From positions 1 through 64,000 of IMG/VR virus record IMGVR_UViG_3300028392_000053: DNA of 64,000 nucleotides. The stretch is one strand, 5' to 3'. How positions within the stretch are numbered: position 1 is the stretch's first letter; every line of letters starts with the position of its first letter. A model generated the notes under the pieces. It ran no database searches. It was not told the origin of the DNA and saw only the letters and a list, made by a program, of their open reading frames with translations. The position numbers were made by a program, and so were the translations under genes. This DNA comes from a virus. Positions 1 to 64,000 of the stretch are shown piece by piece.

Positions 1-7
1 ATGTAAG

Positions 8-202
8 ATGATTATGTTTAAAGTGATAGGAAAAGAAGAATCGTTTAAGGTTCTTACACTTGCAGAAGCAATGAATCTTGCTAAAAATATGAATGAGTTT
101 GTGACCATCCGTGGTCCTGATTTTGAAGTTGTTGGCAAATTCGGTGTGGATGTTGTGACCGATCCAAACTATGATGGTTGGATATCACGGAAAAAAGGTT
201 AA
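8..202 (+). CDS. hypothetical protein
   Basis: 64-aa ORF ending just before tRNA-Cys. Confidence 0.6.
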   Translation: MIMFKVIGKEESFKVLTLAEAMNLAKNMNEFVTIRGPDFEVVGKFGVDVVTDPNYDGWISRKKG

Positions 203-203
203 T

Positions 204-279
204 GTCGGCATGACCCGAATGGCTAGGGAACGGATTGCAACCCCGTTATATGCAGGTTCGACTCCTGTTGCCGACTCCA
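204..279 (+). tRNA. trnC: tRNA-Cys(GCA)
   Basis: Acceptor GTCGGCA/TGCCGAC, anticodon GCA, TTCGA T-loop, encoded CCA. Confidence 0.92.
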
Positions 280-357
280 CTTTTCATAAAGGTTGTTTTT
301 ATGACCTTTATGACTGGTTTTTGTTCGTAATGGCTCTTTTTAAGACCTTTATGACAG

Positions 358-418
358 TGTTGTTTTTTAACAACAACATGCAAATAGATGTTGACAAAGC
401 CGCTGGTTCTGTTATACT
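358..418 (+). promoter_or_regulatory. sigma70-type promoter with upstream TGTTG-N8-CAACA palindrome
   Basis: Palindrome 358-375, TTGACA 391-396, TATACT 413-418. Confidence 0.7.
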
Positions 419-463
419 CTATGCATAGATTGAGAAATCAATAAGTAACTGCGAAAAAGCAGA

Positions 464-524
464 TGTTGTTTTTAAGCAACAAAGCGAAAAAAGTAGTTGC
501 CAAGAAAGATAGTTGTGTTATAAT
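464..524 (+). promoter_or_regulatory. sigma70-type promoter with upstream TGTTG-N8-CAACA palindrome
   Basis: Palindrome 464-481, TTGCCA 497-502, TGnTATAAT ending 524. Confidence 0.7.
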
Positions 525-591
525 AGACACATAGCAACAAATGATTGAGTCAGTTGCAAGAAAGTTCTTTAAAAAGTTAAGTGTAATTTGT

Positions 592-666
592 GCTCCTGTC
601 GTCTACTGGCTAGGACGCTGCCCTTTCAAGGCGGAAAAGAGGGATCGAAACCCTTCAGGAGTACCA
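592..666 (+). tRNA. trnE: tRNA-Glu(TTC)
   Basis: Cloverleaf, anticodon loop CTTTCAA, CCA. Confidence 0.92.
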
Positions 667-880
667 TATTAAAATGCATTAGGTTACCAACCCAGTAGGT
701 ACCTTAGCAGAGAACTATTCCTAGTGACGGCTAGGCTCTGCTAAGACTACATGAAGCCCCCCGAAGGTGCTGGAACAAGTTGGAATGTAATGTGTTTGAC
801 AAACAAGTCCGTGGACGGCACGGTAGGGCAGGATCAAAACTGTTATTTTTGTCAAACATCCTAGTGTGTTTTAATATGGT
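663..880 (+). ncRNA. structured ncRNA closed by 21-bp stem (family B)
   Basis: 663-683 pairs with 860-880 with G-U pairs; internal TGTTTGACAAA/TTTGTCAAACA helix; no ORF. Confidence 0.65.
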
Positions 881-882
881 AG

Positions 883-1010
883 TGTCATTTGTTTTGTTGA
901 TGTAAGCCATGAGGGAAACGTCAACCTTGAGTAACTATGTACAGAAACGGTAATTGTTGCAACTGACTCCGTTGAGCATAGCAAATAGTGCGTCAACAAA
1001 ACAAATGATA
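883..1010 (+). ncRNA. structured ncRNA closed by 22-bp stem
   Basis: TGTCATTTGTTTTGTTGATGTA pairs with TGCGTCAACAAAACAAATGATA; ends 1 nt before tRNA-Lys. Confidence 0.6.
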
Positions 1011-1011
1011 T

Positions 1012-1085
1012 GGGGGTATAACTTAGTGGTAAAGTAGTAGGCTTTTAACCTATTAACCAGAGTTCAATTCTCTGTGCCCCTACCA
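1012..1085 (+). tRNA. trnK: tRNA-Lys(TTT)
   Basis: Cloverleaf, loop CTTTTAA, CCA. Confidence 0.93.
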
Positions 1086-1093
1086 AAGATTTT

Positions 1094-1159
1094 AGGATAA
1101 GTTCAGCAAACATTTATACATTTGACTTTTAATCAAAACCGTAAAAAATTATCCTGTTG
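1094..1159 (+). ncRNA. Y-RNA-like ncRNA (family A) carrying a Lys(UUU) anticodon stem-loop
   Basis: AGGATAA/TTATCCT closing stem, GTTCAGCAA motif, internal TTTGA-CTTTTAA-TCAAA. Confidence 0.75.
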
Positions 1160-1165
1160 TATTTT

Positions 1166-1241
1166 GCCCTGGTGACGGAATGGTATACGTACTGGTCTTA
1201 GAAACCAGGTTCTGAGAGTTCGAGTCTCTCCTAGGGCACCA
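1166..1241 (+). tRNA. trnL: tRNA-Leu(TAG), short variable loop
   Basis: Cloverleaf, loop CTTAGAA, 5-nt variable region, CCA. Confidence 0.9.
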
Positions 1242-1371
1242 AATCGGAAAGCAAAAACTTTCTGTTAATCCATACATTATGTGTATGGCGGGTCCAGCGG
1301 GGCATCACATGGTGTTCTTTCGGTGTCCACGTTAGAGACACGGCTAAAGTTCGTAATGCCACATATTTTTA

Positions 1372-1446
1372 GGTCTTAAAGTGTTCATGGACGCACACAT
1401 GCCTGTCACGCATGAAGAAGGGGATCGTTACCCCTTAAGACCGCCA
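1372..1446 (+). tRNA. trnD: tRNA-Asp(GTC)
   Basis: Cloverleaf, loop CTGTCAC, GCCA end. Confidence 0.9.
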
Positions 1447-1452
1447 AGATTT

Positions 1453-1526
1453 CCTCCGTTAGCTCAATGGTAGAGCAATCGGCTGATAACCGATAGACAG
1501 AAGTTCAATTCTTCTACAGAGGACCA
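1453..1526 (+). tRNA. trnI: tRNA-Ile(GAT)
   Basis: Cloverleaf, loop CTGATAA, CCA. Confidence 0.9.
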
Positions 1527-1532
1527 AGTTTT

Positions 1533-1590
1533 AGAATCCATTCAGCAAATAAAAACTTTCACTGGAAATGAAAAAAAGCGGATTCTGTTG
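1533..1590 (+). ncRNA. Y-RNA-like ncRNA (family A) carrying a Ser(GGA) anticodon stem-loop
   Basis: AGAATCC/GGATTCT closing stem, ATTCAGCAA motif, internal TTTCA-CTGGAAA-TGAAA. Confidence 0.75.
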
Positions 1591-1597
1591 TATTTTT

Positions 1598-1685
1598 GGA
1601 GCCTGTTCCCTTCAGCGGACTGTAAATCCGTTGCCTTTAATTGGAGGGTGGTTGGCGGATGGTTCGATTCCTTCAGGCTCCACCA
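1598..1685 (+). tRNA. trnY: atypical tRNA-Tyr(GTA) lacking a canonical D-arm
   Basis: Acceptor GGAGCCT/AGGCTCC-ACCA, loop CTGTAAA, T-loop TTCGATT; only ~10 nt between acceptor and anticodon stems. Confidence 0.7.
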
Positions 1686-1687
1686 GT

Positions 1688-1716
1688 TGCCAACATATAT
1701 AAAGTATGTTATAATA
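1688..1716 (+). promoter_or_regulatory. sigma70-type promoter inside tRNA array
   Basis: TTGCCA followed by TGTTATAAT just upstream of tRNA-fMet. Confidence 0.6.
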
Positions 1717-1723
1717 GTTTTAT

Positions 1724-1798
1724 CGCGGGATAGGAAAGAGGTAATCCGCTAGGTTCATACCCTAGAGATCGGTGGTTCAATTCCACCTCCCGCAACCA
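1724..1798 (+). tRNA. trnM: tRNA-fMet(CAT), initiator-like
   Basis: C1:A72 mismatch, CAT anticodon, CCA. Confidence 0.85.
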
Positions 1799-1804
1799 GT
1801 TTTC

Positions 1805-1878
1805 GCCCTATTAGTATAATGGTATTACACCTGTTTTGTAATCAGGTTACGGCAGTTCGATTCTGTCATGGGGCACCA
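1805..1878 (+). tRNA. trnT: tRNA-Thr(TGT)
   Basis: Cloverleaf, loop TTTGTAA, CCA. Confidence 0.92.
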
Positions 1879-1887
1879 AGTTTTTTT

Positions 1888-1961
1888 GCGGGGTTAGTTT
1901 AATGGTAAAACTACAGATTTCCAATCTGTTGTTGAGAGTTCGATTCTCTCACCCCGCTCCA
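1888..1961 (+). tRNA. trnG: tRNA-Gly(TCC)
   Basis: Cloverleaf, loop TTTCCAA, TCCA end. Confidence 0.93.
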
Positions 1962-1967
1962 GTTTAT

Positions 1968-2033
1968 GCAGTCGGATATTAACCGTGTTGGGGTCCACCC
2001 AATATCTACGTGGGAATCGTAGTGACTGCTCCA
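1968..2033 (+). ncRNA. 66-nt miniature tRNA-like RNA ending TCCA (Gly-like)
   Basis: GCAGTC/GACTGC acceptor-like stem, three hairpins, central loop GGTCCAC, no TTCG T-loop. Confidence 0.6.
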
Positions 2034-2038
2034 GTTTT

Positions 2039-2112
2039 CTCGGTGTGGTGAAATGGTATCATGCATGGTTTGGGACCATGTGGCGAAGGTTCGATTCCTT
2101 CTACCGAGACCA
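2039..2112 (+). tRNA. trnP: tRNA-Pro(TGG)
   Basis: Cloverleaf, loop TTTGGGA, CCA. Confidence 0.92.
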
Positions 2113-2130
2113 GTTTTATAGTTAGAATAT

Positions 2131-2206
2131 TCCGGTGAAGCAAACTAGGTGTGGGCAGAGGACTGTTAATCCTTGAAGCCAGGTTCGAATCCTGGGACCG
2201 GAGCCA
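2131..2206 (+). tRNA. trnN: tRNA-Asn(GTT)
   Basis: Cloverleaf, loop CTGTTAA, GCCA. Confidence 0.88.
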
Positions 2207-2211
2207 ATTTT

Positions 2212-2285
2212 GGGGAATTAGTATAATGGTATTACGGCAGCCTTGCAAGTTGTTCATAGGAGTTCGATTCTCCTATTCTCCACCA
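2212..2285 (+). tRNA. trnA: tRNA-Ala(TGC)
   Basis: Cloverleaf, G3:U70, loop CTTGCAA, CCA. Confidence 0.93.
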
Positions 2286-2291
2286 AATTTA

Positions 2292-2366
2292 GGTGATATG
2301 ACGTAGATGGATGCGTAACGGTTTCATAAGCCGATGAGGAAGGCTCGGTACCTTCTATCACCACCA
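2292..2366 (+). tRNA. trnM: tRNA-Met(CAT)
   Basis: Cloverleaf, loop TTCATAA, atypical T-loop CTCGGTA, CCA. Confidence 0.82.
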
Positions 2367-2380
2367 AAAGATACGAAACT

Positions 2381-2388
2381 TATAAATA
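2381..2388 (+). promoter_or_regulatory. T4-type late promoter TATAAATA
   Basis: Exact T4 gp55 consensus upstream of RBS AAGGAG and HNH ORF. Confidence 0.6.
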
Positions 2389-2411
2389 GTTCGTATACTT
2401 AAGGAGATAAC

Positions 2412-2840
2412 ATGAAAATATGTTCTTGTTGTAAAATAGAATATCCAATAGAAAAATTTGCCTTTAAAAATAAGGCATTAGATAAAAGAAATGCAATGTG
2501 TGATGATTGTAGGCAAGAGAGACAAAAACTTTCTTATTATAAACACCACGAAACGAATTTGAAAAGAATTAAACAATATAAAAAAGACAATAAAGAATGG
2601 TTTTTCGAAATGAAAAATAAACTATCTTGTTGTGTTTGTGGTGAATCGGAATCTTATTGTTTAGATTTTCACCATCTTGATGTTGCTAAAAAAGAGTTTG
2701 ATATTTCCACAAAAGTGGATGCTAGTAAAAATAAAATTTTAGAAGAAATCAATAAGTGTGCTTGTCTATGTGCAAATTGTCACAGAAAACATCACGCCGG
2801 CAAATTAAATGCGCCTTTGGTGAAACTGGATATCACATGA
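2412..2840 (+). CDS. HNH endonuclease (zinc-finger type)
   Basis: CxxC pairs, LDFHH...LCANCHRKHH; RBS AAGGAG; 3' end overlaps tRNA-Arg. Confidence 0.85.
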   Translation: MKICSCCKIEYPIEKFAFKNKALDKRNAMCDDCRQERQKLSYYKHHETNLKRIKQYKKDNKEWFFEMKNKLSCCVCGESESYCLDFHHLDVAKKEFDISTKVDASKNKILEEINKCACLCANCHRKHHAGKLNAPLVKLDIT

Positions 2841-2886
2841 GTCTACGAAATTCAGATTGGGGATTCGAATTCCTCAGGGCGCACCA
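2811..2886 (+). tRNA. trnR: tRNA-Arg(ACG)
   Basis: GCGCCTT/AGGGCGC-ACCA, loop CTACGAA. Confidence 0.9.
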
Positions 2887-2903
2887 ATTTTTAGGAGTTT
2901 TAA

Positions 2904-3038
2904 ATGGCTAATGTTAAAAAAGGCAATCTGACTGGTGCTCCACAATGGTGGAAACACCTCAAAGATTTCAAACGAGTGTTTTGGAAAACAGAACGCAAGG
3001 CTCAACAAAAAGACCTAAAAGGAAGATTGTATGAGTGA
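2904..3038 (+). CDS. small basic hypothetical protein (44 aa, MANVKKGNLTGAPQWWKHLK...)
   Basis: RBS AGGAG, overlaps start of next ORF; below ORF-track cutoff. Confidence 0.6.
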   Translation: MANVKKGNLTGAPQWWKHLKDFKRVFWKTERKAQQKDLKGRLYE

Positions 3039-3237
3039 TGGTGGAAAAGGTTCGTCACCCAGACCTTATAGTGTTTCGCAAAACGAATTCTCTAAGAATT
3101 GGGACACAATCTTTAGAAAAGATCCACGGGAAATTGAGGATCAAAAAAATGAAGATGAGGCTTTTGAAGAAATTTCACGGAGAGTCCTAGATATGCCTGG
3201 AACAATTGGTTCAGCTAAAATTGTTTTTTCCGTGTGA
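3031..3237 (+). CDS. hypothetical protein
   Basis: 68-aa ORF starting MSDGGKGSSPRP. Confidence 0.65.
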   Translation: MSDGGKGSSPRPYSVSQNEFSKNWDTIFRKDPREIEDQKNEDEAFEEISRRVLDMPGTIGSAKIVFSV

Positions 3238-3258
3238 TTCAGAAGTTAAAAATAATAT

Positions 3259-3332
3259 GTCTCGATAGTGTAATGGCAGCACTGCGGTCTCCAAAACCGT
3301 AAGTCTAGGTTCGAGTCCTAGTCGGGATGCCA
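3259..3332 (+). tRNA. trnW: tRNA-Trp(CCA)
   Basis: Cloverleaf, loop CTCCAAA, GCCA. Confidence 0.92.
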
Positions 3333-3346
3333 AATAAGGAAATGAT

Positions 3347-3838
3347 ATGAAAAATTTTGATATCCAAAAAGTAAAAGATTTTATTTTGGCTCAAGGACCA
3401 GACACACGTGTTTACCTTGGTGCAGACTCCGAACGTATGCGTGTAAACGGAGTTTGGTATGCGGATTACGCTTTGGCTGTCGTTGTTCATATCGATGGTT
3501 GTCACGGATGTAAAATCTTCGGATTTGTTGACCGTGAATTAGATTATGACCACAAGAAGTCCAAGCCTGCAATGCGTTTGATGACAGAAGTTTACAAAGT
3601 ATCCGCTCTGTTCCAAGAAATGCAGGATGTATTGGAAGACCGTCACGTTGAAGTTCACTTGGACCTTAACAAGTCAACTGAACACGGTTCTTCTTGTGTT
3701 GTTCAACAAGCAATTGGTTATATCAAAGGTACATGTAACATGACACCAATGGTTAAGCCAGATGCGCCGGCCGCTTCTTTCTGTGCAGACCGTCTAAAGC
3801 GGATTCTAGCAGAACAAGAATTGACCGAAGCCCACTAA
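3347..3838 (+). CDS. RNase H-like YkuK (DUF458) family protein
   Basis: YLGADS, RLMTEV, EVHLDLN, ASFCAD motifs. Confidence 0.75.
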   Translation: MKNFDIQKVKDFILAQGPDTRVYLGADSERMRVNGVWYADYALAVVVHIDGCHGCKIFGFVDRELDYDHKKSKPAMRLMTEVYKVSALFQEMQDVLEDRHVEVHLDLNKSTEHGSSCVVQQAIGYIKGTCNMTPMVKPDAPAASFCADRLKRILAEQELTEAH

Positions 3839-3877
3839 TCTCCTACATAAGGGTTTAACTACCCTTAGGAGATTAGT

Positions 3878-4261
3878 ATGGCTAGAAAACCAAATTTAGC
3901 AAAGACTGCGAATAGAGATACACACGTTGGTCATGGAATGGATAGAAGTCCTAAATGGCCTGGTGTTCAGAAACTACATTTGAAGTTTCATCCTGTTTGC
4001 GAATCTTGTGGTTCAACTAACAATTTGAATGTCCATCATAAGAAGCCATTCCATTTGTTTCCAGAACATGAATTGGATTTAAATAATCTAATTACACTTT
4101 GTATGGATCCATTGAAAGAGTGTCATATTAAAATTGGACATGGTGATAACTTTAAAGACTACAATCCAGAAGTAGAAACAGATGCACAAAAAGTTCGATT
4201 AGATGTTAATTTATTTGAATCGGTTGTAGCAGAAGCAAAGAAGAAACGTTTAATATCTTAA
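3878..4261 (+). CDS. HNH endonuclease
   Basis: CESCG...NVHHKKP...NLITLC...CHIKIGH. Confidence 0.8.
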   Translation: MARKPNLAKTANRDTHVGHGMDRSPKWPGVQKLHLKFHPVCESCGSTNNLNVHHKKPFHLFPEHELDLNNLITLCMDPLKECHIKIGHGDNFKDYNPEVETDAQKVRLDVNLFESVVAEAKKKRLIS

Positions 4262-4302
4262 ACACGGCTGGACCCTCTGCGAAAGTGCGGTCCAGTTCTC
4301 AT

Positions 4303-4376
4303 GCGGGTATGATGTAATGGTAGCTTATGACCTTGCCAAGGTTAATGTGAGAGTTCGATTCTCTCTACCCGCTCCA
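4303..4376 (+). tRNA. trnG: tRNA-Gly(GCC)
   Basis: Cloverleaf, loop TTGCCAA, TCCA. Confidence 0.92.
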
Positions 4377-4384
4377 GTTTTTAT

Positions 4385-4459
4385 GTGGTTGTTAGTTTAG
4401 TGGCAAAACCGCGGGTTGTGATTCCGCTATCACGGGTTCGATTCCCGTACATCCACCCA
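4385..4459 (+). tRNA. trnH: tRNA-His(GTG)
   Basis: G-1:C73, loop TTGTGAT, CCA. Confidence 0.92.
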
Positions 4460-4478
4460 ATTTTATTAAGGATATTTT

Positions 4479-4718
4479 ATGACGTATGTTCCATTGAATC
4501 GTAATGTAATTGTTGAACGAAAAGCACCAGAGAAAGTTTCTGCTGGTGGTATCATTCTTCAATCTTCACTTGAACCAGACCGTGCAACTGTTGTTGCTAC
4601 CTCTGACGAATCCCTTTCAATTGGTGAAGAACTATTGATTAATTGGAACAAAGCATATAAGATTGAAAATGAAACATATCGTATTCACATTGATGATGTG
4701 ATTGCAGTATTTGAATAA
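4479..4718 (+). CDS. groES: GroES-like co-chaperonin
   Basis: PLNRNVIVER...SAGGIIL mobile loop...DDVIAV. Confidence 0.85.
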   Translation: MTYVPLNRNVIVERKAPEKVSAGGIILQSSLEPDRATVVATSDESLSIGEELLINWNKAYKIENETYRIHIDDVIAVFE

Positions 4719-4793
4719 GCCTTGTTAACTCAGCGGTAGAGTGCCCTCCTTACAAGTGGGAAGCCGGCGGTTCGATCCCGTCACAAGGTACCA
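4719..4793 (+). tRNA. trnV: tRNA-Val(TAC)
   Basis: Cloverleaf, loop CTTACAA, CCA. Confidence 0.92.
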
Positions 4794-4796
4794 AGT

Positions 4797-4975
4797 TTTG
4801 TAAGTGTAGATGTAGTGAAAGTAAGGCGTCGAAAACCTTATGAGGCAACGGTTCGAGTCCGGCAACATGGCAACGGCTAAGTAACTACTATTACTACGTA
4901 CCTCTATCCTGTCCGCGGCTTTAAAGAAAATACAGGTAGAATGGTTTCGATGAGTGAGGTGGAACTACTTACAAA
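4797..4975 (+). ncRNA. putative structured ncRNA (~180 nt)
   Basis: TTTGTAAGT/ACTTACAAA closing stem, internal hairpins, T-loop-like CGGTTCGAGTCCG, no ORF. Confidence 0.5.
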
Positions 4976-5028
4976 TTCAATTTCTCCATAACACACGGAG
5001 TATAATAGGATAAGTTGTGTGTTAATTT

Positions 5029-5102
5029 GCTTTTATCGTACAGTGACAGTACACGCCCTTGGTACGGGCGAAACCCAAGTTTGATTCTTGGTAGAAGCAC
5101 CA
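5029..5102 (+). tRNA. trnT: tRNA-Thr(GGT)
   Basis: Cloverleaf, loop TTGGTAC, CCA. Confidence 0.87.
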
Positions 5103-5106
5103 ATTT

Positions 5107-5182
5107 GCGTCTTTAGCTGATATGGTTATAGCACCGGTTTGAAGCACCGAGGAAAGTGGTTCGATTCCACTAGGACGCACCA
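5107..5182 (+). tRNA. trnF: tRNA-Phe(GAA)
   Basis: Cloverleaf, loop TTGAAGC, CCA. Confidence 0.9.
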
Positions 5183-5305
5183 TATTGAAACATATTCATC
5201 ATTGGTTGGGAGCCTGTAGCGGATGGCATCCGGGACTACTCAACGAAACAGCATTAGCCAGCGTGATGAAAAGCCTCTTGACGGCGAGAGTATGTTTCAA
5301 TATGG
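5180..5305 (+). ncRNA. structured ncRNA closed by 18-bp stem (family B)
   Basis: CCATATTGAAACATATTC pairs with GAGTATGTTTCAATATGG. Confidence 0.65.
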
Positions 5306-5378
5306 GTTGTAAACTTAAGTGGTGAAGTAACCGGCTCTTAACCGGAAGAACAGAGTTCGATTCTCTGACAGCCCACCA
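5304..5378 (+). tRNA. trnK: tRNA-Lys(CTT)
   Basis: Cloverleaf, loop CTCTTAA, CCA. Confidence 0.92.
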
Positions 5379-5383
5379 AATTT

Positions 5384-5510
5384 GGAGATGTGATGTAATG
5401 GTAGCATAGCATAGCAAAAAAATTATCCTGTAAAGGATAAGTTCTGCAACAACTACGCTCTAACTCTGTAAAAGTTCTTGTGTGCGGTTCGAATCCCACC
5501 ATCTCCACCA
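5384..5510 (+). ncRNA. chimeric tRNA / family A RNA (circularly permuted, CCA-ended)
   Basis: Acceptor GGAGATG/CATCTCC-ACCA with D- and T-arms; insert TTATCCT-GTAA-AGGATAA-GTTCTGCAA plus AACT-CTGTAAA-AGTT hairpin. Confidence 0.75.
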
Positions 5511-5517
5511 ATTTTAT

Positions 5518-5593
5518 GCCCCGATGACGGAATGGTATACGTGCTTGATTCAAAATCAAGATTCTGTGGGTTCGAGTCCCACTTGGGGTACCA
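5518..5593 (+). tRNA. trnL: tRNA-Leu(CAA), short variable loop
   Basis: Cloverleaf, loop TTCAAAA, CCA. Confidence 0.9.
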
Positions 5594-5594
5594 T

Positions 5595-5683
5595 GGAAGA
5601 TGCAGTAAGATGGTTCTTACACCTGCTTGGAAAGCAGGCCACTGGCTTTGCCGGTGGGGGTTCAATTCCTCCTTCTTCCACCA
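5595..5683 (+). tRNA. trnS: tRNA-Ser(GGA)
   Basis: Long variable arm, loop TTGGAAA, CCA. Confidence 0.9.
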
Positions 5684-5684
5684 T

Positions 5685-5759
5685 GTCTCTGTAGTTCAAC
5701 GGATAGAATACATTCCTCCTAAGAATGGGATACAGGCTCGATTCCTGTCGGAGACACCA
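5685..5759 (+). tRNA. trnR: tRNA-Arg(CCT)
   Basis: Cloverleaf, loop CTCCTAA, CCA. Confidence 0.9.
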
Positions 5760-5820
5760 TGTTGTTTTTAGGTAACAATGCAAGAAAAGTCTTGCCAAAT
5801 TACACTTAACGTGATATAAT
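5760..5820 (+). promoter_or_regulatory. promoter for Y-like RNA + DUF2828 unit
   Basis: TGTTG-N8-TAACA 5760-5777, TTGCCA 5792-5797, 17-nt spacer, TATAAT 5815-5820. Confidence 0.75.
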
Positions 5821-5848
5821 CTTTATATGGAGATTATATAAGTTTTTT

Positions 5849-6060
5849 AGGATGGATTCAGCAATTATAAACTTAATTGACTAAAGACCCGTTACTACAG
5901 GAGGACCACCGCAAGGTGTAATTACGTAACTAGGGAATCAACCTGAATTAAATTTGACGCTGGAAAAGACAGCAAAGATGATGGTAGTCCATTAGGGTTT
6001 GAGTGGTTCAATTGCACTCCGGTTAGAGTAAACCGAAAATTACAGAACGACCATCCTGTT
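5849..6060 (+). ncRNA. long Y-RNA-like ncRNA (family A)
   Basis: AGGATGG/CCATCCT stem, ATTCAGCAA motif, multi-hairpin interior with T-arm-like GAGTGGTTCAATTGCACTC. Confidence 0.72.
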
Positions 6061-6079
6061 ATTTTATTTTGAGAGTTTT

Positions 6080-6188
6080 AGAGTAGGTTCAGCAAAACAA
6101 AACTAGCTGGTTCGATTCCAGCATTATCCACCCAAACTCGAAAGAGACTCGGATCATGTGCCATGGTGGCAATCAAACTACTCTGTTG
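6080..6188 (+). ncRNA. YrlA-like Y RNA (family A)
   Basis: AGAGTAG/CTACTCT stem, GTTCAGCAA, T-arm GCTGG-TTCGATT-CCAGC preceding a D-like hairpin. Confidence 0.78.
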
Positions 6189-6193
6189 TTTTT

Positions 6194-6314
6194 AGGTTAA
6201 GTTCCGCAAAACAAATTAATGCAAATGGAAACTGAAAGGCCGGTTCGATTCCGGGTTCCCTTAGAGGATAAAGTGTAATGGTTGCACATCGGATGCTAAA
6301 AGTTTAACCTGTTG
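6194..6314 (+). ncRNA. YrlA-like Y RNA (family A)
   Basis: AGGTTAA/TTAACCT stem, GTTCCGCAA, T-arm CCGG-TTCGATT-CCGG then D-arm GTGTAATGGTTGCAC. Confidence 0.8.
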
Positions 6315-6332
6315 ATTGAAAAGGAGTTCATT

Positions 6333-7754
6333 ATGTCAACATTTGTCGAAGCCGTTATGAATCAAGAAGCCCGTACCGAAAACGGTATGAAGGCTCGCAA
6401 GTCTACCGCCAATGCGGTGGTTGATTTGTTTTACAATGCGGGTGCATCCCGTGGAAAAGATATTAAGCCTGCATTTGCGGCTGCCTTGGCAGAGAACCGT
6501 GAATTGGCTCTCCGTGTTGCCGCATGGCTACGTGATGCACGTGGTGGTGCTGGTGAACGTCAACTGTTCCGTGATATCCTAGTGTATCTGGAAAAGACTG
6601 ATACGGAAGCCGCTAAGGCTCTGTTGGCTAAGGTGCCTGAATTGGGACGTTGGGATGACTTGTTCATCTTCAAGACCAAGGTTTTGAAAGAAGCCGCATA
6701 TACCTTGCTTGGCAACGCTTTGCGTGAAAAGAATGGTTTGGCGGCTAAGTGGTCTCCTCGCCAAGGTCCAATTGCGGCAGAAATCCGTACATTCTTCGGA
6801 ATGTCACCAAAGTTCTACCGCAAGTCTTTGGTTGAAATGACCAAGGTTGTTGAAACAAATATGTGTGCAAAGGACTGGGATTCCATTAACTTTTCACATG
6901 TTCCTTCCGTAGCGGCTGCCCGTTACAAGAAGGCCTTTAATCGTAACACCCAAACATATGCAACTTATGTTGCGGCTTTGGTAAAGGGTGACAACCCTGA
7001 AGTTAAGGTTAACGCATCTGTGGCATTCCCATATGATGTGCTGAAGGGTCGTATCTCCAACTATGGAGTTTCATTCAACAAGACCGAATTGGACTTGATT
7101 GAAGCACAATGGAATGCATTGCCTAACTATGTTGGGGATGCTAACATTCTGCCTCTAGTTGACGTATCTGGTTCTATGACCTGCACCGCAGGCAAGACCG
7201 GTAAGTTGACCTGTTTGGAAGTTGCAGTCTCTTTGGGATTGTACCTTGCTGACAAGAACAAGGGTGCGTTCAAGGACACATTCTTGACCTTCTCTGGCAA
7301 GCCAGAATTGATGCACCTAAAAGGTGGTATCAACTCTAAGATTGACCAAATGGTTAAGTCCAACTGGGATATGAACACTGACCTGAACAAGGCCTTTGCG
7401 AAAATCCTAGACGTTGCTGTAAAAGGTAACGTAGCACAAGAAGATATGCCAGGAATGGTGTTGATTCTGTCTGACATGCAATTTGACGCTTGCGTTAAGC
7501 ATGATGACTCTGCAATCGAAATGATTGCACGTAAGTACGAAGCCGCAGGATACACTTTACCAAAGGTTGTATTCTGGAACTTGAACGCCTCATATGGTAA
7601 CTCACCTGTGAAGTTTGACAAGTCTGGTACTGCACTGGTGTCTGGTTTCTCTCCAGCCGTGGTTAAGCCACTCCTTGCTGGTGACCTAGAAACCTTCACA
7701 CCAGAATCTGTGATGCTTAAGACCATCATGGATGACCGTTACAAAGTGCTGTAA
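6333..7754 (+). CDS. DUF2828-type helical + vWA protein, Ro60/TROVE-like putative RNA-binding protein
   Basis: RTENG, LRDARGGAGER, GRWDDL, LAAKW, MIDAS DVSGS, ILSDMQFD, VFWNL, LVSGFS; RBS AAGGAG before ATG 6333. Confidence 0.8.
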   Translation: MSTFVEAVMNQEARTENGMKARKSTANAVVDLFYNAGASRGKDIKPAFAAALAENRELALRVAAWLRDARGGAGERQLFRDILVYLEKTDTEAAKALLAKVPELGRWDDLFIFKTKVLKEAAYTLLGNALREKNGLAAKWSPRQGPIAAEIRTFFGMSPKFYRKSLVEMTKVVETNMCAKDWDSINFSHVPSVAAARYKKAFNRNTQTYATYVAALVKGDNPEVKVNASVAFPYDVLKGRISNYGVSFNKTELDLIEAQWNALPNYVGDANILPLVDVSGSMTCTAGKTGKLTCLEVAVSLGLYLADKNKGAFKDTFLTFSGKPELMHLKGGINSKIDQMVKSNWDMNTDLNKAFAKILDVAVKGNVAQEDMPGMVLILSDMQFDACVKHDDSAIEMIARKYEAAGYTLPKVVFWNLNASYGNSPVKFDKSGTALVSGFSPAVVKPLLAGDLETFTPESVMLKTIMDDRYKVL

Positions 7755-7774
7755 CGCAGTGGGCACCGAAAGGT

Positions 7775-7860
7775 GTCCATTTTGAAATACATTACTGAAG
7801 TTGGTTCAGTCAGACAGGGATATCCAATTGCCTATGTCGTTAGTGTGTTTCAAAATGGAC
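7775..7860 (+). ncRNA. structured ncRNA closed by 20-bp stem (family B)
   Basis: GTCCATTTTGAAATACATTA pairs with TAGTGTGTTTCAAAATGGAC. Confidence 0.62.
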
Positions 7861-7862
7861 AT

Positions 7863-7940
7863 GCGGATGTAGCCGAATTTGGTATAGGCAATGGACTTAA
7901 AATCCATAATCTGAGGGTTCGAGTCCCTCTATCCGCACCA
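7863..7940 (+). tRNA. trnL: tRNA-Leu(TAA), short variable loop
   Basis: Cloverleaf, loop CTTAAAA, CCA. Confidence 0.9.
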
Positions 7941-7943
7941 AAT

Positions 7944-8018
7944 GCTCCGATAGCTTAATGGTAAAGCAGTGAACTCATAATTCATTGAGTCTAGGTTCAA
8001 TTCCTAGTCGGAGCACCA
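7944..8018 (+). tRNA. tRNA(CAT), Met or Ile2
   Basis: Cloverleaf, loop CTCATAA, CCA; third CAT tRNA in the array. Confidence 0.85.
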
Positions 8019-8039
8019 ATGTTTTGGATATATAAGGCC

Positions 8040-8474
8040 ATGAAAAAGCTAATTCCTATTCAATCTCTGGACCATCCACTTGCAGGTCACCTAAAAGACG
8101 ATCCAATTCGTCCAGAAATTCCTCATGAAATGAGAGTTGGTATTAACTGTGAGGTACTAGCACTCCAGTTAGAAGAAATTTTAGGTGCAATGGTATGCGT
8201 CAAATACCATGATTCAATTCCATCAAGCGTAGATGAATTGCTAGAGACCGCAAAGAATCCTTCAGTTGCTGTATTTTACACAATATGGAGTTATGCCGCA
8301 GGCGCAGGCAGAGATTTACTCCTTGAAGCCAGAAAATACATTGAGGGTAATAATCCAAACATAAAAGAGTTTGTGACTTATAGCCCAAAAACTGAAATGG
8401 CCAAACGTTTTCATTTAAAAAACGGTGCGTCCATTTACAGAGAAAATCTCGATTCAGTAAACTACAAATATTGA
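8040..8474 (+). CDS. hypothetical protein (possible GNAT-like fold)
   Basis: FYTIWSY..GAGR.LL and A.RFH.KNGA motifs. Confidence 0.6.
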   Translation: MKKLIPIQSLDHPLAGHLKDDPIRPEIPHEMRVGINCEVLALQLEEILGAMVCVKYHDSIPSSVDELLETAKNPSVAVFYTIWSYAAGAGRDLLLEARKYIEGNNPNIKEFVTYSPKTEMAKRFHLKNGASIYRENLDSVNYKY

Positions 8475-8553
8475 TTCCCACTTTGCCGGTTTGATAAATA
8501 GTTGTGTTGGTGTGAAACCAACCACAATTTTGTCAACACCCTAAAGGAAAAAA

Positions 8554-9684
8554 ATGTTCAAAAAGATGCCTTTTATGGTACTTTTTGTCATGTCTACATC
8601 AATTTCCGTTGCTCAGACAACGTATGATTCGAAAACTCTGGTAGATACAAACAGTACCTCTACCAGCACAAGTACCGTTAATACCAATAACGTAAACTCT
8701 GGAACAATTACAAACATCAATAATACTGATGTTAAAAGTATTTCCACGAACAACAATAACAACGTTAACGCAAGTACGTCTACCAGTGTAAACACGAATA
8801 ACAACGTAAACTCTGGCTCTATGACCTACACGAATAACAACGTAAACTCTGGTACGTTGACCAACAATAACAATAACGTCAACGCCAGCACAAACACAAA
8901 CATCAATAGTGGAACAATGACATACAACAATGTCAACTCTGGTTCCATGACAAACACCAATAATAACTCAAACGTTAGTACAAACACTAACAATAACGTT
9001 AACACTGGTGATATGACTAATCGAAACATCAACACATCCACTGCGGCTTCAACCTCAACAAACGTAAACACGAACAACAACATAAACTCCGGTACAATGA
9101 CAAACAACAATGTCAATACTGGTGATATGACTAATCGTAACATCAATACGTCTACAGCCGCTACGGATAACAAAAATACAAACGTCAACACCTCAACTAA
9201 CGTTAATCAAAATGTACAGACTGGTGATATGACTAATCGTAACATCAATGAAACAACCATTACACAAAAAGTAATACAACCTCCACCAACAGCAGTTGCT
9301 CCAACAATGATGAGTGGTGGTAATGCAGATTTATGTTCTACTGGTACATCAGGTTCCGTGCAAACACAAATCTTCGGCGTTTCTTCTGGTGGCACTGTTA
9401 GAGATATGAATTGTGAACGTTTAAAATTGTCTAAGACTCTTTACGATATGGGAATGAAAGTGGCTGCCGTTGCAACCATGTGTCAAGACCGTAGGGTATT
9501 TGATGCTATGTTGGCTGCCGGCACACCATGTCCTTATGAAGGCAAAATTGGTGAACAAGCTAAACAACTATGGGAAGATAATCCCGGAAAGCTACCAGTA
9601 ATGGAAGAGGTTAAATCTGATGACACGTATAAGAAAATTGGCATTGGTGCTTTGCTCGGCGCTATTGTCTTTAAACTATTCTAA
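8554..9684 (+). CDS. secreted Asn/Thr-repeat protein with Cys-containing C-terminal domain and membrane anchor
   Basis: Signal peptide, NNNVNSG/TGDMTNRNIN repeats, C-terminal hydrophobic segment. Confidence 0.8.
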   Translation: MFKKMPFMVLFVMSTSISVAQTTYDSKTLVDTNSTSTSTSTVNTNNVNSGTITNINNTDVKSISTNNNNNVNASTSTSVNTNNNVNSGSMTYTNNNVNSGTLTNNNNNVNASTNTNINSGTMTYNNVNSGSMTNTNNNSNVSTNTNNNVNTGDMTNRNINTSTAASTSTNVNTNNNINSGTMTNNNVNTGDMTNRNINTSTAATDNKNTNVNTSTNVNQNVQTGDMTNRNINETTITQKVIQPPPTAVAPTMMSGGNADLCSTGTSGSVQTQIFGVSSGGTVRDMNCERLKLSKTLYDMGMKVAAVATMCQDRRVFDAMLAAGTPCPYEGKIGEQAKQLWEDNPGKLPVMEEVKSDDTYKKIGIGALLGAIVFKLF

Positions 9685-11359
9685 TGCTCAAGAGATTTCA
9701 ACCACAGGCAATTTAATTGATAATCGTGGTTGGACTAACATAAAGTATACCGATAACAATGGTGTAAGTCAATGTTGTTCGGGTGGTCCTGGTCCAGCAA
9801 TGAATCAGGATACCAATACTATTCGTTTTTCTTATGGAATGTCTACGACCTCCCAAATTATTGGCATCAACACTGCACTTCAAAATGCTGGTGTAAATGT
9901 GCAGATTAAAGGATACAACTATTCTTGGTTGTATCAAAATGATGGTTCAACCTCGGGTACATTGAATGCTTCTATTGCTTTAGGTGGTACAAACGGTTCT
10001 ATGCTGGAGGTGCATAATTACACGATGGGCCCCACAAACGGAAATCTTCAATTATTTCAAGGCAAACAAACTTTTAATTCACCATATGATTTAAACACAG
10101 CAAGTTGGCTGGGTGTTGCATTTACAGGTAAAGATAGTCGTTATTGGGCTGGTTATTATGGACCAAGAGTTAGAGACATTTCTCTATCATTAGATTATTC
10201 TGCGGCCGTTGCACCACCAACTCCGGACCCAAAACCAGTAACACCATCGATACCAAATTCGGGTCAAACAAACGTAGTATTACCTCCATCAGTATCAAAA
10301 ACAGTTGCTGGTGCCGCTAGTGCAGACCCTTCTTCTTCACCTGTGACTAATGTGAATGTTGGTGGTGTTGAATTATCTACGACAGGTTCAATTTCGGCAC
10401 CGGATGGAGTTCCTCAAACTGTAAAAGATGCAGTTGCAATGACACCACAAGGTACACAACAGAATGATAAACCTGCTCAGGGGCAAGAATCACCTATCGC
10501 TTCTAGTGCTGGTCCTGGTGGTGGCCAAGGAGGTGGACCCGATAAAGTGGAATCAAAACCTGGTGCACCTATGTCATTGGTTATGAGTACAATCAGTAAG
10601 ATACAAGAAAACGATAGAGCAACACAAAAGGCTGCTGTTCAGAATGCGGCTCAACAAGTTTCATTGAGTGTTTCTAAGTCTCAAGAACAGGCAATGTCGG
10701 TTGTTAGTTCATTAAATTCTATGTCACTGGCCAGTTCTCAAGCATCGTTGCAAACTACATTGAACGTACAATCAAGCCAAACAGGTCAAGCATTAAACTT
10801 ACCAGGAGTACAAACACCAATACAAACAAGTTCACAATCAAACTCACAAGGAACACAAGGAACCTCATTTGGTTTGCCGCAAGCAAAAATGCCTTTACAG
10901 TCATATTCTCTGTTTTCAGTTAATACAAGTTTAAATTATAGTTTGAATGCCCCTACTTTTGTACAATCACAACAACAAACCTATGTTCCACAAAACACGA
11001 ATGTTCAAGTAGAAATGCCTTCTATTTTGGTCAATACGATTACAACAAGAAGTAATCCATTGGCTGAATTAATGGAAAGCAAAACACCACTTGACAGTTT
11101 AAGAGTTGAAACCTCAACAGAAACAGTGAATAAAAATGTACAATCAAATGAATTGGCAGGCGGTGTTGATATTGCAATGATGGCTTTACAACCAAAAGGT
11201 TATGAATCCTATTCGTTTGTTATGAAAGATGTGTCATTCTATGAGCCAAAAGAAATTTACAACAAGCAAAATAATGTGGATAACATTAAGGCCTTGCGCC
11301 AGTTATCAAGCGATAAACTACACCAAGAAATGGTGAATCAACAATACAAAGGAAAATAA
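9620..11359 (+). CDS. secreted low-complexity protein
   Basis: Signal peptide, beta-rich N-domain, Q/S/P-rich linker. Confidence 0.75.
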   Translation: MTRIRKLALVLCSALLSLNYSNAQEISTTGNLIDNRGWTNIKYTDNNGVSQCCSGGPGPAMNQDTNTIRFSYGMSTTSQIIGINTALQNAGVNVQIKGYNYSWLYQNDGSTSGTLNASIALGGTNGSMLEVHNYTMGPTNGNLQLFQGKQTFNSPYDLNTASWLGVAFTGKDSRYWAGYYGPRVRDISLSLDYSAAVAPPTPDPKPVTPSIPNSGQTNVVLPPSVSKTVAGAASADPSSSPVTNVNVGGVELSTTGSISAPDGVPQTVKDAVAMTPQGTQQNDKPAQGQESPIASSAGPGGGQGGGPDKVESKPGAPMSLVMSTISKIQENDRATQKAAVQNAAQQVSLSVSKSQEQAMSVVSSLNSMSLASSQASLQTTLNVQSSQTGQALNLPGVQTPIQTSSQSNSQGTQGTSFGLPQAKMPLQSYSLFSVNTSLNYSLNAPTFVQSQQQTYVPQNTNVQVEMPSILVNTITTRSNPLAELMESKTPLDSLRVETSTETVNKNVQSNELAGGVDIAMMALQPKGYESYSFVMKDVSFYEPKEIYNKQNNVDNIKALRQLSSDKLHQEMVNQQYKGK

Positions 11360-11360
11360 A

Positions 11361-12002
11361 ATGGCAGAAGAAATCAAAGACGTTAATGCTAAGATTGACA
11401 AAGCGGAAGAAGCGGTAAAAAAGTATGCAAGTAAAGATACAGTCATCAGTATTGGTGGGTATGAATTTACTCCAGCCAAATTGATGGTTGCTTTTACAAT
11501 TGTGTCCAGTTTGCTAGGTGGTCTATATGGCTCATTTGAGGTTTATAAAGATTATGTTGGCATGAAGAAAAAAATTGCCGAATATTCAGCACCAGACCTA
11601 ACGGAGTTTGATAAGCGTATATCTATACTCGATGAAAAAATTAAAAAGGCCGAAGATTCAGTCACTGAAGCAAATGGATACACACGTGATATTAAAAATG
11701 ATTTAAAAAGTGATCTACGTAGAAACGAATCGGTTACTGAGCAAGTTGAACGTTTTGTTAAAGCGGCTCAGCGTGATTCCGAAGGTGAAATGCGTGAAAT
11801 GCGTAAAGGTGTTAGAGAAGATTTGGATAAAGCCCGTGCCGAAGCTAATGCTGTAAGAACCGAAATGGCCCTAGCACGCAGAGAAATTAACTCAGAAACA
11901 CAAGCATTAAAGAAAGAAGTTACTAAAGATGTTGAAGTGTTAAAGAAAGAAATTGACGCTAAAATTCAAAAAGCGATAGACAATCCTTTATCAAACAAAT
12001 AA
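11361..12002 (+). CDS. membrane-anchored coiled-coil protein
   Basis: One TM segment then long heptad region. Confidence 0.75.
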   Translation: MAEEIKDVNAKIDKAEEAVKKYASKDTVISIGGYEFTPAKLMVAFTIVSSLLGGLYGSFEVYKDYVGMKKKIAEYSAPDLTEFDKRISILDEKIKKAEDSVTEANGYTRDIKNDLKSDLRRNESVTEQVERFVKAAQRDSEGEMREMRKGVREDLDKARAEANAVRTEMALARREINSETQALKKEVTKDVEVLKKEIDAKIQKAIDNPLSNK

Positions 12003-12003
12003 A

Positions 12004-12210
12004 ATGAGTTTTAAAATTCTGCCGGTCTTGTTATTGCTGACTGTACTGGCTGGTTCGGCAGAACAAACAATTGATAAAGATGCACCGTGGATTTGTGTTC
12101 GATGGCAATGGACCGGAGATGTTTATAACAGAACCGTTTATTGTTTAGAATGGAAGAAGAAAGATTGTTCTAATAGACTATACAAAGATATATGTAAACT
12201 TGGTGTGTGA
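12004..12210 (+). CDS. small secreted Cys-containing protein
   Basis: Signal peptide, 4 Cys. Confidence 0.6.
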   Translation: MSFKILPVLLLLTVLAGSAEQTIDKDAPWICVRWQWTGDVYNRTVYCLEWKKKDCSNRLYKDICKLGV

Positions 12211-12216
12211 TAAATT

Positions 12217-12831
12217 ATGGATCCAATTACTATTGGCCTGGCTTTTGCGGCCGCACAAAGCGCCGTAGGCCATATTAAACAGGCGATAGCCTTAGGAAAA
12301 GACGTTCATGGTCTTGTGGGTCAATTCAGCAAATTTTTCGATTCTGCCGATAGCATACATCGGGCCCGCATACAAGTTAAAGCTAAATCCTTACATCTTG
12401 GAAAATCTGATGCGGAACTAGGGCGCGAAGCCTTAGAGATTGCAATGCATAGTGATGCTCTGCGTCAAGCTGAACGTGAATTAAAAGATACTATTATTTG
12501 GACTTTAGGTAAGCCTGAATTATGGGAACATATGATTAAGGAGCGCACTAGACTATTTAAAGAGCGTGCCGAGGCTGAAAGAAAATCCAAAGAAGCAGAA
12601 CTGGCACATAAGAAAAAAATAGCCGAGCAATTTTTGTTTGGCATGTATTTTATAGGTTTTGCGATTGCATTATTTTGTATGACAATGGTGGGTATTGGCA
12701 TATATGGTGCTGTAGAAGATCAACGCATCTATCAAGAAAAATTAACAAAAGCCGCAAATGTAAGGTTTCAGCAACAACGTGCAAGAGAATTGGAAGAAAA
12801 AAAACAATTAGCTGATTATGCTAAAAACTAA
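12217..12831 (+). CDS. membrane protein
   Basis: MDPIT start, C-terminal TM helix. Confidence 0.7.
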   Translation: MDPITIGLAFAAAQSAVGHIKQAIALGKDVHGLVGQFSKFFDSADSIHRARIQVKAKSLHLGKSDAELGREALEIAMHSDALRQAERELKDTIIWTLGKPELWEHMIKERTRLFKERAEAERKSKEAELAHKKKIAEQFLFGMYFIGFAIALFCMTMVGIGIYGAVEDQRIYQEKLTKAANVRFQQQRARELEEKKQLADYAKN

Positions 12832-12912
12832 TTAATAATTATACCAATTTATATCTTGCCTGCAATCGGGTTATGTGTTACCATATCACTATATAATTCT
12901 TTGAGCATTTAA

Positions 12913-13482
12913 ATGACACCTTCATTGATGATTTTCGACAACTTCTACTCTAATGCCATGGGTGTTAGAGACTTTGCACTATCTTTACCGTTCAATGTTA
13001 CTGGTAACTATCCAGGTGCTAGAACTAATATCATGCAAGGTGAACAGAACACAAATGCCAAATCTATGTTTGAGGACATACTTCAAAAGAAAATTATTTG
13101 GTGGCCACAAGAATACAATACCGCTTTTCAATACACAACCGCACAAGATAAAACATGGATACACTATGATCCAACAAACTGGGCGGCCGTACTCTATCTA
13201 ACACCAGATGCCCCACTGGAAGCTGGAACTGCTATTTACCAAAATAAAGAATCAAAAATCTTCATGTTGGATCGAAACGATCCGAAAACTGATTATAATT
13301 CATCTTCCAACGACCTAAATGATGTTGATAGATGGGAACCAATTGTTCAAGTTTCCAACATATTTAATCGTTTGGTTATTTACCGAGGTGAATATTACCA
13401 CAGAAGTATGTTGCCAGGCTTTGGCGATTCGAAGTATAATGGACGATTGTTCCAAACATTCTTTTTTAACACAGAGGTATAA
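12913..13482 (+). CDS. 2OG-Fe(II) oxygenase-like protein (DUF6445-like)
   Basis: WIHYD, AAVLYLTP, YHRS, RLFQTFFF. Confidence 0.75.
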   Translation: MTPSLMIFDNFYSNAMGVRDFALSLPFNVTGNYPGARTNIMQGEQNTNAKSMFEDILQKKIIWWPQEYNTAFQYTTAQDKTWIHYDPTNWAAVLYLTPDAPLEAGTAIYQNKESKIFMLDRNDPKTDYNSSSNDLNDVDRWEPIVQVSNIFNRLVIYRGEYYHRSMLPGFGDSKYNGRLFQTFFFNTEV

Positions 13483-13484
13483 TT

Positions 13485-13790
13485 ATGAGTATTAAAGGTT
13501 TCAAACTTGTTACAGGTGAAGAAGTCATTTCAGAAACAACTATCAGTCAAGATGGTCGAGCATTGCTTAAAAATCCAATGCAACTTAGAGTTGTTCCTCC
13601 AAAAATTAATGGTGCACCACCTTCTATGGGTTTTGTGCCATTTCCAGCATTTGCAGATCAATCAAAAGAAGTTTCAATTATGATTGAACCGTTACATATC
13701 GCATACACATATGAACCAGACCAAAATATCATTGAAAACTACAATGCAATGATGTCCGGTAGTTCTTCAAATCAACTAATCACAGGTTAA
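13485..13790 (+). CDS. small T4-like conserved protein (Sm-like fold)
   Basis: KLVTGEEVI motif, position directly upstream of gp43. Confidence 0.65.
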   Translation: MSIKGFKLVTGEEVISETTISQDGRALLKNPMQLRVVPPKINGAPPSMGFVPFPAFADQSKEVSIMIEPLHIAYTYEPDQNIIENYNAMMSGSSSNQLITG

Positions 13791-16327
13791 TGTCTCTTTT
13801 CTATACAAATGTACAATCTGTCGGTAACAACATTCTATATCGTGGTGTTGCTGATGGTAAACGCACAAAAATTAAAATCCCTTATCAGCCAACTCTTTAC
13901 GAACATTCGAAGAAAGTAACTAACTACACCTCACTCGATGGCCATTATCTTCAAGGTAATAAATTCGATTCGATGCGCGAAGCACGTGACTATCTCCGTC
14001 AATTCGAAGGTGTTTCTGGTAAAAAAATCTATGGTCAAAATCGTTTCGAATATGCCTACATTGGTGAACAACATAAAGAAATGATTGATTGGGATTTCGA
14101 TAAAGTCTCTATTGCTATTATCGATATTGAAGTTGGTTCTGAGAATGGCTTTCCCGATCCTTATCTAGCGAATGAACCTGTTACTGCTATTGCTCTCCGT
14201 TTTATCGGTGGGCATATGTTCGTTTTCGGATGCGGTGATTATGAGGTCAAAGGCCAAGAACGATACATGAAGTGTAAAGATGAGTATCACTTGCTAAAGT
14301 TCTTCCTTAAACTCTGGCAAGAGAAATGTCCTGATGCACTTACCGGCTGGAATACAAAGTTCTTTGACGTACCATATCTTGTGAATCGTATGCGTAAAGT
14401 TCTCGGTGAAGATGAAGCGAAGAAGTTGTCTCCGTGGAACATTATCTCCGAACGTCAAGCGTTTGTTATGAACCGTAAAATGACGGTGTATGAACTTGTT
14501 GGTGTCGGTGAACTCGATTATCTAGAACTGTACAAATGGTATTCTCCTAATGGTAAGTCACAAGAATCCTATCGTCTTGATGCCATTGCACAATTTGAAC
14601 TTGGTGAAGGTAAAATCTCATATGAAGAATATGATAACCTTAACCAATTGTATCGATTGAATTATCAACTCTTTATCGAATATAACATTAAAGACGTTGA
14701 CTTGATTCTTAAACTAGAAGATAAGTTGAAGTTGATTGAACTAGCACTTACTTTGGCTTATGATACAAAGACTAACTATGATGATGTGTTTGCACAGACA
14801 CGCATGTGGGATGCTCTGACATATAACAACTTGATGAATAAGAACATCGTTGTTCCACCACGTATCATCAAGGATAAGAGTGAGGCATTTGAAGGCGCAT
14901 ATGTAAAAGACCCACAAGTTGGACTACATGAATTTGTTGCCAGTTTTGACTTGAATTCTTTGTATCCTCACTTGATGATGCAGTATAATATTTCACCGGA
15001 AACACTCATTGAACCAGCAGATTATACACAAGAGATGCGCGACATTCTTTCACAAGGTGTGTCTGTTGTTAAACTCTTGAAAAGACAAGTTGACATTTCA
15101 AGTTTGGAGAATGCAACATTGACTCCGAACGGTCAATTCTTCCGCACAGACATTCAAGGTTTCTTACCAAAGATGATGGAAGACATGTACGAAGACCGTA
15201 AGAAGTTTAAGAAGATGATGATTCAGGCCAAGAAAGACTATGAAGCTGAAACAGACGATTCTAAAAAATATGAAATCGAAAAACGTATTGCAAGATTTAA
15301 CAATCTACAACTTGCAAAGAAAGTCTCTCTCAATTCCGCTTATGGTGCTCTAGGTTCTCAGTATTTTAGATTTTATGATTTACGTATGGCCTTGGGTGTC
15401 ACTACTGCTGGTCAGTTGTCAATCAAATGGATTGAAAACAAGATTAACCTTTACATGAACAAGTTACTGTCAACAGAGGAAAAAGATTATGTAATTGCGT
15501 CTGACACAGATTCAATTTATTTAAAACTTGGTCCTTTAGTTGACAAAGTGTATGGTGCTGATGGTGTAGTTTCTATGCCGAAAACTAAAGTGATTGATTT
15601 TATGGATCGTGTTTGTAAAGACAAGATTGAACCTTACATTAATGAATCATACAATGAGTTGGCTGAGTATATACATGCATATGCACAGAAGATGCAGATG
15701 AAACGTGAAGCACTGGCCGACAAAGGTATTTGGACTGCCAAAAAGCGTTACATTATGAACGTGTATGATAATGAAGGTGTTCGATACACCGAACCTGATA
15801 TGAAGGTTATGGGTCTCGAAATGATTAAATCATCCACGCCTGCGCCTGTGCGTGACAAGATGAAACAAGCACTTCAGATTATGATGAAGGGTACTGAAGC
15901 TGATATGCATATTTTCATTGAAGATTTTCGTACAAAATTCAAGAAGCTGAATGTGGAAGATATTTCTTTTCCACGTGGCATCAATGGTCTGAAAGAATAT
16001 GGAAACAAAACTACCATATATTCAAAAGGTACACCAATTCATGTGAGAGGTGCCCTACTATATAATAAGTACCTTGAAGAAAAAGGTCTATCTAAGAAGT
16101 ATCCGTTGATTCAAGAGGGTGAAAAGATTAAATTTACTTATCTTAAAACCCCAAACACATTCAAAGAAAACGTGGTGTCATTCCCAGGAAGATTACCTCC
16201 TGAATTTGGTCTCCAAGAATATATCGATTACAATATGCAATTCGATAAAACTTTTTTAGAACCAATTAAAATCATTCTTGATTGTATGAATTGGACAACA
16301 GAACGAACAAACTCACTATTCGATTAA
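13790..16327 (+). CDS. gp43: DNA polymerase family B (T4 gp43)
   Basis: DIEV exonuclease, SFDLNSLYPH, KVSLNSAYG, ASDTDS. Confidence 0.98.
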   Translation: MSLFYTNVQSVGNNILYRGVADGKRTKIKIPYQPTLYEHSKKVTNYTSLDGHYLQGNKFDSMREARDYLRQFEGVSGKKIYGQNRFEYAYIGEQHKEMIDWDFDKVSIAIIDIEVGSENGFPDPYLANEPVTAIALRFIGGHMFVFGCGDYEVKGQERYMKCKDEYHLLKFFLKLWQEKCPDALTGWNTKFFDVPYLVNRMRKVLGEDEAKKLSPWNIISERQAFVMNRKMTVYELVGVGELDYLELYKWYSPNGKSQESYRLDAIAQFELGEGKISYEEYDNLNQLYRLNYQLFIEYNIKDVDLILKLEDKLKLIELALTLAYDTKTNYDDVFAQTRMWDALTYNNLMNKNIVVPPRIIKDKSEAFEGAYVKDPQVGLHEFVASFDLNSLYPHLMMQYNISPETLIEPADYTQEMRDILSQGVSVVKLLKRQVDISSLENATLTPNGQFFRTDIQGFLPKMMEDMYEDRKKFKKMMIQAKKDYEAETDDSKKYEIEKRIARFNNLQLAKKVSLNSAYGALGSQYFRFYDLRMALGVTTAGQLSIKWIENKINLYMNKLLSTEEKDYVIASDTDSIYLKLGPLVDKVYGADGVVSMPKTKVIDFMDRVCKDKIEPYINESYNELAEYIHAYAQKMQMKREALADKGIWTAKKRYIMNVYDNEGVRYTEPDMKVMGLEMIKSSTPAPVRDKMKQALQIMMKGTEADMHIFIEDFRTKFKKLNVEDISFPRGINGLKEYGNKTTIYSKGTPIHVRGALLYNKYLEEKGLSKKYPLIQEGEKIKFTYLKTPNTFKENVVSFPGRLPPEFGLQEYIDYNMQFDKTFLEPIKIILDCMNWTTERTNSLFD

Positions 16328-16336
16328 AGGAAAATT

Positions 16337-17395
16337 ATGAGCATTTTGGACAAAATTAAAAAGAACAGTTCTATTAAAGAATCTGCTATATTAGCTAAAT
16401 CAAAATTCTTTCTGGATAAAGATATGATTTCTACCTCAGTACCAATTATCAATGTTGCATTGAGTGGTAAAATTGATGGCGGTTTAACACCGGGTCTTAC
16501 AATGTGGGCTGGCCCCTCAAAACACTTTAAGACAGCATTCTCATTATTAATGGCCAAATCTTACTTGGACAAATATCCTGAGGCCGCTTTGCTATTCTAT
16601 GATTCTGAATTTGGTACTCCGCAATCATATTTCGATTCGTTTGGTATTGATACCAACCGCGTTCTACATACACCACTCACTGATATCGAACAACTAAAGT
16701 TTGATGTTATGCAACAACTTAAAGATTTAGACCGGTCAGATAAACTAATCATCATCATCGATTCGATTGGTAATCTTGCATCAAAGAAAGAAGTTGATGA
16801 TGCACTTGAAGGTAAATCTGTGGGTGATATGACTCGTGCAAAGCAAATCAAATCTTTATTCCGTATGGTAACACCACATCTTTCAATGAAAGATATTCCA
16901 ATGGTTGTTGTCAATCACACATATAAGACAATGGAACTTTATTCCAAGGATGTTGTTGGTGGTGGAACAGGCTCTTATTATTCAGCCGATAATATTTTTA
17001 TTATTGGTCGTCAGCAAGAAAAAGAAGGAACGGAAGTTATTGGTTATAACTTCATTATCAATGTTGAAAAATCTCGTTATGTTAAAGAAAAATCTAAAAT
17101 ACCTGTGTCTGTATCTTTTGATGGTGGCATTAGCAAGTGGAGCGGTTTACTTGACCTGGCTCTTGAATCCGGACATGTTATTAAACCATCAAATGGCTGG
17201 TATTCAAAAGTAGATAAAACTACAGGTGAAGTTTCGGACAAAAAATATCGGACCAAAGATACCGATAGCAAAGAATTTTGGTTACCGATTTTGAAAGAAA
17301 AGTCTTTCCGTGATTTTATCGAAGACAAATATCGTGTTGCGTCCGGAAGTATCATGCAATTAGAAATGGAAGGAGAATTGGATGAAGACGTATAA
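16337..17395 (+). CDS. uvsX: RecA-like recombinase UvsX
   Basis: AGPSKHFKT, YDSEFG, IDSIGNLAS. Confidence 0.96.
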   Translation: MSILDKIKKNSSIKESAILAKSKFFLDKDMISTSVPIINVALSGKIDGGLTPGLTMWAGPSKHFKTAFSLLMAKSYLDKYPEAALLFYDSEFGTPQSYFDSFGIDTNRVLHTPLTDIEQLKFDVMQQLKDLDRSDKLIIIIDSIGNLASKKEVDDALEGKSVGDMTRAKQIKSLFRMVTPHLSMKDIPMVVVNHTYKTMELYSKDVVGGGTGSYYSADNIFIIGRQQEKEGTEVIGYNFIINVEKSRYVKEKSKIPVSVSFDGGISKWSGLLDLALESGHVIKPSNGWYSKVDKTTGEVSDKKYRTKDTDSKEFWLPILKEKSFRDFIEDKYRVASGSIMQLEMEGELDEDV

Positions 17396-17714
17396 AGAGG
17401 GTGTAGATTTCAACTATGTAATTCCAGAAAGTGAAGACACAACTGTGGGTGTTAAATTGCTCACAGGAGAATATTCGGATACTGTTTATCAATATGGTAA
17501 AGTAAAGTTCGAAGAAGAAAAAGATGGTGCCATCTATCTTCAATTCGTGTATAATGTGATGGAAACACCTCTAGAAAAGGATGTGCTTGAAAAAGACATG
17601 AATTTTAAAAATCACATTGGTGATATTTTGGTAAGCATAATGTCGCAAAACATTGACAAGGGAATTATTGATGAAGTTGGAACAAACTATTCTGAGGAAT
17701 CTATTACAGAATGA
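17382..17714 (+). CDS. gp40-like head vertex assembly chaperone (putative)
   Basis: Position between uvsX and gp41 as in T4; size. Confidence 0.5.
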   Translation: MKTYKEGVDFNYVIPESEDTTVGVKLLTGEYSDTVYQYGKVKFEEEKDGAIYLQFVYNVMETPLEKDVLEKDMNFKNHIGDILVSIMSQNIDKGIIDEVGTNYSEESITE

Positions 17715-19065
17715 TGACTATATGAGGAAGGTTTTACCTTTCCTCAAAGATGAATATTTTTCAGATAGAACCGAAAAAGTAATTTATGATGAAATCTTAT
17801 CGTTTACAAATACTTACAATAGTACACCATCAGTTGAAGCGATTGCATTGGCCGTCAAAGAAAGGCGTAATCTCACAAATGATGAAGTGGAGAAGTGTGA
17901 AACTTATCTACAGGAAATTGAACAATCTTCAAAGACGGAACAAAAAACTGATAACAGTTGGCTCATTGACAAAACTGAAAAGTTTTGCCAGGAAAAAGCC
18001 ATTTATAATGCAGTCTTAAATTCTATTTCCATTCTTGACGGTAAAGATAAGGCGAATGACAAAGGTGCCATTCCTAAAATTCTGTCTGATGCTCTGGCCA
18101 TCAGTTTTGATAATTCTGTAGGTCACGATTATCTAGAAGATTCTGATGGACGATTTGAATTCTACCACCGAACAGAAGAACGAATTCCATTTGACCTCGA
18201 CTATTTTAACAAAATCACAAAGGGTGGTCTACCTAAGAAAACCCTTAATATCGCCTTGGCTGGTACTGGTGTTGGTAAATCTCTTTTTATGTGTCATGTT
18301 GCCGCTGGTGCTATGTCACAAGGTAAAAATGTACTTTACATCACTATGGAAATGGCTGAGGAGAAAATTGCAGAACGTATAGATGCAAACTTGTTGAATG
18401 TGACTATTGATGACTTGATACAATTACCAAAGGACATGTATGACAAAAAGGTCAATCGTGTCAAAGATATGACAACAGGTAAATTAATCATCAAAGAATA
18501 TCCAACCGCTTCTGCCTCAGCAACACACTTTAGAACACTATTAAATGAACTTAACCTTAAAAAGTCTTTTGTACCTGATATTATTTTCATTGATTATCTT
18601 AATATATGTTGTTCTTCTCGGATTAAAGCAGGTGCAAACATTAACTCTTACACCTATGTCAAATCTATCGCAGAAGAATTGCGAGGACTTGCCGTTGAAT
18701 TCGGAGTTCCAATTGTTTCTGCTACACAAACAACACGGTCAGGTTTTACTTCATCCGACCCCGGACTCGAAGATACAAGTGAGAGTTTCGGTTTGCCGGC
18801 TACGGCAGACTTAATGTTTGCACTCATTTCTTCCGAAGAACTTGAAGCACTTGGCCAAATTATGGTCAAACAGTTGAAGAATCGTTATTCAGACCCATCA
18901 AAATACAAAAGATTCGTTCTCGGTGTTGACAGATCAAAAATGAAACTGTATGATGTTGAACAAGATGCACAACTTGGCTTAGCTGATGCGGGACATAATC
19001 CAATACAAAAACCACCACAAAACAACAACTTCAAGAAGAAAGATTTTGGAGGGTTTAAAGTGTAG
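17671..19065 (+). CDS. gp41: replicative DNA helicase (T4 gp41)
   Basis: AGTGVGKS, IFIDYLNIC, SATQTTR, QLKNRY. Confidence 0.97.
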   Translation: MKLEQTILRNLLQNDDYMRKVLPFLKDEYFSDRTEKVIYDEILSFTNTYNSTPSVEAIALAVKERRNLTNDEVEKCETYLQEIEQSSKTEQKTDNSWLIDKTEKFCQEKAIYNAVLNSISILDGKDKANDKGAIPKILSDALAISFDNSVGHDYLEDSDGRFEFYHRTEERIPFDLDYFNKITKGGLPKKTLNIALAGTGVGKSLFMCHVAAGAMSQGKNVLYITMEMAEEKIAERIDANLLNVTIDDLIQLPKDMYDKKVNRVKDMTTGKLIIKEYPTASASATHFRTLLNELNLKKSFVPDIIFIDYLNICCSSRIKAGANINSYTYVKSIAEELRGLAVEFGVPIVSATQTTRSGFTSSDPGLEDTSESFGLPATADLMFALISSEELEALGQIMVKQLKNRYSDPSKYKRFVLGVDRSKMKLYDVEQDAQLGLADAGHNPIQKPPQNNNFKKKDFGGFKV

Positions 19066-19093
19066 GCCTAAATATTTTCATTTAGGATGCAAA

Positions 19094-19888
19094 ATGGCTC
19101 AAGAAGGTTTTTTATACGAAGAAAATGCGGCAAAAGCACTAATAAAGAAAAATTGGGTTAAAAAAGATTATAAACCAGCTGGAGCATCTTCTGATAGACC
19201 TGATTTGGATTTATTAATTGGTGGAAAAGAATATGGTTGTGAATTAAAAAAGGATCTTGCATCAGCAGGTTCTTTGGTAATACACTATCTTGGTAATGGT
19301 AAATATGATTATGGCGATACAGAAGGTAGCAAAGAAAAAGAATTTCTCAAAGGCCTTGGTGTAAATGCTAAGGTTCTGCAAGCTATTAAGACTAAATGGA
19401 AAGTTGAACCATTTATTCAGAAGGTGCGTGATGCTAAATGGATTGCTAGGGCCAGAAAGTCTGGATTGTCTTTGAGAGAAAGATATGACCACGACATTAA
19501 AAATTTAAGAGATATATATTTTCCATTGCCTTCAAATACAATAAGTAAATATTACAATATCAAAAAAACTTATTATGTTAATGTTGCAACACACGGTTTT
19601 TATCTGTTGGGTCGAAATGATCCGGCTGAATTAAATGATAATGCTAATCCAAAAATACCTTTATGGGATGACCACCACACCGCAGTTTTAAGAATTCGTG
19701 TACAATCTAAAGGTGTTACAAAAGCCGCAGAAGATGAAAAAAGAAAAGGTTGGCCTTCAGCAGGCTCACAGGGTTATCAAATTACTATGGAAATACAATT
19801 TAAATCCGTGACTAAATCTCCGTACAACATAGGTCCAATTGTTGGCAAAACTGCCACGATTGATGAAAAGAAAATAGTTTTACCGTAA
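19094..19888 (+). CDS. putative PD-(D/E)XK nuclease
   Basis: YE...PDL...ELK spacing; AT-rich. Confidence 0.5.
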   Translation: MAQEGFLYEENAAKALIKKNWVKKDYKPAGASSDRPDLDLLIGGKEYGCELKKDLASAGSLVIHYLGNGKYDYGDTEGSKEKEFLKGLGVNAKVLQAIKTKWKVEPFIQKVRDAKWIARARKSGLSLRERYDHDIKNLRDIYFPLPSNTISKYYNIKKTYYVNVATHGFYLLGRNDPAELNDNANPKIPLWDDHHTAVLRIRVQSKGVTKAAEDEKRKGWPSAGSQGYQITMEIQFKSVTKSPYNIGPIVGKTATIDEKKIVLP

Positions 19889-19892
19889 AAAT

Positions 19893-20174
19893 ATGGCACT
19901 AGATAAAGACACACAAAAAATTCTCAGTGAATACGATGATGATTTTGATTTCGGCTTTACCGCTACAAATGAAGAGGAATACAATTCGATCATTTCACAG
20001 AAAGAAGATACTGTAGAACAGTATAAAGCCAAATTGGCGGAAGTTGAAAAATTGATTCTTCCGTTTCTGATGAAACTGTTGAAAACTTCAGACCAACCTA
20101 TCATCAAATGGCCTAATCGTAAACCTGTCATCGAAGCACAAATTGAAAGAATCCTAAAAGTAACACGGAGCTAA
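19893..20174 (+). CDS. hypothetical protein (T4-like conserved)
   Basis: DFDFGF, IKWPNR motifs. Confidence 0.7.
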   Translation: MALDKDTQKILSEYDDDFDFGFTATNEEEYNSIISQKEDTVEQYKAKLAEVEKLILPFLMKLLKTSDQPIIKWPNRKPVIEAQIERILKVTRS

Positions 20175-20177
20175 ATT

Positions 20178-20912
20178 ATGAAACCATTAGTGACGGTCAT
20201 TACGCCGACTACGGCAAGTGACCAATTAGAAGATGTATTGAAATCAATCGACAGACAAACATACCAAAATATACAGCACCTTGTTGTTGTTGATGGTTTT
20301 GACAAGTATGGTGCAAAAACCACACAACTCATGGAAGGTGCAACACGTTCCTCAACAATCTCACTTCCTCACAATACTGGATACGACCAATACAATGGTC
20401 ATAAAATCTATGGTGCAATGTCATTTATTGCTGAAGGTGACTATATTTGTTTCTTGGATCAAGATAACTGGTATGAAGATAATCATATCGAATCTTTGGT
20501 TGATGTTATTAACCAGGGAAACGATTGGGCATATTCACTGAGAAAAATTGTTTCACAGGAAGGAACATACATATGTAACGATGATTGTGAATCTCTTGGT
20601 AAATGGAACTCGGTTATCAATGATAAATTTATTGATGTGAATTGCTTTATGATTCCAAAGATGGCGGCAATTAATTTTTCCCCTTATTGGTATCGCCGTG
20701 CAAGGCATCCACAAGAACAACCAGAAGTTGATAGAATTTTATCTCCATTTATGATGCAAAACTTTCAAAAATTTGACACGAATGGTGAGTACACTGTAAA
20801 CTACAGAGTAGCCAGCCGAGCAGATTCAGTACAAGATGTTTTCTTTATTAAAGGAAATGAAGTGATGAAACAGAAAATGAATGGAGAATACCCATGGCGC
20901 AAAAAGACCTAA
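20178..20912 (+). CDS. glycosyltransferase family 2
   Basis: VTVITPT, HLVVVDG, FLDQD. Confidence 0.88.
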   Translation: MKPLVTVITPTTASDQLEDVLKSIDRQTYQNIQHLVVVDGFDKYGAKTTQLMEGATRSSTISLPHNTGYDQYNGHKIYGAMSFIAEGDYICFLDQDNWYEDNHIESLVDVINQGNDWAYSLRKIVSQEGTYICNDDCESLGKWNSVINDKFIDVNCFMIPKMAAINFSPYWYRRARHPQEQPEVDRILSPFMMQNFQKFDTNGEYTVNYRVASRADSVQDVFFIKGNEVMKQKMNGEYPWRKKT

Positions 20913-21784
20913 TCATAGGCGCATTCAACAACTATACAGATTATGATGTACTCAAACCTTGGGTGCAGTCAATCAAAGATACCGGTTTCAAAGGTGATAC
21001 TGTATTATTTGCAATTGGAACTACACCAGAATTGGTGAAGAAACTAGGTGAAGAAAGTGTGATTGTCATATCACTTCCTAAAAATGATAGCATGATGATT
21101 CATATGCAACGTTTCATACACATCTATAACTTTCTGAAACAAAAAGATTATCGTTATGTTGTTTCAACTGATGTGCGTGATGTTATCTTTCAATCGAACC
21201 CATTCGACTATATTGAAGATAAAATGAATTCAATGTACGTAAAAGGACTTATCGCATCATCAGAAGTAATTAAAATTCAAGACGAAGAATGGAACAGAGA
21301 CAACATTCTCAAAAATTTTGGAGAATACTTTTATAATGAAGTGAAAGAAAATGAAGTTTGTAATGTAGGTATTCTTGCAGGTCGTTCTGAAACAATTAAA
21401 GAATTGTGTTTTTATCTTTATCAGTTTTCATTGAACCGCCCTGATTGGGTTTGCGACCAAGCCGCTTATAATGTGTTGCTTGGTACAAGACTTTGGTCAT
21501 CACACACACATGTGACAAAATTAAAAGATGCATGGGCTGTGAATGCACATGTGACAAACAAACCAGACCTTGTTGAAAAGCTGAAACCATATTTATTGGA
21601 AAAGGCACCTACAATGTCCAAAGAAGGTCTTATTGTAAATTCAAATGGTAAACCTTTTGTTATTGTTCATCAGTATGATAGAGTTCCAGAATGGATGGAA
21701 TATTTCTCTAAAAAATATGGAACAAATATAACAAAAGACACCAATACTGGCAGTTCGCCTAAATACTTTCTGTACAACACATAA
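20894..21784 (+). CDS. GT-A fold glycosyltransferase
   Basis: TDVRDV DxxD, DQAAYN, VHQYDR. Confidence 0.75.
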   Translation: MAQKDLIIGAFNNYTDYDVLKPWVQSIKDTGFKGDTVLFAIGTTPELVKKLGEESVIVISLPKNDSMMIHMQRFIHIYNFLKQKDYRYVVSTDVRDVIFQSNPFDYIEDKMNSMYVKGLIASSEVIKIQDEEWNRDNILKNFGEYFYNEVKENEVCNVGILAGRSETIKELCFYLYQFSLNRPDWVCDQAAYNVLLGTRLWSSHTHVTKLKDAWAVNAHVTNKPDLVEKLKPYLLEKAPTMSKEGLIVNSNGKPFVIVHQYDRVPEWMEYFSKKYGTNITKDTNTGSSPKYFLYNT

Positions 21785-21816
21785 AATTCGTAATTTAATA
21801 AATATGGGACTTTGAA

Positions 21817-22647
21817 ATGAGCAAAATTAGTATTGTAACCGCATTCTATGATATCGGCCGTGGTGACTGGTCAACAAGCACCGAGAAAAATGGTGGACCC
21901 CTTCCACATTATCTACAACGTTCAGTTGACAAATATATCGATCACTTCACACGCATGTGTGAGATTGATACTGAAATCATTGTATACACTTCACCTGACA
22001 TTGCGCCACGTTTGGCCGCAATTTCTCCTAATGTTAAAGTAGTTGAGTATGACTACTTCAATATTCACCAAGAACTCCGTGATAAGATTGAAGAAATTCA
22101 AAAATCACCAGAGTTCGTCAAAAAAATTAATCCTTATCAAGTCCGTAATCCAGAATATTGGTCGAAAGACTATGTTGGTGTTACATCACTCAAAGCATTC
22201 TATGTTGCAGATGCATTTGAACGTGGTCTAATCACGAATGAATTTGCCGCATGGGTTGACTTTGGTTATTGCCGTGATGATGAACATATTCCAACAAGCA
22301 AAACTTGGGAATATGATTTCACTCCAGGACTGATGCACTATTTTAATTATCGTGATCCAGAATTCAAACAGGCTAAACAACAAGTTTCGATGGCTGTACA
22401 GAATAATGTTGTATTCGTTATTGGTGGTGTATTTGTTGCACAGAAAGAACCGTGGCAAGTTTTGGCTGTTGACATGAAAGAAGCCCTCGAATATTTGATG
22501 AGCATTGGTCTTGTTGACGATGACCAAGGTTTGTTGCTGATGGCATATTTTAAAAATCCCGACATGTATGAACTTCATAAGATGCCTCTTGATGCGCCTA
22601 TTGAAGATGTACGTTCTATTTTAAGAAAGTTTAATAAACATGAGTAA
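21817..22647 (+). CDS. HtrL/YibB (WlaTC) family glycosyltransferase
   Basis: IVTAFYDIGRGDW, AWVDFG, DDDQ. Confidence 0.85.
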   Translation: MSKISIVTAFYDIGRGDWSTSTEKNGGPLPHYLQRSVDKYIDHFTRMCEIDTEIIVYTSPDIAPRLAAISPNVKVVEYDYFNIHQELRDKIEEIQKSPEFVKKINPYQVRNPEYWSKDYVGVTSLKAFYVADAFERGLITNEFAAWVDFGYCRDDEHIPTSKTWEYDFTPGLMHYFNYRDPEFKQAKQQVSMAVQNNVVFVIGGVFVAQKEPWQVLAVDMKEALEYLMSIGLVDDDQGLLLMAYFKNPDMYELHKMPLDAPIEDVRSILRKFNKHE

Positions 22648-24022
22648 GTTAGTTATTTTCGACCTTGATGGAGTTTTGATTGATTCGCGTGAACTACATT
22701 ATGATGCACTCAATGATGCACTCCGTAAAGTTGGTGAAGAATTTGTAATTACACGTGAAGAACATCTCAGTAAGTATGATGGTCTGAATACGACTAGAAA
22801 ATTAAAAATGTTGACCGAACAAAAAGGTCTTCCAATTTCAACGTATGACCAAGTTTGGCAAGACAAACAAGAAGCAACATTCAAGTTAGTGCGTGGTTTT
22901 TGTAAAGAGTATTTGTTACAAACTATCTTCCGCCAAATCAAGGCGCGTGGTTATAAAATTGCTGTAGCATCAAATGCAATTCGTGAAACTGTAAAATTAT
23001 CTCTACTAAGTATTGGTGTGATGGACGAAGTTGATTATTTCGTCAGTAATGAGGATGTGGCGAGGGCTAAACCTTATCCAGAAATGTACTGGAAATGTAT
23101 GACAGCACTCAATGCACTTCCTAAAAATACAATTATTGTAGAAGATAGTCACATTGGACGCCAAGGCGCATTGGACTCTGGAGCGCACCTGCTTGCAGTT
23201 GAAAATGCAAAAGAAGTTAACTCTGAACATATGATGCAAAGGATTTATGACCTGATGAATACGATTGAAGGTACAAGCAAAAAGTCTCTACCATGGAGAG
23301 ATAAAAAATTGAATATTTTGATTCCAATGGCTGGCGCTGGCTCACGTTTTGCACAAGCTGGATACACTTTCCCTAAACCTCTTATTGAAGTTCGTGGTAA
23401 ACCAATGATTCAAGTTGTGGTAGAGAACCTGAATATCGAAGCAAATTATATTTTCTTAGTTCAAAAAGAACACTATGACAAATACAATCTGAAGTATCTT
23501 TTAAATTTGATTGCACCAAATTGCAAGATTGTTCAAGTTGATGGCATCACAGAGGGTGCGGCTTGCACAACTCTCCTTGCTAAAGAATACATCGATAATG
23601 ATGCACCGTTGGTTATGGCTAACTCCGACCAGTTTGTTGAATGGAACTCCAATGAATGTATGTACGCATTCTCAGCAGATTCTATCGATGGTGGTATTCT
23701 CACATTCAAAGCAACACATCCAAAATGGTCCTATGCTAAACTAGACGAAGATGGTTTTGTTTCAGAAGTTGCAGAGAAGAAAGTCATTTCAGATGAAGCA
23801 ACAGTTGGTATTTACTACTGGCGTCACGGCTCGGACTATGTTAAATATGCTGAACAGATGATTAAGAAAGACATTCGGACTAATGGTGAGTTCTACACTT
23901 GCCCCGTGTTCAACGAAGCCGTTGGTGATGGTAAAAAAGTTCGCGTAAAAAATATTGAAAAAATGTGGGGCATCGGCACACCTGAAGACCTGAATTATTT
24001 CTTAGACAATCATAAGGAATAA
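22640..24022 (+). CDS. HAD phosphatase fused to sugar nucleotidyltransferase
   Basis: DLDGV, KPYP, EDS; PMAGAGSRF...PKPL. Confidence 0.92.
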   Translation: MSKLVIFDLDGVLIDSRELHYDALNDALRKVGEEFVITREEHLSKYDGLNTTRKLKMLTEQKGLPISTYDQVWQDKQEATFKLVRGFCKEYLLQTIFRQIKARGYKIAVASNAIRETVKLSLLSIGVMDEVDYFVSNEDVARAKPYPEMYWKCMTALNALPKNTIIVEDSHIGRQGALDSGAHLLAVENAKEVNSEHMMQRIYDLMNTIEGTSKKSLPWRDKKLNILIPMAGAGSRFAQAGYTFPKPLIEVRGKPMIQVVVENLNIEANYIFLVQKEHYDKYNLKYLLNLIAPNCKIVQVDGITEGAACTTLLAKEYIDNDAPLVMANSDQFVEWNSNECMYAFSADSIDGGILTFKATHPKWSYAKLDEDGFVSEVAEKKVISDEATVGIYYWRHGSDYVKYAEQMIKKDIRTNGEFYTCPVFNEAVGDGKKVRVKNIEKMWGIGTPEDLNYFLDNHKE

Positions 24023-24024
24023 AA

Positions 24025-24636
24025 ATGATTTTATTTGATGTAGGCACGCATCACGGGCAAAATTCTTTGAACATAACACATCGTAATCCTGATGTTATTT
24101 GTTATGCGTTCGAACCCACACCTGAACTTGCAAGGCTTCTCCGTATTGCCGCTGAAGCAAGGAATATGAAAGAACGTTATCATGTTTACGAACATGCTAT
24201 TTCAGATTTTGACGGAGAAGCGGATTTTCATATGGTACAAGGTGATACTGGTTCAGCTTCACTCAATGAATTCTCAGATAACTTATCCGAAATTTGGCCA
24301 GGTCGAACAGACTTTGTTGTTCGTGGCTCCAAAAAAGTTAATGTGTATAGACTGGACACTTGGTTAACAATTTTTGCACCAGAAATTACTTGTATTGGCC
24401 ATCTACACATTGATGCACAAGGTTCAGACCTCGCCGTACTCAAAGGACTTGGAGAAAAAATATCGATGGTACAATCTGGTGTTATTGAAGTGCCACAAGA
24501 AGATAACCTAAGACTTTATAAAGGTCAACACACCAAACAAGATGCACTTGACTTTTTGGAACAAAACGGATTTGTGATTGATAAGATTATATCACAAGTA
24601 AATGAAGAAAACTTATATTTTGTGAGGAAAAAATGA
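24025..24636 (+). CDS. FkbM family methyltransferase
   Basis: FDVG...AFEP, HIDAQGSDL. Confidence 0.88.
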   Translation: MILFDVGTHHGQNSLNITHRNPDVICYAFEPTPELARLLRIAAEARNMKERYHVYEHAISDFDGEADFHMVQGDTGSASLNEFSDNLSEIWPGRTDFVVRGSKKVNVYRLDTWLTIFAPEITCIGHLHIDAQGSDLAVLKGLGEKISMVQSGVIEVPQEDNLRLYKGQHTKQDALDFLEQNGFVIDKIISQVNEENLYFVRKK

Positions 24637-25349
24637 AAGTAGCATTGTTATTAACCGGTCATTTGCGTTGTTGGGAACAGGTTGCTCCCAATACAAGACA
24701 ACATATTATCGACAAATACAATGCTGATGTTTTTCTCGAAACGTGGGACTCGGAAGCATATTGGGACCCACATTCACAAAAAGGTATAACTGATACAGGA
24801 CCTAAAATTGATTTCGGTAAAGTGAATGAAGCATACAAACCTGTGCGACAAATGCGTTTCGATAGATATGAAATTTTTGAAGAAAACTTTTCAAAACGTG
24901 CGGAACAATTTACCAATTTTTATCATGTGCCGAAGAATCAAGTTTCTATGTGGTTTAAAGTCGGCCGTGGAATGACGATGGTCGAAGACTATATGATGTT
25001 AACTGGAGAACCATATGACCTAGTAATACGTATGCGTCCAGATTTATATTTGAATGAACCTTTGCCGGATTTTGATCCGAATAAATTCTATACACTAGGT
25101 TATAGAAATCATATGGGTCAGGGTACTTCTGACATGATTCAGATTGGTAATTTCTTTTCAATGAGTTTGTTTTGTAAAGTTCTAAATCATCTACCTCAAC
25201 TTTATAAAGAAACTGGTTTGTTATGCCCTCATGTTATCTCAGAGCATTTCATTAAACGCCTAGGTTTACCTTGGGAAGAATTTATGATTAACAAAACACT
25301 CATGCATACACCACTCGGTGAATATAAACATAAGAGTCTCTATCAATGA
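24633..25349 (+). CDS. putative glycosyltransferase-associated protein
   Basis: ALLLTGHLR, YDLVIRMRPD; paralog of 25773. Confidence 0.65.
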   Translation: MKVALLLTGHLRCWEQVAPNTRQHIIDKYNADVFLETWDSEAYWDPHSQKGITDTGPKIDFGKVNEAYKPVRQMRFDRYEIFEENFSKRAEQFTNFYHVPKNQVSMWFKVGRGMTMVEDYMMLTGEPYDLVIRMRPDLYLNEPLPDFDPNKFYTLGYRNHMGQGTSDMIQIGNFFSMSLFCKVLNHLPQLYKETGLLCPHVISEHFIKRLGLPWEEFMINKTLMHTPLGEYKHKSLYQ

Positions 25350-25837
25350 TTTACATTGCACACCGTGGACTCTTTGAAGGTCCAGATAAAGAAAAAGAAA
25401 ATCATCCGGACCAAATACGCACAGCATTAAAAAAAGGATACGATTGCGAAGTAGACCTTTGGAGAATTGAAAGAGAATGGTGGTTGGGTCATGATGAACC
25501 AACATATCGTGTTGATGAACCTTTCATTGGCCAACAAGGGTTGTGGTTACATTGTAAAAATTTAGATGCGCTCTATGAATTGATAAAAAGACCATTTAAA
25601 TACATTTACTTTTGGCACCAAGAAGATGATTTTACTTTAACATCCAACGATGTTATTTGGACATATCCTGGAAAACACCTGACTAATAGATCAGTTGCCG
25701 TTGTTCCAGAAAGGTGTGAAGGATATTGGAAGCATGTTAAAACTTTAGACTTAGTTGGAGTGTGTACAGATTATGTTGAAAAATTCATTTCCGAAACTAG
25801 CACTTTGCCTGTCGGGTCAAGCCAGAAGCAGATTTGA
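25346..25837 (+). CDS. glycerophosphodiester phosphodiesterase-like protein
   Basis: IAHRG, EN, EVD, GVCTD. Confidence 0.75.
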   Translation: MIYIAHRGLFEGPDKEKENHPDQIRTALKKGYDCEVDLWRIEREWWLGHDEPTYRVDEPFIGQQGLWLHCKNLDALYELIKRPFKYIYFWHQEDDFTLTSNDVIWTYPGKHLTNRSVAVVPERCEGYWKHVKTLDLVGVCTDYVEKFISETSTLPVGSSQKQI

Positions 25838-26501
25838 AGCATACCGATACATCAAAAAGAACTTGCTTGATGTATATGATGTTGATGTTTTTTGCCATAC
25901 ATGGAAACCACAAAGTTCCGCAATTAAGTTATTTGAAGAATTAAATACGCTTTACAAACCTGTACTTTTTTCTTATGATACACCACTATCAGAATCAATA
26001 AATTCCGATCTATTTGTTCCGAATGCATCACATCCGGCAAACTTTTGCACATCGATGTTTTATTCAATATACCGAACAAATGACCTCAGGATTCGCCACC
26101 AGACACTAAATGATGTAAAATATGATTTTGTTATTAGAAGTAGATTTGACTTGGCACTTAATAAAGTCATTGACTTTTCTTCCTTGGAGAAAGGTAAAGT
26201 CTACGTATCAAAAGATACGGCCGGACCGAATCCTTTACTGAATGACCAGTTTGCTATCTCTGACCCCGACACGATGAACGTGTACGCTTCAACTTTTCTA
26301 CACCTAAGAAAGTTGCATGATTCTGGTGTTCAGTTATGTGGCCATGAAATGCTCCATGAGCAACTCACAAGTAATTCTATACCAGTTGAACGTATTGATA
26401 TAGATCATCCATTTGTTGATGGTAAATTTAACATAGGAAAGCATTCTTTAATTAGAGATGACATGAATAAATGGGTGGATATTAAGATTTGGGGTTACTA
26501 A
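25773..26501 (+). CDS. putative glycosyltransferase-associated protein
   Basis: ALCLSGQAR, YDFVIRSRFD. Confidence 0.65.
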   Translation: MLKNSFPKLALCLSGQARSRFEAYRYIKKNLLDVYDVDVFCHTWKPQSSAIKLFEELNTLYKPVLFSYDTPLSESINSDLFVPNASHPANFCTSMFYSIYRTNDLRIRHQTLNDVKYDFVIRSRFDLALNKVIDFSSLEKGKVYVSKDTAGPNPLLNDQFAISDPDTMNVYASTFLHLRKLHDSGVQLCGHEMLHEQLTSNSIPVERIDIDHPFVDGKFNIGKHSLIRDDMNKWVDIKIWGY

Positions 26502-26538
26502 ATAACATATAGTCACAGTGTACTAACCAGAGAATTTA

Positions 26539-27735
26539 ATGATACCTTTTTCCCGATTTTTGACCGAACAGGAAGACCCTGAAGACGGTGCCAGCCGACA
26601 GATTAAACACCTGACGCACGTTGAAGACCGACCACTCCAGACTGGAGAAAAGGGTGCAAAACATGCTATCAAATCTTTAACTGCTGCCGCAAATCACATA
26701 CAACAAGGTAAAAAAAGTTCAGAGTTAACCACAAAATATGATGGTTCTCCTGCTATCGTTTATGGTCATCAACCTGAAAACGGTAAGTTCTTTGTAGCAT
26801 CAAAATCAGCTTTCAACAAGACTCCAAAGATTAACTACACACCCGCTGATATTGAAAGGAACCACGGCCACGCGCCAGGTTTGGTTAGCAAATTAAAAGA
26901 CGCACTGAAACATCTACCGAAGGTTGCACCAGAGAAAGGCGTATACCAAGGCGACATGATGTTTTCACAAGATGACAAAAAACCAGTCAAAGGCGGTGGA
27001 ACATCTTTTCATCCAAACCCATCAGGATTAACATATACTGCACACGGCACACATGAAAGTGCCGTTAAGAAGGCTAAAATTGGTGTTGTTACACATCTTT
27101 CCTATACAGGTAAAGATGCTGGCAGTTTAAATGCATCACATGAAGTTGACCACGAAAACTTCAAGCCACACCCCGATGTATTCTCAGTTGATCCTAGAAT
27201 GGATACATCAAAAGTTCATTTTGGTCCTAAAGATCGTGCAGAATTTAATAAACATATTGCTGCCGCACAGGCTGTACATGACACACACGGTGATGACATG
27301 TATGCTGGTACATCAACACATCGTGGAGTTGGTGGAGCATTAGAAACATATATGAACCATACGGTTCGCTCGGGTGAAACGCCGCACCACCAGAATTTTA
27401 AAAATTGGTTAGAAACAACCGAAAATAAAAAGATAGATAAGCTAAAGGTTGAAAAGAACAGAACAGTAAAACAAAAAGAACTAAAAGACCAACTTGGTAA
27501 AATTGAAAGAAACAAAAAACACTACAATAATTTATTCAAAATGCATCAGCATTTGCAGAAAGCAAAAAACGTGCTAATTAATGTAATGAATCAACATCAA
27601 GAGTTTCAACATACACATGGTGGTGAAGCGGCAAATCCAGAAGGATATGTTTTTCATCACGGAAAAGAATCTGATAAGTTTGTTAACCGTGCAGAATTTT
27701 CACGTAGGAACTTTGCGGGAATTAGAAACATATGA
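26539..27735 (+). CDS. T4-like conserved protein (DUF6267-like, ligase-like motifs)
   Basis: HLTHVED, KYDGSP, QGD, PEGYV, K.V.R.EFS. Confidence 0.7.
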   Translation: MIPFSRFLTEQEDPEDGASRQIKHLTHVEDRPLQTGEKGAKHAIKSLTAAANHIQQGKKSSELTTKYDGSPAIVYGHQPENGKFFVASKSAFNKTPKINYTPADIERNHGHAPGLVSKLKDALKHLPKVAPEKGVYQGDMMFSQDDKKPVKGGGTSFHPNPSGLTYTAHGTHESAVKKAKIGVVTHLSYTGKDAGSLNASHEVDHENFKPHPDVFSVDPRMDTSKVHFGPKDRAEFNKHIAAAQAVHDTHGDDMYAGTSTHRGVGGALETYMNHTVRSGETPHHQNFKNWLETTENKKIDKLKVEKNRTVKQKELKDQLGKIERNKKHYNNLFKMHQHLQKAKNVLINVMNQHQEFQHTHGGEAANPEGYVFHHGKESDKFVNRAEFSRRNFAGIRNI

Positions 27736-29630
27736 AAAAGTTTTTACAAAAAGTAGAAGAAGACATGCAAACACATAAGCCTGTTGTTATGGCTTTTGGG
27801 CGTATGAATCCGCCGACTATTGGACATGAAAAGTTAGTTAATCGTGTTCAACAAATTGCACACGATTATCATGCGCCACACCACATTATCCTTTCACATT
27901 CCGTTGATGCTAAAAAGAATCCTTTGGATGTTAAACGCAAACTAATCCACGCCAGAAGATTCTTTCCTGGTGCAAACATCGAAGCATCAAGCAAAGAACA
28001 ACCAACATTCTTACAACATGCGGCAAGACTGAATGCTATGGGACATGACCATTTGGTTATGGTTGCCGGTTCTGACCGTATTCCAGAATATGAAAAGAAA
28101 CTCCATCAATACAACGGCGAAGGTCCTGGTAAACTATACGACTTCAAAAAGATTGAAGTGAAGTCTGCTGGCCAACGTGATCCTGATGCAGAAGGTGCAG
28201 AAGGTATGTCAGCATCAAAAATGCGCGAACACGCACAAAATAACCACTTCTATGATTATGTTGATGCTCAAGGTAAAAAACAACCTGGATTCAAAAGTGG
28301 CATTCCATCACATGTATCAGAAAAACATGCAAAAGAATTATTCCGTGATGTTCGTAAAGGTATGGGTTTACACGAAAGTATCAATCATGGTTTATTCAAA
28401 GCTATTTTCATTTCTGGTGGTCCTGGTTCCGGTAAAGATATTATCATTCGTGAAGCTATTGCTGAACAGAACGCAGTTGAAATAACATCAACCACAGCAA
28501 TATCAATATTGAATGATAAACATAAACTATATGAGTTCTCACGTGATTCTCGCCGTGAAGCAATACGTCAGCGACAGCCTTTAGTTATCACAGGTACCAC
28601 AAACGAACAATATAATATTATTGCCATACGTGAGGAACTTGAGGAACTTGGTTACGAAACTATGATGGTTTTTGTTAACACATCAAATGAATCATCTAGA
28701 AAGCGTAACGAAGGTCACGAAAGAATGATGGTAGAATCTGTTCGTCAGGAAAGATGGGAAGTCACACAACTTGTGGCAGAAAAATTCAATCAGGCCTTTA
28801 AAAAATATTTAGAGTTTGATAATTCAATGGACCTGAATGAAGCAACTGAATTTGAAACGTCAGAGAAAGAAGAAGATATTTCAATCATATATGAAATGTC
28901 AAATTGGTTCTTTGACACTCCCGTTGAGAATGAAATCGCCGAATCTTGGATGACAAGGCACAAAAAACATAATATCAATAAGATGTTTGAAAACTTTATA
29001 ACAAAACCTACATTAGAAAAGGGATATAAAAAATATGTTTCAGAAACTAAAACAAATGGCAAGACTTCTAATGCCAAAGCAGGAACCTGTAGTTGCGGAA
29101 GCACCAAAGGACTCTTTACCGACAACATCTGTCCAAGTTGCGAACTTGTCAGAAGACAAGGTAAACCAGACGACATTAAAGACGGAGGAATTACCTCAAA
29201 CTCAGGTTACACGTTCAGAACCTACGAAAGCAGTAGTCCAACCATCACCGTCAAAGGTGCAGAAAAAGAACCCCGTTTCCAACAAGACGCAGACAAACAA
29301 AAATCCAAGAGGCAAAAAGCCGCAGGCGCCGAAAGCGGCAAAGTCTTAAGACCAGCAGGTGTTTCTCCTGAGTATGATACCCGTGGTTCAGGCACAGTTT
29401 ATCCAATGGCTGGTTTAAGTAATGTTAACTTTAAAGAACAAAGTGAGTATAAATATACCAGTACCGCAGAGGTGACACGCAAATCTTTCAATAAGTTTAG
29501 AAAAGAATCGATTGATTCTCCTAGCACAGAAATGGGAGTCACCGGTGGTGAATATGGACCATCAAATAAAGAACCAATGGATACTCTGAATAAAATACCA
29601 GTGAATCCACCAAAGAAAAAAAAGAAATGA
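27732..29630 (+). CDS. cytidyltransferase fused to P-loop kinase-like domain
   Basis: FGRMNPPTIGH, SASKMR, GGPGSGK. Confidence 0.85.
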   Translation: MKKFLQKVEEDMQTHKPVVMAFGRMNPPTIGHEKLVNRVQQIAHDYHAPHHIILSHSVDAKKNPLDVKRKLIHARRFFPGANIEASSKEQPTFLQHAARLNAMGHDHLVMVAGSDRIPEYEKKLHQYNGEGPGKLYDFKKIEVKSAGQRDPDAEGAEGMSASKMREHAQNNHFYDYVDAQGKKQPGFKSGIPSHVSEKHAKELFRDVRKGMGLHESINHGLFKAIFISGGPGSGKDIIIREAIAEQNAVEITSTTAISILNDKHKLYEFSRDSRREAIRQRQPLVITGTTNEQYNIIAIREELEELGYETMMVFVNTSNESSRKRNEGHERMMVESVRQERWEVTQLVAEKFNQAFKKYLEFDNSMDLNEATEFETSEKEEDISIIYEMSNWFFDTPVENEIAESWMTRHKKHNINKMFENFITKPTLEKGYKKYVSETKTNGKTSNAKAGTCSCGSTKGLFTDNICPSCELVRRQGKPDDIKDGGITSNSGYTFRTYESSSPTITVKGAEKEPRFQQDADKQKSKRQKAAGAESGKVLRPAGVSPEYDTRGSGTVYPMAGLSNVNFKEQSEYKYTSTAEVTRKSFNKFRKESIDSPSTEMGVTGGEYGPSNKEPMDTLNKIPVNPPKKKKK

Positions 29631-29920
29631 TAAGTTTCAAACAATTTTTAGAAGAATCTGCCGCATGGAAGCGCAAAGAAGGTAAAAACCCCGAAGGTGG
29701 TTTAAACCGTAAAGGTATTGCTTCTTATCGCAGAGAAAATCCAGGTTCTAAACTTTCGATGGCTGTAACGACACCTCCTTCCAAGTTAAAAGCTGGAAGC
29801 AAAGCGGCTAATAGAAGAAAATCATTCTGTGCTAGAATGGGTGGAATGCCAGGTCCTATGAAGGATGAAAAAGGTAGACCAACTAGAAAAGCATTATCAC
29901 TACGCAAATGGAACTGCTAA
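29627..29920 (+). CDS. basic T4-like conserved protein (DUF6321-like)
   Basis: AAWKRKEGKNPEGGLN, RRKSFCARM, LRKWNC. Confidence 0.75.
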   Translation: MISFKQFLEESAAWKRKEGKNPEGGLNRKGIASYRRENPGSKLSMAVTTPPSKLKAGSKAANRRKSFCARMGGMPGPMKDEKGRPTRKALSLRKWNC

Positions 29921-29937
29921 TTTTAACGGAGACATAA

Positions 29938-31068
29938 ATGTTCAACAAAAACGTATTCACCCAAACTGATGCTGTCGCAGACCTCATCAAAGGTATCAAT
30001 GAAGCCGATTATAAGGCTAAGATGGAAGCACTCAAGGGCAATCAACCCGAAATTGATAAAAATAAGAACAACAAAATTGATGCTCACGACTTCAAAATTC
30101 TTCGTGGTGAAAAAAAAGTCAATGAAGAACAAGTTGAAGAAGCAGACACAAGTGTTAAGATTCCTACTTCAACCGGTACAAGAGTTTTGGGTCACCGTTA
30201 TGGTAACGCCGCAAAAACACACCGTGATTCACTGGCTGATCCGTTTGCTGTGGTTAGAGGTCCTGGTCAAAAAGACATGGAAGCCCTCGGAAAGAAAATG
30301 GCTAAAAAAGAAGAAATTGATCCGAATGTTACAACAACCGACACTCTAACGGGTAGAGTTGCTGGTAAGTCTGCTAATCCATTTCTAAAAGCTAAAGTTA
30401 AACTCAATGTTAACGAAGAAGATTTGGATGAAGCTACGGAGAAAAAATATGAACCCATGGTGACAAAAATCGCAGATTTCATGACCCGCCAAAATAGATT
30501 GGCTGCGGCCGGTGCTCAAACTGCAAAAGATCCAGCACGTTTAAAAAGAATGATGAATATTCCTGGATACTCAGCGGCAATGGATTTAGCTAAAAAAACA
30601 ACTACAAAAGAAGAAGTTGATAATCTACATCCAGCTGGTGCCGCTTTATTGAAGCATATCAAACCAGAACACCACAATTTGTATAAGCCACATTTGGCAC
30701 AGGGTACATTTAATGGTTCATTTGCAGACCGTCATGCAGTTTTAAGTGCCGCTAAACAAGCTGGTCACTTAAAAGAAGAAGCAAAAAAAGAAGACCCACC
30801 ATTTGATGGCCCCTACAAAAAACCAGATACAAAACCTGGCCACGGTGATGCTTCTAGAGTTAAACATTTAGCTAAAATGGCCATTCCAAAAACAACTAAA
30901 GAAGAAGTTGAAATGAATGAACGTTCATTGTCTCCTGCTGAAAAAGATGCAGTTGAAGTTAATGTTAAATCTATGAAAAAGAACTTAGCTGGCTTTAAAG
31001 CACGTTATGGCAAAGATGCAAAATCTGTAATGTATGCAACAGCAACAAAACAGGCCAAAAAGGACTGA
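29938..31068 (+). CDS. modular putative internal virion protein
   Basis: Short modules separated by KEE/NEE/LDE motifs. Confidence 0.65.
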   Translation: MFNKNVFTQTDAVADLIKGINEADYKAKMEALKGNQPEIDKNKNNKIDAHDFKILRGEKKVNEEQVEEADTSVKIPTSTGTRVLGHRYGNAAKTHRDSLADPFAVVRGPGQKDMEALGKKMAKKEEIDPNVTTTDTLTGRVAGKSANPFLKAKVKLNVNEEDLDEATEKKYEPMVTKIADFMTRQNRLAAAGAQTAKDPARLKRMMNIPGYSAAMDLAKKTTTKEEVDNLHPAGAALLKHIKPEHHNLYKPHLAQGTFNGSFADRHAVLSAAKQAGHLKEEAKKEDPPFDGPYKKPDTKPGHGDASRVKHLAKMAIPKTTKEEVEMNERSLSPAEKDAVEVNVKSMKKNLAGFKARYGKDAKSVMYATATKQAKKD

Positions 31069-31071
31069 AAA

Positions 31072-33303
31072 ATGAGCAATGCTGGTAAATTAGTCAAGAG
31101 TTTGTTGAAGGCCGAGAAAGAGTCTGTTATGGGCAAACTTGGCGATTCACCATATGAAGATCCAATGGAACCTTGGTCTGCAAAATATGCACAACCTGTT
31201 AAAGAAGAAATTCTGAATGAAGATGGACTTTTAATGAAGTACATCCGTTCACTTGGCTTTAATCCAGAGTTCATGTCTTTCGCACAGCGTTCTTCATATG
31301 CACGTTCAAATGCATTTAAGACTTATAAAACGGGTCACACTTTTGATGCTAAAAAACAGAATTTGAAAACTGAAGAAACCGAACAACTCGATGAAGCTGG
31401 TACTGGTCTTCTAATGTCGTTCATTAAGTCTAAAGGTTTGAATCCTTTGTCTATGGACGGAAACCAAAAGAAAGCATATGCACGTTCTTCTGAATTCAGA
31501 ATTTTCAAAATGCGCCACGTGAAAGAAGCATCTGGTATGGGTGAGCGTGGTGATGATTGGAATGAAGCATCGTCACCTGCACAACAAGCGGCTATTGCAA
31601 TTAATATGAAAAAACGTGGTATCAAGCCCAAGAATGTTCAAGAAGAAGCTGATGCCAAAGACACAGTTTGTTTTGATATTCCTTTACTCATTCGTGTTCT
31701 TGAGTTTACCCGTGAAGATATGAAGACTGATATCGAACTTCACAATATGGTTGAACGTTTGATTGATATGCGGAATGAAGTTCCATTGACCATGGACAAC
31801 TATGATGCTATCACCGGTAAATTAAAAGAATCTGTTTCATATGAACCGAATACTGGTCGCCAAACAAAAACTGGCGCAGGTCATACAATCGTAGGACACT
31901 CATTTCATTCAAATGGGACCAAACATGCCAACATCATGAAACATGGTGAAACAGGCAAATATTTTGCGTCTGGTGGAAGTTCTTCACATCCCGTTAAAAG
32001 CACAACATTCCATGATTCACCTGAACAGGCTGCACAAAGCAAGAAGTCTTATGTGAAAGAAAGTAAAGACGCCGGTGAATACGATTATGAAGGCGCAATG
32101 GCCAAGACTCAGCTACAAACAATTTGTAGAAACGCCGATGACTTGAAAAACATGCTGAAAGATGATGAAAATCTTCCAGAGTGGGTTCAAGCCAAAATAA
32201 CAAAAGCTGAAGATTATATCACAACTTCTTTGGACTACTTAAAGTCTACGCAAGAACTTGATGAAGAAGTTGTAAACGAATTATCAAACACCACTCTGAA
32301 ATCATACGTTGCCACTGTTGCAACCACACCTGGTCGTGGTATGACACCAAAAGGTACACTGAAAAGTATCAAGGCTATTGGTGGTGTTACAAAAGCAATC
32401 CGTAAACAATACGAAAAACCAATTTCAGAACTAAAAGATCAAGATGATAATCAAGAACTTGATAGCCGTATTACACGTGAAGATTTACGTAAATGGTTTA
32501 GCAAAACTGATCCTCAAGGTGATTGGAAAAGGATCAATTCAAAAGGTGATGCTATAGGTCCTTGTGCTAGAGAACCCGGTGAGCCAAAACCAAAATGTAT
32601 GTCCAAAGAAAAACGCAGTGAACTCAGTAAGAGTGAACGTGCGGCCGCAGTAGCCACCAAACGTAGAAATGATCCAGTTGCCGATAGAGCCGGCAAGGGT
32701 GGTAAACCCGTCAATGTTTCAAATTACGGCAAAGGTAAATTAAGCGAAGATGAAGTTGATGAAGCATGTTGGGATACACACAAACAAGTCGGCATGAAAA
32801 TGAAGGGTGGCAAAATGGTTCCAGATTGCAGACTTAAAAGTGAAGAAGCGGAACACATTGAAGAAAAAAACAGCCCAACGAATCCAGCACTATGGTCGAG
32901 AGCAAAGTCTATGGCACGCTCCAAGTTTGATGTTTACCCTTCTGCATATGCAAATGGTTGGGCATCAAAGTGGTATAAGTCAAAAGGTGGTGGATGGAAA
33001 TCCGTTTCCGAAGATGTTGTTCAAGAAGGTATCGGTGGTATCGAAGATTCACCAATGTCAGCAACAAATTCTGTAAAGGCTATGGAGTCTGAACAACGCA
33101 AAAAGAATATGAAATCTGCACGTATCATCAAATCCATCTATAAAAAGAAGGGTAAAAATGAAAGCATGTATGATTGGGAAAAAGATGATAAGCCCAACGC
33201 AAAAATTACATTACAAGGTGGTAGCACTATGACAGGAAAGCCACGCGACACAGTTGAAATTGAGCCTGTTCTTAAGACCAGACCTAATTCACAGAAACAA
33301 TAA
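31072..33303 (+). CDS. large modular putative internal virion protein
   Basis: Internal duplicated module, many xKE/xEE/LDE junctions, YPSAYANGW module. Confidence 0.7.
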   Translation: MSNAGKLVKSLLKAEKESVMGKLGDSPYEDPMEPWSAKYAQPVKEEILNEDGLLMKYIRSLGFNPEFMSFAQRSSYARSNAFKTYKTGHTFDAKKQNLKTEETEQLDEAGTGLLMSFIKSKGLNPLSMDGNQKKAYARSSEFRIFKMRHVKEASGMGERGDDWNEASSPAQQAAIAINMKKRGIKPKNVQEEADAKDTVCFDIPLLIRVLEFTREDMKTDIELHNMVERLIDMRNEVPLTMDNYDAITGKLKESVSYEPNTGRQTKTGAGHTIVGHSFHSNGTKHANIMKHGETGKYFASGGSSSHPVKSTTFHDSPEQAAQSKKSYVKESKDAGEYDYEGAMAKTQLQTICRNADDLKNMLKDDENLPEWVQAKITKAEDYITTSLDYLKSTQELDEEVVNELSNTTLKSYVATVATTPGRGMTPKGTLKSIKAIGGVTKAIRKQYEKPISELKDQDDNQELDSRITREDLRKWFSKTDPQGDWKRINSKGDAIGPCAREPGEPKPKCMSKEKRSELSKSERAAAVATKRRNDPVADRAGKGGKPVNVSNYGKGKLSEDEVDEACWDTHKQVGMKMKGGKMVPDCRLKSEEAEHIEEKNSPTNPALWSRAKSMARSKFDVYPSAYANGWASKWYKSKGGGWKSVSEDVVQEGIGGIEDSPMSATNSVKAMESEQRKKNMKSARIIKSIYKKKGKNESMYDWEKDDKPNAKITLQGGSTMTGKPRDTVEIEPVLKTRPNSQKQ

Positions 33304-33338
33304 ATAGTAAATAGAATTCTTTCAAGGAGAAAAATAAA

Positions 33339-33887
33339 ATGTCAACAGCTTTCTGGACAATGACAGATGCAAACACTGGTGTTCCACTTTTTGCACCGGC
33401 AGCTTTAAAAATATCACCAACACGTGCAAACGCAAACGTTATATATGCGAATGCCAACGTAGCACAAGCATTTTCTTCTGCTATAGGTGTTTGGGGTGTA
33501 GATACACAAGAAGCATCGAACACACAAGTAACACCTGCCGCAGGTAAAATGGCACACGCTGGTTGGGTGCAAAAGACCTCCGGTTTGGGACCAGTTGTAA
33601 CAATTAGAGCAAATGCCAGTTCTTATGGAACAAATAGTTTCGTAACATTCTCTGGTGGTGGCACAGGTAGCACAGTCGCTAATGCTACTGTTTCTGTTGC
33701 AACGAATGGTTTGATTCAATCGGTTACAATAAATTCTGGTGGCTTGTATATCACAACACCAACAGCCGTACCCGTGAGTGGTAACGCCGCATTCACCGTA
33801 ACAATGGGTGGTCGTGCAAATCGTTCCCAATATGAAACTCTAGTTGCAACCGGAAGTATCACCGGTAACGGTGCAGTTATCGTATAA
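33339..33887 (+). CDS. virion structural protein (putative)
   Basis: HAGWV...GGRANR.QYETLVA motif, ATAAATA upstream, strong RBS. Confidence 0.65.
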   Translation: MSTAFWTMTDANTGVPLFAPAALKISPTRANANVIYANANVAQAFSSAIGVWGVDTQEASNTQVTPAAGKMAHAGWVQKTSGLGPVVTIRANASSYGTNSFVTFSGGGTGSTVANATVSVATNGLIQSVTINSGGLYITTPTAVPVSGNAAFTVTMGGRANRSQYETLVATGSITGNGAVIV

Positions 33888-33921
33888 TATTTGGGTGGCG
33901 TAAGTCACCCATTTTATCATT

Positions 33922-34308
33922 ATGTTTGATGATTTGAATGAAGATAATTTTTTAATGTATGCTATGAAGGCTTATACTTCACCGCATTATGTTATGAGTG
34001 AATTCGAGAGCGATTTAAAACGCACTAAATATTTGAAAAGATTGTTCAGACGTTACAAGATCACAAAATCTCTCAAAGAAAGATTAGTTTTAAATCATTT
34101 GATTTTGCTTTATAATGTATTTGGTGCAGAACCAGCAACACGAATATTGTTCTTTAGGATTGATGAATCTGATTATGATGTACTAAAGACCTTTTTAATA
34201 TACCTAAATTACATGCCGGATATTGTCAAAGGTATAAACGGAAAAAATATAATTTCTTCCGATATACTTATGGACATGAACGTGGCGGAAATACTAAGAA
34301 AAATATGA
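33922..34308 (+). CDS. T4-like conserved hypothetical protein
   Basis: KYLKRLF...RLVLNHLILLYNVFG. Confidence 0.75.
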   Translation: MFDDLNEDNFLMYAMKAYTSPHYVMSEFESDLKRTKYLKRLFRRYKITKSLKERLVLNHLILLYNVFGAEPATRILFFRIDESDYDVLKTFLIYLNYMPDIVKGINGKNIISSDILMDMNVAEILRKI

Positions 34309-34493
34309 AAACGTTTAAGCAATTCATGTTAGAAGATGGTGGTGCCGTTGGTTCTGCTGGACCGGCTAATGCCGTGGGCACAGGTGCTATAGCAGGTACA
34401 GGTGGTAAAGGTGGTGAACCTGGTGTCAACCTAAAGAAAAAGAAAAATGTTGTGATGGCTCCAACATTTACACGCAAACCACCAAAGATGTAA
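34305..34493 (+). CDS. small Gly-rich protein
   Basis: MKTFKQF..E leader. Confidence 0.6.
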   Translation: MKTFKQFMLEDGGAVGSAGPANAVGTGAIAGTGGKGGEPGVNLKKKKNVVMAPTFTRKPPKM

Positions 34494-34494
34494 A

Positions 34495-34947
34495 ATGTGG
34501 ATACTTAACTGGTTACCTTTCTGGTTTTTCTATGCTGTGCTTGGTGTAGGCTTAATTGGTCTTGCTGTAACCTATTTGCTTAGGCTTGTTCCACTTCCTG
34601 CAATCTACATCTATAAAACTTCAATACAGTTAATCTCTGTGGCACTGATAGCCATAGGCACATACATGTCCGGCGCAATCTCAAATGAAGAAGCATGGAT
34701 AGCTAGAGTAAAAGAACTTGAAGCAAAAGTTGAAGCGGCTCAAGTTGAATCAGTAAAAGAAAACGTAAAGATAGAAACCAAAGTTGTAACAAAAACACAA
34801 GTTATCAAACAACGGGGCGAAGATATCATACAATATATCGACAAAGAAATTGTCAAGTATGATACAAAGTTTTTGCCTGGTGGTATATGTGAAATTCCAA
34901 AAGAATTTATAGAGGCACACAATAAAGCAGCCGAGGCTCCAAAATGA
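34495..34947 (+). CDS. inner-membrane spanin-like protein
   Basis: N-terminal TMs plus coiled coil, C-terminal Cys, precedes lipoprotein. Confidence 0.6.
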   Translation: MWILNWLPFWFFYAVLGVGLIGLAVTYLLRLVPLPAIYIYKTSIQLISVALIAIGTYMSGAISNEEAWIARVKELEAKVEAAQVESVKENVKIETKVVTKTQVIKQRGEDIIQYIDKEIVKYDTKFLPGGICEIPKEFIEAHNKAAEAPK

Positions 34948-35207
34948 AATATTTGATTGTCTTATTTTTTGTTCTATTAACTGGTTGTTCAACTACAGTT
35001 CCTGTTGTTGCTAAGTTTCCAGAAGTGCCACAACAACTTTTGGTAAAATGTCCCCAATTGCAAAAAGTAACTGATGATGCAAAAATGTCAGATATTACAA
35101 AAACAATTACTATTAACTACACAGAGTATTATACATGTGCTGTGAAAAATGATGCTTGGATTGAATGGTACCAAATACAAAAAATTATATTTGAGGGATT
35201 AAAATAA
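34944..35207 (+). CDS. outer-membrane spanin-like lipoprotein
   Basis: Lipobox LTGC, Pro-containing N-region, two further Cys. Confidence 0.65.
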   Translation: MKYLIVLFFVLLTGCSTTVPVVAKFPEVPQQLLVKCPQLQKVTDDAKMSDITKTITINYTEYYTCAVKNDAWIEWYQIQKIIFEGLK

Positions 35208-35830
35208 TGGAACTATCATTACAACAACTAAAACAATTACTTCCTAAAAATCCTTATGTTGACCACTGGCACCATGCGCTGGCTCAACTTTTACCGGACT
35301 ATGAAATTAATACACCGCAACGTATGGCAGCTTTCATTGCACAGTGTTCACATGAGTCTGGTGGGTTTACTGCACTTCAAGAAAACTTAAACTACAAACC
35401 ACCAACACTCCGTAAGATTTTCCCCAAGTATTTCCCTGATGATACAATTGCTAATGAATATTGTTCACGTAAAAATAAACAGGAAGCTATTGCAAATCGT
35501 GTTTATGCAAGCCGTATGGGTAATGGTGATGAAGCATCAGGTGACGGATACAAATATCGTGGTCGTGGACTCATTCAATTGACCGGTAAAGACAACTATA
35601 GTTTTTTTGCTGGTTCATTACAAATATCCGTAGAAGAAGCCGCAGAATATATGGCAACGTTTGAAGGTGCCGCGCAATCCGCTTGCTGGTTCTGGGAAAC
35701 AAACAACCTAAACCAATGGGCAGATAAGGGTGATATTTTAACATTGACTAAACGAATCAATGGTGGAACAATTGGTTTGGAAGACAGAATTAAACATTAT
35801 GAACATGCACTACATGTTTTAGGAGTTTAA
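35207..35830 (+). CDS. glycoside hydrolase family 19 endolysin
   Basis: AQCSHES, YRGRGLIQLTG, TKRINGG. Confidence 0.93.
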   Translation: MELSLQQLKQLLPKNPYVDHWHHALAQLLPDYEINTPQRMAAFIAQCSHESGGFTALQENLNYKPPTLRKIFPKYFPDDTIANEYCSRKNKQEAIANRVYASRMGNGDEASGDGYKYRGRGLIQLTGKDNYSFFAGSLQISVEEAAEYMATFEGAAQSACWFWETNNLNQWADKGDILTLTKRINGGTIGLEDRIKHYEHALHVLGV

Positions 35831-35831
35831 T

Positions 35832-36131
35832 ATGAAAGATAAACAATTGCTTTTGGGTGGAATTGCTTTAATTTTACTCCCTCTTTCATTAGCATTTTTT
35901 GGTGGGGATAGATTTCGTTATCCATGTCAAGACTCGTTGAATTGGGACAAACCAATTTGTCAAAAACCAGCTTGTGACATAACTAGAACTTGTGTAGAAC
36001 ATGTGTTCAAGGGACAAAGAGATCCTAGATTAGGTCCTCCTGAGGAACCACAGAATACATTAGCAAAACAACAATTAAATGCGGCATCTGCTTGCACACC
36101 AGTACACCAAGGAGCAAATTGTGGAAAATAA
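35832..36131 (+). CDS. membrane-anchored Cys-rich protein
   Basis: TM then DRFRYPCQD. Confidence 0.65.
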   Translation: MKDKQLLLGGIALILLPLSLAFFGGDRFRYPCQDSLNWDKPICQKPACDITRTCVEHVFKGQRDPRLGPPEEPQNTLAKQQLNAASACTPVHQGANCGK

Positions 36132-36600
36132 TGACGTAATGTATACAGAAGAACAATTGATGGCCAGATTGAAATTCTTTATTGGAGTTTGCTTGGCACT
36201 AACACTAACAGGAATCGTTTTCGTTGTCCTATATTCAATCATCTTTGTTACTCAACCACTCAATGCAATTTCTCCAATTGACCAAAAATTCTTTGAGTTG
36301 ATTATTCCAATTGCCACATTTTTGACTGGTACACTATCAGGTATCATGCTTGCTGGCAATGATAAAGATTTAAGGGCTCAAGCACTTACTGCGGCTAATA
36401 AACCACCAGTAGTTTCGGGACCACCGCCAAGTTCTCTTACACCTGCTCCAGCATTTTCATCGGCACCTAGCTTTTCCACACCAATCACAAATTCTTTTGG
36501 TGTACAATCGATGAATTTTGGAAGTGTAGCAGAACCACAAGTTGTAACAGGCTTTGGAGGAAAACCTGCTCCGGCACCTGCACCTCAACCTGAACTATGA
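36121..36600 (+). CDS. two-TM membrane protein with Pro-rich tail
   Basis: Two hydrophobic helices; GTG start after AGGAG. Confidence 0.65.
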   Translation: MENNDVMYTEEQLMARLKFFIGVCLALTLTGIVFVVLYSIIFVTQPLNAISPIDQKFFELIIPIATFLTGTLSGIMLAGNDKDLRAQALTAANKPPVVSGPPPSSLTPAPAFSSAPSFSTPITNSFGVQSMNFGSVAEPQVVTGFGGKPAPAPAPQPEL

Positions 36601-36827
36601 TGAATTTTTTAACCAGTATGTTGACTGATCGAACTAATGATTCGATCAGCAGTAAAAGGGTAATAACATTTTTAGCATTTTTAATGTGTGGTGTAGCTTT
36701 TATTGCTGAGTTGTTTTGGGGTTATAAAGTTTCAGTACAAACATTTGATGCCATGATGTACATTGTCGTGGCTGGATTAGGATTTACCGCATCAGAAAAA
36801 TTTGGCAAAAAGGAATTACTAAAATGA
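36597..36827 (+). CDS. small two-TM protein (holin candidate)
   Basis: SSKR then two TMs, basic C-terminus, in lysis cluster. Confidence 0.5.
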   Translation: MMNFLTSMLTDRTNDSISSKRVITFLAFLMCGVAFIAELFWGYKVSVQTFDAMMYIVVAGLGFTASEKFGKKELLK

Positions 36828-37030
36828 AAATACTAATATTATCACTCGCATTATTGTTTGGTATAACCACATCAGGTTATGCTAGTGCTGAAAAAACTAA
36901 AGTGTGTGTCGATGTTAAAGACAAAGCGGGCAATACTGTTAAAGATGCCAAAGGCAACATAAAACAGAACTGCAAGGAAATGAAAGTGCATAAAAAACTA
37001 GAAGGAACAGAAGTTCCTGTGAAAAAATAA
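36824..37030 (+). CDS. small secreted protein
   Basis: Signal peptide, two Cys. Confidence 0.6.
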   Translation: MKILILSLALLFGITTSGYASAEKTKVCVDVKDKAGNTVKDAKGNIKQNCKEMKVHKKLEGTEVPVKK

Positions 37031-37031
37031 A

Positions 37032-37337
37032 ATGGCAACAACGACAGAGCGACTTGGTATTGTAGAGACCAAGGTGGAAAACCTCAATGAAAAAATGGAC
37101 GATCTTAAAGTGGATGTCAAAGACATCCACGACTGTCTAGATAAGACACGCGATGACTTAAAAGGTGAACTCCAAAAAATGTATGGTGCTTCTTGTGAGC
37201 AACATGCCGCCTTGGCCAAGGATATTTCCGATTTGAAAAAAATGAAAGATAAATGGACTTGGATGATTGCCGGTGGCTTAGCTGTCGGTGGTTTTGTTGC
37301 AGGACATTCAGATAAAATCCTTTCTCTGTTAAGTTAA
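37032..37337 (+). CDS. coiled-coil protein with C-terminal TM
   Basis: Heptads then hydrophobic segment. Confidence 0.65.
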   Translation: MATTTERLGIVETKVENLNEKMDDLKVDVKDIHDCLDKTRDDLKGELQKMYGASCEQHAALAKDISDLKKMKDKWTWMIAGGLAVGGFVAGHSDKILSLLS

Positions 37338-37410
37338 TTACCAAAATTGGTCTTGCACTCCAAACAAAAATGTGCTATAATGATAGAATCTTTCATCATG
37401 ATGCATCGTT

Positions 37411-38436
37411 ATGTCCGTTTTTATTGACCGAAAATATCTCAAGCTACTCTCACCGAAGTTAAACAGGTTTTCTCAAAAAAAGGAAGACCTGTTTAACTTC
37501 CGGTGCCCGTTCTGTGGCGACTCGCAGAAACACCTCCATAAAGCACGTGGCTATGTTTACCGCAAAAAGAATGACTACTTCTATAAGTGTCAGAATTGCA
37601 GTGTTGGCCATACAATGTATAACTTTATCAATTTACTTGATGCAAACATGGTTAAAGAATATGCCATGGAACGTTATACCAACGGAGAAACTGGAAATCA
37701 AAACTATCAGAAACCTGAAAAACAGGAACTAAAGTTTGAAGCACCAGTATTCAAGAAAAAACGGGTAGAAATCAATCTACCAAAAATTATTGACCTTCCG
37801 ATGGATCACTATGCGTCAAAGTATTGCATAGGACGAAAAATTCCAGAGGCTACATATAATACACTATATTATGCACATGACTTCAAAATCTTTATCGATG
37901 AGTTACTTCCAGACCACGGTAAAGATTTGAAGGAAGATGATCCTAGACTTATTATACCCTTTTACGACAATGATGGTACATTGTTGGCGGTTCAAGGTCG
38001 TTCACTCCGTGATTCAAAGATTCGTTATATTACAATTAAAATAGCAGAAGAAAGTATTAAGATTTTTGGACTCGACAGGGTGAATTTAGAAGAAAAAATT
38101 TATGTAACTGAAGGTCCGATTGATTCACTTTTTCTTCCTAATGCTGTTGCTACTGCCGATGCTAATTTAACAAATGCAGTCAATTATATACCGAGAGAGA
38201 AGTTGGTTCTAGTGTTTGATAATGAACCAAGAAACAAAGACATATGTAAGATAATGGACAAGGCAATTGAAAATCATTTTGCAATTTGCATTTGGCCGGA
38301 GATGATGCAAGAGAAAGATGTTAACGATATGATTTTATCTGGGTTTACCAGTGATGAGATTGTTGATATCATAGACAAAAACACCTTTGTGAATTTGAGG
38401 GCAAAGATGGAATTTATTCAATGGAAGAAAGTATGA
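37411..38436 (+). CDS. gp61: DNA primase (T4 gp61)
   Basis: CPFCGDS zinc ribbon, TEGPIDSLF, DNEPRN TOPRIM. Confidence 0.96.
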   Translation: MSVFIDRKYLKLLSPKLNRFSQKKEDLFNFRCPFCGDSQKHLHKARGYVYRKKNDYFYKCQNCSVGHTMYNFINLLDANMVKEYAMERYTNGETGNQNYQKPEKQELKFEAPVFKKKRVEINLPKIIDLPMDHYASKYCIGRKIPEATYNTLYYAHDFKIFIDELLPDHGKDLKEDDPRLIIPFYDNDGTLLAVQGRSLRDSKIRYITIKIAEESIKIFGLDRVNLEEKIYVTEGPIDSLFLPNAVATADANLTNAVNYIPREKLVLVFDNEPRNKDICKIMDKAIENHFAICIWPEMMQEKDVNDMILSGFTSDEIVDIIDKNTFVNLRAKMEFIQWKKV

Positions 38437-39101
38437 ACGTTAAATTAATTAATTATTCACAAAGTCTTGATGGTATGAATTTATTAGAACAGGTGGCATT
38501 TGCCGCACGTGTTTCTAATCCATCAAACCAAAACAACTCGGAGACTGCTGAGAAGTTGGTTCGTTATCTGATTAAGAACCAGCATTGGTCGCCACTGGAG
38601 ATGGTCTCCGTGTGCTTGGAGATTGAAACTACACGTGACATTGCACGACAAATTCTCCGTCACCGTTCCTTTTCATTCCAAGAATTCTCACAACGGTACG
38701 CACGTGCCGATGACCTAGGTTTTGAACTCCGTCAAGCGAGATTGCAAGACACAAAGAATCGTCAAAATTCAATTGAAATGGATATTGCCGATGATGCCCA
38801 CCGCCAGATTGCATATCAATGGGAAAATTTACAAAATGATTTACTTAAACGCACAAAGGATGTTTACACGTGGGCTTTAAATAAAGGTATAGCGAAAGAG
38901 CAAGCACGTGCCATATTACCAGAAGGTAACACAAAATCACGCATGTACATGAACGGAACCCTCCGTTCTTGGGTACACTATATACAGCTCCGATCCGGTA
39001 ACGGAACACAAAAAGAACACCGTGATGTTGCACTAGCATGTGCAGATGCGATTCAACCAATTTTTCCAATGATTGAGGAGTATATTGATGGACAGTCATA
39101 A
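38433..39101 (+). CDS. thyX: flavin-dependent thymidylate synthase
   Basis: RQILRHRSFSFQEFSQRY signature. Confidence 0.97.
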   Translation: MNVKLINYSQSLDGMNLLEQVAFAARVSNPSNQNNSETAEKLVRYLIKNQHWSPLEMVSVCLEIETTRDIARQILRHRSFSFQEFSQRYARADDLGFELRQARLQDTKNRQNSIEMDIADDAHRQIAYQWENLQNDLLKRTKDVYTWALNKGIAKEQARAILPEGNTKSRMYMNGTLRSWVHYIQLRSGNGTQKEHRDVALACADAIQPIFPMIEEYIDGQS

Positions 39102-39450
39102 TGATGTTAAGACCTTTATGGATGCTTGTGACCAAAAGGAAACGGGATTCAATAAACAAGCAGACCTATATTTTAGGTTAATACGTGAAGAATTTGATGA
39201 ATTGGTCAAAGCGTATTTTGAAAAAGATATGGTTGAAATTGCCGATGGCTGTGCAGATTTAAAATGGGTGATTGAGGGATTAGAACATACGTTGCAACTT
39301 CCACAACAAGAAATTTGGAATGAAATTGCAAGAAGTAATTTAGCCAAGATTGACCAAGAAACCGGAAAAGTCTTAAAAAGAAATGATGGAAAAGTATTGA
39401 AGCCGGAAGGCTGGACACCACCCAACATTAAAGCAATTATAAAAAGGTAA
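39088..39450 (+). CDS. MazG-like NTP pyrophosphohydrolase
   Basis: EEFDEL, EIADGCAD, SNLAK, DGKVLKP. Confidence 0.85.
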   Translation: MDSHNDVKTFMDACDQKETGFNKQADLYFRLIREEFDELVKAYFEKDMVEIADGCADLKWVIEGLEHTLQLPQQEIWNEIARSNLAKIDQETGKVLKRNDGKVLKPEGWTPPNIKAIIKR

Positions 39451-39454
39451 GAAT

Positions 39455-41265
39455 ATGGAATATATGGGTATCAAAATAGATTTGGAAAAAGATAAGCTAT
39501 TTGATGAATTGGGTATAAAGCGATTGAAAGAATCATACATGCGTGATGATGAAACTTCACCACAGCAGAGGTTTGCATATGTATCATCATCTTTCGGTTC
39601 CAATACAGAGCATTCTCAACGTTTGTATGATTATGCCTCTAAACATTGGTTGAGTTATAGCACTCCAATCCTTTCTTACGGCCGGTCTAAGCGTGGGTTA
39701 CCCATCTCATGCTTTCTTAACTACATTGAAGATACTGCGGAGGGTCTAGTTGATAATCTTTCTGAAACTAATTGGCTGTCTATGTTTGGCGGTGGTGTTG
39801 GTATCGGTTTTGGCATACGTTCGGCGGATGATAAATCTACTGGCGTTATGCCTCACCTCAAAATTTACGATGCCTCTAGTCTTGCGTATCGTCAAGGACG
39901 CACTCGCCGTGGCTCTTATGCTGCCTACCTTGATATTAGTCATCCTGATCTTATTCCGTTCTTAGAAATGCGTAAGCCAACGGGTGATCCAAATGTACGC
40001 TGTTTGAATCTACATCACGGTATCAACATCACCGATGACTTCATGCAAATCATTGAAAAGTGTATGGTTGATCCTACCGCAAATGATGATTGGAAACTTG
40101 TTGACCCACATTCGGGTGAAGTTCGTGAAGTTGTATCAGCTAAACACCTCTGGCAACAAATTCTTGAACTACGTATGCACACAGGTGAGCCATACATTCA
40201 CTATATCGACACATCGAATCGTGCATTGCCACAGTGGTTAAAAAATAAAGGTCTGAAAGTACATCAATCAAACCTTTGCTCAGAAATCATTCTTCCCACA
40301 AATGAAGAACGCACTGCCGTTTGTTGTTTATCTTCCGTAAATTTGGAGTATTATGATGATTGGAAAAATGAGTCACTTTTTCTTCGGGACATTGCGGAGA
40401 TGCTTGATAACGTCCTACAGTATTTCATTGATAATGCTCCTGATAGCATATCACGCGCAAGATATTCTGCTTCTCTGGAACGCTCTATTGGTGTTGGTGC
40501 CCTCGGCTTTCATGCATTACTTCAAAAGAACAATGTTGCATTCGAAGGAGTGATGGCAAAAGTTTTAAATAACCAAATTTTTAAGCATATCAGGAGTAAA
40601 TTGAATGAAGCGAATCTTCAACTCGGCACTGAACGTGGTGAAGCACCCGATGCCGTGGGCACTGGCAAGCGTTTTAGTCATCTTATGGCTATTGCTCCAA
40701 ATGCTTCTTCGTCTATCATCATGGGAAATACTAGCCCTTCTATCGAGCCTTATCGTGCTAATGCATACCGTCAGGACACTCTATCTGGCTCATTTCTGAA
40801 TAAGAACCGTTGGCTTGATAAAGTTATTACAAAACATTTAGAACTTGATGGTGGCACCTGGACACCAAAAGGTGAAGAACTGTATCAACAAGTTTGGTCT
40901 TCCATTATTGCCAATGATGGTTCTGTACAACATCTTGATTGGATGGACGAAAATACAAAAGAAGTATTAAGACTTCTATGGAAATCGATCAACGTTGGGT
41001 AATTGAACATGCCGCAGACCGTCAAGTTTATATTGACCAAGCACAATCACTGAATGTTTTCTTCCGACCAGATTCTCACATCAAATATATACATGCTATT
41101 CACTTCTTAGCATGGAAAAAAGGAGTCAAAACTATGTACTACCTACGTTCCGAAAAATTAGCAAAAGCCGATAAGGTGTCTAGACGTATTGAACGTGATG
41201 TAATTAAAGAACTTGATATGACTGCACTTGCAGAAGGTAATGATTGTATTGCTTGTGAAGGATGA
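39455..41265 (+). CDS. nrdA: class I ribonucleotide reductase alpha subunit, split by a 1-nt frameshift near 40967
   Basis: SNLCSE, AIAPNASSS; continuation KTSMEIDQ..YIDQAQS..YYLRS..CIACEG in another frame. Confidence 0.93.
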
Positions 41266-41502
41266 AATGTGATGAGTTATATTGTTATTGGATTTTTATC
41301 GGCATTTGGTTGGTGGGGTGCTAATAAATTTGTCATTGAGCCCCACTTGGATCCTTATTTTAATAAAACAGAAATGAAAGAAAATGATGGAAAAGAAAAC
41401 CTCATGGCTAGACAATTATGAAAGAATAATTGATAATATTACAAGAATTTTGTGGATCATTCTTCTTGTAATGTGGATTAACTCTGGATATTCTGTTTTT
41501 AA

Positions 41503-42165
41503 ATGAAAACTATAGCATTATTCCAAGACGATAGATGTAAAGAATCATTATCTTGTGGTGATGGTGTGATTGAAGCATTATCTTCACATTATAATATTAA
41601 AATATTTAAGAAAGAAGAATGTACATCAAAAACCTTTGGGAATGTTGATATGCTGGCATTTCCTGGAGGAATTGGTAGCGCAGATGATTATTTTCATATG
41701 TTTCCAAGAAGAAATGCAAATGCAGTAGCAAAGTTTGTTGAAAGTGGTGGTGCATATCTTGGCATATGTGTGGGTGCTTATTGGGCTGGTCCAAATTATT
41801 TTGATATACTAAAGGGTGCTGAACCTGTACAATATATCAAAAGGCCAACCGCCGACATTATGAGAAGTTTTAACATTGCGGCTCATTGTATGTGGGAAGG
41901 AGAAGAAGAACAAATATTCTTCCGTGATGGTTGTACTTTTGTAGGAGACCTTAGTCATTCAGAAATAGTAAGCACATATTTTAATAAAGAACCAATGTGT
42001 ATTGTTCAAGGTAAGATTGGTGTAATGGGTGCATGTTTAGATTCATTAGAGTGGTGGTATGATAACAAAACTCTAAAACAATACTGGCATGAGGGTAGGC
42101 ACCACAAATTGTTATTGGAATTTGTTAATAAATTGATGAAAAATACAAATACATTTAACATTTAA
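41503..42165 (+). CDS. BPL_N / class I glutamine amidotransferase-like protein
   Basis: FPGG, GGAYLGICVGAY. Confidence 0.8.
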   Translation: MKTIALFQDDRCKESLSCGDGVIEALSSHYNIKIFKKEECTSKTFGNVDMLAFPGGIGSADDYFHMFPRRNANAVAKFVESGGAYLGICVGAYWAGPNYFDILKGAEPVQYIKRPTADIMRSFNIAAHCMWEGEEEQIFFRDGCTFVGDLSHSEIVSTYFNKEPMCIVQGKIGVMGACLDSLEWWYDNKTLKQYWHEGRHHKLLLEFVNKLMKNTNTFNI

Positions 42166-42172
42166 GGAAAAA

Positions 42173-42970
42173 ATGAAATATAAAAGCATATTCATTAGTG
42201 ATGTGCATTTGGGTACAAAGGATTGTAAAGCAGAGTTATTAAACAATTTTTTGAAACACAATAAATGTGAAACGCTATATCTTGTGGGAGATATATTGGA
42301 CGCATGGAAAATTCAACAAAATAACTGGCGCTGGAAACAAAGTCATACGAATGTTGTTAGGAGAATATTGGGACATGCCAAACGTGGAACAAGAGTGATT
42401 TATGTGGCAGGAAATCATGATGAATTCCTTAGAACATTAATACCTTATAATATAAGTTTTGGTAATGTGGAAATTGTAAATCAAAGCGAACATATTGGTG
42501 TAGATGGTAAGCATTATTTGGTCACGCATGGTGATTTGTTTGATGGTATTACTAGACTGGCACCTTGGTTAGCATTTTTAGGAGACAAAGCATATGATAT
42601 CATTTTATCGATCAATAGTAAATATAATTGGATACGCCATCGTTTTGGTTTTGGGTACTTTAGTCTTAGTCAGTATCTTAAAGCAAGAGTAAAGAAAGCT
42701 GTAGATTTTATTTTTCAATTTGAAAAAAACCTGGCAGGATATTGTAAAAAACGTGGATATGATGGAGTAATTTGTGGCCATATACATCACGCCGAAATTA
42801 AATATATAGATGATATTGTGTATATGAATGACGGTGACTGGGTTGAATCGTGTACAGCACTTGTAGAACATAATGATGGTCGTTGGGAAATAGTAACTTG
42901 GACACAGGAGAAAACTAATGAAAGTACAGAAAATACTAATGAAGATGTATCAAGCGTGTTTCAACCATAA
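42173..42970 (+). CDS. LpxH-like metallophosphoesterase
   Basis: SDVHLG, GD, GNHD, HGD, GHIH, GDWVE. Confidence 0.9.
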   Translation: MKYKSIFISDVHLGTKDCKAELLNNFLKHNKCETLYLVGDILDAWKIQQNNWRWKQSHTNVVRRILGHAKRGTRVIYVAGNHDEFLRTLIPYNISFGNVEIVNQSEHIGVDGKHYLVTHGDLFDGITRLAPWLAFLGDKAYDIILSINSKYNWIRHRFGFGYFSLSQYLKARVKKAVDFIFQFEKNLAGYCKKRGYDGVICGHIHHAEIKYIDDIVYMNDGDWVESCTALVEHNDGRWEIVTWTQEKTNESTENTNEDVSSVFQP

Positions 42971-43035
42971 TAAAGTTGAAGAAAAAAGATTGTGGTTGAA
43001 AGCATTAAAAAAATCATTGAAGCACAAAAATACAT

Positions 43036-43746
43036 ATGCCATTAGGTAATAAAATTACAATTGTTATTCCATGTAAGAATGAGGAAAATTACATCTCATA
43101 CCTGCTGGAAAATTTAAAAGAACAAAACATCGACAATACAAAAATAATTATTGCTGATTGTTCTACTGATAACACCAGGAAAATCATCGAAGAAAACAAA
43201 GGTGAATTGAATGTTGAAATTATTGAAGGCGGTACAGTTTCTATTGCTAAAAATAACGGTTCTAAATTAGTAACAACACCTTATATACTATTCATTGATA
43301 GTGATGTTAGATTTTTTTCAGATGCAGTTATAAATGATTGTGTACAAGAAATGGAAAATAAACAGTTGGATTTAATTGGTTTAAAAATAAAATGTTACGA
43401 TAAAAACAAACGGACTCAAATTGGTTTCATATTATTTAATATGATTAATAATATTATGAAATATAAAGTTCCCTTTGCAGTCGGCGCTTTCATGTTGACT
43501 AGAACAGATAAATTTAATGAGTTTGGTGGCTTTTCTGAAAAATATCAAACAAGTGAGGACTTCTTTTTATCTAAGAAATACGATATTAAAAAGTTTAAAT
43601 TAATGCATCATTATTTTGGACAAGATAGCAGGAGATTTGAGATAATGGGATATACAGGAATGGCTTGGTATCTGATTAAGAATTTTTGGAACAGAAATAA
43701 TAAAGAATATTGGAATAACTTAGACTACTCCAAATATTGGAAATAA
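43036..43746 (+). CDS. glycosyltransferase family 2
   Basis: IVIPCKNEE, STDNT, FIDSD. Confidence 0.9.
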   Translation: MPLGNKITIVIPCKNEENYISYLLENLKEQNIDNTKIIIADCSTDNTRKIIEENKGELNVEIIEGGTVSIAKNNGSKLVTTPYILFIDSDVRFFSDAVINDCVQEMENKQLDLIGLKIKCYDKNKRTQIGFILFNMINNIMKYKVPFAVGAFMLTRTDKFNEFGGFSEKYQTSEDFFLSKKYDIKKFKLMHHYFGQDSRRFEIMGYTGMAWYLIKNFWNRNNKEYWNNLDYSKYWK

Positions 43747-43761
43747 CTTAAGGAAAAAAGA

Positions 43762-44199
43762 ATGAAAATAATAATAGCAATAATCCTAGCACTTTGTATT
43801 TCACCAGCATTTGCTCAAAAGGAAAAAAGTGGTGTAACTTATGATGTGGTATTGACAAGAGTTATAGATGGTGATACAATAGCATTCCAAGCCAATTGGT
43901 TACCTGATCCGTTGAAGAAGGAACTAAGTCTCCGTGTCTTTGGTGTTGATACACCAGAAAAAGGATTCCGTGCAAAGTGTCCAAGTGAAGATGCCCGTGG
44001 CCAAGCGGCCTCAGCTTTCACTAAAGCACAAATTAGTGCATCACAAAAACGACAGATTATTTTGATGGATTGGGATAAGTATGGCGGCCGAGTATTAGGT
44101 GACTTGATACTTGATGGTAAGAGTTTAAGGCAAATGTTAATAGCAAATGGTTACGCACGTGAATATTACGGCGAAGCCAAAACCCCATGGTGCGAATGA
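43762..44199 (+). CDS. thermonuclease (SNase) family protein with signal peptide
   Basis: RVIDGDT, GVDTPE, DKYGGRVL. Confidence 0.9.
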   Translation: MKIIIAIILALCISPAFAQKEKSGVTYDVVLTRVIDGDTIAFQANWLPDPLKKELSLRVFGVDTPEKGFRAKCPSEDARGQAASAFTKAQISASQKRQIILMDWDKYGGRVLGDLILDGKSLRQMLIANGYAREYYGEAKTPWCE

Positions 44200-44200
44200 T

Positions 44201-44446
44201 ATGAAAAGAATTTTAAGATTTACGGCATCTTGGTGCCAACCTTGCAAATCAATGGCAATGATACTGGAAGAATGTAATACAAATCTTCCTATTGAAGTTA
44301 TTGATATTGACATCCATACAGAATTGGCAGTGGAATATGGAATTCGCTCGGTTCCGACATTGGTCATCCTCGATGGAAATGTTGAAGTTAAACGAATGAC
44401 TGGTTTGGTAACAAAAGAAAATTTGAAGAATTGGATTGAAGCATGA
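44201..44446 (+). CDS. trxA: thioredoxin
   Basis: WCQPC, IRSVPT. Confidence 0.9.
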   Translation: MKRILRFTASWCQPCKSMAMILEECNTNLPIEVIDIDIHTELAVEYGIRSVPTLVILDGNVEVKRMTGLVTKENLKNWIEA

Positions 44447-45426
44447 TTAAGAAAATTGCTTCCAGACTAACTGATGAAAGAAACAGTTTTAAACCTTTTA
44501 ATTATCCTTGGGCATATGATGCGTGGCTTAAGCATGAACAGTCTCATTGGCTTCATACAGAAGTTCCAATGTCGGAAGATGTAAAAGATTGGAAGAAAAA
44601 ATTATCCGATGAAGAAAAACAATTCCTTACAAATATCTTCCGCTTTTTTACTCAAGGTGATATTGACGTTGCTGGTGGTTATGTCAAAAACTATCTTCCT
44701 TATTTTCCACAACCTGAAGTGCGTATGATGTTATTGGGTTTTGCGGCACGTGAAGCACTTCATATTGCCGCATACTCACACTTGATTGAAACATTGGGTT
44801 TACCCGAAACAACATACAATCAATTCTTGGATTATCAAGAAATGAAAGATAAGCATGATTATGTAATGGACATTTCCGATAAAAATGGAACAAAAGAAAA
44901 TACTGCACGCCATATTGCCGTGTTCAGTGCATTTACTGAAGGTATGCAGTTATTTTCATCTTTTGTAATGTTGTTGAATTTCCCACGTACCGGTAAAATG
45001 AAAGGTATGGGTCAAATTGTTACTTGGTCTATTGTTGATGAGACAATGCATGCCGAGAATATGATGAAATTATTTAAAACATACATAAGCGAGAATCAAG
45101 AAATATGGAACGATGAACTAAAATCATCCATCTATACCATTGCTGAACGCATGGTTGAACTAGAAGATAAATTTATCGATTTGTCATTTGGTATCAATGA
45201 GATGGAAGGTCTAACAAAAGATGAATTGAAAAAATACATCCGTTATATCGCCGACCGTAGATTGATTGGTTTAGGTATGAAGGGTATCTTTAAAGTTAAA
45301 CGCAATCCACTACCATGGGTTGAGGAAATGATTAATGCACCCACTCATACCAACTTTTTTGAAAATCGTGCAACAGACTATGCCAAAGGTGCCACATCAG
45401 GAAACTGGGGTGACGTTTGGGCATGA
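44443..45426 (+). CDS. nrdB: ribonucleotide reductase beta subunit
   Basis: EALHIAAY, EG.QLFSSF, DETMH, NFFENR. Confidence 0.96.
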   Translation: MIKKIASRLTDERNSFKPFNYPWAYDAWLKHEQSHWLHTEVPMSEDVKDWKKKLSDEEKQFLTNIFRFFTQGDIDVAGGYVKNYLPYFPQPEVRMMLLGFAAREALHIAAYSHLIETLGLPETTYNQFLDYQEMKDKHDYVMDISDKNGTKENTARHIAVFSAFTEGMQLFSSFVMLLNFPRTGKMKGMGQIVTWSIVDETMHAENMMKLFKTYISENQEIWNDELKSSIYTIAERMVELEDKFIDLSFGINEMEGLTKDELKKYIRYIADRRLIGLGMKGIFKVKRNPLPWVEEMINAPTHTNFFENRATDYAKGATSGNWGDVWA

Positions 45427-45443
45427 AATAATAAGGATTAAAA

Positions 45444-45632
45444 ATGTCTGAAAAAATTACAACAGCCGAATGTGATAACTGTGAATCAATGTGTGAAATT
45501 GCGTTTGATGAAGATTATGTGTCTGATGAATCTCCCACCTTTTGCCCATTCTGTGGTGAAAGAATTGAAGTCCTAAAAGAAGAATATATAGAGGATGATG
45601 ACTTCAATGAGAACGAGGAATGGGACAAATAA
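45444..45632 (+). CDS. small zinc-ribbon acidic protein
   Basis: CDNC...CPFCG. Confidence 0.7.
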   Translation: MSEKITTAECDNCESMCEIAFDEDYVSDESPTFCPFCGERIEVLKEEYIEDDDFNENEEWDK

Positions 45633-46060
45633 ATTGGCAATATGACAATAAAGATTTTACAGAAAATGATATAGGTGATAATTATGGATTCGTCTATGTT
45701 ATCACCCATTTAAATACAGATAGAATGTATATTGGTAAAAAGTTTTTTTACTCTATGAAAACGAAAGTTCTCAAAGGTAAAAAGAAAAGGTATAAAATAT
45801 CATCAGACTGGCAAACTTATTACGGATCTAGTGCCGAGTTGCAAAATGATGTTATAATACATGGAAAAGAAAACTTCAAAAGAGAAATCTTACACCTATG
45901 TAAATCAAAAGGTGAATGTGGTTATCTAGAAGCTAAAGAGCAGTTTGATCGTAGTGTATTGGAGTCTAATAATTACTACAATGCATGGATTATGGTTAAA
46001 GTGAGAAAGTCACACATTAAGGCATTCAATGAGAGAATTCTTACAACAATTAAAGAATAA
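45620..46060 (+). CDS. GIY-YIG-like endonuclease
   Basis: GFVY...YIGKK, YYGSS, YYN. Confidence 0.75.
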   Translation: MGQINWQYDNKDFTENDIGDNYGFVYVITHLNTDRMYIGKKFFYSMKTKVLKGKKKRYKISSDWQTYYGSSAELQNDVIIHGKENFKREILHLCKSKGECGYLEAKEQFDRSVLESNNYYNAWIMVKVRKSHIKAFNERILTTIKE

Positions 46061-46406
46061 TGATTTTGATGGAATTAATTTCTATCGAAATGATGATGGA
46101 GATTTGGAATTCTCGCAATTTCAGTTTAAAGATCCGGGTGAAAAAATTGGTGGAACTGAATTGGGTGATTACTTTGATATTATCATTGTACAAGAAGATC
46201 CACCAAAAATGCCAGAACGCTTTCAAGCAATATTGATTTCACCAATAGATTATGTTGATAGAATGTCCGAAGATGGTTTTTATGGTGTCGTTACAAAATT
46301 CACCACAACATCAAAAGAAATTATGGATGATATTATGGTTAATATGGAAGATGAGAGTTTTGAATATATTAAAGATTATGAAAAGGAAATGAAAAATGTT
46401 CGATAA
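46029..46406 (+). CDS. hypothetical acidic protein
   Basis: In operon, overlapping neighbours. Confidence 0.65.
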   Translation: MREFLQQLKNNDFDGINFYRNDDGDLEFSQFQFKDPGEKIGGTELGDYFDIIIVQEDPPKMPERFQAILISPIDYVDRMSEDGFYGVVTKFTTTSKEIMDDIMVNMEDESFEYIKDYEKEMKNVR

Positions 46407-46677
46407 GTATGAATTGAAAGAGATTTTAACAAATAGTGTATCCACAGTTGTGTTTACTAAAATTGACGGTACCGAACGTGAATTGAAGTGTACACTTTTA
46501 CCGGAATATTTACCCGCAAAACCTGTTGTAGAGGGGCAACAACTTTTGACGGAGAACTTGCCAAGAGCAGAGAATCCTAGTACACTAGCAGTATGGGATA
46601 TGGAAAGTAACGGCTGGCGTTCTTTCCGAACCGATTCTGTTAAGGCTGTAATTACACATGAGACACGCATCAGTTAA
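46396..46677 (+). CDS. SH3/WYL_2-like beta-barrel protein
   Basis: FTKIDGTER...CTL, WDMESNGWRSFR. Confidence 0.75.
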   Translation: MFDKYELKEILTNSVSTVVFTKIDGTERELKCTLLPEYLPAKPVVEGQQLLTENLPRAENPSTLAVWDMESNGWRSFRTDSVKAVITHETRIS

Positions 46678-47749
46678 AGATTTTGAAAAAGCACTGTCTG
46701 GTGGAGAACCAACTTGGAAAAATGGCCAAGAATCACTATCAGCCGCTTTAAATTGGTATAACACACATTCTGATTATAAAGAAAGTAAAAAATTTACACT
46801 TTCTTATCTTAAAGAAATTGGTGCATCTAAAAAAGAAATCGAAGAAATCGAAAAGGTTTATGAAAACCATTTTCAAAATTTAGGTTTCATTTGCCGAATG
46901 AAACTGCGTGGCGCACCAATCACGGAAAAACAAGAAATGTGGATTTCCACTTTCATTGAAAAATTAAAAGGTAAAGTACCTGCACCAAAAAAGATTGAAA
47001 ATACTGAAGTTAAAGTAGTTTCAATCCAAGAACGTGTAGCAGAAAAAACACGTGATTACATAGGTGAGATAGAAGGTGCAATCGATGATTGTTTCTATTT
47101 GAGAGAATTCAAAAATGTTTTTGATCCTTATGAATTGATGCGTTCTTTAGAAATCAAAGGCGCACACACAAAATATATTGTGCCAGTTTATGAGAAAAAA
47201 CTAAAAGAAATTGAAATTGTCATTAAAGGTAAAGATGAGCAACTTGTTGAAGGTTATTCCTTTCTTTCCAAAAAACAATTAAAAGACTATGCTTCACTTT
47301 TAAAATGCATCATTGATGATTGTGGAAGAATTGCACATACTGCAAAACTTACACGTGCGCCTAGGAAGAAAAAAGTCAAACCTGTTGATAAGGTGATTGA
47401 AAAGTTGCAATTCAAAAAGGAAGACAATGAGTATAAGACTGCTTCTATTAATCCTGTTGATATTATTGGCGCTTCACAGTTGTGGATTTTCAATACAAAA
47501 ACCCGAAAACTTGGATGCTACAATGCAACGGATTCTGGTGGATTGAATATCAAAGGTACAACACTTACCAATTTCAATGAAGAAACTTCAGTACACAAAA
47601 CAATCCGTAAACCAGAAGTTGTTTTACCTGCAACACTGAAAGCTGGTAAAGTTGCACTACGGAAAGTGCTTCCCGACATTAATGCAGTCGAACAGGCCTT
47701 GACAGGTCGTATTAATTCTGATACAATATTACTCAGAGTAATTAAATAA
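46658..47749 (+). CDS. T4-like conserved hypothetical protein
   Basis: LWIFNTKTRKL, GRINSDTILL; upstream of rnh. Confidence 0.75.
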   Translation: MRHASVKDFEKALSGGEPTWKNGQESLSAALNWYNTHSDYKESKKFTLSYLKEIGASKKEIEEIEKVYENHFQNLGFICRMKLRGAPITEKQEMWISTFIEKLKGKVPAPKKIENTEVKVVSIQERVAEKTRDYIGEIEGAIDDCFYLREFKNVFDPYELMRSLEIKGAHTKYIVPVYEKKLKEIEIVIKGKDEQLVEGYSFLSKKQLKDYASLLKCIIDDCGRIAHTAKLTRAPRKKKVKPVDKVIEKLQFKKEDNEYKTASINPVDIIGASQLWIFNTKTRKLGCYNATDSGGLNIKGTTLTNFNEETSVHKTIRKPEVVLPATLKAGKVALRKVLPDINAVEQALTGRINSDTILLRVIK

Positions 47750-47757
47750 GGTATATT

Positions 47758-48609
47758 ATGATTCTTGTTGACTTAAACCAGGTTTTACTGGCAGGTCTTA
47801 TGGTCCAAATTTCTGGCCAGAAAAATGTAAAACTCGAAGAAGATTTAATTCGACACCTTGCATTGAATATCCTACGTGGTCATATTAAACAATTTCGCCA
47901 TGAATATGGTGAAGTTGTACTATGCTGTGACAATAAAAAATATTGGCGCAAAGAATTCTTTCCATTCTACAAAGCTGGACGTAAAAAGACACGTGAAAAG
48001 TCCGATTTAGACTGGCACCTGATTTTTGACATTCTTGGTAAAATCAAACAAGAACTTAAAGACAATTTCCCATATCGTGTTATTGATGTTGATGGTGCAG
48101 AAGCCGATGATATTATTGGAACACTTACACCAATTTATTCAAAAACTGAGAAAGTGTTGATTCTCTCAAGTGATGGTGACTTCTTACAACTTCAAATGTG
48201 GGGTAAGAATGTTAAGCAATATAATCCAACACAAAAGAAATTTCTTACTTCTAAAAATCCATTAGAAGAACTAAAGGCGAAGATTATTGGCGGTGACCGT
48301 GGTGATGGTATTCCAAATATTCTTTCACCGGGAGACACCTTTGTCCGAGAAATCCGTCAAAAGGTTATGACTGAAGCTAGGTTGACAACTTTCATGTCTG
48401 CAAACTATGGTGAATATGAAGATGAAACTGCACGTATTGGTTATTCGAGAAACCAGACTTTAATTGACCTCCGTCTAATTCCGGGTGAAATTAAAAATTC
48501 AATTATTGATACATATAATAATACAACGCCGGCCACTCGCTCTAAGTTAATACCTTATTTCATGGCCAAGAGACTTAAAAATTTGATGGATGTAATAGAG
48601 GAATTCTAA
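47758..48609 (+). CDS. rnh: T4-type RNase H (5'-3' exonuclease)
   Basis: ILVD, YKAGR, EADD, SSDGDFLQL, GDRGDG. Confidence 0.95.
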   Translation: MILVDLNQVLLAGLMVQISGQKNVKLEEDLIRHLALNILRGHIKQFRHEYGEVVLCCDNKKYWRKEFFPFYKAGRKKTREKSDLDWHLIFDILGKIKQELKDNFPYRVIDVDGAEADDIIGTLTPIYSKTEKVLILSSDGDFLQLQMWGKNVKQYNPTQKKFLTSKNPLEELKAKIIGGDRGDGIPNILSPGDTFVREIRQKVMTEARLTTFMSANYGEYEDETARIGYSRNQTLIDLRLIPGEIKNSIIDTYNNTTPATRSKLIPYFMAKRLKNLMDVIEEF

Positions 48610-49031
48610 TGAGAAAAAATGTTTATGAAGTGTTTGATGAATTTGAAAAAGCAGATTCGAAACAAGATAAGATTAATGTACTTGCCAACAATTGGACACC
48701 AACAGTAAAATTGGTACTTCAATTGGCATATCGACCTGAAATGGAATGGAAGTTTAAGGATTATCCAAAAAGATATAAGAAACCGGATACAAAACCCGGA
48801 ATCTCTTATGCCACACTTGATACTGAACTTAAACGACTTTATATGTTTCGTGTTGGTAATGAAACCGCCGAGAAGTTGACAGAAAAACGTGCAGAAGAAA
48901 TTCTCATGGTTTTATTGGAATCTCTTGAACCCCTTGAAGCGGATGTTGTTATTGGAATTTTTAAGAAAGATTTGGGTGTTAAAGGATTGACATATAAGTT
49001 TATCCGTGATAACATTCCTGATGTATTATAA
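48609..49031 (+). CDS. T4-like conserved hypothetical protein
   Basis: Typical gene downstream of rnh. Confidence 0.7.
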   Translation: MRKNVYEVFDEFEKADSKQDKINVLANNWTPTVKLVLQLAYRPEMEWKFKDYPKRYKKPDTKPGISYATLDTELKRLYMFRVGNETAEKLTEKRAEEILMVLLESLEPLEADVVIGIFKKDLGVKGLTYKFIRDNIPDVL

Positions 49032-49048
49032 ACAAACGGAGAAAAAAA

Positions 49049-49234
49049 GTGGGAAAATTTGTTCCTAAGTTTCGTCCATTTGATGATGAATATTCGAGTG
49101 AATATAATTCATCAAAGGAATTTAATAAAAATAAGAAGCGTAAAAAAGAAGTTACAGAGTTACGAAGGATGCGCCAGCGTCAACATGATGATAACGATTA
49201 TGGTTTTTTAGAAAAACGTTACACTAAGTTGTAA
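49049..49234 (+). CDS. small basic hypothetical protein
   Basis: GTG start after GGAG. Confidence 0.5.
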   Translation: MGKFVPKFRPFDDEYSSEYNSSKEFNKNKKRKKEVTELRRMRQRQHDDNDYGFLEKRYTKL

Positions 49235-49279
49235 AAAAACAACAAACCTCTTGACTTTTATCTTTAAATCGATTATAAT
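49227..49279 (+). promoter_or_regulatory. promoter with GTTG-N8-CAAC palindrome
   Basis: Palindrome 49227-49244, TTGACT 49251, TATAAT 49274. Confidence 0.7.
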
Positions 49280-49306
49280 AGGGATATTCGATCTTGGAGA
49301 TATATT

Positions 49307-49642
49307 ATGATGATATACATTAGAACTGGAAAATCCAAACCCAAACTCAAGCCTAAAAAAGAGCGTGAGGAATATGAGGCTTGGTTAGCTAAACACCAGA
49401 TTCCAATTACTAAAAAGGTGATGCCGAGTGTCCAACCGTGGCCATATACATTATCGGGTTCTATTCGTGAAACCAGAAAAATTCCATCGTTAAATTCTTC
49501 AGTGATGGATGGCGGAACTGTTAAACCTAAACATTTTTACACAGGTGATAAAATGCTAGGTATTGGAACTCTACATAAGTCTAATGCTGTTCCTGTTTTT
49601 TCTGTTGAAGAAGCACAAGATATGGCAAAAATGCGGAGATAA
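49307..49642 (+). CDS. T4-like conserved hypothetical protein
   Basis: YTG...GIGTLHKSNAVPVF. Confidence 0.75.
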   Translation: MMIYIRTGKSKPKLKPKKEREEYEAWLAKHQIPITKKVMPSVQPWPYTLSGSIRETRKIPSLNSSVMDGGTVKPKHFYTGDKMLGIGTLHKSNAVPVFSVEEAQDMAKMRR

Positions 49643-49644
49643 AA

Positions 49645-49770
49645 ATGAAGATAACAATCAAGATACCAAAACCAGTTTGTCGTACTCCTATCAAACCTGC
49701 ACAAAAACACAGGATTGAGACAAAGTACAATCGTCAACCTAAGCACCGTCAAAAGGAAAATTATGCTTAA
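49645..49770 (+). CDS. 41-aa basic peptide (ArfA-like tail)
   Basis: MKITIKIPKPVCRTPIKPAQKHRIETKYNRQPKHRQKENYA; GGAG RBS. Confidence 0.55.
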   Translation: MKITIKIPKPVCRTPIKPAQKHRIETKYNRQPKHRQKENYA

Positions 49771-49901
49771 TGAAAGAGAAGTCCAAAAAATCGCCGATAA
49801 GTTGGAAAAAATGAATTATGAAGAAGTTATGGAGACATTGATGCAGGTAAACCTTCTAGTTGCAGAAAAACAGAATAAAATCGTTTTTTTGGAGTGTGAT
49901 T

Positions 49902-50225
49902 ATGTACACTGATACACAAAGACTCGCAAAAGCGATAATTCAAAGTGATCCTGAGTTGGCCAACGACATTTATTTTGCTTTAGATGAGGAATTAGTTGGA
50001 AAACGACAACCATGGGAACATCTAAGTGAAATTGTGCATCAGTGGGTAAATCCTAAGCCAAAAACTTATGGTCCGATTCAAATTGAAGATGCGGATGACG
50101 ATTCAGGAGACGGAATTCTGACTTTTCCTCCGGAATTAATCGAAGAAACCGGTTGGAAAGAAGGAGACACACTAAATCTTGAAGTTTCCGAAGCCGGAAC
50201 GCTAATTATCACAAAAAAAGAGTAA
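49902..50225 (+). CDS. protein with C-terminal AbrB/MazE-like domain
   Basis: ILTFPPELIEETGWKEGDTL...LII. Confidence 0.65.
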   Translation: MYTDTQRLAKAIIQSDPELANDIYFALDEELVGKRQPWEHLSEIVHQWVNPKPKTYGPIQIEDADDDSGDGILTFPPELIEETGWKEGDTLNLEVSEAGTLIITKKE

Positions 50226-50238
50226 TTTGTGACAAATT

Positions 50239-50290
50239 TGTGACAAAAAAACAACAAAGCACTTGACATTTTCTGTGGCTGTGTTATAAT
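50239..50290 (+). promoter_or_regulatory. strong sigma70-type promoter with palindrome
   Basis: TGTGA-N8-CAACA, TTGACA 50263, TGTTATAAT ending 50290. Confidence 0.75.
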
Positions 50291-50317
50291 ACATACTACA
50301 GACTCACAAGGAAACAC

Positions 50318-52531
50318 ATGTTAGTTGAATCAAAATCCAATCTTGCACGCCTCATGGCTACCGAAAACCTGATTGTCGAACAACGTCAGGTTCCGACAGC
50401 ATTTTTCGATATTAAAAATCGTGTTTTGACAGTTCCTGTTCTAAACGGCAATCTTTCTAACGAAGTAATTGATCTTCTCCTTGGTCACGAAGTTGGACAC
50501 GCACTGGAAACTCCAGAACAAGGTTGGCACGATTCTATTGTTGACCTCAAAGTCAATCGTTCAATTCTTAACGTGTGTGAAGATGCACGTATCGAAAAGA
50601 AAATCAAACGTAAATTTCCTGGTATCCGTATTTCCTTTGTCAAAGGTTATCGTGAACTGATGGAGATGGACTTCTTTGGCACCGAAGGTAAAAACCTCAA
50701 TACAATGAATTTCATTGACCGAATCAACCTTTACACTAAAGGTGGTGCGGCTCAAGGTATCGATTTCAATTCCGAAGAATATTCTCTGGTGCGTGAAGTT
50801 GAAGATGCTGAAACATTTGAAGAAACTGTGGCAATTGCCATGAAAATTCAAAAGTTTATGAAAGAACAACCAGAAAAGCCAAAAACTCAACCGAAAAAAG
50901 ATGAGAACTCACAAGGAAACGAAGAACCTGGTGAAGAACCTGGTGGAGAAGTTGGTGGTCGTATGAATTTCGATTTCAATGAACCTCAAGAACAAGCGGA
51001 AGGCGAATCGAAACCAAAAGAAGGTGATCCTAAAGAAGGTGACCTTACCGCAGGTTCTTCCAGTGAAGAAGAATTGGCCAAAGAAGAAAAAGAAGGTGAA
51101 TCTCCACTTGAAACTGGTGGAACAGGTTCTGCCGGTTCAGACGATACTAAGATTGAATCAGAGACCGACAATGCTTTCCGTGAAAAAGAAAAACAACTGT
51201 ATTCTGATGAAAAGCGGAAAGATGTTATGTATTCTAACATTCCCGAAATCATTCCAGAAAATATCATTGTCGGTCACAAAACTTTGATTTCTGAAATTGA
51301 ACGGTACAATTCAGAAACATTTCGTAACGAATGGTTTTATCCAGAAAAAATGCGTCAGAATTTTAGCAAGTTTCGGAATGAATCAAACAAGGTTGTTTCT
51401 TACCTTGTCAAAGAATTTGAAATGCGTAAGAATGCTGAACAGCAAACACGCGCACAAATCTCTAAGACTGGTGAACTCAACATGTCCAAAATCCATGAAT
51501 ACAAATTCACGGATGACATTTTCGCACGGATGACAAAAGTACCAAATGGTAAATCCCACGGCTTGGTGATGTTCATTGATTGGTCTGGTTCCATGTGTGA
51601 CCATATGAGTCCAACAGTGAAACAACTATTGAACCTTGTGATGTTCTGCAAGAAGGTTAATATTCCTTATGAAGTGTATGCATTTACAACAGGAACAATG
51701 TTAGATCGAGAATACAGGCAAACTCAAAAGTTGAAAGTTGGTGATTTGCTTGTCCATGACTTCTCGCTACTCAACATTCTTTCGCACAAGATGAGTGCAA
51801 ATGAATTCACAAAGATGGCATCATTCCTGCTTGATTATGGTACTGGTCGCCGTGGTACTTGTACAAACATGGAACCTCCAAGTATTATGGAACTCGGTGG
51901 TACTCCACTCAACGAAGCAGTGATTGCCGCATTCAAACTGATTCCCCAATTTAAAACAGATAACAAACTTCAAATTGTAAATACTGTGTTCCTGACTGAT
52001 GGTGAAGGTTCTTCATTATCAGGTAGAATTGAAACCCTTGATGGTAAACGTTATGAAATCACGAATGCTGATGCTAACTGGAAAATGCGTTCTTTCTTCC
52101 GTGACACTGTGACTAAAGCATCGGTTGAAGTTACTGAATCTGGTTATGGTTATGGTGGGCGCGGTGTTTCTCAAACCACTGCACTCCTGAAACTATTGAA
52201 GCAACGCACGAATGCAAATGTTGTTGGTTTCTATGTTGCAAAGGTTCGTGATATTCGTAATGCACTGACACTCTATACACCAAAAGATGAACAAGTAAAA
52301 ACTGAAAGGCTTGTGGCAGAGTTCCGCAAAAATAACTTTACGTATCTAAATAACGTTGGATACGATGAATATTACTTCCTCCGTTCCGATAAACTGGACA
52401 CCGATGAAGATGATGAATTCGAAGTTTCTTCAACAACGACACGTGGGCTTGTCTCCGCTTTTTCTAAGTACACAAGCAACCGTGTTTCTAATCGTATCGT
52501 GTTGAATCGCTTCATTAACTTAATTGCATGA
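50318..52531 (+). CDS. HExxH metallopeptidase-like + vWA (CobT-like) protein
   Basis: HEVGH, EDARIE, acidic linker, DWSGSM, GGTPL, LTDGE. Confidence 0.88.
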   Translation: MLVESKSNLARLMATENLIVEQRQVPTAFFDIKNRVLTVPVLNGNLSNEVIDLLLGHEVGHALETPEQGWHDSIVDLKVNRSILNVCEDARIEKKIKRKFPGIRISFVKGYRELMEMDFFGTEGKNLNTMNFIDRINLYTKGGAAQGIDFNSEEYSLVREVEDAETFEETVAIAMKIQKFMKEQPEKPKTQPKKDENSQGNEEPGEEPGGEVGGRMNFDFNEPQEQAEGESKPKEGDPKEGDLTAGSSSEEELAKEEKEGESPLETGGTGSAGSDDTKIESETDNAFREKEKQLYSDEKRKDVMYSNIPEIIPENIIVGHKTLISEIERYNSETFRNEWFYPEKMRQNFSKFRNESNKVVSYLVKEFEMRKNAEQQTRAQISKTGELNMSKIHEYKFTDDIFARMTKVPNGKSHGLVMFIDWSGSMCDHMSPTVKQLLNLVMFCKKVNIPYEVYAFTTGTMLDREYRQTQKLKVGDLLVHDFSLLNILSHKMSANEFTKMASFLLDYGTGRRGTCTNMEPPSIMELGGTPLNEAVIAAFKLIPQFKTDNKLQIVNTVFLTDGEGSSLSGRIETLDGKRYEITNADANWKMRSFFRDTVTKASVEVTESGYGYGGRGVSQTTALLKLLKQRTNANVVGFYVAKVRDIRNALTLYTPKDEQVKTERLVAEFRKNNFTYLNNVGYDEYYFLRSDKLDTDEDDEFEVSSTTTRGLVSAFSKYTSNRVSNRIVLNRFINLIA

Positions 52532-53078
52532 TATGATTAAAATTATAGATGACGTACTCTCTCAAGGTTATATTGACGAACTCCTAGCATGGAACGATGG
52601 AACAAAGGCATCTGATGTTTGGGCTTCAAACCAGACAAAATGGATTGATGTTCTTAAATATGCTACGACTGGTACAATACTTTCGAGGGCGCTTCCGGAC
52701 GAATGGAAGAATCCAATTTATTATGATTTAGCGAATCGTGGAAAGTTGGATTATCTTCCATACTCATCTTCGGCCATTCTCTATATGGGTTTCTCCACTT
52801 CTTGTGTAAATTGGCATCCAGACTATCCTGATTATGATGCAATGTCAATTTACCTCAACAAAGAATGGGATTCAAATTGGGGTGGTTGGTTTGCATGGAC
52901 AGAAGAAGATAAGGGTGTAGATTCGCCGAATATCAATCCAAAACGAGGACAGTTCTACTCTCCACAATACAATACAGCCGTGTACTCAACAGAGAGGGAA
53001 TGGCATTGTACGACTCCAATTGCTACTACAGCACCACCTAGAATTTCTATTCAACTATTCTTCTCAAAGAAGCCATGA
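52524..53078 (+). CDS. 2OG-Fe(II) oxygenase (prolyl hydroxylase-like)
   Basis: WHPD, IYLN..W...WGG, WHC, RISIQ. Confidence 0.82.
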   Translation: MHDMIKIIDDVLSQGYIDELLAWNDGTKASDVWASNQTKWIDVLKYATTGTILSRALPDEWKNPIYYDLANRGKLDYLPYSSSAILYMGFSTSCVNWHPDYPDYDAMSIYLNKEWDSNWGGWFAWTEEDKGVDSPNINPKRGQFYSPQYNTAVYSTEREWHCTTPIATTAPPRISIQLFFSKKP

Positions 53079-53470
53079 CTTTACGAAAAAAAAAATTTAA
53101 GGCGGCTCTGATAAAGTATAAACATGTGGGTGTCGAGGGTGAAGTTTGGTTCTGGATTAATCCAAGTTCTGGAACAAAACTATCACCACAGTTTACGACA
53201 CATTCCGAAGCTGAGTATTGGTTTGATTCTGTGATAGCCATACACAATGAGACTTATGATTTTTTAGACCGAATCAAAAACGGAAAGTTTTACACACTAA
53301 AAGGTAGAATTGATGTTGGTGATGTAATCTCTTCCAAAAAAGCGAACGAATGCCCCTTTACAATGCACCTGAATGATGATATACTTGAGTTAGAGGTCCT
53401 CTCTACCTCCTTTGAAAATGCAAAGGAACGAGCAGAGGAGTATTTTGAAATTTTAGAATGGATAGAATGA
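53075..53470 (+). CDS. hypothetical protein
   Basis: ATGA overlap in operon. Confidence 0.6.
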   Translation: MTLRKKKFKAALIKYKHVGVEGEVWFWINPSSGTKLSPQFTTHSEAEYWFDSVIAIHNETYDFLDRIKNGKFYTLKGRIDVGDVISSKKANECPFTMHLNDDILELEVLSTSFENAKERAEEYFEILEWIE

Positions 53471-53667
53471 TGAAAACATATACGATACTTATCTACCTTG
53501 CATTTGTTATAGCCGCAATTACCCTCGGACCTCTTGCAACAATTTGGTCAATCAACACACTTTTCACACTCACGATTCCGTACACACTTGAAACATGGGG
53601 AGCAGTAGTATGGCTCACAATGGTAACATTCGGTAACGTGGTATCAACAATCAGGTCCAAAAAATGA
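53458..53667 (+). CDS. small membrane protein
   Basis: Two hydrophobic segments. Confidence 0.6.
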   Translation: MDRMMKTYTILIYLAFVIAAITLGPLATIWSINTLFTLTIPYTLETWGAVVWLTMVTFGNVVSTIRSKK

Positions 53668-53921
53668 TTTCAGAAAAAACTATAGGAATAGCGAATAGAG
53701 CAAGAGACTATCTGAAAGAAAACGTAATCTATACCTCAGAGGAAGTAGAGTATGGTTACACACAAAAGGTAATTGAAATCGCTCTTGAGGAAGCTATCGA
53801 AGCCGTAAATAGGGCTAACCTAAAGGATCGAACATTTACAACATATGATGAGAGTATGATGAATTTCTGTAGAGAGAGAGTAAAGAAAGAAATCGAAGGA
53901 ATTATCGGAGAACAGAAATGA
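53664..53921 (+). CDS. hypothetical protein
   Basis: ATGA overlap. Confidence 0.6.
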   Translation: MISEKTIGIANRARDYLKENVIYTSEEVEYGYTQKVIEIALEEAIEAVNRANLKDRTFTTYDESMMNFCRERVKKEIEGIIGEQK

Positions 53922-54157
53922 ACCTAGCTGATTACTTTAGAGATAACCGATACAAACCGACATTCGAAATGGGTGAAAGAGTATTCGGAAAGAAAGAAGG
54001 TATACCCTTCATTGGAACGGTAGGGAACGACACCGAAATCTCTAAGGAAGAAGGACCAAGAGTATCGATACACCTCGACCTTCCATTCCCAAAGAACAAG
54101 AGTTCTATATTGGTAGTGAAGCCAGAGGTACTCAAGAGACTGAAAAGCTATGACTAA
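53918..54157 (+). CDS. hypothetical protein
   Basis: ATGA overlap; PFIGTVGND. Confidence 0.6.
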   Translation: MNLADYFRDNRYKPTFEMGERVFGKKEGIPFIGTVGNDTEISKEEGPRVSIHLDLPFPKNKSSILVVKPEVLKRLKSYD

Positions 54158-54359
54158 ACGCTGGAGTATCTCCTTCCCTGGAGAGTTTGACCAAGATGTG
54201 GTGGAGACATGGACAGAGGAACAAATCCTGAAGTCCTACTACACGTATTGGTCAACTAAGATGATTCAGGTGGGAAAGGGTGACGATATTTCAAAAGAAC
54301 GTTGTATCGAAGACTGGTGCATAGTCCACTGGGCATGGGAAAATTTCGAAAAAGTGTAG
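54150..54359 (+). CDS. Trp-rich hypothetical protein
   Basis: CIEDWCIVHWAW. Confidence 0.6.
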   Translation: MTKRWSISFPGEFDQDVVETWTEEQILKSYYTYWSTKMIQVGKGDDISKERCIEDWCIVHWAWENFEKV

Positions 54360-54519
54360 TGGGGTCCGGAGAAAATTCCAGCTGGGAAGAAAACTCGAAA
54401 ATGTGCTTCCGGCCCCAGAAAATAAAAATGGGAAGAAAAGAGTTTGGGCCATAGCACAACATTACTTACACTATGATACCTTTAAGGGCACTGCCCCTGG
54501 ACCTTTAAGGCGTGAGCAC

Positions 54520-54546
54520 AAAAAAAGAGGTGCCAAAGCACCCCCT
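54520..54546 (-). terminator. intrinsic terminator for leftward operon
   Basis: GGTGC/GCACC hairpin followed by T-run on minus strand. Confidence 0.55.
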
Positions 54547-54566
54547 AAACCACTGCCACCTAACCT

Positions 54567-54671
54567 TTAGCCTACCACGCGCCACACCCACAGGTCCAGC
54601 GCCACCACCACCAAGCCTAACACCAGCACCACCTGGAATGCCAGGTTCTCCCACTTATTTTCTGAAAACAT
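54567..54671 (-). CDS. 34-aa membrane peptide
   Basis: MFSENKWENLAFQVVLVLGLVVVALDLWVWRVVG with AAGGA RBS. Confidence 0.5.
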   Translation of the reverse strand: MFSENKWENLAFQVVLVLGLVVVALDLWVWRVVG

Positions 54672-54685
54672 AATAATTCCTTTAT

Positions 54686-54916
54686 TTAAACCGAATGGCC
54701 ACGGGCATCCATCATTTCCGAGAGGATGAATTTAGCCACGTTCAATTGCTTCCGCATCGCCTCATTGTGGCCCATAGCCTGTAGTTCCTGACAATCGGAC
54801 AGGATGCCCATGACCACCATCTCCAAACCAGAGAATTTAGCGGTGATGGAGCCCATGTACTGGTCACGGATGTCGGCTTGGCTCATGCCATAGCACTTGG
54901 TTTCGAATTCTGTCAT
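54686..54916 (-). CDS. hypothetical protein
   Basis: Start MTEFETKCYG after AAGGA and promoter. Confidence 0.65.
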   Translation of the reverse strand: MTEFETKCYGMSQADIRDQYMGSITAKFSGLEMVVMGILSDCQELQAMGHNEAMRKQLNVAKFILSEMMDARGHSV

Positions 54917-55007
54917 TTTGGTTCCTTTTCTTAACAACATGGTTGGATTATGGCGGAAGGGCATGGTTTTGGCAACCATGCATGGAATACACCACCGGAC
55001 TGTAAGG

Positions 55008-55229
55008 TCAATCCAGGAGCACCATGTAAGCCTTGGCATAGTGGCGCCTGAACCAATCCAGCCCCTTTTGCATTCTCTTATAATCACCGACCATTTGGCA
55101 ACCCATAATGGTATCGTATACCGCCACTGCCTCTGGAGATAATGTAATGGATTCTCCTGAGAATGGATTGGTTACCACCTCATTCTCGGTTCCAACCATG
55201 CATTCGAATGGTAATTTGATTTTGGACAT
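55008..55229 (-). CDS. hypothetical protein
   Basis: NPFSGE..L...AVYD.I.G motif; AAGGA RBS. Confidence 0.65.
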   Translation of the reverse strand: MSKIKLPFECMVGTENEVVTNPFSGESITLSPEAVAVYDTIMGCQMVGDYKRMQKGLDWFRRHYAKAYMVLLD

Positions 55230-55245
55230 AATGTTTCCTTTCAGT

Positions 55246-55995
55246 TTAAACGGATGCCATCATAATGGCGGGATACTTTACAAAGCCAGTATTATCTTTT
55301 TTGGCTTTACCTTTGGCATATAAACCAACAACCACATTCGAAGGATCAAGGAAGCGGAGGTCCGATTCGTCACCATTGAATACTGGCATATTGAGATAAT
55401 CGGCAGGCATTGGGAGGGTTTTCTTAATACCAAACACCACTGCCACGTTATAACCCTGGAGAATGGCATTCGAAACGTCCGAATCATTACCATCGGCTGC
55501 CGAAAATGTCAGGTGATAATTAGGATAATCCTTGATTTTACGTCCGAGAATCTTGGTATAATCATAGAATTGTAATTCAGGGAATGCCATGAAAATGTTT
55601 TTATATTCCACACCATTACGGATAGCGGCATACTTTTCAAAGGAAAGGTCGGAAGTACCATTCAGGCGAATAACTGGAATCATGGAGATTTTCTCCGATT
55701 GTTTAATCGCCAATTCAATATCCTTTACCAACAAAGCCATAAAGGTTTCGCGGTTATTGAAAAACAATTGGGTTTTGCGGATACGCGCCTTTTGAATGAC
55801 GTTGGTATTCTCGCCTTTTTTGAACATACCACCACGTCCTGCGGTATTGAGGCAAGCGGCCGTGCAACCAGCGGTTGCCTTAGGGCAGGTATTGAAACCG
55901 GAGAGGGAGGCTGGTGCAAGGTGCAGGATGTAAGTATTGAAACCGCGAACCATGCCTTTGAGGACCTTAGGATTGCCAGTGGAGAGTAAATTCAT
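55246..55995 (-). CDS. GP88-like (radical-SAM-like) phage protein
   Basis: CP.A..GC...C, RLNGTSD, FYDYTK, DLRFLD. Confidence 0.75.
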   Translation of the reverse strand: MNLLSTGNPKVLKGMVRGFNTYILHLAPASLSGFNTCPKATAGCTAACLNTAGRGGMFKKGENTNVIQKARIRKTQLFFNNRETFMALLVKDIELAIKQSEKISMIPVIRLNGTSDLSFEKYAAIRNGVEYKNIFMAFPELQFYDYTKILGRKIKDYPNYHLTFSAADGNDSDVSNAILQGYNVAVVFGIKKTLPMPADYLNMPVFNGDESDLRFLDPSNVVVGLYAKGKAKKDNTGFVKYPAIMMASV

Positions 55996-56255
55996 TTTTT
56001 GACCTTTGTTTGATTGTATGAGTGTATTATACCACAATTGGAGAGAATGGCAACCATCCTCGGAATAGTTGACCGGCTGGCTGGGTATTGGAGTGGGGGC
56101 TTGCCTTCCCTGCTGGTTGTGGTATAATTGATCCTATGATTCGAAGCAAAGGCGGGGTGGACGTGGAGGCTGGGCACCATAATAATACACCATCCCTCCG
56201 GTCGACTATTATTTCAATGGTTGCCAAACCTGCTGGAACCTGTAGAATCCAACCC

Positions 56256-56468
56256 ATGATAAACACAAAAACCTACACCGCCGAATACCACGATAAAACC
56301 ATGGACTTCCGTGTGGTCCGCTGGACACCAATGGTTGACGGTATCCGCATGGGTACCAATGTTGACCGATTCGACACCGAACAGGAAGCCATGGAAGTGT
56401 CTCGAATCCTGAACCAAGCCGAGGACCTGAGCCTGTACCTGGACCAGTCCTGCGAATTTGATACCTGA
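56256..56468 (+). CDS. early hypothetical protein
   Basis: ORF following promoter cassette. Confidence 0.5.
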   Translation: MINTKTYTAEYHDKTMDFRVVRWTPMVDGIRMGTNVDRFDTEQEAMEVSRILNQAEDLSLYLDQSCEFDT

Positions 56469-56550
56469 CCGGATTGGTCAAGTATTATTCGAATGGTTGC
56501 CAAACCTGCTGGTTATGCTATAATTCACCCATATTTTGAAAGGACACCCA

Positions 56551-56736
56551 ATGAAATTTATGACCTTCCCCCAAGCCATGGAAATTGTCTCCCAATTCGG
56601 CTATGCTAATAAGTGCGAATCCTTATTGGTCGCCATTTCCGATATGGAAGACAATTGGGACAATTTATCGTTGGATGAAATTGCCGCCTATAACGTGATT
56701 ATATCGGAATATGATATGATTGCGGAATTGGCTTAA
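56551..56736 (+). CDS. early hypothetical protein
   Basis: Promoter plus AAGGA RBS. Confidence 0.55.
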   Translation: MKFMTFPQAMEIVSQFGYANKCESLLVAISDMEDNWDNLSLDEIAAYNVIISEYDMIAELA

Positions 56737-56820
56737 CCCAGTAAATCGGTCAAGTATTGGTTGCCAAACCTACCGAAACCTGTATAATTAGACCCATATT
56801 GTAAAAGAAAAGGAAAGAAA

Positions 56821-57090
56821 ATGTCCCGATTGATAACCGAAACCGAAGCCTTGGAAATGTTTAATGAAATGCTGGACGATTGTGAGGGTCCGGTTGAACT
56901 CTGCGGAATGACCTATTCGGCATCCAACGTCCTGCGCGAAATTGATCCGGTAGCATACCGTTGCGGTTTTAATGATTATGTTGATTCCTTAACCGATGAT
57001 GACATTTTCGTGGAAGGACTCACCGAGTCCGAGGATGATGGTCAACCGGATGAAGCCCAAGAATGGGAGTCCTTTGATCCTGATTGTTGA
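56821..57090 (+). CDS. early acidic hypothetical protein
   Basis: Promoter plus RBS; DPVAYRCGF, DGQPDEAQEW..FDPDC. Confidence 0.7.
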   Translation: MSRLITETEALEMFNEMLDDCEGPVELCGMTYSASNVLREIDPVAYRCGFNDYVDSLTDDDIFVEGLTESEDDGQPDEAQEWESFDPDC

Positions 57091-57165
57091 CCAGTCCGGT
57101 CGAGTATTGGTTGCCAGACCATTCAAAATCTGGTATAATGGTTTTTTAAATTGAAAAGGTATATT

Positions 57166-57441
57166 ATGACAGTTAAGACAGACACCCAGGTGGCCTTGGT
57201 CGCCGCCCGTACGGCTTTGGCTCTAGCTAAGGTCTCCGTTAAGGAATTGGTCGAAGCCGTGAAGGTCGAAAAGGAAAAGGCTCTACAGGCTAAGGTGACC
57301 GCTAAGGAAGCAAAGCGCCAGACCGCTATCCGCAAGGCTCAAGCCACACTGGCTCGGCTCCTTGATAAAAACAATCCAGTAGGTGTGAAGGCTCGCAAAG
57401 CCGCACGGAAACCTGGTCCTGTGATTGTGACAAAAGGTTGA
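57166..57441 (+). CDS. early Lys/Ala-rich basic protein
   Basis: Promoter plus RBS. Confidence 0.6.
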   Translation: MTVKTDTQVALVAARTALALAKVSVKELVEAVKVEKEKALQAKVTAKEAKRQTAIRKAQATLARLLDKNNPVGVKARKAARKPGPVIVTKG

Positions 57442-57561
57442 CCAGTCCGGTCGAGTATTGGTTGCCAGAACCCGCAGGTTCTGGTATAATCGATACCATA
57501 TTCAAGAGCACCTCTCCCGGTGGTGTTTTTCAACATGGTATTGCAAATTGAAAGGAAAATT

Positions 57562-58446
57562 ATGATTGAAGTGAAATTCATTAATGGTAAATACGTTGCC
57601 AACATCAACGGCAAGGTGGTGAAGCGTGCCAATAAATCCCACATGGACTATGTGATCCGTAAAGCCACCGGTGGTGCATCCTCGCTGGCACCGTTGGCTC
57701 TCAAGGAGTCCCGTTTCACCATCAACCAGCGGTTCGGTTTTGTCTCGGACATGGTTTCCATGTTGGTGAAAGGTGACCAGTCCTCGGTGGTAGTGTCTGG
57801 TCCTGGTGGCCTCGGCAAGTCCCACACCGTCACCAAGGCACTGAATGATGCCGGCATGCGTGATGTTACTCTCCTCGATGAATTCGAGGTAGGTGGTAAA
57901 ATCAACACCTCAAAATCCTACCGCGTTATCAAGGGTTATTCTACACCTAAGGGCCTGTACCGTACACTGTATGAAAACAAGGACGGCGTGGTTGTGTTCG
58001 ATGATTGCGACTCGGTGCTAAAAGATCCGGTCTCCCTGAACCTGCTTAAAGGTGCTCTCGATTCCTACTCTCGCCGTGTTATCTCATGGCGTGCGGATAT
58101 GCGTGATGAGGAACTACCACAATCCTTTGAATTCAAGGGTCGCGTGGTGTTTATCTCCAATATCTCCTCTGATTCGATGGACCAAGCCATCATCACCCGT
58201 TCGATGGCGGTTGACCTGACAATGACAACCGAGCAAAAGGTCGAGCGTATGCGCCACCTGGTGTCCCTCCCAGAGTTTATGCCTGATTATTCAAAGACAG
58301 AAAAGTCCGAGGCTCTGGACCTGATTGACAACCTCCAAGATGAGGTGAAAGAACTTTCTCTCCGTACACTGATCCAGACTACCAAGATTCGTAAGTCTGC
58401 CGGTGCAAAGTGGAAAGACCTTGCAGAATATACCATCTGCGGTTAA
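57562..58446 (+). CDS. P-loop (AAA-type) ATPase
   Basis: GPGGLGKS Walker A, VFDDCD Walker B. Confidence 0.85.
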   Translation: MIEVKFINGKYVANINGKVVKRANKSHMDYVIRKATGGASSLAPLALKESRFTINQRFGFVSDMVSMLVKGDQSSVVVSGPGGLGKSHTVTKALNDAGMRDVTLLDEFEVGGKINTSKSYRVIKGYSTPKGLYRTLYENKDGVVVFDDCDSVLKDPVSLNLLKGALDSYSRRVISWRADMRDEELPQSFEFKGRVVFISNISSDSMDQAIITRSMAVDLTMTTEQKVERMRHLVSLPEFMPDYSKTEKSEALDLIDNLQDEVKELSLRTLIQTTKIRKSAGAKWKDLAEYTICG

Positions 58447-58565
58447 TAGGAGAAAATTATGGACATTCGTTGGACTTATATGATTAATTGGTTAAAGGAC
58501 CGCACCCACGTTCTGCCGGTCATTCCAGTTAAACGCACTCACATATACAAAATAAAGGTGAAATA

Positions 58566-58748
58566 ATGAGAACAAAATCCAATGAGATGGCATCGACCAT
58601 TTCCCACTCTGAGGATTGCATCCTCGAGGTGCAACACCGGCTGGAAAAACAAAACAATCCACACAATGAAAACCTGCTGGCAGCCATCCAACAGGCGCTG
58701 GACATCCTTGCTGACGTTTATTATGACCTAAGGGAAGACAATGAGTAA
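58566..58748 (+). CDS. hypothetical protein
   Basis: AAGGTG RBS. Confidence 0.5.
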   Translation: MRTKSNEMASTISHSEDCILEVQHRLEKQNNPHNENLLAAIQQALDILADVYYDLREDNE

Positions 58749-58962
58749 ATTTAAAAACCTGATAATCGATGTTGAATCCTGCATTACCAATGGCGATGCA
58801 TTCGAGGACATTATTGCATTCGTGAGACACACCACTGGTTGTGATGAAAAGACAGCCACCGACCTGGTGTTCCAGGTGGAGGGTCAACTATGCACTGAGG
58901 AAGAACAGGACTATTGGATAACAGGAGAACCTATTCCGAATGAAAATGAATTGATGTTGTAA
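58741..58962 (+). CDS. hypothetical protein
   Basis: MSKFKNL start, overlaps previous ORF. Confidence 0.55.
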   Translation: MSKFKNLIIDVESCITNGDAFEDIIAFVRHTTGCDEKTATDLVFQVEGQLCTEEEQDYWITGEPIPNENELML

Positions 58963-59370
58963 AGAAACAACAGTGAGTCACCAGGTGGTTGCCAGGTGGC
59001 TTTTTTTGAGTTATAATAGATGCATGGTTCGAACAGCACACTGGGGATGGACGTGGCGGCTGCCTGATGGATTAATCCAGTCTAATCCAGTGCATATTCC
59101 AGTATACCACTGCGGTGCTCTGAATGGTACTCTACCAGACCATCACCGGACACGCTGGAACGTGCTGTGGTCGTGCTGTGGTACCACTGTGGTACTCTGA
59201 GGCTCGCTGAGAATATTTCAGGGCTTGGCAGCCAGACACTAAGTCCCACTGGTACTTACACACCAACGACACACCGCGACACAGCCAGCGACATATGCAG
59301 TATAATGCATGTCGCATCCGTTACATATGCGCTATAATGCATACTGGTTTCCCAAACACATTCCAAAAAG

Positions 59371-59402
59371 ATATCCACAACTTATCCACAGCTTTATCCA
59401 CA
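59371..59402 (+). promoter_or_regulatory. three tandem DnaA boxes
   Basis: ATATCCACA 59371, TTATCCACA 59382, TTATCCACA 59394. Confidence 0.7.
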
Positions 59403-59478
59403 GATTTTTTTGTTGTTTTTTCACAACAAACGCAAATATTCCATTGCCATTCCTACCAGTACCGCTATAATACTCTAC

Positions 59479-59685
59479 ATGATGAAACAAAACTTCTTCC
59501 CTACTCTCAATTCTGCTCTCGAATCTGAGGGACTGCTGGAATCTTGGGCACTTAATTTCCCTCCACTTTCTTATGATTCCACGTACTCTTACACTTTTGA
59601 TGATGGTTCAAAGCATGGTCATTATGTCTCTCTTTATCGTGATTCTGGAGGTCGTTATGAACGTCCGGTTCACTATAAGCGGTAA
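59479..59685 (+). CDS. hypothetical protein
   Basis: After promoter; YRD..GRYERPVHY. Confidence 0.6.
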   Translation: MMKQNFFPTLNSALESEGLLESWALNFPPLSYDSTYSYTFDDGSKHGHYVSLYRDSGGRYERPVHYKR

Positions 59686-59784
59686 GGTGAATACTTGACC
59701 GGAGAAATGGATTACTTTTCTCTTACTTGCCATTCTTCTTTGGAACCTGTATAATAGACTCTATTGATTGATAAGGAACTCTCT

Positions 59785-59970
59785 ATGAAAATTACTACTG
59801 CTATCTCCATTCTCGAAAAAGAACGGAACTTTCTTGGTCTCGGTTTTCTTGAAGTCCTACAGGACATCCAGAAACATGGGAAAATGGTTTATTCTGAAAA
59901 GACTATGGTTGCATTCCATGTTTTTATGAACGAAGGTGCTAAACTCTTTGCTACGGTGGAGGAAGAATAA
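59785..59970 (+). CDS. hypothetical protein
   Basis: Promoter plus AAGGA RBS. Confidence 0.55.
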   Translation: MKITTAISILEKERNFLGLGFLEVLQDIQKHGKMVYSEKTMVAFHVFMNEGAKLFATVEEE

Positions 59971-60191
59971 TGTTTTTCAATATCTTTCGTTTTTATTCTC
60001 GGTCGAATACTTCCGCAGTATTCACTAACATACCTATTCATTTATTAAATGAGTTTCGCTCCGTATATCCAGGGAAATACAAGGTTCGGTATCGTGGACC
60101 TAGGGCACATCGGAAAAATGAATTTCCAAATAATCGTGCATCATATTGTCTGATGAAGGACGCAAAAACTTTCTCCGCTTATACCTATTGA
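59970..60191 (+). CDS. hypothetical protein
   Basis: RYRGPR motif; TAATG overlap. Confidence 0.55.
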   Translation: MFFNIFRFYSRSNTSAVFTNIPIHLLNEFRSVYPGKYKVRYRGPRAHRKNEFPNNRASYCLMKDAKTFSAYTY

Positions 60192-60590
60192 TGGAAGTAT
60201 ATAAAATGAACGAACTCGAAACACTTCAGGCACGTGCAAAGTCTATTTTAGAATCCCAAGCACATTGGAAAAGCTGCCAAGATGGCTCTTATGAAATGGC
60301 TCTCCATAATTTGGGCTATTCTGAAATATTAGAAAAAATTAAGGAATTATCAAATGAAAGATTATAAAGAATATTTTGATTATCTCGTTGCACTACGGGA
60401 TTCCGGTGAAACCAATATGTGGGGTGCGGCTCCGTACATCCAACGGGAATTCGGTGTTACATACCAAGAAGCTAAGGAAATCCTGCTGGCATGGATCAAA
60501 TCATTCGAGAAATGAATACTTCCAGTCCACTTGCCAAGCACCAAGAAATCTGGTATAATACACACACAAACAAACTTTAAAGGAAATATT

Positions 60591-61001
60591 ATGGGCACTC
60601 GTTCACTCACTTTTGTTTACACCGACCACTATGGCTCTGAGACTGGTCCTGAACCAATCGTCAATATGTACCGTCAGTTTGATGGCTACCCCTCTGGTCA
60701 TGGGCTTGAACTCTCCGAATTCTTAAATTCGTTTGAAGCCATTACCAATGGCATTCCCTTTGGTGATACACGGAAACTGGCAAACGGAATGGGATGCTTG
60801 GCTGCCCAACTCATTGCACATTTTAAACAGTCTGTCGGTGGCTTTTACATCTACCCTGTGACCTCCAAAGATTGTGGTCAAGATTATGAATACCATGTTT
60901 ACTCTGACCGTATCACCGTTTATGGCTACGATAAAGAACACCTGTTCACTGGTCCATGGTCCGCTTTTACTGAATTTTGTACTGAAAAGGAGAATGCATA
61001 A
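60591..61001 (+). CDS. conserved phage early protein
   Basis: MGTRS...YRQFDGYP.GHG, NGMGCLAAQL. Confidence 0.75.
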   Translation: MGTRSLTFVYTDHYGSETGPEPIVNMYRQFDGYPSGHGLELSEFLNSFEAITNGIPFGDTRKLANGMGCLAAQLIAHFKQSVGGFYIYPVTSKDCGQDYEYHVYSDRITVYGYDKEHLFTGPWSAFTEFCTEKENA

Positions 61002-61231
61002 TGCCGTACGTAAACACCTATATTGAAGTTGATGATGTTCTTGATGAACTCTCTGATGATGAACTTATCGATGAATTGAAACGCCGTGGAAAAGATTACA
61101 ATACACAGTTTGTCGATGGTGATGAAATGCGTATGGTTCTCCAAACTCTCTATGAAAAACGTAGGATTGGTAAGGATTATCAATCCGAACTGGACCAATT
61201 GATTTACGGAATTCTGGGTAAAATTGTATGA
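61001..61231 (+). CDS. hypothetical protein
   Basis: DDELIDELKRRG. Confidence 0.6.
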   Translation: MPYVNTYIEVDDVLDELSDDELIDELKRRGKDYNTQFVDGDEMRMVLQTLYEKRRIGKDYQSELDQLIYGILGKIV

Positions 61232-61458
61232 ACGAACGACTTAAAAAATTGATGGGTCTAACCCTAGATGAGAAATTCTCTGGCACATGGTCAAGAATGG
61301 ATATGCAAGACTTGGAAAAGTTTGCTGACGGATTTGCTGACTTGATTATTCGGGAATGTATGGATATTGCATGGCGGCATACGCCTGACACAGAAGAATG
61401 TGAATATTCTTGGTTAATTCACGATAAGATTAAACAATATTTCGGAGTTAAAGAATGA
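61228..61458 (+). CDS. MNERI-family paralog 1
   Basis: MNERL...FADLIIREC...YFGVKE. Confidence 0.7.
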   Translation: MNERLKKLMGLTLDEKFSGTWSRMDMQDLEKFADGFADLIIRECMDIAWRHTPDTEECEYSWLIHDKIKQYFGVKE

Positions 61459-61877
61459 TTGAAGATGATGAATTTGAAGATGGCACTTTTACAATTAAGT
61501 ATGCCAATGTAATAAAGCAGAAAGATTTTCTACCGCTTACCCGCACACTTGCTATGGACCTGTCGGAGACTGGTTATATGCGACCAGGTGATTTTCTAAA
61601 GTCACTCACTGATGGTGATGTATCGGCTCTCCTTACGATTGCTGACAATGACGAAAACCCACGCCTTGAAGAAATTCTACTGATTGCTGAAATGTTGGCT
61701 ACCGGTGAAGGCCTTGAACAATCAAAAAATGCCGATGAAATTACACTCCGAATGAATACATTCTGTGGTTTCCTTGCTATTGAAGGACTCAAGCGGAAAG
61801 GTATAGTGAAGGTTTACTATGATAATATGTCATTTGGTGAAGATTTTGGAAATAAAATTATTGTTGAAAAACTATGA
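61455..61877 (+). CDS. hypothetical protein
   Basis: ATGA overlap. Confidence 0.65.
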   Translation: MIEDDEFEDGTFTIKYANVIKQKDFLPLTRTLAMDLSETGYMRPGDFLKSLTDGDVSALLTIADNDENPRLEEILLIAEMLATGEGLEQSKNADEITLRMNTFCGFLAIEGLKRKGIVKVYYDNMSFGEDFGNKIIVEKL

Positions 61878-62104
61878 CACTCCCTATAGAACGAACAAAT
61901 GCGGTGACTAGGACTCAAAAGTTCCTATATGACCTACTTGATCCAAAGAAAACTCCACGTGTACCACTCTCTGTTCGGAAAGATGCAAGGTCATTACTCC
62001 GTCACTACCCATCCGAATTTGAAATGAATATGATTGCAGACCGTGAAGATACTGAAGGTAATAATGGTATCTCATATAAAGTTTTTGGAAAAGGATACGA
62101 ATAA
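61874..62104 (+). CDS. BPSL0761-like protein
   Basis: MTLP.ER..AV...FL..L...PRVP..VR..A..LLRHYP. Confidence 0.7.
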   Translation: MTLPIERTNAVTRTQKFLYDLLDPKKTPRVPLSVRKDARSLLRHYPSEFEMNMIADREDTEGNNGISYKVFGKGYE

Positions 62105-62267
62105 TGTATTGGGCTATTCTAGTAATTTCCACAATGACAACATCAGTTATTGCATATGTTGGACATTTTGAAAAAGAATCTGATTGTAACAAGGCTGTGA
62201 TTGAATTGAAAACACAAAATTTGCCTTATTCAACTAAAATTGCATGTGTGCAGATGGAAGCTAAAAA

Positions 62268-62513
62268 GTGAACGAACGAATTAAACAACTTGCTCTACAG
62301 GCTGGATGGGATTTGTGGGAAGGTAGAGCACAAGCGGATATGACTGGCTGTGAGACCGAATTACAAAAGTTCGCCGAGTTGATTGTGGCAGAATGTTTGA
62401 AAATTGCTAAAAACAGAGAAGACGAGTTTGAAAGTGCCGGCTTCCTCGAAGAATCAAATGCAGTAGGCAATGTGGCATATCAAATTTCACGACAATTTGG
62501 AGTTGAACGATGA
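62268..62513 (+). CDS. MNERI-family paralog 2
   Basis: KFAELIVAEC...FGVE. Confidence 0.7.
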   Translation: MNERIKQLALQAGWDLWEGRAQADMTGCETELQKFAELIVAECLKIAKNREDEFESAGFLEESNAVGNVAYQISRQFGVER

Positions 62514-62719
62514 ACGAACGAATTAAAGAACTTGCTGAACATGCAAACTACTTGGCGACAGAGAAAGAATTTCCATATGATGAGGATTGGTTTTATCTCT
62601 ATAACAAAAAGTTCGCCGAGTTGATTGTTAGGGAATGTGCTAACATTGGTGAACGATATGCCGACGGCAACTACGAAGTTTATAATCAGATTTTAGCACA
62701 TTTTGGAATTGAGGAATGA
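62510..62719 (+). CDS. MNERI-family paralog 3
   Basis: KFAELIVREC...HFGIEE. Confidence 0.7.
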   Translation: MNERIKELAEHANYLATEKEFPYDEDWFYLYNKKFAELIVRECANIGERYADGNYEVYNQILAHFGIEE

Positions 62720-62985
62720 ACGAACGAATTAAAGAATTGATGAACAAGGCTACAACTATTGAAGAACATGGTTGGGGTGCCAGTTATGAAAATTTTGATA
62801 GACTTAAGTTCGCCGAGTTGATTGTTAGGGAATGTGCTAAAATTTGTATTGAACAGAATGTATCTAATCTTGATTTGGATGTTATTCGTGAGTCTGGCAA
62901 ATTTACTTTACAGGATCTTGCCACTAAATCGTGTGGTGAGAATTTGTCTAAACAGATTAAGAAACATTTCGGAGTTGAAGAATGA
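62716..62985 (+). CDS. MNERI-family paralog 4
   Basis: KFAELIVREC...HFGVEE. Confidence 0.7.
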   Translation: MNERIKELMNKATTIEEHGWGASYENFDRLKFAELIVRECAKICIEQNVSNLDLDVIRESGKFTLQDLATKSCGENLSKQIKKHFGVEE

Positions 62986-63200
62986 ACATGCCCGTCATAC
63001 CTGACCATGTATTCAAGATGTGGAATGATCCTAGATTTGAAATTCTAGCAGAGGTCGATAAACTATTGAATGGCAGCCGTATATGGGCCGGCCAGGATTG
63101 GACTTATAATCCAATTCATCCTGTCAAGTATATGCCCGTGGCTAATAAGATTCGCAAGGCATTGGATGAACTCCATAAAGAATATGGAATTGAAGAATGA
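62982..63200 (+). CDS. hypothetical protein
   Basis: ATGA overlap; ends GIEE like the paralog family. Confidence 0.6.
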   Translation: MNMPVIPDHVFKMWNDPRFEILAEVDKLLNGSRIWAGQDWTYNPIHPVKYMPVANKIRKALDELHKEYGIEE

Positions 63201-63631
63201 GATTTTTTCTTGATACTGAATTCAATGGATTTGGTGGTAAACTTATATCGATGGCTTTGGTGCCAGAGAATGATACGTTTCCCGAATTCTATAAAGAACT
63301 GGAGATGAATGACCAGTTAGAACCATGGGTGCGTGATAATGTGGTGCCTCACCTTTTTCAGCCTCCATGCACACACCATGAATTCCAGCAAAGCCTTGCT
63401 AACTATTTGTGGAATAATAAAGAAGAAACAATCATTATTGCAGACTGGCCTGATGACATTCGATATTTTTGTGATTCACTCATTACAGGTCCAGGTATGA
63501 TGTTGAGTCTAATGTTCAATATTAAATTTGAACTCGACTTTGGTATTGAATACGAATCATTGGTGCCACATAATGCACTTTTTGATGCTAGAGCGATTCG
63601 TGATTTCTATATGAAAAGAGAAAATAAATGA
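63197..63631 (+). CDS. DEDDh 3'-5' exonuclease (Rv2179c-like)
   Basis: FLDTEF, LIS, HNALFDAR. Confidence 0.8.
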   Translation: MRFFLDTEFNGFGGKLISMALVPENDTFPEFYKELEMNDQLEPWVRDNVVPHLFQPPCTHHEFQQSLANYLWNNKEETIIIADWPDDIRYFCDSLITGPGMMLSLMFNIKFELDFGIEYESLVPHNALFDARAIRDFYMKRENK

Positions 63632-63969
63632 GCCTCGATGTTGATTTGATGATAGTGCAACCCACTTCCGTTTACTCCGACAATATTACACATAATCTAG
63701 GTAAAATGGCCGGAGAAGTTAAACTCTCAAATGGCCTGACCCTGTATGATGTGCTGTGGAGACCGGATGAGCACTCCTTGAAGTTTGCGAAAGATATATC
63801 CGAACTTCTGGATGAAGGATGGAATATTCTGCTATCAGACCCAAAACACTTTATGACATTCAATCCAGATAATGGATGGGGTTCATATGAGGGACTGGAG
63901 AAATTCGTATACAAGTATCGTAATGCATGTTGGGATAATCCTGATGCTGAACTGAGTATATCAAGATGA
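63628..63969 (+). CDS. conserved phage hypothetical protein
   Basis: MSLDV, NITHNL, NP.NGWGSYE. Confidence 0.7.
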   Translation: MSLDVDLMIVQPTSVYSDNITHNLGKMAGEVKLSNGLTLYDVLWRPDEHSLKFAKDISELLDEGWNILLSDPKHFMTFNPDNGWGSYEGLEKFVYKYRNACWDNPDAELSISR

Positions 63970-64000
63970 ACAAAAAACCTAATCTGTACATGATGATTGG

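What the first reader, a model, noticed from the sequence alone, without database searches (positions are those of the whole stretch)
1094..7754. Candidate new RNP system: DUF2828/vWA (Ro60-like) protein with six Y-like RNAs that share one scaffold and carry interchangeable tRNA-mimic payloads
Seen in sequence: five RNAs (1094, 1533, 5849, 6080, 6194) follow the pattern TTT-AG-N5-RTTC(A/C)GCAA ... N5'-CT-GTT. The 7-bp closing stem differs in every copy yet always pairs: AGGATAA/TTATCCT, AGAATCC/GGATTCT, AGGATGG/CCATCCT, AGAGTAG/CTACTCT, AGGTTAA/TTAACCT. A sixth copy is permuted inside a tRNA frame (5384). Three copies lie in tandem between a promoter (5792-5820) and the RBS of the 6333-7754 gene, whose product has a helical N-domain and a MIDAS vWA domain. 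Established: Ro60/Rsr is a helical ring plus vWA that binds the terminal stem of Y RNAs, and bacterial YrlA RNAs carry a tRNA-like domain and are encoded next to rsr. Inference: this DUF2828-type protein is a Ro60 analogue with its own recognition motif (RUUCNGCAA). It may protect or present several tRNA mimics, for example against host tRNA-targeting defences or in RNA repair or decay.
Basis: partly seen in the sequence, partly recalled or inferred. Interest (0 to 1): 0.95.

Follow-up and report, generated by a model that had tools for sequence, protein, structure and literature searches.

The report
Phage Ro60-like protein with handle-tagged RNAs
A large freshwater phage encodes a ring-shaped protein predicted to fold like the RNA-binding autoantigen Ro60, together with six small RNAs that share one conserved "handle" but carry different tRNA look-alike parts; the same undescribed protein-RNA pairing recurs in very different phages, giant viruses and bacteria.

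Summary
Five RNAs (1094-1155, 1533-1586, 5849-6057, 6080-6184, 6194-6310) share a 7-bp terminal stem followed by RTTCNGCAA. A sixth, permuted copy sits in a tRNA frame (5384-5510).

The adjacent gene (6333-7754; Pfam DUF2828 + DUF7788; PHROG 850 "RNA-binding protein") gives a confident model. Its ten best PDB matches are all Ro60, Rsr or phage Ro60.

The handle generalises to stem + NWWCNGCAA. It lies beside this gene in Salmonella, Mycobacterium, Listeria, Campylobacter, Staphylococcus and Bacillus phages. In ten whole phage records its presence tracked the protein. It also occurs in 3 of 3 giant-virus bins. In 80 bacterial loci, 43 of 43 hits were on the gene's strand.

Payloads are anticodon stem-loops or YrlA-like tRNA bodies. 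The handle matches neither YrlA nor any Rfam family at threshold. It resembles Dictyostelium Class I RNAs; the best score here is 34.5 bits against a cut-off of 41.5.

Binding, discrete transcripts and function are untested. My best guess is a Ro/Y-like particle that displays tRNA mimics in the conflict over tRNA cleavage and repair.

My paper searches found no description. This scan has found the same system before on other DNA (381 notes), including the Dictyostelium resemblance.

The parts
1094..1155 (+). Handle RNA 1 (62 nt). Stem AGGATAA/TTATCCT, motif GTTCAGCAA (1101-1109). The payload is a 5-bp stem (1121-1125/1133-1137) with the 7-nt loop CTTTTAA (1126-1132), which is an anticodon-loop look-alike (UUU). 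An A-rich run precedes the 3' strand and GTTG follows. It begins 9 nt after tRNA-Lys(ttt).
   Evidence: the minimum-energy fold shows both stems; model R1 57.5 bits
1533..1586 (+). Handle RNA 2 (54 nt). Stem AGAATCC/GGATTCT, motif ATTCAGCAA (1540-1548). By eye the payload is a 5-bp stem (1557-1561/1569-1573) with the loop CTGGAAA; RNAfold's minimum-energy fold prefers another pairing. It begins 7 nt after tRNA-Ile.
   Evidence: R1 55.6 bits; Rfam Dicty_Class_I_RNA 34.5 bits, below the 41.5 cut-off
5384..5510 (+). tRNA-like frame holding the permuted handle. It has a 7-bp acceptor stem plus ACCA, a D-like arm and a T-arm. The anticodon position holds A7, TTATCCT, GTAA, AGGATAA, GTTCTGCAA (5423-5449). 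An extra 4-bp hairpin with the loop CTGTAAA lies at 5462-5476.
   Evidence: z-score -2.7. Not called by ARAGORN. Weak tmRNA match of 17.8 bits. The permuted hairpin is kept in 8 loci, some from the same contigs, with a compensatory change (TTATTCT/AGAATAA).
5792..5820 (+). Promoter-like site (TTGCCA, 17 nt, TATAAT, with TG) ahead of the three tandem RNAs and the gene.
   Evidence: 11 of 12 matches. This is a consensus match only.
5849..6057 (+). Handle RNA 3 (209 nt). Stem AGGATGG/CCATCCT, motif ATTCAGCAA. It carries a large structured payload of unknown kind with a T-loop-like hairpin.
   Evidence: z-score -3.75, 0 of the shuffles as stable. Orthologues in L001, L007, L012, L013 and L026. R1 gives only a partial match of 17-22 bits.
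6080..6184 (+). Handle RNA 4 (105 nt). Stem AGAGTAG/CTACTCT. The payload is a T-arm, then a capped 7-bp stem, then a small D-like hairpin. This is a permuted tRNA body with YrlA-like topology.
   Evidence: 10 orthologues; 5 pairs with compensatory changes. R1 33.2 bits although it was not a seed.
6194..6310 (+). Handle RNA 5 (117 nt). Stem AGGTTAA/TTAACCT, motif GTTCCGCAA. The payload is a T-arm, a capped variable hairpin and a D-arm. It ends 22 nt before the start codon, in the gene's 5' leader.
   Evidence: 12 orthologues. R1 35.7 bits although it was not a seed. In 39 of 45 non-redundant related loci a handle ends 13-36 nt before the start codon.
6333..7754 (+). Gene for a 473-aa Ro60-fold protein (helical ring domain plus vWA). 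The ribosome-binding site AAGGAG is at 6321-6326.
   Evidence: Pfam DUF7788 1e-48 and DUF2828 1.5e-21. PHROG 850 'RNA-binding protein' 3.6e-141. AlphaFold2 pLDDT 93.9, pTM 0.92. Foldseek top 10 are all Ro60/Rsr/phage Ro60. D277, S279, S281, T349 and D381 are invariant.

Best explanation
This is a phage-encoded relative of the Ro60/Y-RNA ribonucleoprotein.

The 473-aa DUF2828/DUF7788 protein is a Ro60-type helical ring with a C-terminal vWA domain. This rests on predicted fold.

Its gene travels with a family of small RNAs. Each RNA is closed by the same handle: a 7-bp Watson-Crick helix joining the 5' and 3' ends. A single-stranded NWWCNGCAA follows the 5' strand, and an A-rich run precedes the 3' strand. 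Covariation and gene-RNA co-occurrence across phyla support this.

Inferred steps:
- The protein binds the handle, as Ro60 binds the conserved stem of Y RNAs. This stabilises the RNAs.
- The variable payload is displayed to enzymes that recognise tRNA. Payloads are a bare anticodon stem-loop, a permuted T-arm/acceptor/D-arm body, or a whole tRNA frame.
- The most likely role lies in the conflict over tRNA integrity during infection. The particle would act as a decoy or sink for anticodon nucleases, or as a platform that couples damaged tRNA to repair or decay enzymes.
- The handle that ends 22 nt before the start codon could let the protein regulate its own translation.

My odds: the RNAs are the protein's cognate partners, about 0.75; the tRNA-conflict role, about 0.4.
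For: Fold:
- AlphaFold2 model pLDDT 93.9, pTM 0.92.
- The ten best Foldseek PDB matches are all Ro60, Rsr or Thermus-phage Ro60. E-values run 7e-9 to 1e-5, query TM 0.48-0.65, with 507-569 aligned columns. The next matches (E 1e-2 or worse) cover vWA domains only.
- UniRef names some eukaryotic and giant-virus DUF2828 proteins 'TROVE domain-containing'.

The RNA is real:
- 6 motif hits against 0.18 expected.
- In 1.17 Mb of related loci there are 168 full elements on the gene strand and 1 on the other.
- 406 of 1292 motif occurrences on the + strand have a 7/7 partner, against 47 of 1065 on the - strand.
- Every one of the 7 stem pairs shows 3-4 pair types across 51 elements.

Co-occurrence:
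- Elements lie within about 2.6 kb of the gene, on its strand, in 6 of 7 distant GenBank phages fetched.
- In whole-record scans all 11 model hits in four phages lie within 1.1 kb of the gene.
- Of 10 records, 8 have the protein. Seven of those have model hits, and the eighth has 2 pattern hits. The 2 records without the protein have none.
- 3 of 3 giant-virus bins have hits.
- In 80 bacterial-assembly loci, 43 of 43 hits are on the gene strand, in 32 loci. Thirty-seven start within 800 nt upstream of the gene.

Payloads:
- Anticodon-like 7-nt loops.
- T-arm, capped stem and D-arm bodies with compensatory changes.

Context:
- RtcB lies in 9 of the 80 bacterial loci. In most of these it lies directly next to the gene (directly downstream in five). 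An RNA ligase lies in 2 more.
- RtcB lies in the Listeria phage locus. RNA ligase and a tRNA nucleotidyltransferase lie in Serratia phage BF.

Published hints, from passages read in PMC12282133:
- In Listeria phage CKA15 the homologue CKA15_055 was found in virions.
- Three highly transcribed non-coding regions lie within 2 kb upstream of that gene.
Against: - There are no binding data.
- No transcript ends are known. Metatranscriptome contigs of relatives cover the region, but they cannot show ends or exclude DNA carry-over.
- Sequence-level homology to Ro60 is not significant. phmmer gives 0 hits, and a profile gives only E 0.15-0.25 on the vWA segment. The Ro60 link therefore rests on a predicted fold, and I did not inspect ring closure myself.
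- The handle is not always next to the gene. In Serratia phage BF the three hits lie about 200 kb away, and in Stenotrophomonas phage DLP_6 9-14 kb away.
- Only 32 of 80 bacterial loci scored with my model. The model missed both Campylobacter elements.
- The stems have very few G-U pairs: 2.9% of cells, and none in the seeds. This is unusual for an RNA helix.
- This phage's own 84.5-kb record (about 50% complete) has no RtcB, T4-type RNA ligase or CCA-adding enzyme. The RNA-ligase control rang in no control genome, so that negative is weak.
- The decoy/repair role is inference from context only.
Confidence: 0.6

Rival explanations
1. Same particle, different job. It is an RNA quality-control or repair scaffold of the Rsr/YrlA type. 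It would tether a host or phage enzyme (PNPase, RtcB or another ligase) through the tRNA-like payload in order to degrade or reseal damaged RNAs. It would not be a decoy for nucleases.
For: - Fold identity with Ro60/Rsr.
- Payloads of the 6080 and 6194 elements have the YrlA-like arrangement of T arm, capped acceptor-like stem and D arm (with the description of YrlA in PMC4201824, passages read).
- RtcB or an RNA ligase lies next to the gene in 11 of 80 bacterial loci and in two GenBank phages.
- Thermus phage phiRo60 with its Yrl RNAs forms complexes with host PNPase (PMC12135203, passages read).
Against: - Many payloads are bare anticodon stem-loops with no T or D arm. That fits display of anticodon loops better than a tether.
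- This phage record has no ligase.
- No interaction data exist.
Confidence: 0.3
2. The handle is only a cis-acting leader or processing/stability clamp of the tRNA operon. It might be a site for RNase P, RNase E or RNase III, or a translational operator. On this view it sits near DUF2828 because both belong to tRNA arrays, and the protein does not bind it.
For: - Elements follow tRNAs by 7-9 nt at 1094 and 1533.
- The stem has 7 bp, like a tRNA acceptor stem.
- A handle ends 13-36 nt before the start codon in 39 of 45 related loci.
Against: - In Mycobacterium phage Archie and Staphylococcus phage S-CoN_Ph4 the elements lie directly after the gene. No tRNA array is annotated around them, and they occur nowhere else in the genome.
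- Two tRNA-rich phages without the gene (Akh-2, JSF10) have none.
- In bacterial loci the hits track the gene's strand 43 to 0.
- Copies lie upstream, downstream and far from the gene, so a pure leader role does not fit.
Confidence: 0.1
3. The repeats act at the DNA level. They would be boundaries of mobile or recombining cassettes (attC-like or MITE-like inverted repeats) rather than RNA.
For: - The number of cassettes ahead of the gene varies from 0 to 4 among relatives.
- An RNA-library contig of a relative joins 6065 to 6190, so it lacks the middle cassette.
- The stems are almost purely Watson-Crick.
Against: - There is strict strand bias with the gene and the tRNAs: 168 to 1 and 43 to 0.
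- A conserved single-stranded motif lies on one side only.
- The handle is conserved with freely varying stems across Proteobacteria, Firmicutes and Actinobacteria phages and giant viruses.
- The payloads are folded tRNA parts with compensatory changes.
Confidence: 0.04

Closest known systems
Ro60 (Rsr, TROVE + vWA) with Y RNAs, especially bacterial and mycobacteriophage YrlA (Rfam RF02553; Chen et al. 2014, PMC4201824) and Thermus phage phiLo phiRo60 with Yrl1/Yrl2 (PMC12135203; PDB 9KOP, 9L5Y)
   Same: - Predicted protein fold: ring plus vWA, with the top 10 PDB matches all in this group.
- The small RNAs are encoded next to the gene on the same strand.
- The 5' and 3' ends of each RNA pair in a terminal stem.
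- Some RNAs carry a tRNA-like module with T arm, capped acceptor-like stem and D arm.
- In some genomes the gene sits beside RtcB, as in the Salmonella rsr-yrlBA-rtcBA operon (recalled; its title and abstract were seen in the listing).
   Different: - There is no significant sequence similarity to TROVE proteins.
- The RNAs do not match the YrlA model. The best match is 24.8 bits against a cut-off of 69, and it lies on a pair of tRNAs.
- The conserved module is a stem plus NWWCNGCAA, not the GNCGAAN0-1G / bulged-helix site described for Y RNAs.
- Arrays hold up to 4-6 RNAs with swapped payloads, many of them bare anticodon stem-loops.
- Chen et al. searched only genomes annotated with a TROVE domain, so DUF2828 phages lay outside their survey.
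Dictyostelium Class I RNAs (Rfam RF01414; Kjellin et al. 2021, PMC7919456)
   Same: - Size of 42-65 nt (two of the six here are 54 and 62 nt).
- A short stem joins the 5' and 3' ends. Its structure is kept but its sequence is not.
- A conserved single-stranded motif directly follows the 5' strand. In the Rfam consensus it ends ...UUACAGCAA. Kjellin's near-invariant positions C6, C9, A10 and A11 coincide with invariant handle positions.
- Class I RNAs start AAG and end CUGU. Here the start is UAG and the end CUGU(U). Staphylococcus and Bacillus phage copies start AAG.
- The rest of the RNA is variable.
- Rfam's model scores the window's 1534-1587 element at 34.5 bits (E 0.0014 in a 9-kb scan) and an orthologue at 40.4 bits.
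   Different: - No element reaches the 41.5-bit cut-off.
- Only the AGAATCC-handle orthologues and one weak 17-bit hit match at all. That is 3 of at least 20 elements, and 0 hits (65 kb holding at least 20 elements from distant phages and giant viruses).
- I could not establish whether Dictyostelium encodes a DUF2828 protein.
- The known direct binder of a Class I RNA is an RRM protein, Rnp1A/CIBP.
- Kjellin et al. found no Class I RNAs in plants or other eukaryotes, although plants do have DUF2828 proteins.
Phage tRNA arrays and tRNA-repair genes as counter-measures to host anticodon nucleases (recalled: T4 Pnk/Rnl1 against PrrC; phage tRNAs that replace cleaved host tRNAs)
   Same: - The system is embedded in a 26-tRNA array.
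- The payloads copy anticodon loops. The commonest triplets in relatives are UCU, UUU and UGU.
- Repair ligases are neighbours in some genomes.
   Different: These RNAs are not decodable tRNAs. Most have no acceptor end, and they come with a dedicated Ro60-like protein. No nuclease target is known.

Membership tests
Ro60 / TROVE protein family | Helical (HEAT-like) ring domain followed by a vWA domain with a MIDAS site | tested here: met
   - The AlphaFold2 model (pLDDT 93.9) aligns over 507-569 columns with 1YVR, 2I91, 1YVP, 9NFA, 9KOP, 2NVO, 9NEP and 9L5Y, with E-values 7e-9 to 1e-5.
- D277, S279, S281, T349 and D381 are invariant in 100 homologues. Reading these as a MIDAS site is from recall.
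Ro60 / TROVE protein family | Significant sequence match to TROVE (Pfam/PROSITE) or to solved Ro60 proteins | tested here: not met
   - Pfam at E <= 0.01 gives only DUF7788 and DUF2828.
- phmmer against PDB gives 0 hits.
- A profile of 100 homologues gives E 0.15-0.25, on the vWA segment only.
- UniRef does label some eukaryotic and giant-virus DUF2828 proteins 'TROVE domain-containing'.
Ro60 / TROVE protein family | Binds a conserved stem of small non-coding RNAs encoded nearby | not testable with these tools
   Only gene-RNA co-occurrence is shown.
Y RNA / YrlA (Rfam RF02553) | Score at or above the Rfam gathering cut-off (69 bits) | tested here: not met
   There is no YrlA match on any handle element at E <= 1 (window) or E <= 10. 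The weak 20-25-bit matches fall on tRNA genes.
Y RNA / YrlA (Rfam RF02553) | Terminal stem formed by the 5' and 3' ends, plus a tRNA-like domain (T arm, capped acceptor-like stem, D arm) | tested here: met
   Met for 6080-6184 and 6194-6310. Not met for 1094 and 1533, which carry only an anticodon-like hairpin.
Y RNA / YrlA (Rfam RF02553) | GNCGAAN0-1G motif near the 5' end (the Ro-binding site as given in PMC4201824) | tested here: not met
   The conserved module is NWWCNGCAA, with C, G, C, A, A invariant in 51 seeds. The YrlA motif is as quoted.
Dictyostelium Class I RNA (Rfam RF01414) | Score at or above the Rfam gathering cut-off (41.5 bits) | tested here: not met
   - Window: 34.5 and 17.0 bits.
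- Relatives: 40.4, 38.6 and 33.2 bits, all orthologues of the 1533 element.
- 0 hits in 65 kb holding at least 20 elements from distant phages and giant viruses.
Dictyostelium Class I RNA (Rfam RF01414) | Short terminal stem, conserved motif directly 3' of the 5' strand, conserved ends (AAG ... CUGU), variable remainder, about 60 nt | tested here: met
   By inspection against the Rfam consensus and Kjellin's description. It is met fully by 1094-1155 and 1533-1586. The other four share only the handle.
Dictyostelium Class I RNA (Rfam RF01414) | DUSE promoter about 60 nt upstream; expression in dictyostelids | not tested
   This is a eukaryotic promoter element and does not apply to a phage. No dictyostelid genome is on hand.
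tRNA (for 5384-5510) | Recognised as a tRNA by ARAGORN or Rfam RF00005 | tested here: not met
   Not among the 26 ARAGORN genes. No RF00005 match, only tmRNA at 17.8 bits. The acceptor stem, ACCA and T arm are present by eye.

The most novel reading that the evidence does not exclude
The handle RNAs and the 'Class I' RNAs of Dictyostelium are one ancient RNA family. Its common partner would be the DUF2828 (TROVE-like + vWA) protein, and the family would span phages, giant viruses, bacteria and eukaryotes.

If so, the long-unexplained Class I RNAs are the Y-RNA equivalents of a second Ro-type particle. One of their pull-down proteins of unknown function, DDB_G0281243 (named in the Kjellin preprint), is a candidate for that partner.

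For:
- The invariant motif positions, the terminal stem, the ends and the size are shared.
- The system exists in viruses of eukaryotes.
- DUF2828 proteins are widespread in eukaryotes.

Against:
- Rfam's model misses most elements.
- No dictyostelid DUF2828 protein was seen among the 120 listed homologues. That list is not exhaustive.
- Plants have the protein, but no Class I RNAs were reported in them.
Probability: 0.25. Interest if true: 0.95.

Novelty: new variant of a known kind. Interest (0 to 1): 0.8.

Why it matters
Ro60/Y-RNA particles are known from animals, about 5% of bacteria and a few phages. Their function is still debated.

Here a second, sequence-unrelated branch of the same fold comes with its own modular RNA family. 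It is present in 710 GenBank phage records by tblastn. These include well-studied Felix O1-, P100-, Twort- and cluster L-type phages, and the system also occurs in giant viruses and gut bacteria.

The RNAs are built like a kit: one handle with exchangeable tRNA parts. That makes them a natural system for asking how viruses manipulate tRNA-recognising enzymes and tRNA-targeting immunity.

Several host phages are genetically tractable, so the hypothesis is directly testable.

If the link to Dictyostelium Class I RNAs holds, it would explain an abundant eukaryotic RNA class whose partner and mechanism have been open since 2004.

Tried and rejected
Sequence and structure searches that gave little:
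- Searches of the protein against PDB gave nothing significant.
- Near and distant DNA searches of the region against GenBank phages found only tRNA pieces and short DUF2828 stretches, so no close relative is deposited.
- The search for homologous proteins with the phage protein returned only close relatives.
- The second IMG/VR scan, run with an alignment, again returned the same lineage. Diversity therefore had to come from GenBank hits.

The Dictyostelium question:
- I tried to learn whether Dictyostelium has a DUF2828 protein. A 'longer' search gave 3 proteins.
- A search from a eukaryote-like homologue listed fungi, algae, plants, tardigrades, oomycetes and Rhizaria, but no dictyostelid among 120 rows. 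The list is not exhaustive.
- Both protein-atlas calls showed only viral, bacterial and plant clusters.
- Paper searches for DDB_G0281243 and for Dictyostelium + TROVE gave nothing useful.
- Avesson et al. 2011 is not held.

Paper searches behind the statement that this is not in print:
- DUF2828 gave 5 papers, none on function.
- ACAGCAA / DUF7788 / UCP015417 / PF11443 / IPR011205 gave 6 unrelated papers.
- Ro-like / Y RNA / bacteriophage / tRNA-like / Rsr was also searched.
- The library lacks most subscription journals.

Supplements are closed, and I did not ask for them. Chen 2014's Table S2 (the 22 phages with YrlA) and Kjellin's Tables S4/S5 could bear on the claims.

RNA-library evidence:
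- Four metatranscriptome runs hold contigs of relatives at 90-99% likeness.
- Shares of sampled words were small (0.06-0.18).
- Contigs show no ends, strand or level, and DNA carry-over is possible. I draw no conclusion on expression or habitat from them.

Ideas rejected:
- A nested handle inside the 5849 payload (an internal ACAGCAA). It is not kept in orthologues.
- RtcB, T4 RNA ligase or a CCA-adding enzyme in this phage. None was found in the half-complete record.
- Membership in Rfam Class I. The score cut-off is not reached.

Limits of my own statistics:
- The seeds of model R1 were chosen for perfect pairing. The 100% pairing therefore holds by construction. Only the variety of pair types and the strand and location statistics are informative.
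- Loci L086-L164 partly repeat contigs of L001-L078, so the counts include duplicates.
- In one search I dropped by eye 16 of 68 candidate elements. Most lay inside coding sequence and lacked the AG...CUG ends. After that I built the alignment.

Full report
WHAT IS THERE

The first 8 kb of the window is a phage tRNA array. ARAGORN finds 26 tRNA genes, all on the + strand. The array is interrupted by two HNH endonuclease genes, an RNase H-like gene and a GroES-like gene. The window is the first 64 kb of an 84.5-kb IMG/VR virus record that is estimated to be about 50% complete.

Chance expectation is 0.18. Five copies have a perfect 7-bp Watson-Crick partner 54-209 nt downstream, followed by GTT.

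The sixth copy is the same module turned inside out. It reads 3'-type strand, GTAA loop, 5'-type strand, GTTCTGCAA (5423-5449). It sits where the anticodon loop should be in a tRNA-like frame that has a 7-bp acceptor stem and an encoded ACCA (5384-5510). This permuted form is kept in relatives with a compensatory change, TTATCCT/AGGATAA against TTATTCT/AGAATAA.

A promoter-like site with an extended -10 lies at 5792-5820. It precedes three tandem elements. The last of these ends 22 nt before the ATG of the 6333-7754 gene.

IS IT MORE THAN CHANCE, AND IS IT RNA?

I scanned 78 IMG/VR loci that encode 67-96% identical proteins. A script found 168 complete elements on the gene's strand and 1 on the other strand in 1.17 Mb. 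Dozens of different stem sequences occurred, nearly all paired 7 of 7.

A less circular count used motif occurrences alone. On the + strand, 406 of 1292 have a perfect partner followed by G. On the - strand, 47 of 1065 do (some loci are duplicates).

Fifty-one diverse short elements aligned in register. All seven stem pairs vary, with 3-4 pair types each, while C, G, C, A, A of the motif are invariant. The 100% pairing in that alignment holds by construction, because I chose the seeds for pairing.

G-U pairs are rare, at 2.9% of cells. I cannot explain this. It may reflect recognition of helix geometry by a protein.

Transcription is not shown here. Contigs from four metatranscriptome runs cover relatives of the region, but they cannot show ends or exclude DNA. 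One such contig joins 6065 to 6190, so that relative lacks the middle cassette.

THE PROTEIN

Pfam gives DUF7788 (1e-48) and DUF2828 (1.5e-21). PHROGs gives family 850, 'RNA-binding protein', over the full length.

An AlphaFold2 model built on 100 diverse homologues is confident, with pLDDT 93.9 and pTM 0.92. The ten best Foldseek matches in the PDB are all Ro60 proteins: Xenopus and human Ro60, Deinococcus Rsr and Thermus phage phiRo60. The matches after these cover the vWA domain only.

Sequence methods do not see this relationship. The protein is therefore a Ro60-fold protein, but it is not a recognisable TROVE-family member by sequence.

Annotators already call homologues 'RNA-binding protein' or 'Ro-like RNA binding protein'. 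UniRef labels some eukaryotic members 'TROVE domain-containing'.

DOES THE RNA TRAVEL WITH THE PROTEIN?

tblastn finds the protein in 710 GenBank phage records. I fetched seven distant ones.

Six have 2-4 elements within about 2.6 kb of the gene, on its strand:
- Salmonella phage Si3 (Felix O1 type)
- Mycobacterium phage Archie
- Listeria phage LMLPA3
- Campylobacter phage CP30A
- Staphylococcus phage S-CoN_Ph4
- Bacillus phage PJN02

In these phages the motif reads TTACAGCAA, TAACAGCAA or ACACAGCAA. The general handle is therefore a 7-bp stem plus NWWCNGCAA.

I built a covariance model from the 51 seeds (R1). It then gave these results:
- It found the window's long-payload elements, which were not seeds.
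- In whole-record scans it placed all 11 hits in four phages within 1.1 kb of the gene and nowhere else.
- In a further five records its hits tracked the protein exactly. Akh-2 and JSF10 have neither. DLP_6, which I had picked as a negative control, turned out to have both. Serratia phage BF and PJN02 also have both.
- In BF the RNAs lie about 200 kb from the gene, and in DLP_6 9-14 kb away. Adjacency is therefore common but not obligatory.
- It missed the two Campylobacter copies.

Three of three giant-virus bins that encode the protein also have hits. One bin has an array of six among tRNAs.

In 80 loci from bacterial and archaeal assemblies the model gave 43 hits at E <= 0.01. All 43 are on the gene's strand, in 32 loci, and 37 begin within 800 nt upstream of the gene.

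In the window's own lineage a handle ends 13-36 nt before the start codon in 39 of 45 non-redundant loci. One to four handles precede the gene.

THE PAYLOADS

- Elements 1094 and 1533 carry a 5-bp stem with a 7-nt loop of anticodon-loop form, CTTTTAA and CTGGAAA. Orthologues of the 1533 element carry different triplets in that loop.
- Across relatives the commonest anticodon-like triplets are TCT, TTT and TGT. CGA and TCG counts are T-loops that my filter mis-scored.
- Elements 6080 and 6194 carry a T arm, a capped stem and a D-like arm, with compensatory changes among orthologues. This is the permuted tRNA body described for YrlA.
- Other relatives carry D arm, anticodon arm and T arm in the normal order, with the handle in place of the acceptor stem.
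- The 209-nt payload of 5849 is well folded (z-score -3.75), but its kind is unknown.
- The same handle sequence occurs with different payload classes, so the payloads are indeed interchangeable.

HOW IT PROBABLY WORKS

Shown:
- a Ro60-fold protein (from a predicted model);
- a covarying RNA family;
- their co-inheritance across phyla;
- tRNA-mimic payloads;
- occasional operonic RtcB or RNA ligase. RtcB lies in 9 and an RNA ligase in 2 of the 80 bacterial loci. One or the other also lies in the Listeria phage and Serratia phage loci.

Inferred:
- the protein binds the handle, as Ro60 binds the Y-RNA stem;
- the payload recruits or distracts enzymes that read tRNA;
- the arena is tRNA cleavage by host defences and its repair;
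- the handle in the gene's leader allows autoregulation.

A 2025 study of the P100-like Listeria phage CKA15 found the homologue in virions. It also found three very highly transcribed non-coding regions within 2 kb upstream, and it speculated that they might be Y RNAs (PMC12282133, passages read). It did not define the RNA family. In the collinear phage LMLPA3 one of those regions probably corresponds to a ROOL-like RNA. That correspondence is my inference.

COMPARISON WITH WHAT IS KNOWN

The closest system is Ro60 with YrlA-type Y RNAs (see Closest known systems and Membership tests). The fold and the logic are the same. The protein sequence family and the RNA recognition module differ, and the RNAs fail the YrlA model.

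The handle strikingly resembles Dictyostelium Class I RNAs in stem, motif, ends and size. However, Rfam's model scores only the AGAATCC-handle orthologues, at 33-40 bits and below the cut-off. It misses every other element tested. I could not find out whether Dictyostelium has the protein. The Kjellin preprint names an uncharacterised pull-down protein, DDB_G0281243.

NOVELTY AND EARLIER NOTES

I found no paper describing the handle RNA family or a function for DUF2828/DUF7788. The library has limits, and supplements were closed.

This scan has met the same system before on other DNA. There are 381 notes in at least 263 genomes, and 22 of them mention the Dictyostelium resemblance.

I reached the co-occurrence, the fold and the Class I resemblance before reading those notes. 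The giant-virus test followed a lead from one of them, and it held.

VERDICT

This is a new variant of a known kind of particle. Binding, transcripts and function remain to be shown.

Noticed in passing
window 1597-1685: A probable tRNA-Tyr (anticodon loop CTGTAAA) with a long variable arm, a 9-bp acceptor-type stem and CCA. ARAGORN missed it. Rfam scores it only as tRNA-Sec-like, at 33.6 bits.
   Followed up: partly
window 1962-2038: A cloverleaf-like RNA with a 6-bp acceptor-type stem plus UCCA and a T-arm-like hairpin. Its 8-bp 'anticodon' arm is capped by a 5-nt loop. Neither ARAGORN nor Rfam calls it.
   Followed up: partly
window 5183-5303 and 7755-7862: Two unannotated stretches, each closed by a long perfect stem (15 and 19 bp) of similar sequence (UUGAAA.A.AU). 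They fold far better than shuffles, with z-scores of -3.4 and -4.7. The second lies directly after the DUF2828 stop codon. Their kind is unknown.
   Followed up: partly
L081 2470-3021 (Listeria phage LMLPA3): A ROOL-RNA-like match of 89 bits (cut-off 99.1, E 6e-17) about 1 kb upstream of the DUF2828 gene. It probably corresponds to the most highly transcribed region of the related phage CKA15 (PMC12282133). That correspondence is my inference.
   Followed up: partly
window 2412-2840 and 2811-2886: An HNH endonuclease gene inside the tRNA array overlaps the start of tRNA-Arg(acg) by 30 nt. A second HNH gene lies at 3878-4261.
   Followed up: no
window 3347-3838: An RNase H-like protein (Pfam PF04308, 5e-13; PHROG 11311 of unknown function) encoded among the tRNAs.
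   Followed up: no
window 6065-6190: An RNA-library contig of a relative (run X1, also X8) joins 6065 to 6190 with 6 other letters between. That relative therefore lacks the middle handle RNA. Cassette number also varies from 0 to 4 among IMG/VR relatives.
   Followed up: partly
L226, L242, L247, L245, L230, L205, L225 (bacterial assemblies): RtcB, or an RNA ligase in L205 and L225, is encoded directly downstream of the DUF2828 gene. This recalls the Salmonella rsr-yrlBA-rtcBA operon.
   Followed up: partly
GenBank KU574722 (Pectobacterium phage CBB) and Listeria phage CKA15: The DUF2828 homologue is annotated 'structural protein' in CBB. In CKA15 it was detected in purified virions with 57% coverage (PMC12282133). 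The protein may therefore be packaged and delivered with the DNA.
   Followed up: no

What the first reader, a model, noticed from the sequence alone, without database searches (positions are those of the whole stretch)
1094..1159. Mini-RNA displaying a free tRNA-Lys(UUU) anticodon arm
Inside the family A scaffold, the only structure is a perfect 5-bp stem with a canonical 7-nt anticodon loop, TTTGA-CTTTTAA-TCAAA (1121-1137). The loop is identical to that of the tRNA-Lys immediately upstream. Established: tRNA-Lys(UUU) is the target of the anticodon nuclease PrrC. Inference: this RNA is a decoy or inhibitor for anticodon nucleases or anticodon-modifying enzymes.
Basis: partly seen in the sequence, partly recalled or inferred. 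Interest (0 to 1): 0.88.

Follow-up and report, generated by a model that had tools for sequence, protein, structure and literature searches.

The report
Lysine anticodon arm on handle RNA
A phage hides, among its tRNA genes, a 62-base RNA that carries a copy of the anticodon hairpin of bacterial lysine tRNA on a conserved "handle" linked to a Ro60-like ring protein, so it may serve as bait for host enzymes that read or cut tRNA anticodons.

Summary
The hairpin is real: TTTGA-CTTTTAA-TCAAA at 1121-1137, inside a 7-bp closing stem (1094-1100/1149-1155). It belongs to a family found in 19 of 22 pattern-matched viral loci and near most of 78 loci that encode relatives of the neighbouring DUF2828 protein. 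Both stems covary (97.5% of cells paired against 71% when shuffled).

Of 74 distinct relatives with a 7-nt loop, 63 keep Y32-U33...R37 and 55 keep YU-NNN-AA. Only 1-3% of background hairpins do. The triplet varies: UGU, UUU, UAU, GUU, GUA, GGA, UCU.

The 17-mer is letter for letter the anticodon arm of tRNA-Lys(UUU) genes in at least 105 bacterial species. It matches none of the 1,696 tRNA genes in the related phage loci.

The scaffold is the "handle" (AG...CUGU stem plus UUCAGCAA). Copies of it end 22-24 nt before the DUF2828 gene, and that protein's model folds like Ro60.

A decoy or bait role against anticodon-directed nucleases fits the data but was not tested. Expression, protein binding and host are unknown.

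This scan has already noted the handle/DUF2828 system on other DNA (57 notes), including the sister RNA at 1533-1590 of this window.

The parts
1012..1085 (+). tRNA-Lys(UUU) gene just upstream. Its anticodon arm is GTAGG-CTTTTAA-CCTAT: same loop as the mini-RNA, different stem.
   Evidence: ARAGORN; Rfam tRNA 69.6 bits; arm extracted
1086..1093 (+). 8-nt U-rich spacer (AAGATTTT) between the tRNA's CCA end and the mini-RNA. Family members generally start 5-8 nt after the preceding tRNA.
1094..1100 (+). 5' strand of the 7-bp closing stem (AGGATAA). The leading AG is invariant or nearly so.
   Evidence: 100% of cells paired in 100 distinct sequences; 6 of 7 pairs changed on both sides
1101..1110 (+). 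Handle motif G-UUCAGCAAA, single-stranded, next to the 5' strand of the stem
   Evidence: T13 T14 C15 G17 C18 A19 A20 invariant in 58 sequences; aligns to the CUUACAGCAA motif of Rfam RF01414
1117..1119 (+). 5' strand (TAC) of a 2-3-bp extension helix below the anticodon-like stem, followed by unpaired A1120
   Evidence: pair 29:53 is G-C in 12 and A-U in 7 sequences; pair 30:52 is C-G in all 19
1121..1137 (+). Anticodon-arm look-alike: 5-bp stem TTTGA/TCAAA and 7-nt loop CTTTTAA (C32 U33 UUU A37 A38)
   Evidence: The exact 17-mer is positions 27-43 of 105 ARAGORN-called bacterial tRNA-Lys(UUU) genes. 15 of 17 letters match E. coli lysT.
1141..1143 (+). 3' strand (GTA) of the extension helix, preceded by unpaired ACC (1138-1140)
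1149..1155 (+). 3' strand of the closing stem (TTATCCT)
1156..1165 (+). Conserved 3' tail GTTGTATTTT. With the last two stem bases it reads CUGU, the conserved 3' end of the handle. tRNA-Leu starts at 1166.
   Evidence: C65 T66 G67 T68 T69 invariant in 58 sequences
1533..1586 (+). Sister mini-RNA with the same handle. Arm is TTTCA-CTGGAAA-TGAAA (triplet GGA).
   Evidence: 55.1 bits; RF01414 34.5 bits
5423..5449 (+). Circularly permuted handle (TTATCCT-GTAA-AGGATAA-GTTCTGCAA) inside the tRNA-shaped RNA at 5384-5510. It uses the same stem letters as the 1094 mini-RNA.
5849..6057 (+). 209-nt handle RNA with a large payload
   Evidence: pattern scan
6080..6184 (+). 105-nt handle RNA whose payload holds a T-arm-like hairpin (GCTGGTTCGATTCCAGC)
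   Evidence: model R1 42.5 bits
6194..6310 (+). 117-nt handle RNA with T-arm-like and D-arm-like hairpins. It ends 22 nt before the DUF2828 start codon.
6333..7754 (+). DUF2828/DUF7788 protein (473 aa), predicted to be a Ro60-like ring plus vWA domain; the presumed partner of the handle
   Evidence: Pfam E 1e-48 and 1.5e-21. AF2 model pLDDT 93.7. All five top Foldseek PDB hits are Ro60/TROVE, best 1yvr at E 6.7e-9.
497..524 (+). Nearest upstream strong sigma-70-like promoter match (TTGCCA-16-TATAAT, 11 of 12, TG-extended). It probably drives the transcript that contains the mini-RNA.
   Evidence: consensus match only

Best explanation
Positions 1094-1159 encode a small RNA of about 62-66 nt that is co-transcribed with the phage's tRNAs. 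It has two modules.

The 'handle' is a 7-bp closing stem that starts with AG and ends with CUGU, followed on the 5' side by single-stranded UUCAGCAA. It is the docking site for the phage's Ro60-like DUF2828 ring protein, much as a Y RNA stem docks on Ro60.

The payload is a faithful copy of the anticodon arm of bacterial tRNA-Lys(UUU): 5 bp, a C-U-UUU-A-A loop, and a short stacked helix below it.

The resulting particle shows this arm to a host protein that recognises tRNA anticodon arms. The most likely target is a tRNA-cleaving defence nuclease of the PrrC, RloC, colicin or PARIS-AriB kind. The arm would then act as bait or competitor and spare real tRNAs. Sister RNAs with other triplets would cover other tRNAs.

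Shown here: the RNA fold (by covariation), conservation of the anticodon-loop signature, identity of the arm to real tRNA-Lys arms, linkage of the handle to the DUF2828 gene, and the Ro60-like predicted fold.

Inferred: transcription and processing, protein binding, and the bait function.
For: (1) Fold. The closing stem is 100% paired with 6 of 7 pairs changed on both sides. The inner stem is 96% paired with 5 of 5 changed, in 100 distinct sequences. The same fold comes from RNAalifold on an alignment not fitted to any structure.

(2) Loop signature. 80 of 100 distinct members have a 7-nt loop. Of 75 with full stems, position 33 is U in 73, position 32 is C in 62, position 37 is A in 68 and position 38 is A in 65, while positions 34-36 vary. 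55 of 74 have YU-NNN-AA, against 1.2-2.7% of background hairpins and 682 of 949 real tRNAs. One stem, TTTCA/TGAAA, carries 11 different loops.

(3) The arm is a real tRNA-Lys arm. Of 121 exact 17-mer matches in bacterial genomes, 105 are positions 27-43 of tRNA-Lys(UUU) genes and 4 more are truncated tRNA-Lys genes. 15 of 17 letters match E. coli lysT. None of the 44 distinct family hairpins equals any of 1,696 tRNA arms in the phage loci. The window's arm is at least 4 mismatches from any of the 52 phage tRNA-Lys arms.

(4) Descent from or relation to tRNA. Some long members enclose a whole D-arm + anticodon arm (CTTCTAA or CTTTTAA) + T-arm body within the handle (L054, L047, L063).

(5) Triplet switching. 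The window and L004 differ only by T to C at position 35 (UUU to UCU). The same switch occurs on the TTAGA stem background. Position 35 is one of only two hot spots among otherwise identical pairs.

(6) Link to DUF2828. 45 of 62 loci have a handle RNA ending within 60 nt of the gene, mostly 22-24 nt, and in many of them this RNA is a mini-RNA. 57 of 62 have at least one upstream. 4 of 5 records found through the RNA alone also carry the gene.

(7) The protein folds like Ro60. Ro60 partners with Y RNAs that mimic tRNA (PMC4201824, abstract and sections 5-6 read).

(8) The commonest triplets, UGU (24) and UUU (16), are the two prime targets of the PARIS nuclease AriB; its secondary target GUU is also present (6, behind UAU with 7). 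The window's arm carries that enzyme's cut-site context U36-A-A-U-C|A41 exactly, whereas the phage's own tRNA-Lys differs at positions 39 and 41. Those are the two positions whose change makes T5 tRNA-Lys resistant (PMC12409363, abstract and passages).
Against: No evidence of expression or RNA ends. The only RNA data were metatranscriptome contigs, which do not resolve this element.

The fold is thermodynamically unremarkable (z -0.11), and the arm has a single G-C pair, so it probably needs a protein or the scaffold for stability.

Binding of DUF2828 to the handle rests only on gene neighbourhood and analogy.

The AriB paper states that the enzyme probably also contacts the D-loop and other parts of the tRNA, so a bare arm may be a poor AriB ligand. 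E. coli PARIS is only a model, and the host of this phage is unknown.

A decoy must compete with abundant cellular tRNA.

An exact match to some bacterial tRNA-Lys arm is not very improbable, given about 185,000 species and an A/U-rich stem.

The triplet hot spot rests on only 3 groups.

In 8 loci with more distant DUF2828 genes (38-51% identity), the 3 mini handle RNAs found have no clear 5-bp/7-nt arm. The arm payload may therefore be limited to one clade.

Most type-3 minis share one stem whatever the triplet, so only the loop is mimicked there.
Confidence: 0.35

Rival explanations
1. Y-RNA-like partner without anticodon-specific recognition. The RNA binds the Ro60-like ring through its handle and acts as a gate, tether or stabiliser. 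The payload hairpin is a structural filler inherited from a tRNA ancestor, and no protein reads it as an anticodon arm.
For: Payloads in the family are very diverse: T-arm, D-arm, whole tRNA bodies, non-tRNA interiors such as AAGCTAAC...GTCTAGCGAC, and a 209-nt body. Minis and long forms replace each other at the position just before the DUF2828 gene. Distant lineages have minis without an arm. Known Y RNAs work as gates and tethers (PMC4201824 sections read; PMC12135203 passages).
Against: A filler would not need U33 in 73 of 75, C32, A37 and A38, and exactly 7 loop bases in 80 of 100, kept through 23 different covarying stems. Nor would it need a letter-perfect bacterial tRNA-Lys arm.
Confidence: 0.25
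2. The arm mimic is aimed at housekeeping tRNA-binding proteins rather than defence nucleases. Candidates are aminoacyl-tRNA synthetases that read the anticodon (LysRS, AsnRS, AspRS, ThrRS, IleRS, ArgRS) and anticodon-loop modification enzymes. The RNA would titrate them, recruit them, or simply be modified by them.
For: YrlA Y RNAs are real substrates of tRNA-modifying enzymes and RNase P (PMC4201824 abstract and section headings). Most triplets end in U or A with A37, the contexts of the t6A and i6A enzymes (recalled). Viral and bacterial precedents of anticodon-arm mimics that bind synthetases exist: the HIV-1 tRNA-like element (PMC5689005, search listing only) and the thrS operator (recalled).
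Against: There is no obvious benefit to a lytic phage that carries its own near-complete tRNA set. Triplets such as GGA and UGA (Ser) belong to tRNAs whose synthetase ignores the anticodon (recalled). No synthetase or modification gene was seen next to the element.
Confidence: 0.2
3. Processing punctuation of the tRNA operon. The stem and its U-rich flanks are cleavage or folding signals for RNase E, RNase P or exonucleases that help mature neighbouring tRNAs. The excised piece is unstable and has no function of its own.
For: Members sit like tRNA genes in the array, 5-8 nt after one tRNA and 9-11 nt before the next, flanked by UUUU runs. Strong promoter-like sites are far apart, so long precursors are likely.
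Against: Most tRNA junctions in the array have no such element. Conservation of the inner loop and the UUCAGCAA motif, the link to the DUF2828 gene and the permuted handle inside a tRNA-shaped RNA are not explained by a spacer role.
Confidence: 0.1
4. A chance hairpin or a DNA-level signal, for example a promoter using TTGACT at 1122 or a recombination site for shuffling tRNA cassettes.
For: A weak promoter-like match, TTGACT-16-AAAAAT (9 of 12), lies at 1122-1149. The region is AT-rich and the fold energy is ordinary. An RNA-library contig of a relative lacks one whole cassette, so cassettes come and go.
Against: The -35-like letters are not conserved: the stems covary to TTAGA and TTGAA. Promoter-like matches occur at the shuffle rate, 18 against 18.0. 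U-G pairs on the + strand, such as TTCTA/TGGAA, would be A-C on the other strand, which favours an RNA read from the + strand.
Confidence: 0.03

Closest known systems
Ro60/Rsr with YrlA-type Y RNAs (Rfam RF02553; Chen et al. 2014, PMC4201824) and Thermus phage phiLo Ro60 with Yrl1/Yrl2 (PMC12135203)
   Same: A ring protein (HEAT-repeat ring plus vWA) is encoded next to small RNAs on the same strand. The RNA ends pair into a stem with a conserved motif on the 5' strand, and a second module mimics tRNA. Phage examples are known.
   Different: The protein here is DUF2828/DUF7788, not Pfam TROVE, and its sequence similarity to Ro60 is marginal (E 0.03-0.08). The handle motif is UUCAGCAA/CUGU, not GNCGAA. 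There is no RF02553 match at 1094-1159. YrlA mimics the T/D elbow and acceptor region and has no anticodon arm. This RNA is the opposite: an anticodon arm and nothing else.
Dictyostelid Class I RNAs (Rfam RF01414; Kjellin et al. 2021, PMC7919456, passages read)
   Same: About 60 nt long. A short covarying stem joins the 5' and 3' ends. There is a conserved (A)AG start and CUGU end, a conserved motif (CCUUACAGCAA there, UUCAGCAA here) right after the 5' strand, and a variable A/U-rich interior. All five near-invariant motif bases (T3, C6, C9, A10, A11) are present here.
   Different: This element scores 17.0 bits and its sister 34.5 bits, against a gathering score of 41.5. Class I RNAs have been reported only from dictyostelids. 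They have their own DUSE promoter, a known RRM-protein partner (Rnp1A), and no reported anticodon-like payload.
Phage T5 tRNA variants that evade PARIS AriB (PMC11464382 search listing; PMC12409363 abstract and passages)
   Same: [quoted passage not shown] This phage's own tRNA-Lys also differs from the E. coli arm at positions 39 and 41.
   Different: T5 supplies uncleavable working tRNAs. Here a non-tRNA carries the cleavable-looking arm (U36AAUC|A41), which suggests bait rather than replacement. Nothing has been tested.
Anticodon-arm mimics that bind tRNA-binding proteins: HIV-1 tRNA-like element for LysRS (PMC5689005, search listing only) and the E. coli thrS operator (recalled)
   Same: A hairpin that copies an anticodon loop competes with the tRNA for a protein.
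   Different: Those are cis elements within mRNAs or a viral genome and act on synthetases. This is a free-standing small RNA on a protein-docking handle within a tRNA operon.
Stable small RNAs of unknown function in the phage T4 tRNA cluster (species 1 and 2 RNAs; recalled, not checked here)
   Same: Non-tRNA small RNAs encoded within, and processed from, a phage tRNA operon.
   Different: No sequence or structural relation was tested. No handle or Ro60-like partner is known for them.

Membership tests
Canonical tRNA | Cloverleaf with D and T arms, detected by tRNA finders | tested here: not met
   ARAGORN calls nothing at 1094-1159. No Rfam tRNA match there even at E up to 10. Only 11 nt lie between the arm and the 3' strand.
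Canonical tRNA | 7-bp acceptor stem followed by a discriminator base and CCA | tested here: not met
   A 7-bp stem is present but is followed by GUUG, not NCCA. Neighbouring tRNAs encode CCA.
tRNA anticodon arm (structural motif) | 5-bp stem, 7-nt loop, Y32, U33, R37 | tested here: met
   TTTGA-C-T-TTT-A-A-TCAAA. 63 of 74 distinct relatives keep Y32-U33-R37. Real tRNAs in the same loci: 927 of 949.
tRNA anticodon arm (structural motif) | Sequence identity to genuine tRNA-Lys(UUU) arms | tested here: met
   105 of 121 exact genome matches are positions 27-43 of tRNA-Lys(UUU) genes. 15 of 17 letters match E. coli lysT.
YrlA-type Y RNA (RF02553) | Match to the Rfam model | tested here: not met
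   No RF02553 match at 1094-1159. The only weak match in 1-9000 is at 7884-7997, 24.8 bits against a gathering score of 69.
YrlA-type Y RNA (RF02553) | GNCGAAN0-1G motif near the 5' end (Chen 2014, section 6) | tested here: not met
   The 5' region reads AGGATAAGTTCAGCAAA, with no CGAA.
YrlA-type Y RNA (RF02553) | T-arm-like and D-arm-like domain | tested here: not met
   Absent from this element. Present in the sisters at 6080-6184 and 6194-6310.
YrlA-type Y RNA (RF02553) | Encoded within about 4 kb of a Ro60 ortholog on the same strand | tested here: inconclusive
   Same strand, but 5.2 kb upstream of a DUF2828 gene that is Ro60-like by fold, not by the Pfam TROVE family. Other family members do abut the gene.
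DUF2828-associated handle RNA (unpublished; defined within this scan) | Covarying closing stem that starts with AG and ends with CUGU | tested here: met
   A5-U and G6-C are invariant or nearly so. 6 of 7 pairs changed on both sides, 100% paired.
DUF2828-associated handle RNA (unpublished; defined within this scan) | UU(A)C(A)GCAA motif directly 3' of the 5' strand | tested here: met
   TTCAGCAAA at 1102-1110. T, T, C, G, C, A, A are invariant in 58 sequences.
DUF2828-associated handle RNA (unpublished; defined within this scan) | Travels with a DUF2828 gene | tested here: met
   Gene at 6333-7754. 57 of 62 related loci have handle RNAs upstream and 45 of 62 have one abutting the gene. 4 of 5 RNA-first records hold the gene.
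DUF2828-associated handle RNA (unpublished; defined within this scan) | Physical binding of the handle by the DUF2828 protein | not testable with these tools
   Needs EMSA or co-immunoprecipitation.
Dicty_Class_I_RNA (RF01414) | Score at or above Rfam's gathering score of 41.5 bits | tested here: not met
   17.0 bits at 1095-1156. The sister at 1534-1587 scores 34.5 bits.
Dicty_Class_I_RNA (RF01414) | Short terminal stem, AAG start, CUGU end, 11-nt motif with T3, C6, C9, A10, A11 | tested here: met
   AG...CUGU and UUCAGCAA carry all five near-invariant bases. The motif is one base shorter (no A5).
Dicty_Class_I_RNA (RF01414) | DUSE promoter about 60 nt upstream; dictyostelid genome | tested here: not met
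   The element lies 8 nt after a tRNA gene in a virus record.
Ro60/TROVE protein (for the partner gene) | HEAT-repeat ring plus vWA/MIDAS fold | tested here: met
   AF2 pLDDT 93.7, pTM 0.91. Foldseek ranks 1-5 are all Ro60/TROVE, E 6.7e-9 to 7.2e-7, TM up to 0.59.
Ro60/TROVE protein (for the partner gene) | Pfam TROVE (PF05731) sequence membership | tested here: not met
   Pfam gives DUF7788 and DUF2828 only. A profile against PDB reaches Ro60/TROVE chains only at E 0.03-0.08.
Decoy of anticodon nucleases | Is bound or cut by, or inhibits, a tRNA-anticodon nuclease | not testable with these tools
   Only sequence context is available: U36AAUC|A41 is identical to the AriB site in E. coli tRNA-Lys.

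The most novel reading that the evidence does not exclude
These phages run a programmable bait system. A Ro60-like ring (DUF2828) is loaded, through a universal handle, with exact copies of host tRNA anticodon arms: Lys UUU here, Thr UGU, Asn GUU, Tyr GUA, Arg UCU and Ser GGA in sisters and relatives. The particle intercepts or silences the host's tRNA-cleaving immune nucleases. Single-base changes in the triplet (UUU to UCU, seen twice) retarget the bait in an arms race. Because the handle shares its plan with the unexplained Class I RNAs of Dictyostelium, those RNAs may be partners of a eukaryotic DUF2828 protein.
Probability: 0.18. Interest if true: 0.9.

Novelty: new variant of a known kind. 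Interest (0 to 1): 0.68.

Why it matters
tRNA cleavage in the anticodon arm is now recognised as a common bacterial defence (PrrC, RloC, PARIS, retron and Cas13-linked nucleases). The known phage answers are tRNA repair and replacement tRNAs. An RNA that offers only the targeted arm, mounted on a Ro60-like protein, would be a third strategy: bait.

It would also give a first concrete job to a very widespread but uncharacterised pair, the DUF2828 proteins and their handle RNAs. The element is small, modular and easy to test by EMSA, cleavage competition, and phage knock-outs on hosts with defined defence systems.

Even if the bait idea fails, the family is a clean natural example of single tRNA modules displayed separately on a common scaffold. 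In this one genome there is an anticodon arm alone, a T/D elbow alone, and a whole tRNA body lacking its anticodon arm.

Tried and rejected
**Close relatives in GenBank phages.** A blastn 'distant' search of 900-1700 gave only short tRNA matches, with no record covering 80% or more.

**Thermodynamic support.** Single-sequence folds are not better than shuffles, so I relied on covariation instead.

**Pseudoknot.** I considered CAGC (handle) pairing with GUUG (tail) and dropped it. There is no loop to span the 7-bp stem, and both sides are invariant, so no test is possible.

**Promoter reading of TTGACT at 1122.** Rejected.

**RNA-repair platform with phage-encoded ligases.**
- No RtcB (PF01139) or RNA_ligase (PF09414) in this record, which is estimated 50% complete, or in 4 related records, two of them at least 90% complete.
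- PF09511 matched none of the control genomes, so says nothing.
- Host ligases remain possible.

**Expression.**
- The look-up of sequencing runs listed 12 runs, all with small shares (0.05-0.18) of the sampled words.
- The 4 runs I laid are held as contigs only. They give no strand, ends or level, and no listed piece spans 1094-1155.
- I draw no conclusion on expression or habitat from them.

**Rfam gathering scan of 10 loci.** The list was cut at 150 rows, all tRNA. It does not show whether any relative reaches the RF01414 threshold.

**First structure prediction.** Run without an alignment, it was useless (pLDDT 42). phmmer against PDB found nothing.

**The protein-atlas search.** It returned only viral DUF2828 clusters, so I could not test whether dictyostelids encode a DUF2828 protein.

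**Host identification.** Not achieved. The 17-mer occurs in tRNA-Lys genes of many unrelated taxa.

**More distant lineages.** Searches seeded with P0089 mostly returned loci closer to my own protein (64-79% identity). Only 8 loci were truly distant (38-51%), and their 3 minis lack a clear arm.

**Literature.** I found no description of this RNA family in these searches:
- 'DUF2828': 5 papers, none about RNA.
- phage / decoy / anticodon nuclease / tRNA-like: 35 papers, 15 listed.
- Y RNA / Ro60 / bacteriophage / tRNA: 11 papers.
- anticodon stem-loop / mimic / phage-encoded / tRNA: 638 papers, 15 listed.
- The 2026 preprint on three tRNA-mimic families concerns other RNAs (abstract only).

Supplementary files were not opened. 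Chen 2014's supplemental tables of phage YrlA, and figure S3C of the AriB paper (tRNA arm alignments), could bear on the comparisons made here.
Full report
**1. The observation**

The window opens with a dense array of 26 tRNA genes, all on the + strand (ARAGORN; Rfam). Between tRNA-Lys(UUU) (1012-1085) and tRNA-Leu(UAG) (1166-1241) lies the element in question:

- AGGATAA (1094-1100)
- G-TTCAGCAAA (1101-1110)
- CATTTA (1111-1116)
- TAC (1117-1119)
- A (1120)
- TTTGA (1121-1125)
- CTTTTAA (1126-1132)
- TCAAA (1133-1137)
- ACC (1138-1140)
- GTA (1141-1143)
- AAAAA (1144-1148)
- TTATCCT (1149-1155)
- GTTGTATTTT (1156-1165)

The 7-nt loop equals that of the upstream tRNA-Lys, whose arm is GTAGG-CTTTTAA-CCTAT. 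The element is not a tRNA. ARAGORN and the Rfam tRNA model find nothing there, there is no T arm, and the 7-bp stem is followed by GUUG instead of NCCA.

**2. It is a conserved, structured RNA family**

A scan of viral contigs for the two invariant flanks (TTCAGCAAA, a gap of 25-55, CTGTTGTATTTT) returned 22 loci. 19 of them (21 of 24 matches) show the same plan; L008, L016 and L018 are chance matches.

A search with the neighbouring protein gave 78 further loci. A pattern scan over 99 loci plus the 84.5-kb genome found 214 filtered elements. 122 of these were short (45-75 nt), and 73 of those were distinct.

A covariance model built from 19 close relatives found 228 matches at E up to 0.01 in 1.22 Mb.

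| Measure | Model-fitted alignment, 100 distinct rows | MAFFT-only alignment, 19 sequences |
|---|---|---|
| Cells paired | 97.5% | 99.3% |
| Shuffled | 71.3% | 83.3% |
| Partners slid | 32-51% | 27-43% |

In the model-fitted alignment the closing stem is paired in every sequence, with 6 of 7 pairs changed on both sides. The inner 5-bp stem is 96% paired, with all 5 pairs changed on both sides.

That alignment is fitted to the model, so I repeated the count on the alignment made by MAFFT alone. RNAalifold independently predicts the closing stem, the 5-bp/7-nt hairpin and a 2-bp extension. The extension helix (TAC/GTA here, GC/GC in the Thr-type relatives) covaries. 'The only structure' is therefore not quite right.

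Energy alone is unremarkable (z -0.11).

**3.

They do.

Of 100 distinct aligned members, 80 have exactly 7 loop bases. For the 75 with full stems:

| Position | Finding |
|---|---|
| 32 | C in 62, T in 5 |
| 33 | T in 73 |
| 37 | A in 68 |
| 38 | A in 65 |
| 34-36 | TGT 24, TTT 16, TAT 7, GTT 6, GTA 4, GGA 4, TCT 3, TGA 3, and eight triplets seen once |

The joint signature compares as follows:

| Set | Y32-U33-R37 | YU-NNN-AA |
|---|---|---|
| Family, 74 distinct elements | 63 | 55 |
| Family, 44 distinct hairpins | 33 | 26 |
| Real tRNAs, 949 distinct, same loci | 927 | 682 |
| Background hairpins of the same geometry, 7,980, outside tRNA and handle genes | 8.4% | 1.2% |
| Background with AT-rich stems | 9.1% | 1.7% |
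| Background with AT-rich stems and loops | 11.3% | 2.7% |

A single stem, TTTCA/TGAAA, carries 11 different loops.

These counts are of related sequences, not independent events. However, the signature holds across 23 different stem pairs.

**4. How good is the mimicry of tRNA-Lys?**

The 17-mer was searched in one genome per bacterial and archaeal species. 105 of these are positions 27-43 of an ARAGORN-called tRNA-Lys(UUU) gene. 4 more are tRNA-Lys genes cut by a locus end or an integration remnant. 11 look like chance sites.

E. coli lysT, read from the K-12 record, has GTTGA-CTTTTAA-TCAAT. The mini-RNA matches 15 of 17 letters and differs only in the outermost pair. The phage's own tRNA-Lys matches 13 of 17 and differs at pairs 29:41 and 31:39.

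None of the 44 distinct family hairpins equals any of the 1,696 tRNA arms called in the phage loci; the closest differ by 2-10 letters. The window's arm is at least 4 letters from all 52 phage tRNA-Lys arms. The arm is therefore not a recent copy of a phage tRNA. It looks like a bacterial one.

Two cautions apply. With so many species and an A/U-rich stem, an exact match to some bacterial arm is not in itself very improbable. And the host is unknown.

**5. Direct orthologs**

Eleven distinct sequences, in 23 locus copies (some are overlapping pieces of one contig), share the TACA...ACCGTA linkers of this element. Their stems covary as TTTGA/TCAAA, TTAGA/TCTAA and TTGAA/TTCAA. Nine carry UUU and two carry UCU.

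The window and L004 differ in a single letter over 74 bases, T to C at position 35. The same switch is seen on the TTAGA background.

A sliding 3-base mask over 74 distinct members finds pairs that differ in nothing else at only two places: windows covering position 35 (3 groups) and the 5' linker (3-4 groups). This gives modest support for fast change of the triplet.

**6. Relation to tRNA and position in the array**

Some long members enclose a complete D arm, anticodon arm (CTTCTAA or CTTTTAA loop) and T arm within the handle (L054:5543-5651, L047:6006-6114, L063:2120-2234). The short forms therefore plausibly arose by reduction of tRNA bodies.

Members sit in the array like tRNA genes, 5-8 nt after one tRNA and 9-11 nt before the next. 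The neighbours differ from phage to phage (Lys, Asp, Trp, Pro, Tyr, Asn, Ile), so adjacency to tRNA-Lys in this window is not general.

Four strong sigma-70-like matches on the + strand (391, 497, 1687, 5792) suggest long precursors. The element would be transcribed from the site at 497-524 (consensus matches only).

**7. The scaffold and its likely partner**

This genome has five linear handle RNAs (1094, 1533, 5849, 6080, 6194). It also has a permuted handle (TTATCCT-GTAA-AGGATAA-GTTCTGCAA, 5423-5449) within the tRNA-shaped RNA at 5384-5510.

The last handle RNA ends 22 nt before ORF 6333-7754, which matches Pfam DUF7788 (E 1e-48) and DUF2828 (E 1.5e-21).

- In 45 of 62 related loci with enough upstream sequence, a handle RNA ends within 60 nt of the gene, mostly 22-24 nt. 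In many of them this RNA is a mini with an anticodon-like arm. 57 of 62 have at least one handle RNA upstream.
- Of 5 records found through the RNA alone, 4 hold the gene. The fifth is a 32%-complete fragment.

With an alignment of 134 homologs, AlphaFold gives a confident model (pLDDT 93.7, pTM 0.91). Its five best PDB matches are all Ro60/TROVE proteins: 1yvr at E 6.7e-9 and TM 0.59, then 9kop, 9nfa, 2nvo and 9l5y. A sequence profile reaches the same proteins only weakly (E 0.03-0.08).

Ro60 binds Y RNAs through a terminal stem and a motif on its 5' strand, and bacterial and phage Y RNAs mimic tRNA (PMC4201824, abstract and sections 5-6; PMC12135203, passages). The handle lacks the YrlA motif GNCGAA and does not match RF02553. 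It is an analogue, not a member.

**8. Resemblance to Dictyostelium Class I RNAs**

Rfam's Dicty_Class_I_RNA model matches the sister element at 34.5 bits and this one at 17.0 bits. The gathering score is 41.5.

The published description of Class I RNAs fits the handle closely: about 60 nt, a 6-bp covarying terminal stem, an AAG start, a CUGU end, and an 11-nt CCUUACAGCAA motif with T3, C6, C9, A10 and A11 nearly invariant (PMC7919456, passages). Formal membership is not met.

Other agents of this scan reached the same comparison on other genomes. I could not test whether dictyostelids have a DUF2828 protein.

**9. Mechanism**

The best-supported reading is a two-module RNA: a handle for the Ro60-like ring, and a payload that shows a tRNA-Lys anticodon arm.

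What reads the arm is not known. The bait or decoy idea has circumstantial support:
- The two commonest triplets, UGU and UUU, are the prime targets of the PARIS nuclease AriB. Its secondary target GUU is also present.
- AriB cuts between positions 40 and 41 in the context U36-A-A-U-C|A41, which the window's arm has exactly.
- T5 escapes through changes at positions 39 and 41, the same positions at which this phage's own tRNA-Lys differs (PMC12409363, abstract and passages).

Points against:
- The same paper reports that AriB probably needs contacts outside the arm.
- E. coli is only a model, and the host is unknown.
- The arm is weakly stable.
- Expression is unproven.
- The 8 loci with distant DUF2828 genes gave 3 minis without a clear arm.

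A repair-platform reading gets no support from phage-encoded ligases.

I put the full bait model at about 0.35. The narrower statements are more likely: 'handle RNA partner of DUF2828' at about 0.75, and 'payload is under selection as an anticodon-arm look-alike' at about 0.7.

**10. Novelty**

Ro60-Y RNA particles with tRNA-like modules are known. A DUF2828-linked handle family, and within it a member that carries nothing but an anticodon arm, was not found in any of the literature searches named under Tried and rejected.

The scan itself has noted the handle/DUF2828 system 57 times on other DNA, and a follow-up on the sister RNA at 1533-1590 reached a similar reading.

New in this report:
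- the quantitative loop test with controls;
- the letter-for-letter identity to bacterial tRNA-Lys arms, together with non-identity to phage tRNA arms;
- the UUU-to-UCU switches;
- the match to the AriB cut-site context.

Noticed in passing
window 5423-5449 (within 5384-5510), 5007-5016 and 1094-1103: The 10-mer AGGATAAGTT occurs three times in the window, against 0.18 expected and 0 of 100 shuffles with 3. The closing-stem letters of the 1094 mini-RNA are reused exactly in the permuted handle hairpin of the tRNA-shaped RNA at 5384-5510. A third copy at 5007 is followed by GTGTG instead of CAGCAA. This suggests recent duplication or recombination among handle cassettes, or possible pairing between the RNAs.
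   Followed up: partly
window 6066-6189: A 353-nt contig from an RNA library (run X1, depth 62.7) joins 6065 to 6190 with six other letters between. It comes from a relative that lacks the whole 6080-6184 handle-RNA cassette (tables 5, 5c and 8). Cassettes are gained and lost as units.
   Followed up: no
window 1597-1685: A tRNA-Tyr(GUA)-like gene with a long variable arm. ARAGORN does not call it; Rfam matches it only as tRNA-Sec, at 33.6 bits against a gathering score of 47.
   Followed up: no
window 1962-2038: A 77-nt gap between tRNA-Gly and tRNA-Pro ends in TCCA and looks like a small structured RNA. No tRNA or Rfam match.
   Followed up: no
window 391-418, 497-524, 1687-1715, 5792-5820: Four near-consensus, TG-extended sigma-70-like promoter matches (11 of 12), all on the + strand and all in gaps of the tRNA array. 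The last lies just before the 5849 handle RNA.
   Followed up: no
window 2412-2840, 3347-3838, 3878-4261, 4479-4718: Small ORFs are interspersed in the tRNA array: a Cys-rich 142-aa ORF with no significant Pfam match, an RNaseH_like (PF04308) protein, an HNH endonuclease (PF01844), and a short Cpn10-like protein.
   Followed up: no
L054:5543-5651, L047:6006-6114, L063:2120-2234: Handle RNAs that enclose a complete tRNA-like body: a D arm, an anticodon arm with a CTTCTAA or CTTTTAA loop, and a T arm. The handle replaces the acceptor stem and there is no CCA.
   Followed up: partly
L068:4647-4720, L019:6106-6181, L115:837-895 and 1873-1935: In some relatives the handle motif reads TAACAGCAA instead of GTTCAGCAA. 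This is closer to the Dictyostelium Class I motif CUUACAGCAA.
   Followed up: no
L182, about 2423 on the - strand (bacterial MAG contig): The 17-mer sits at the start of a 3' half of a tRNA-Lys gene that has no 5' half. It looks like a remnant of an integration site.
   Followed up: no
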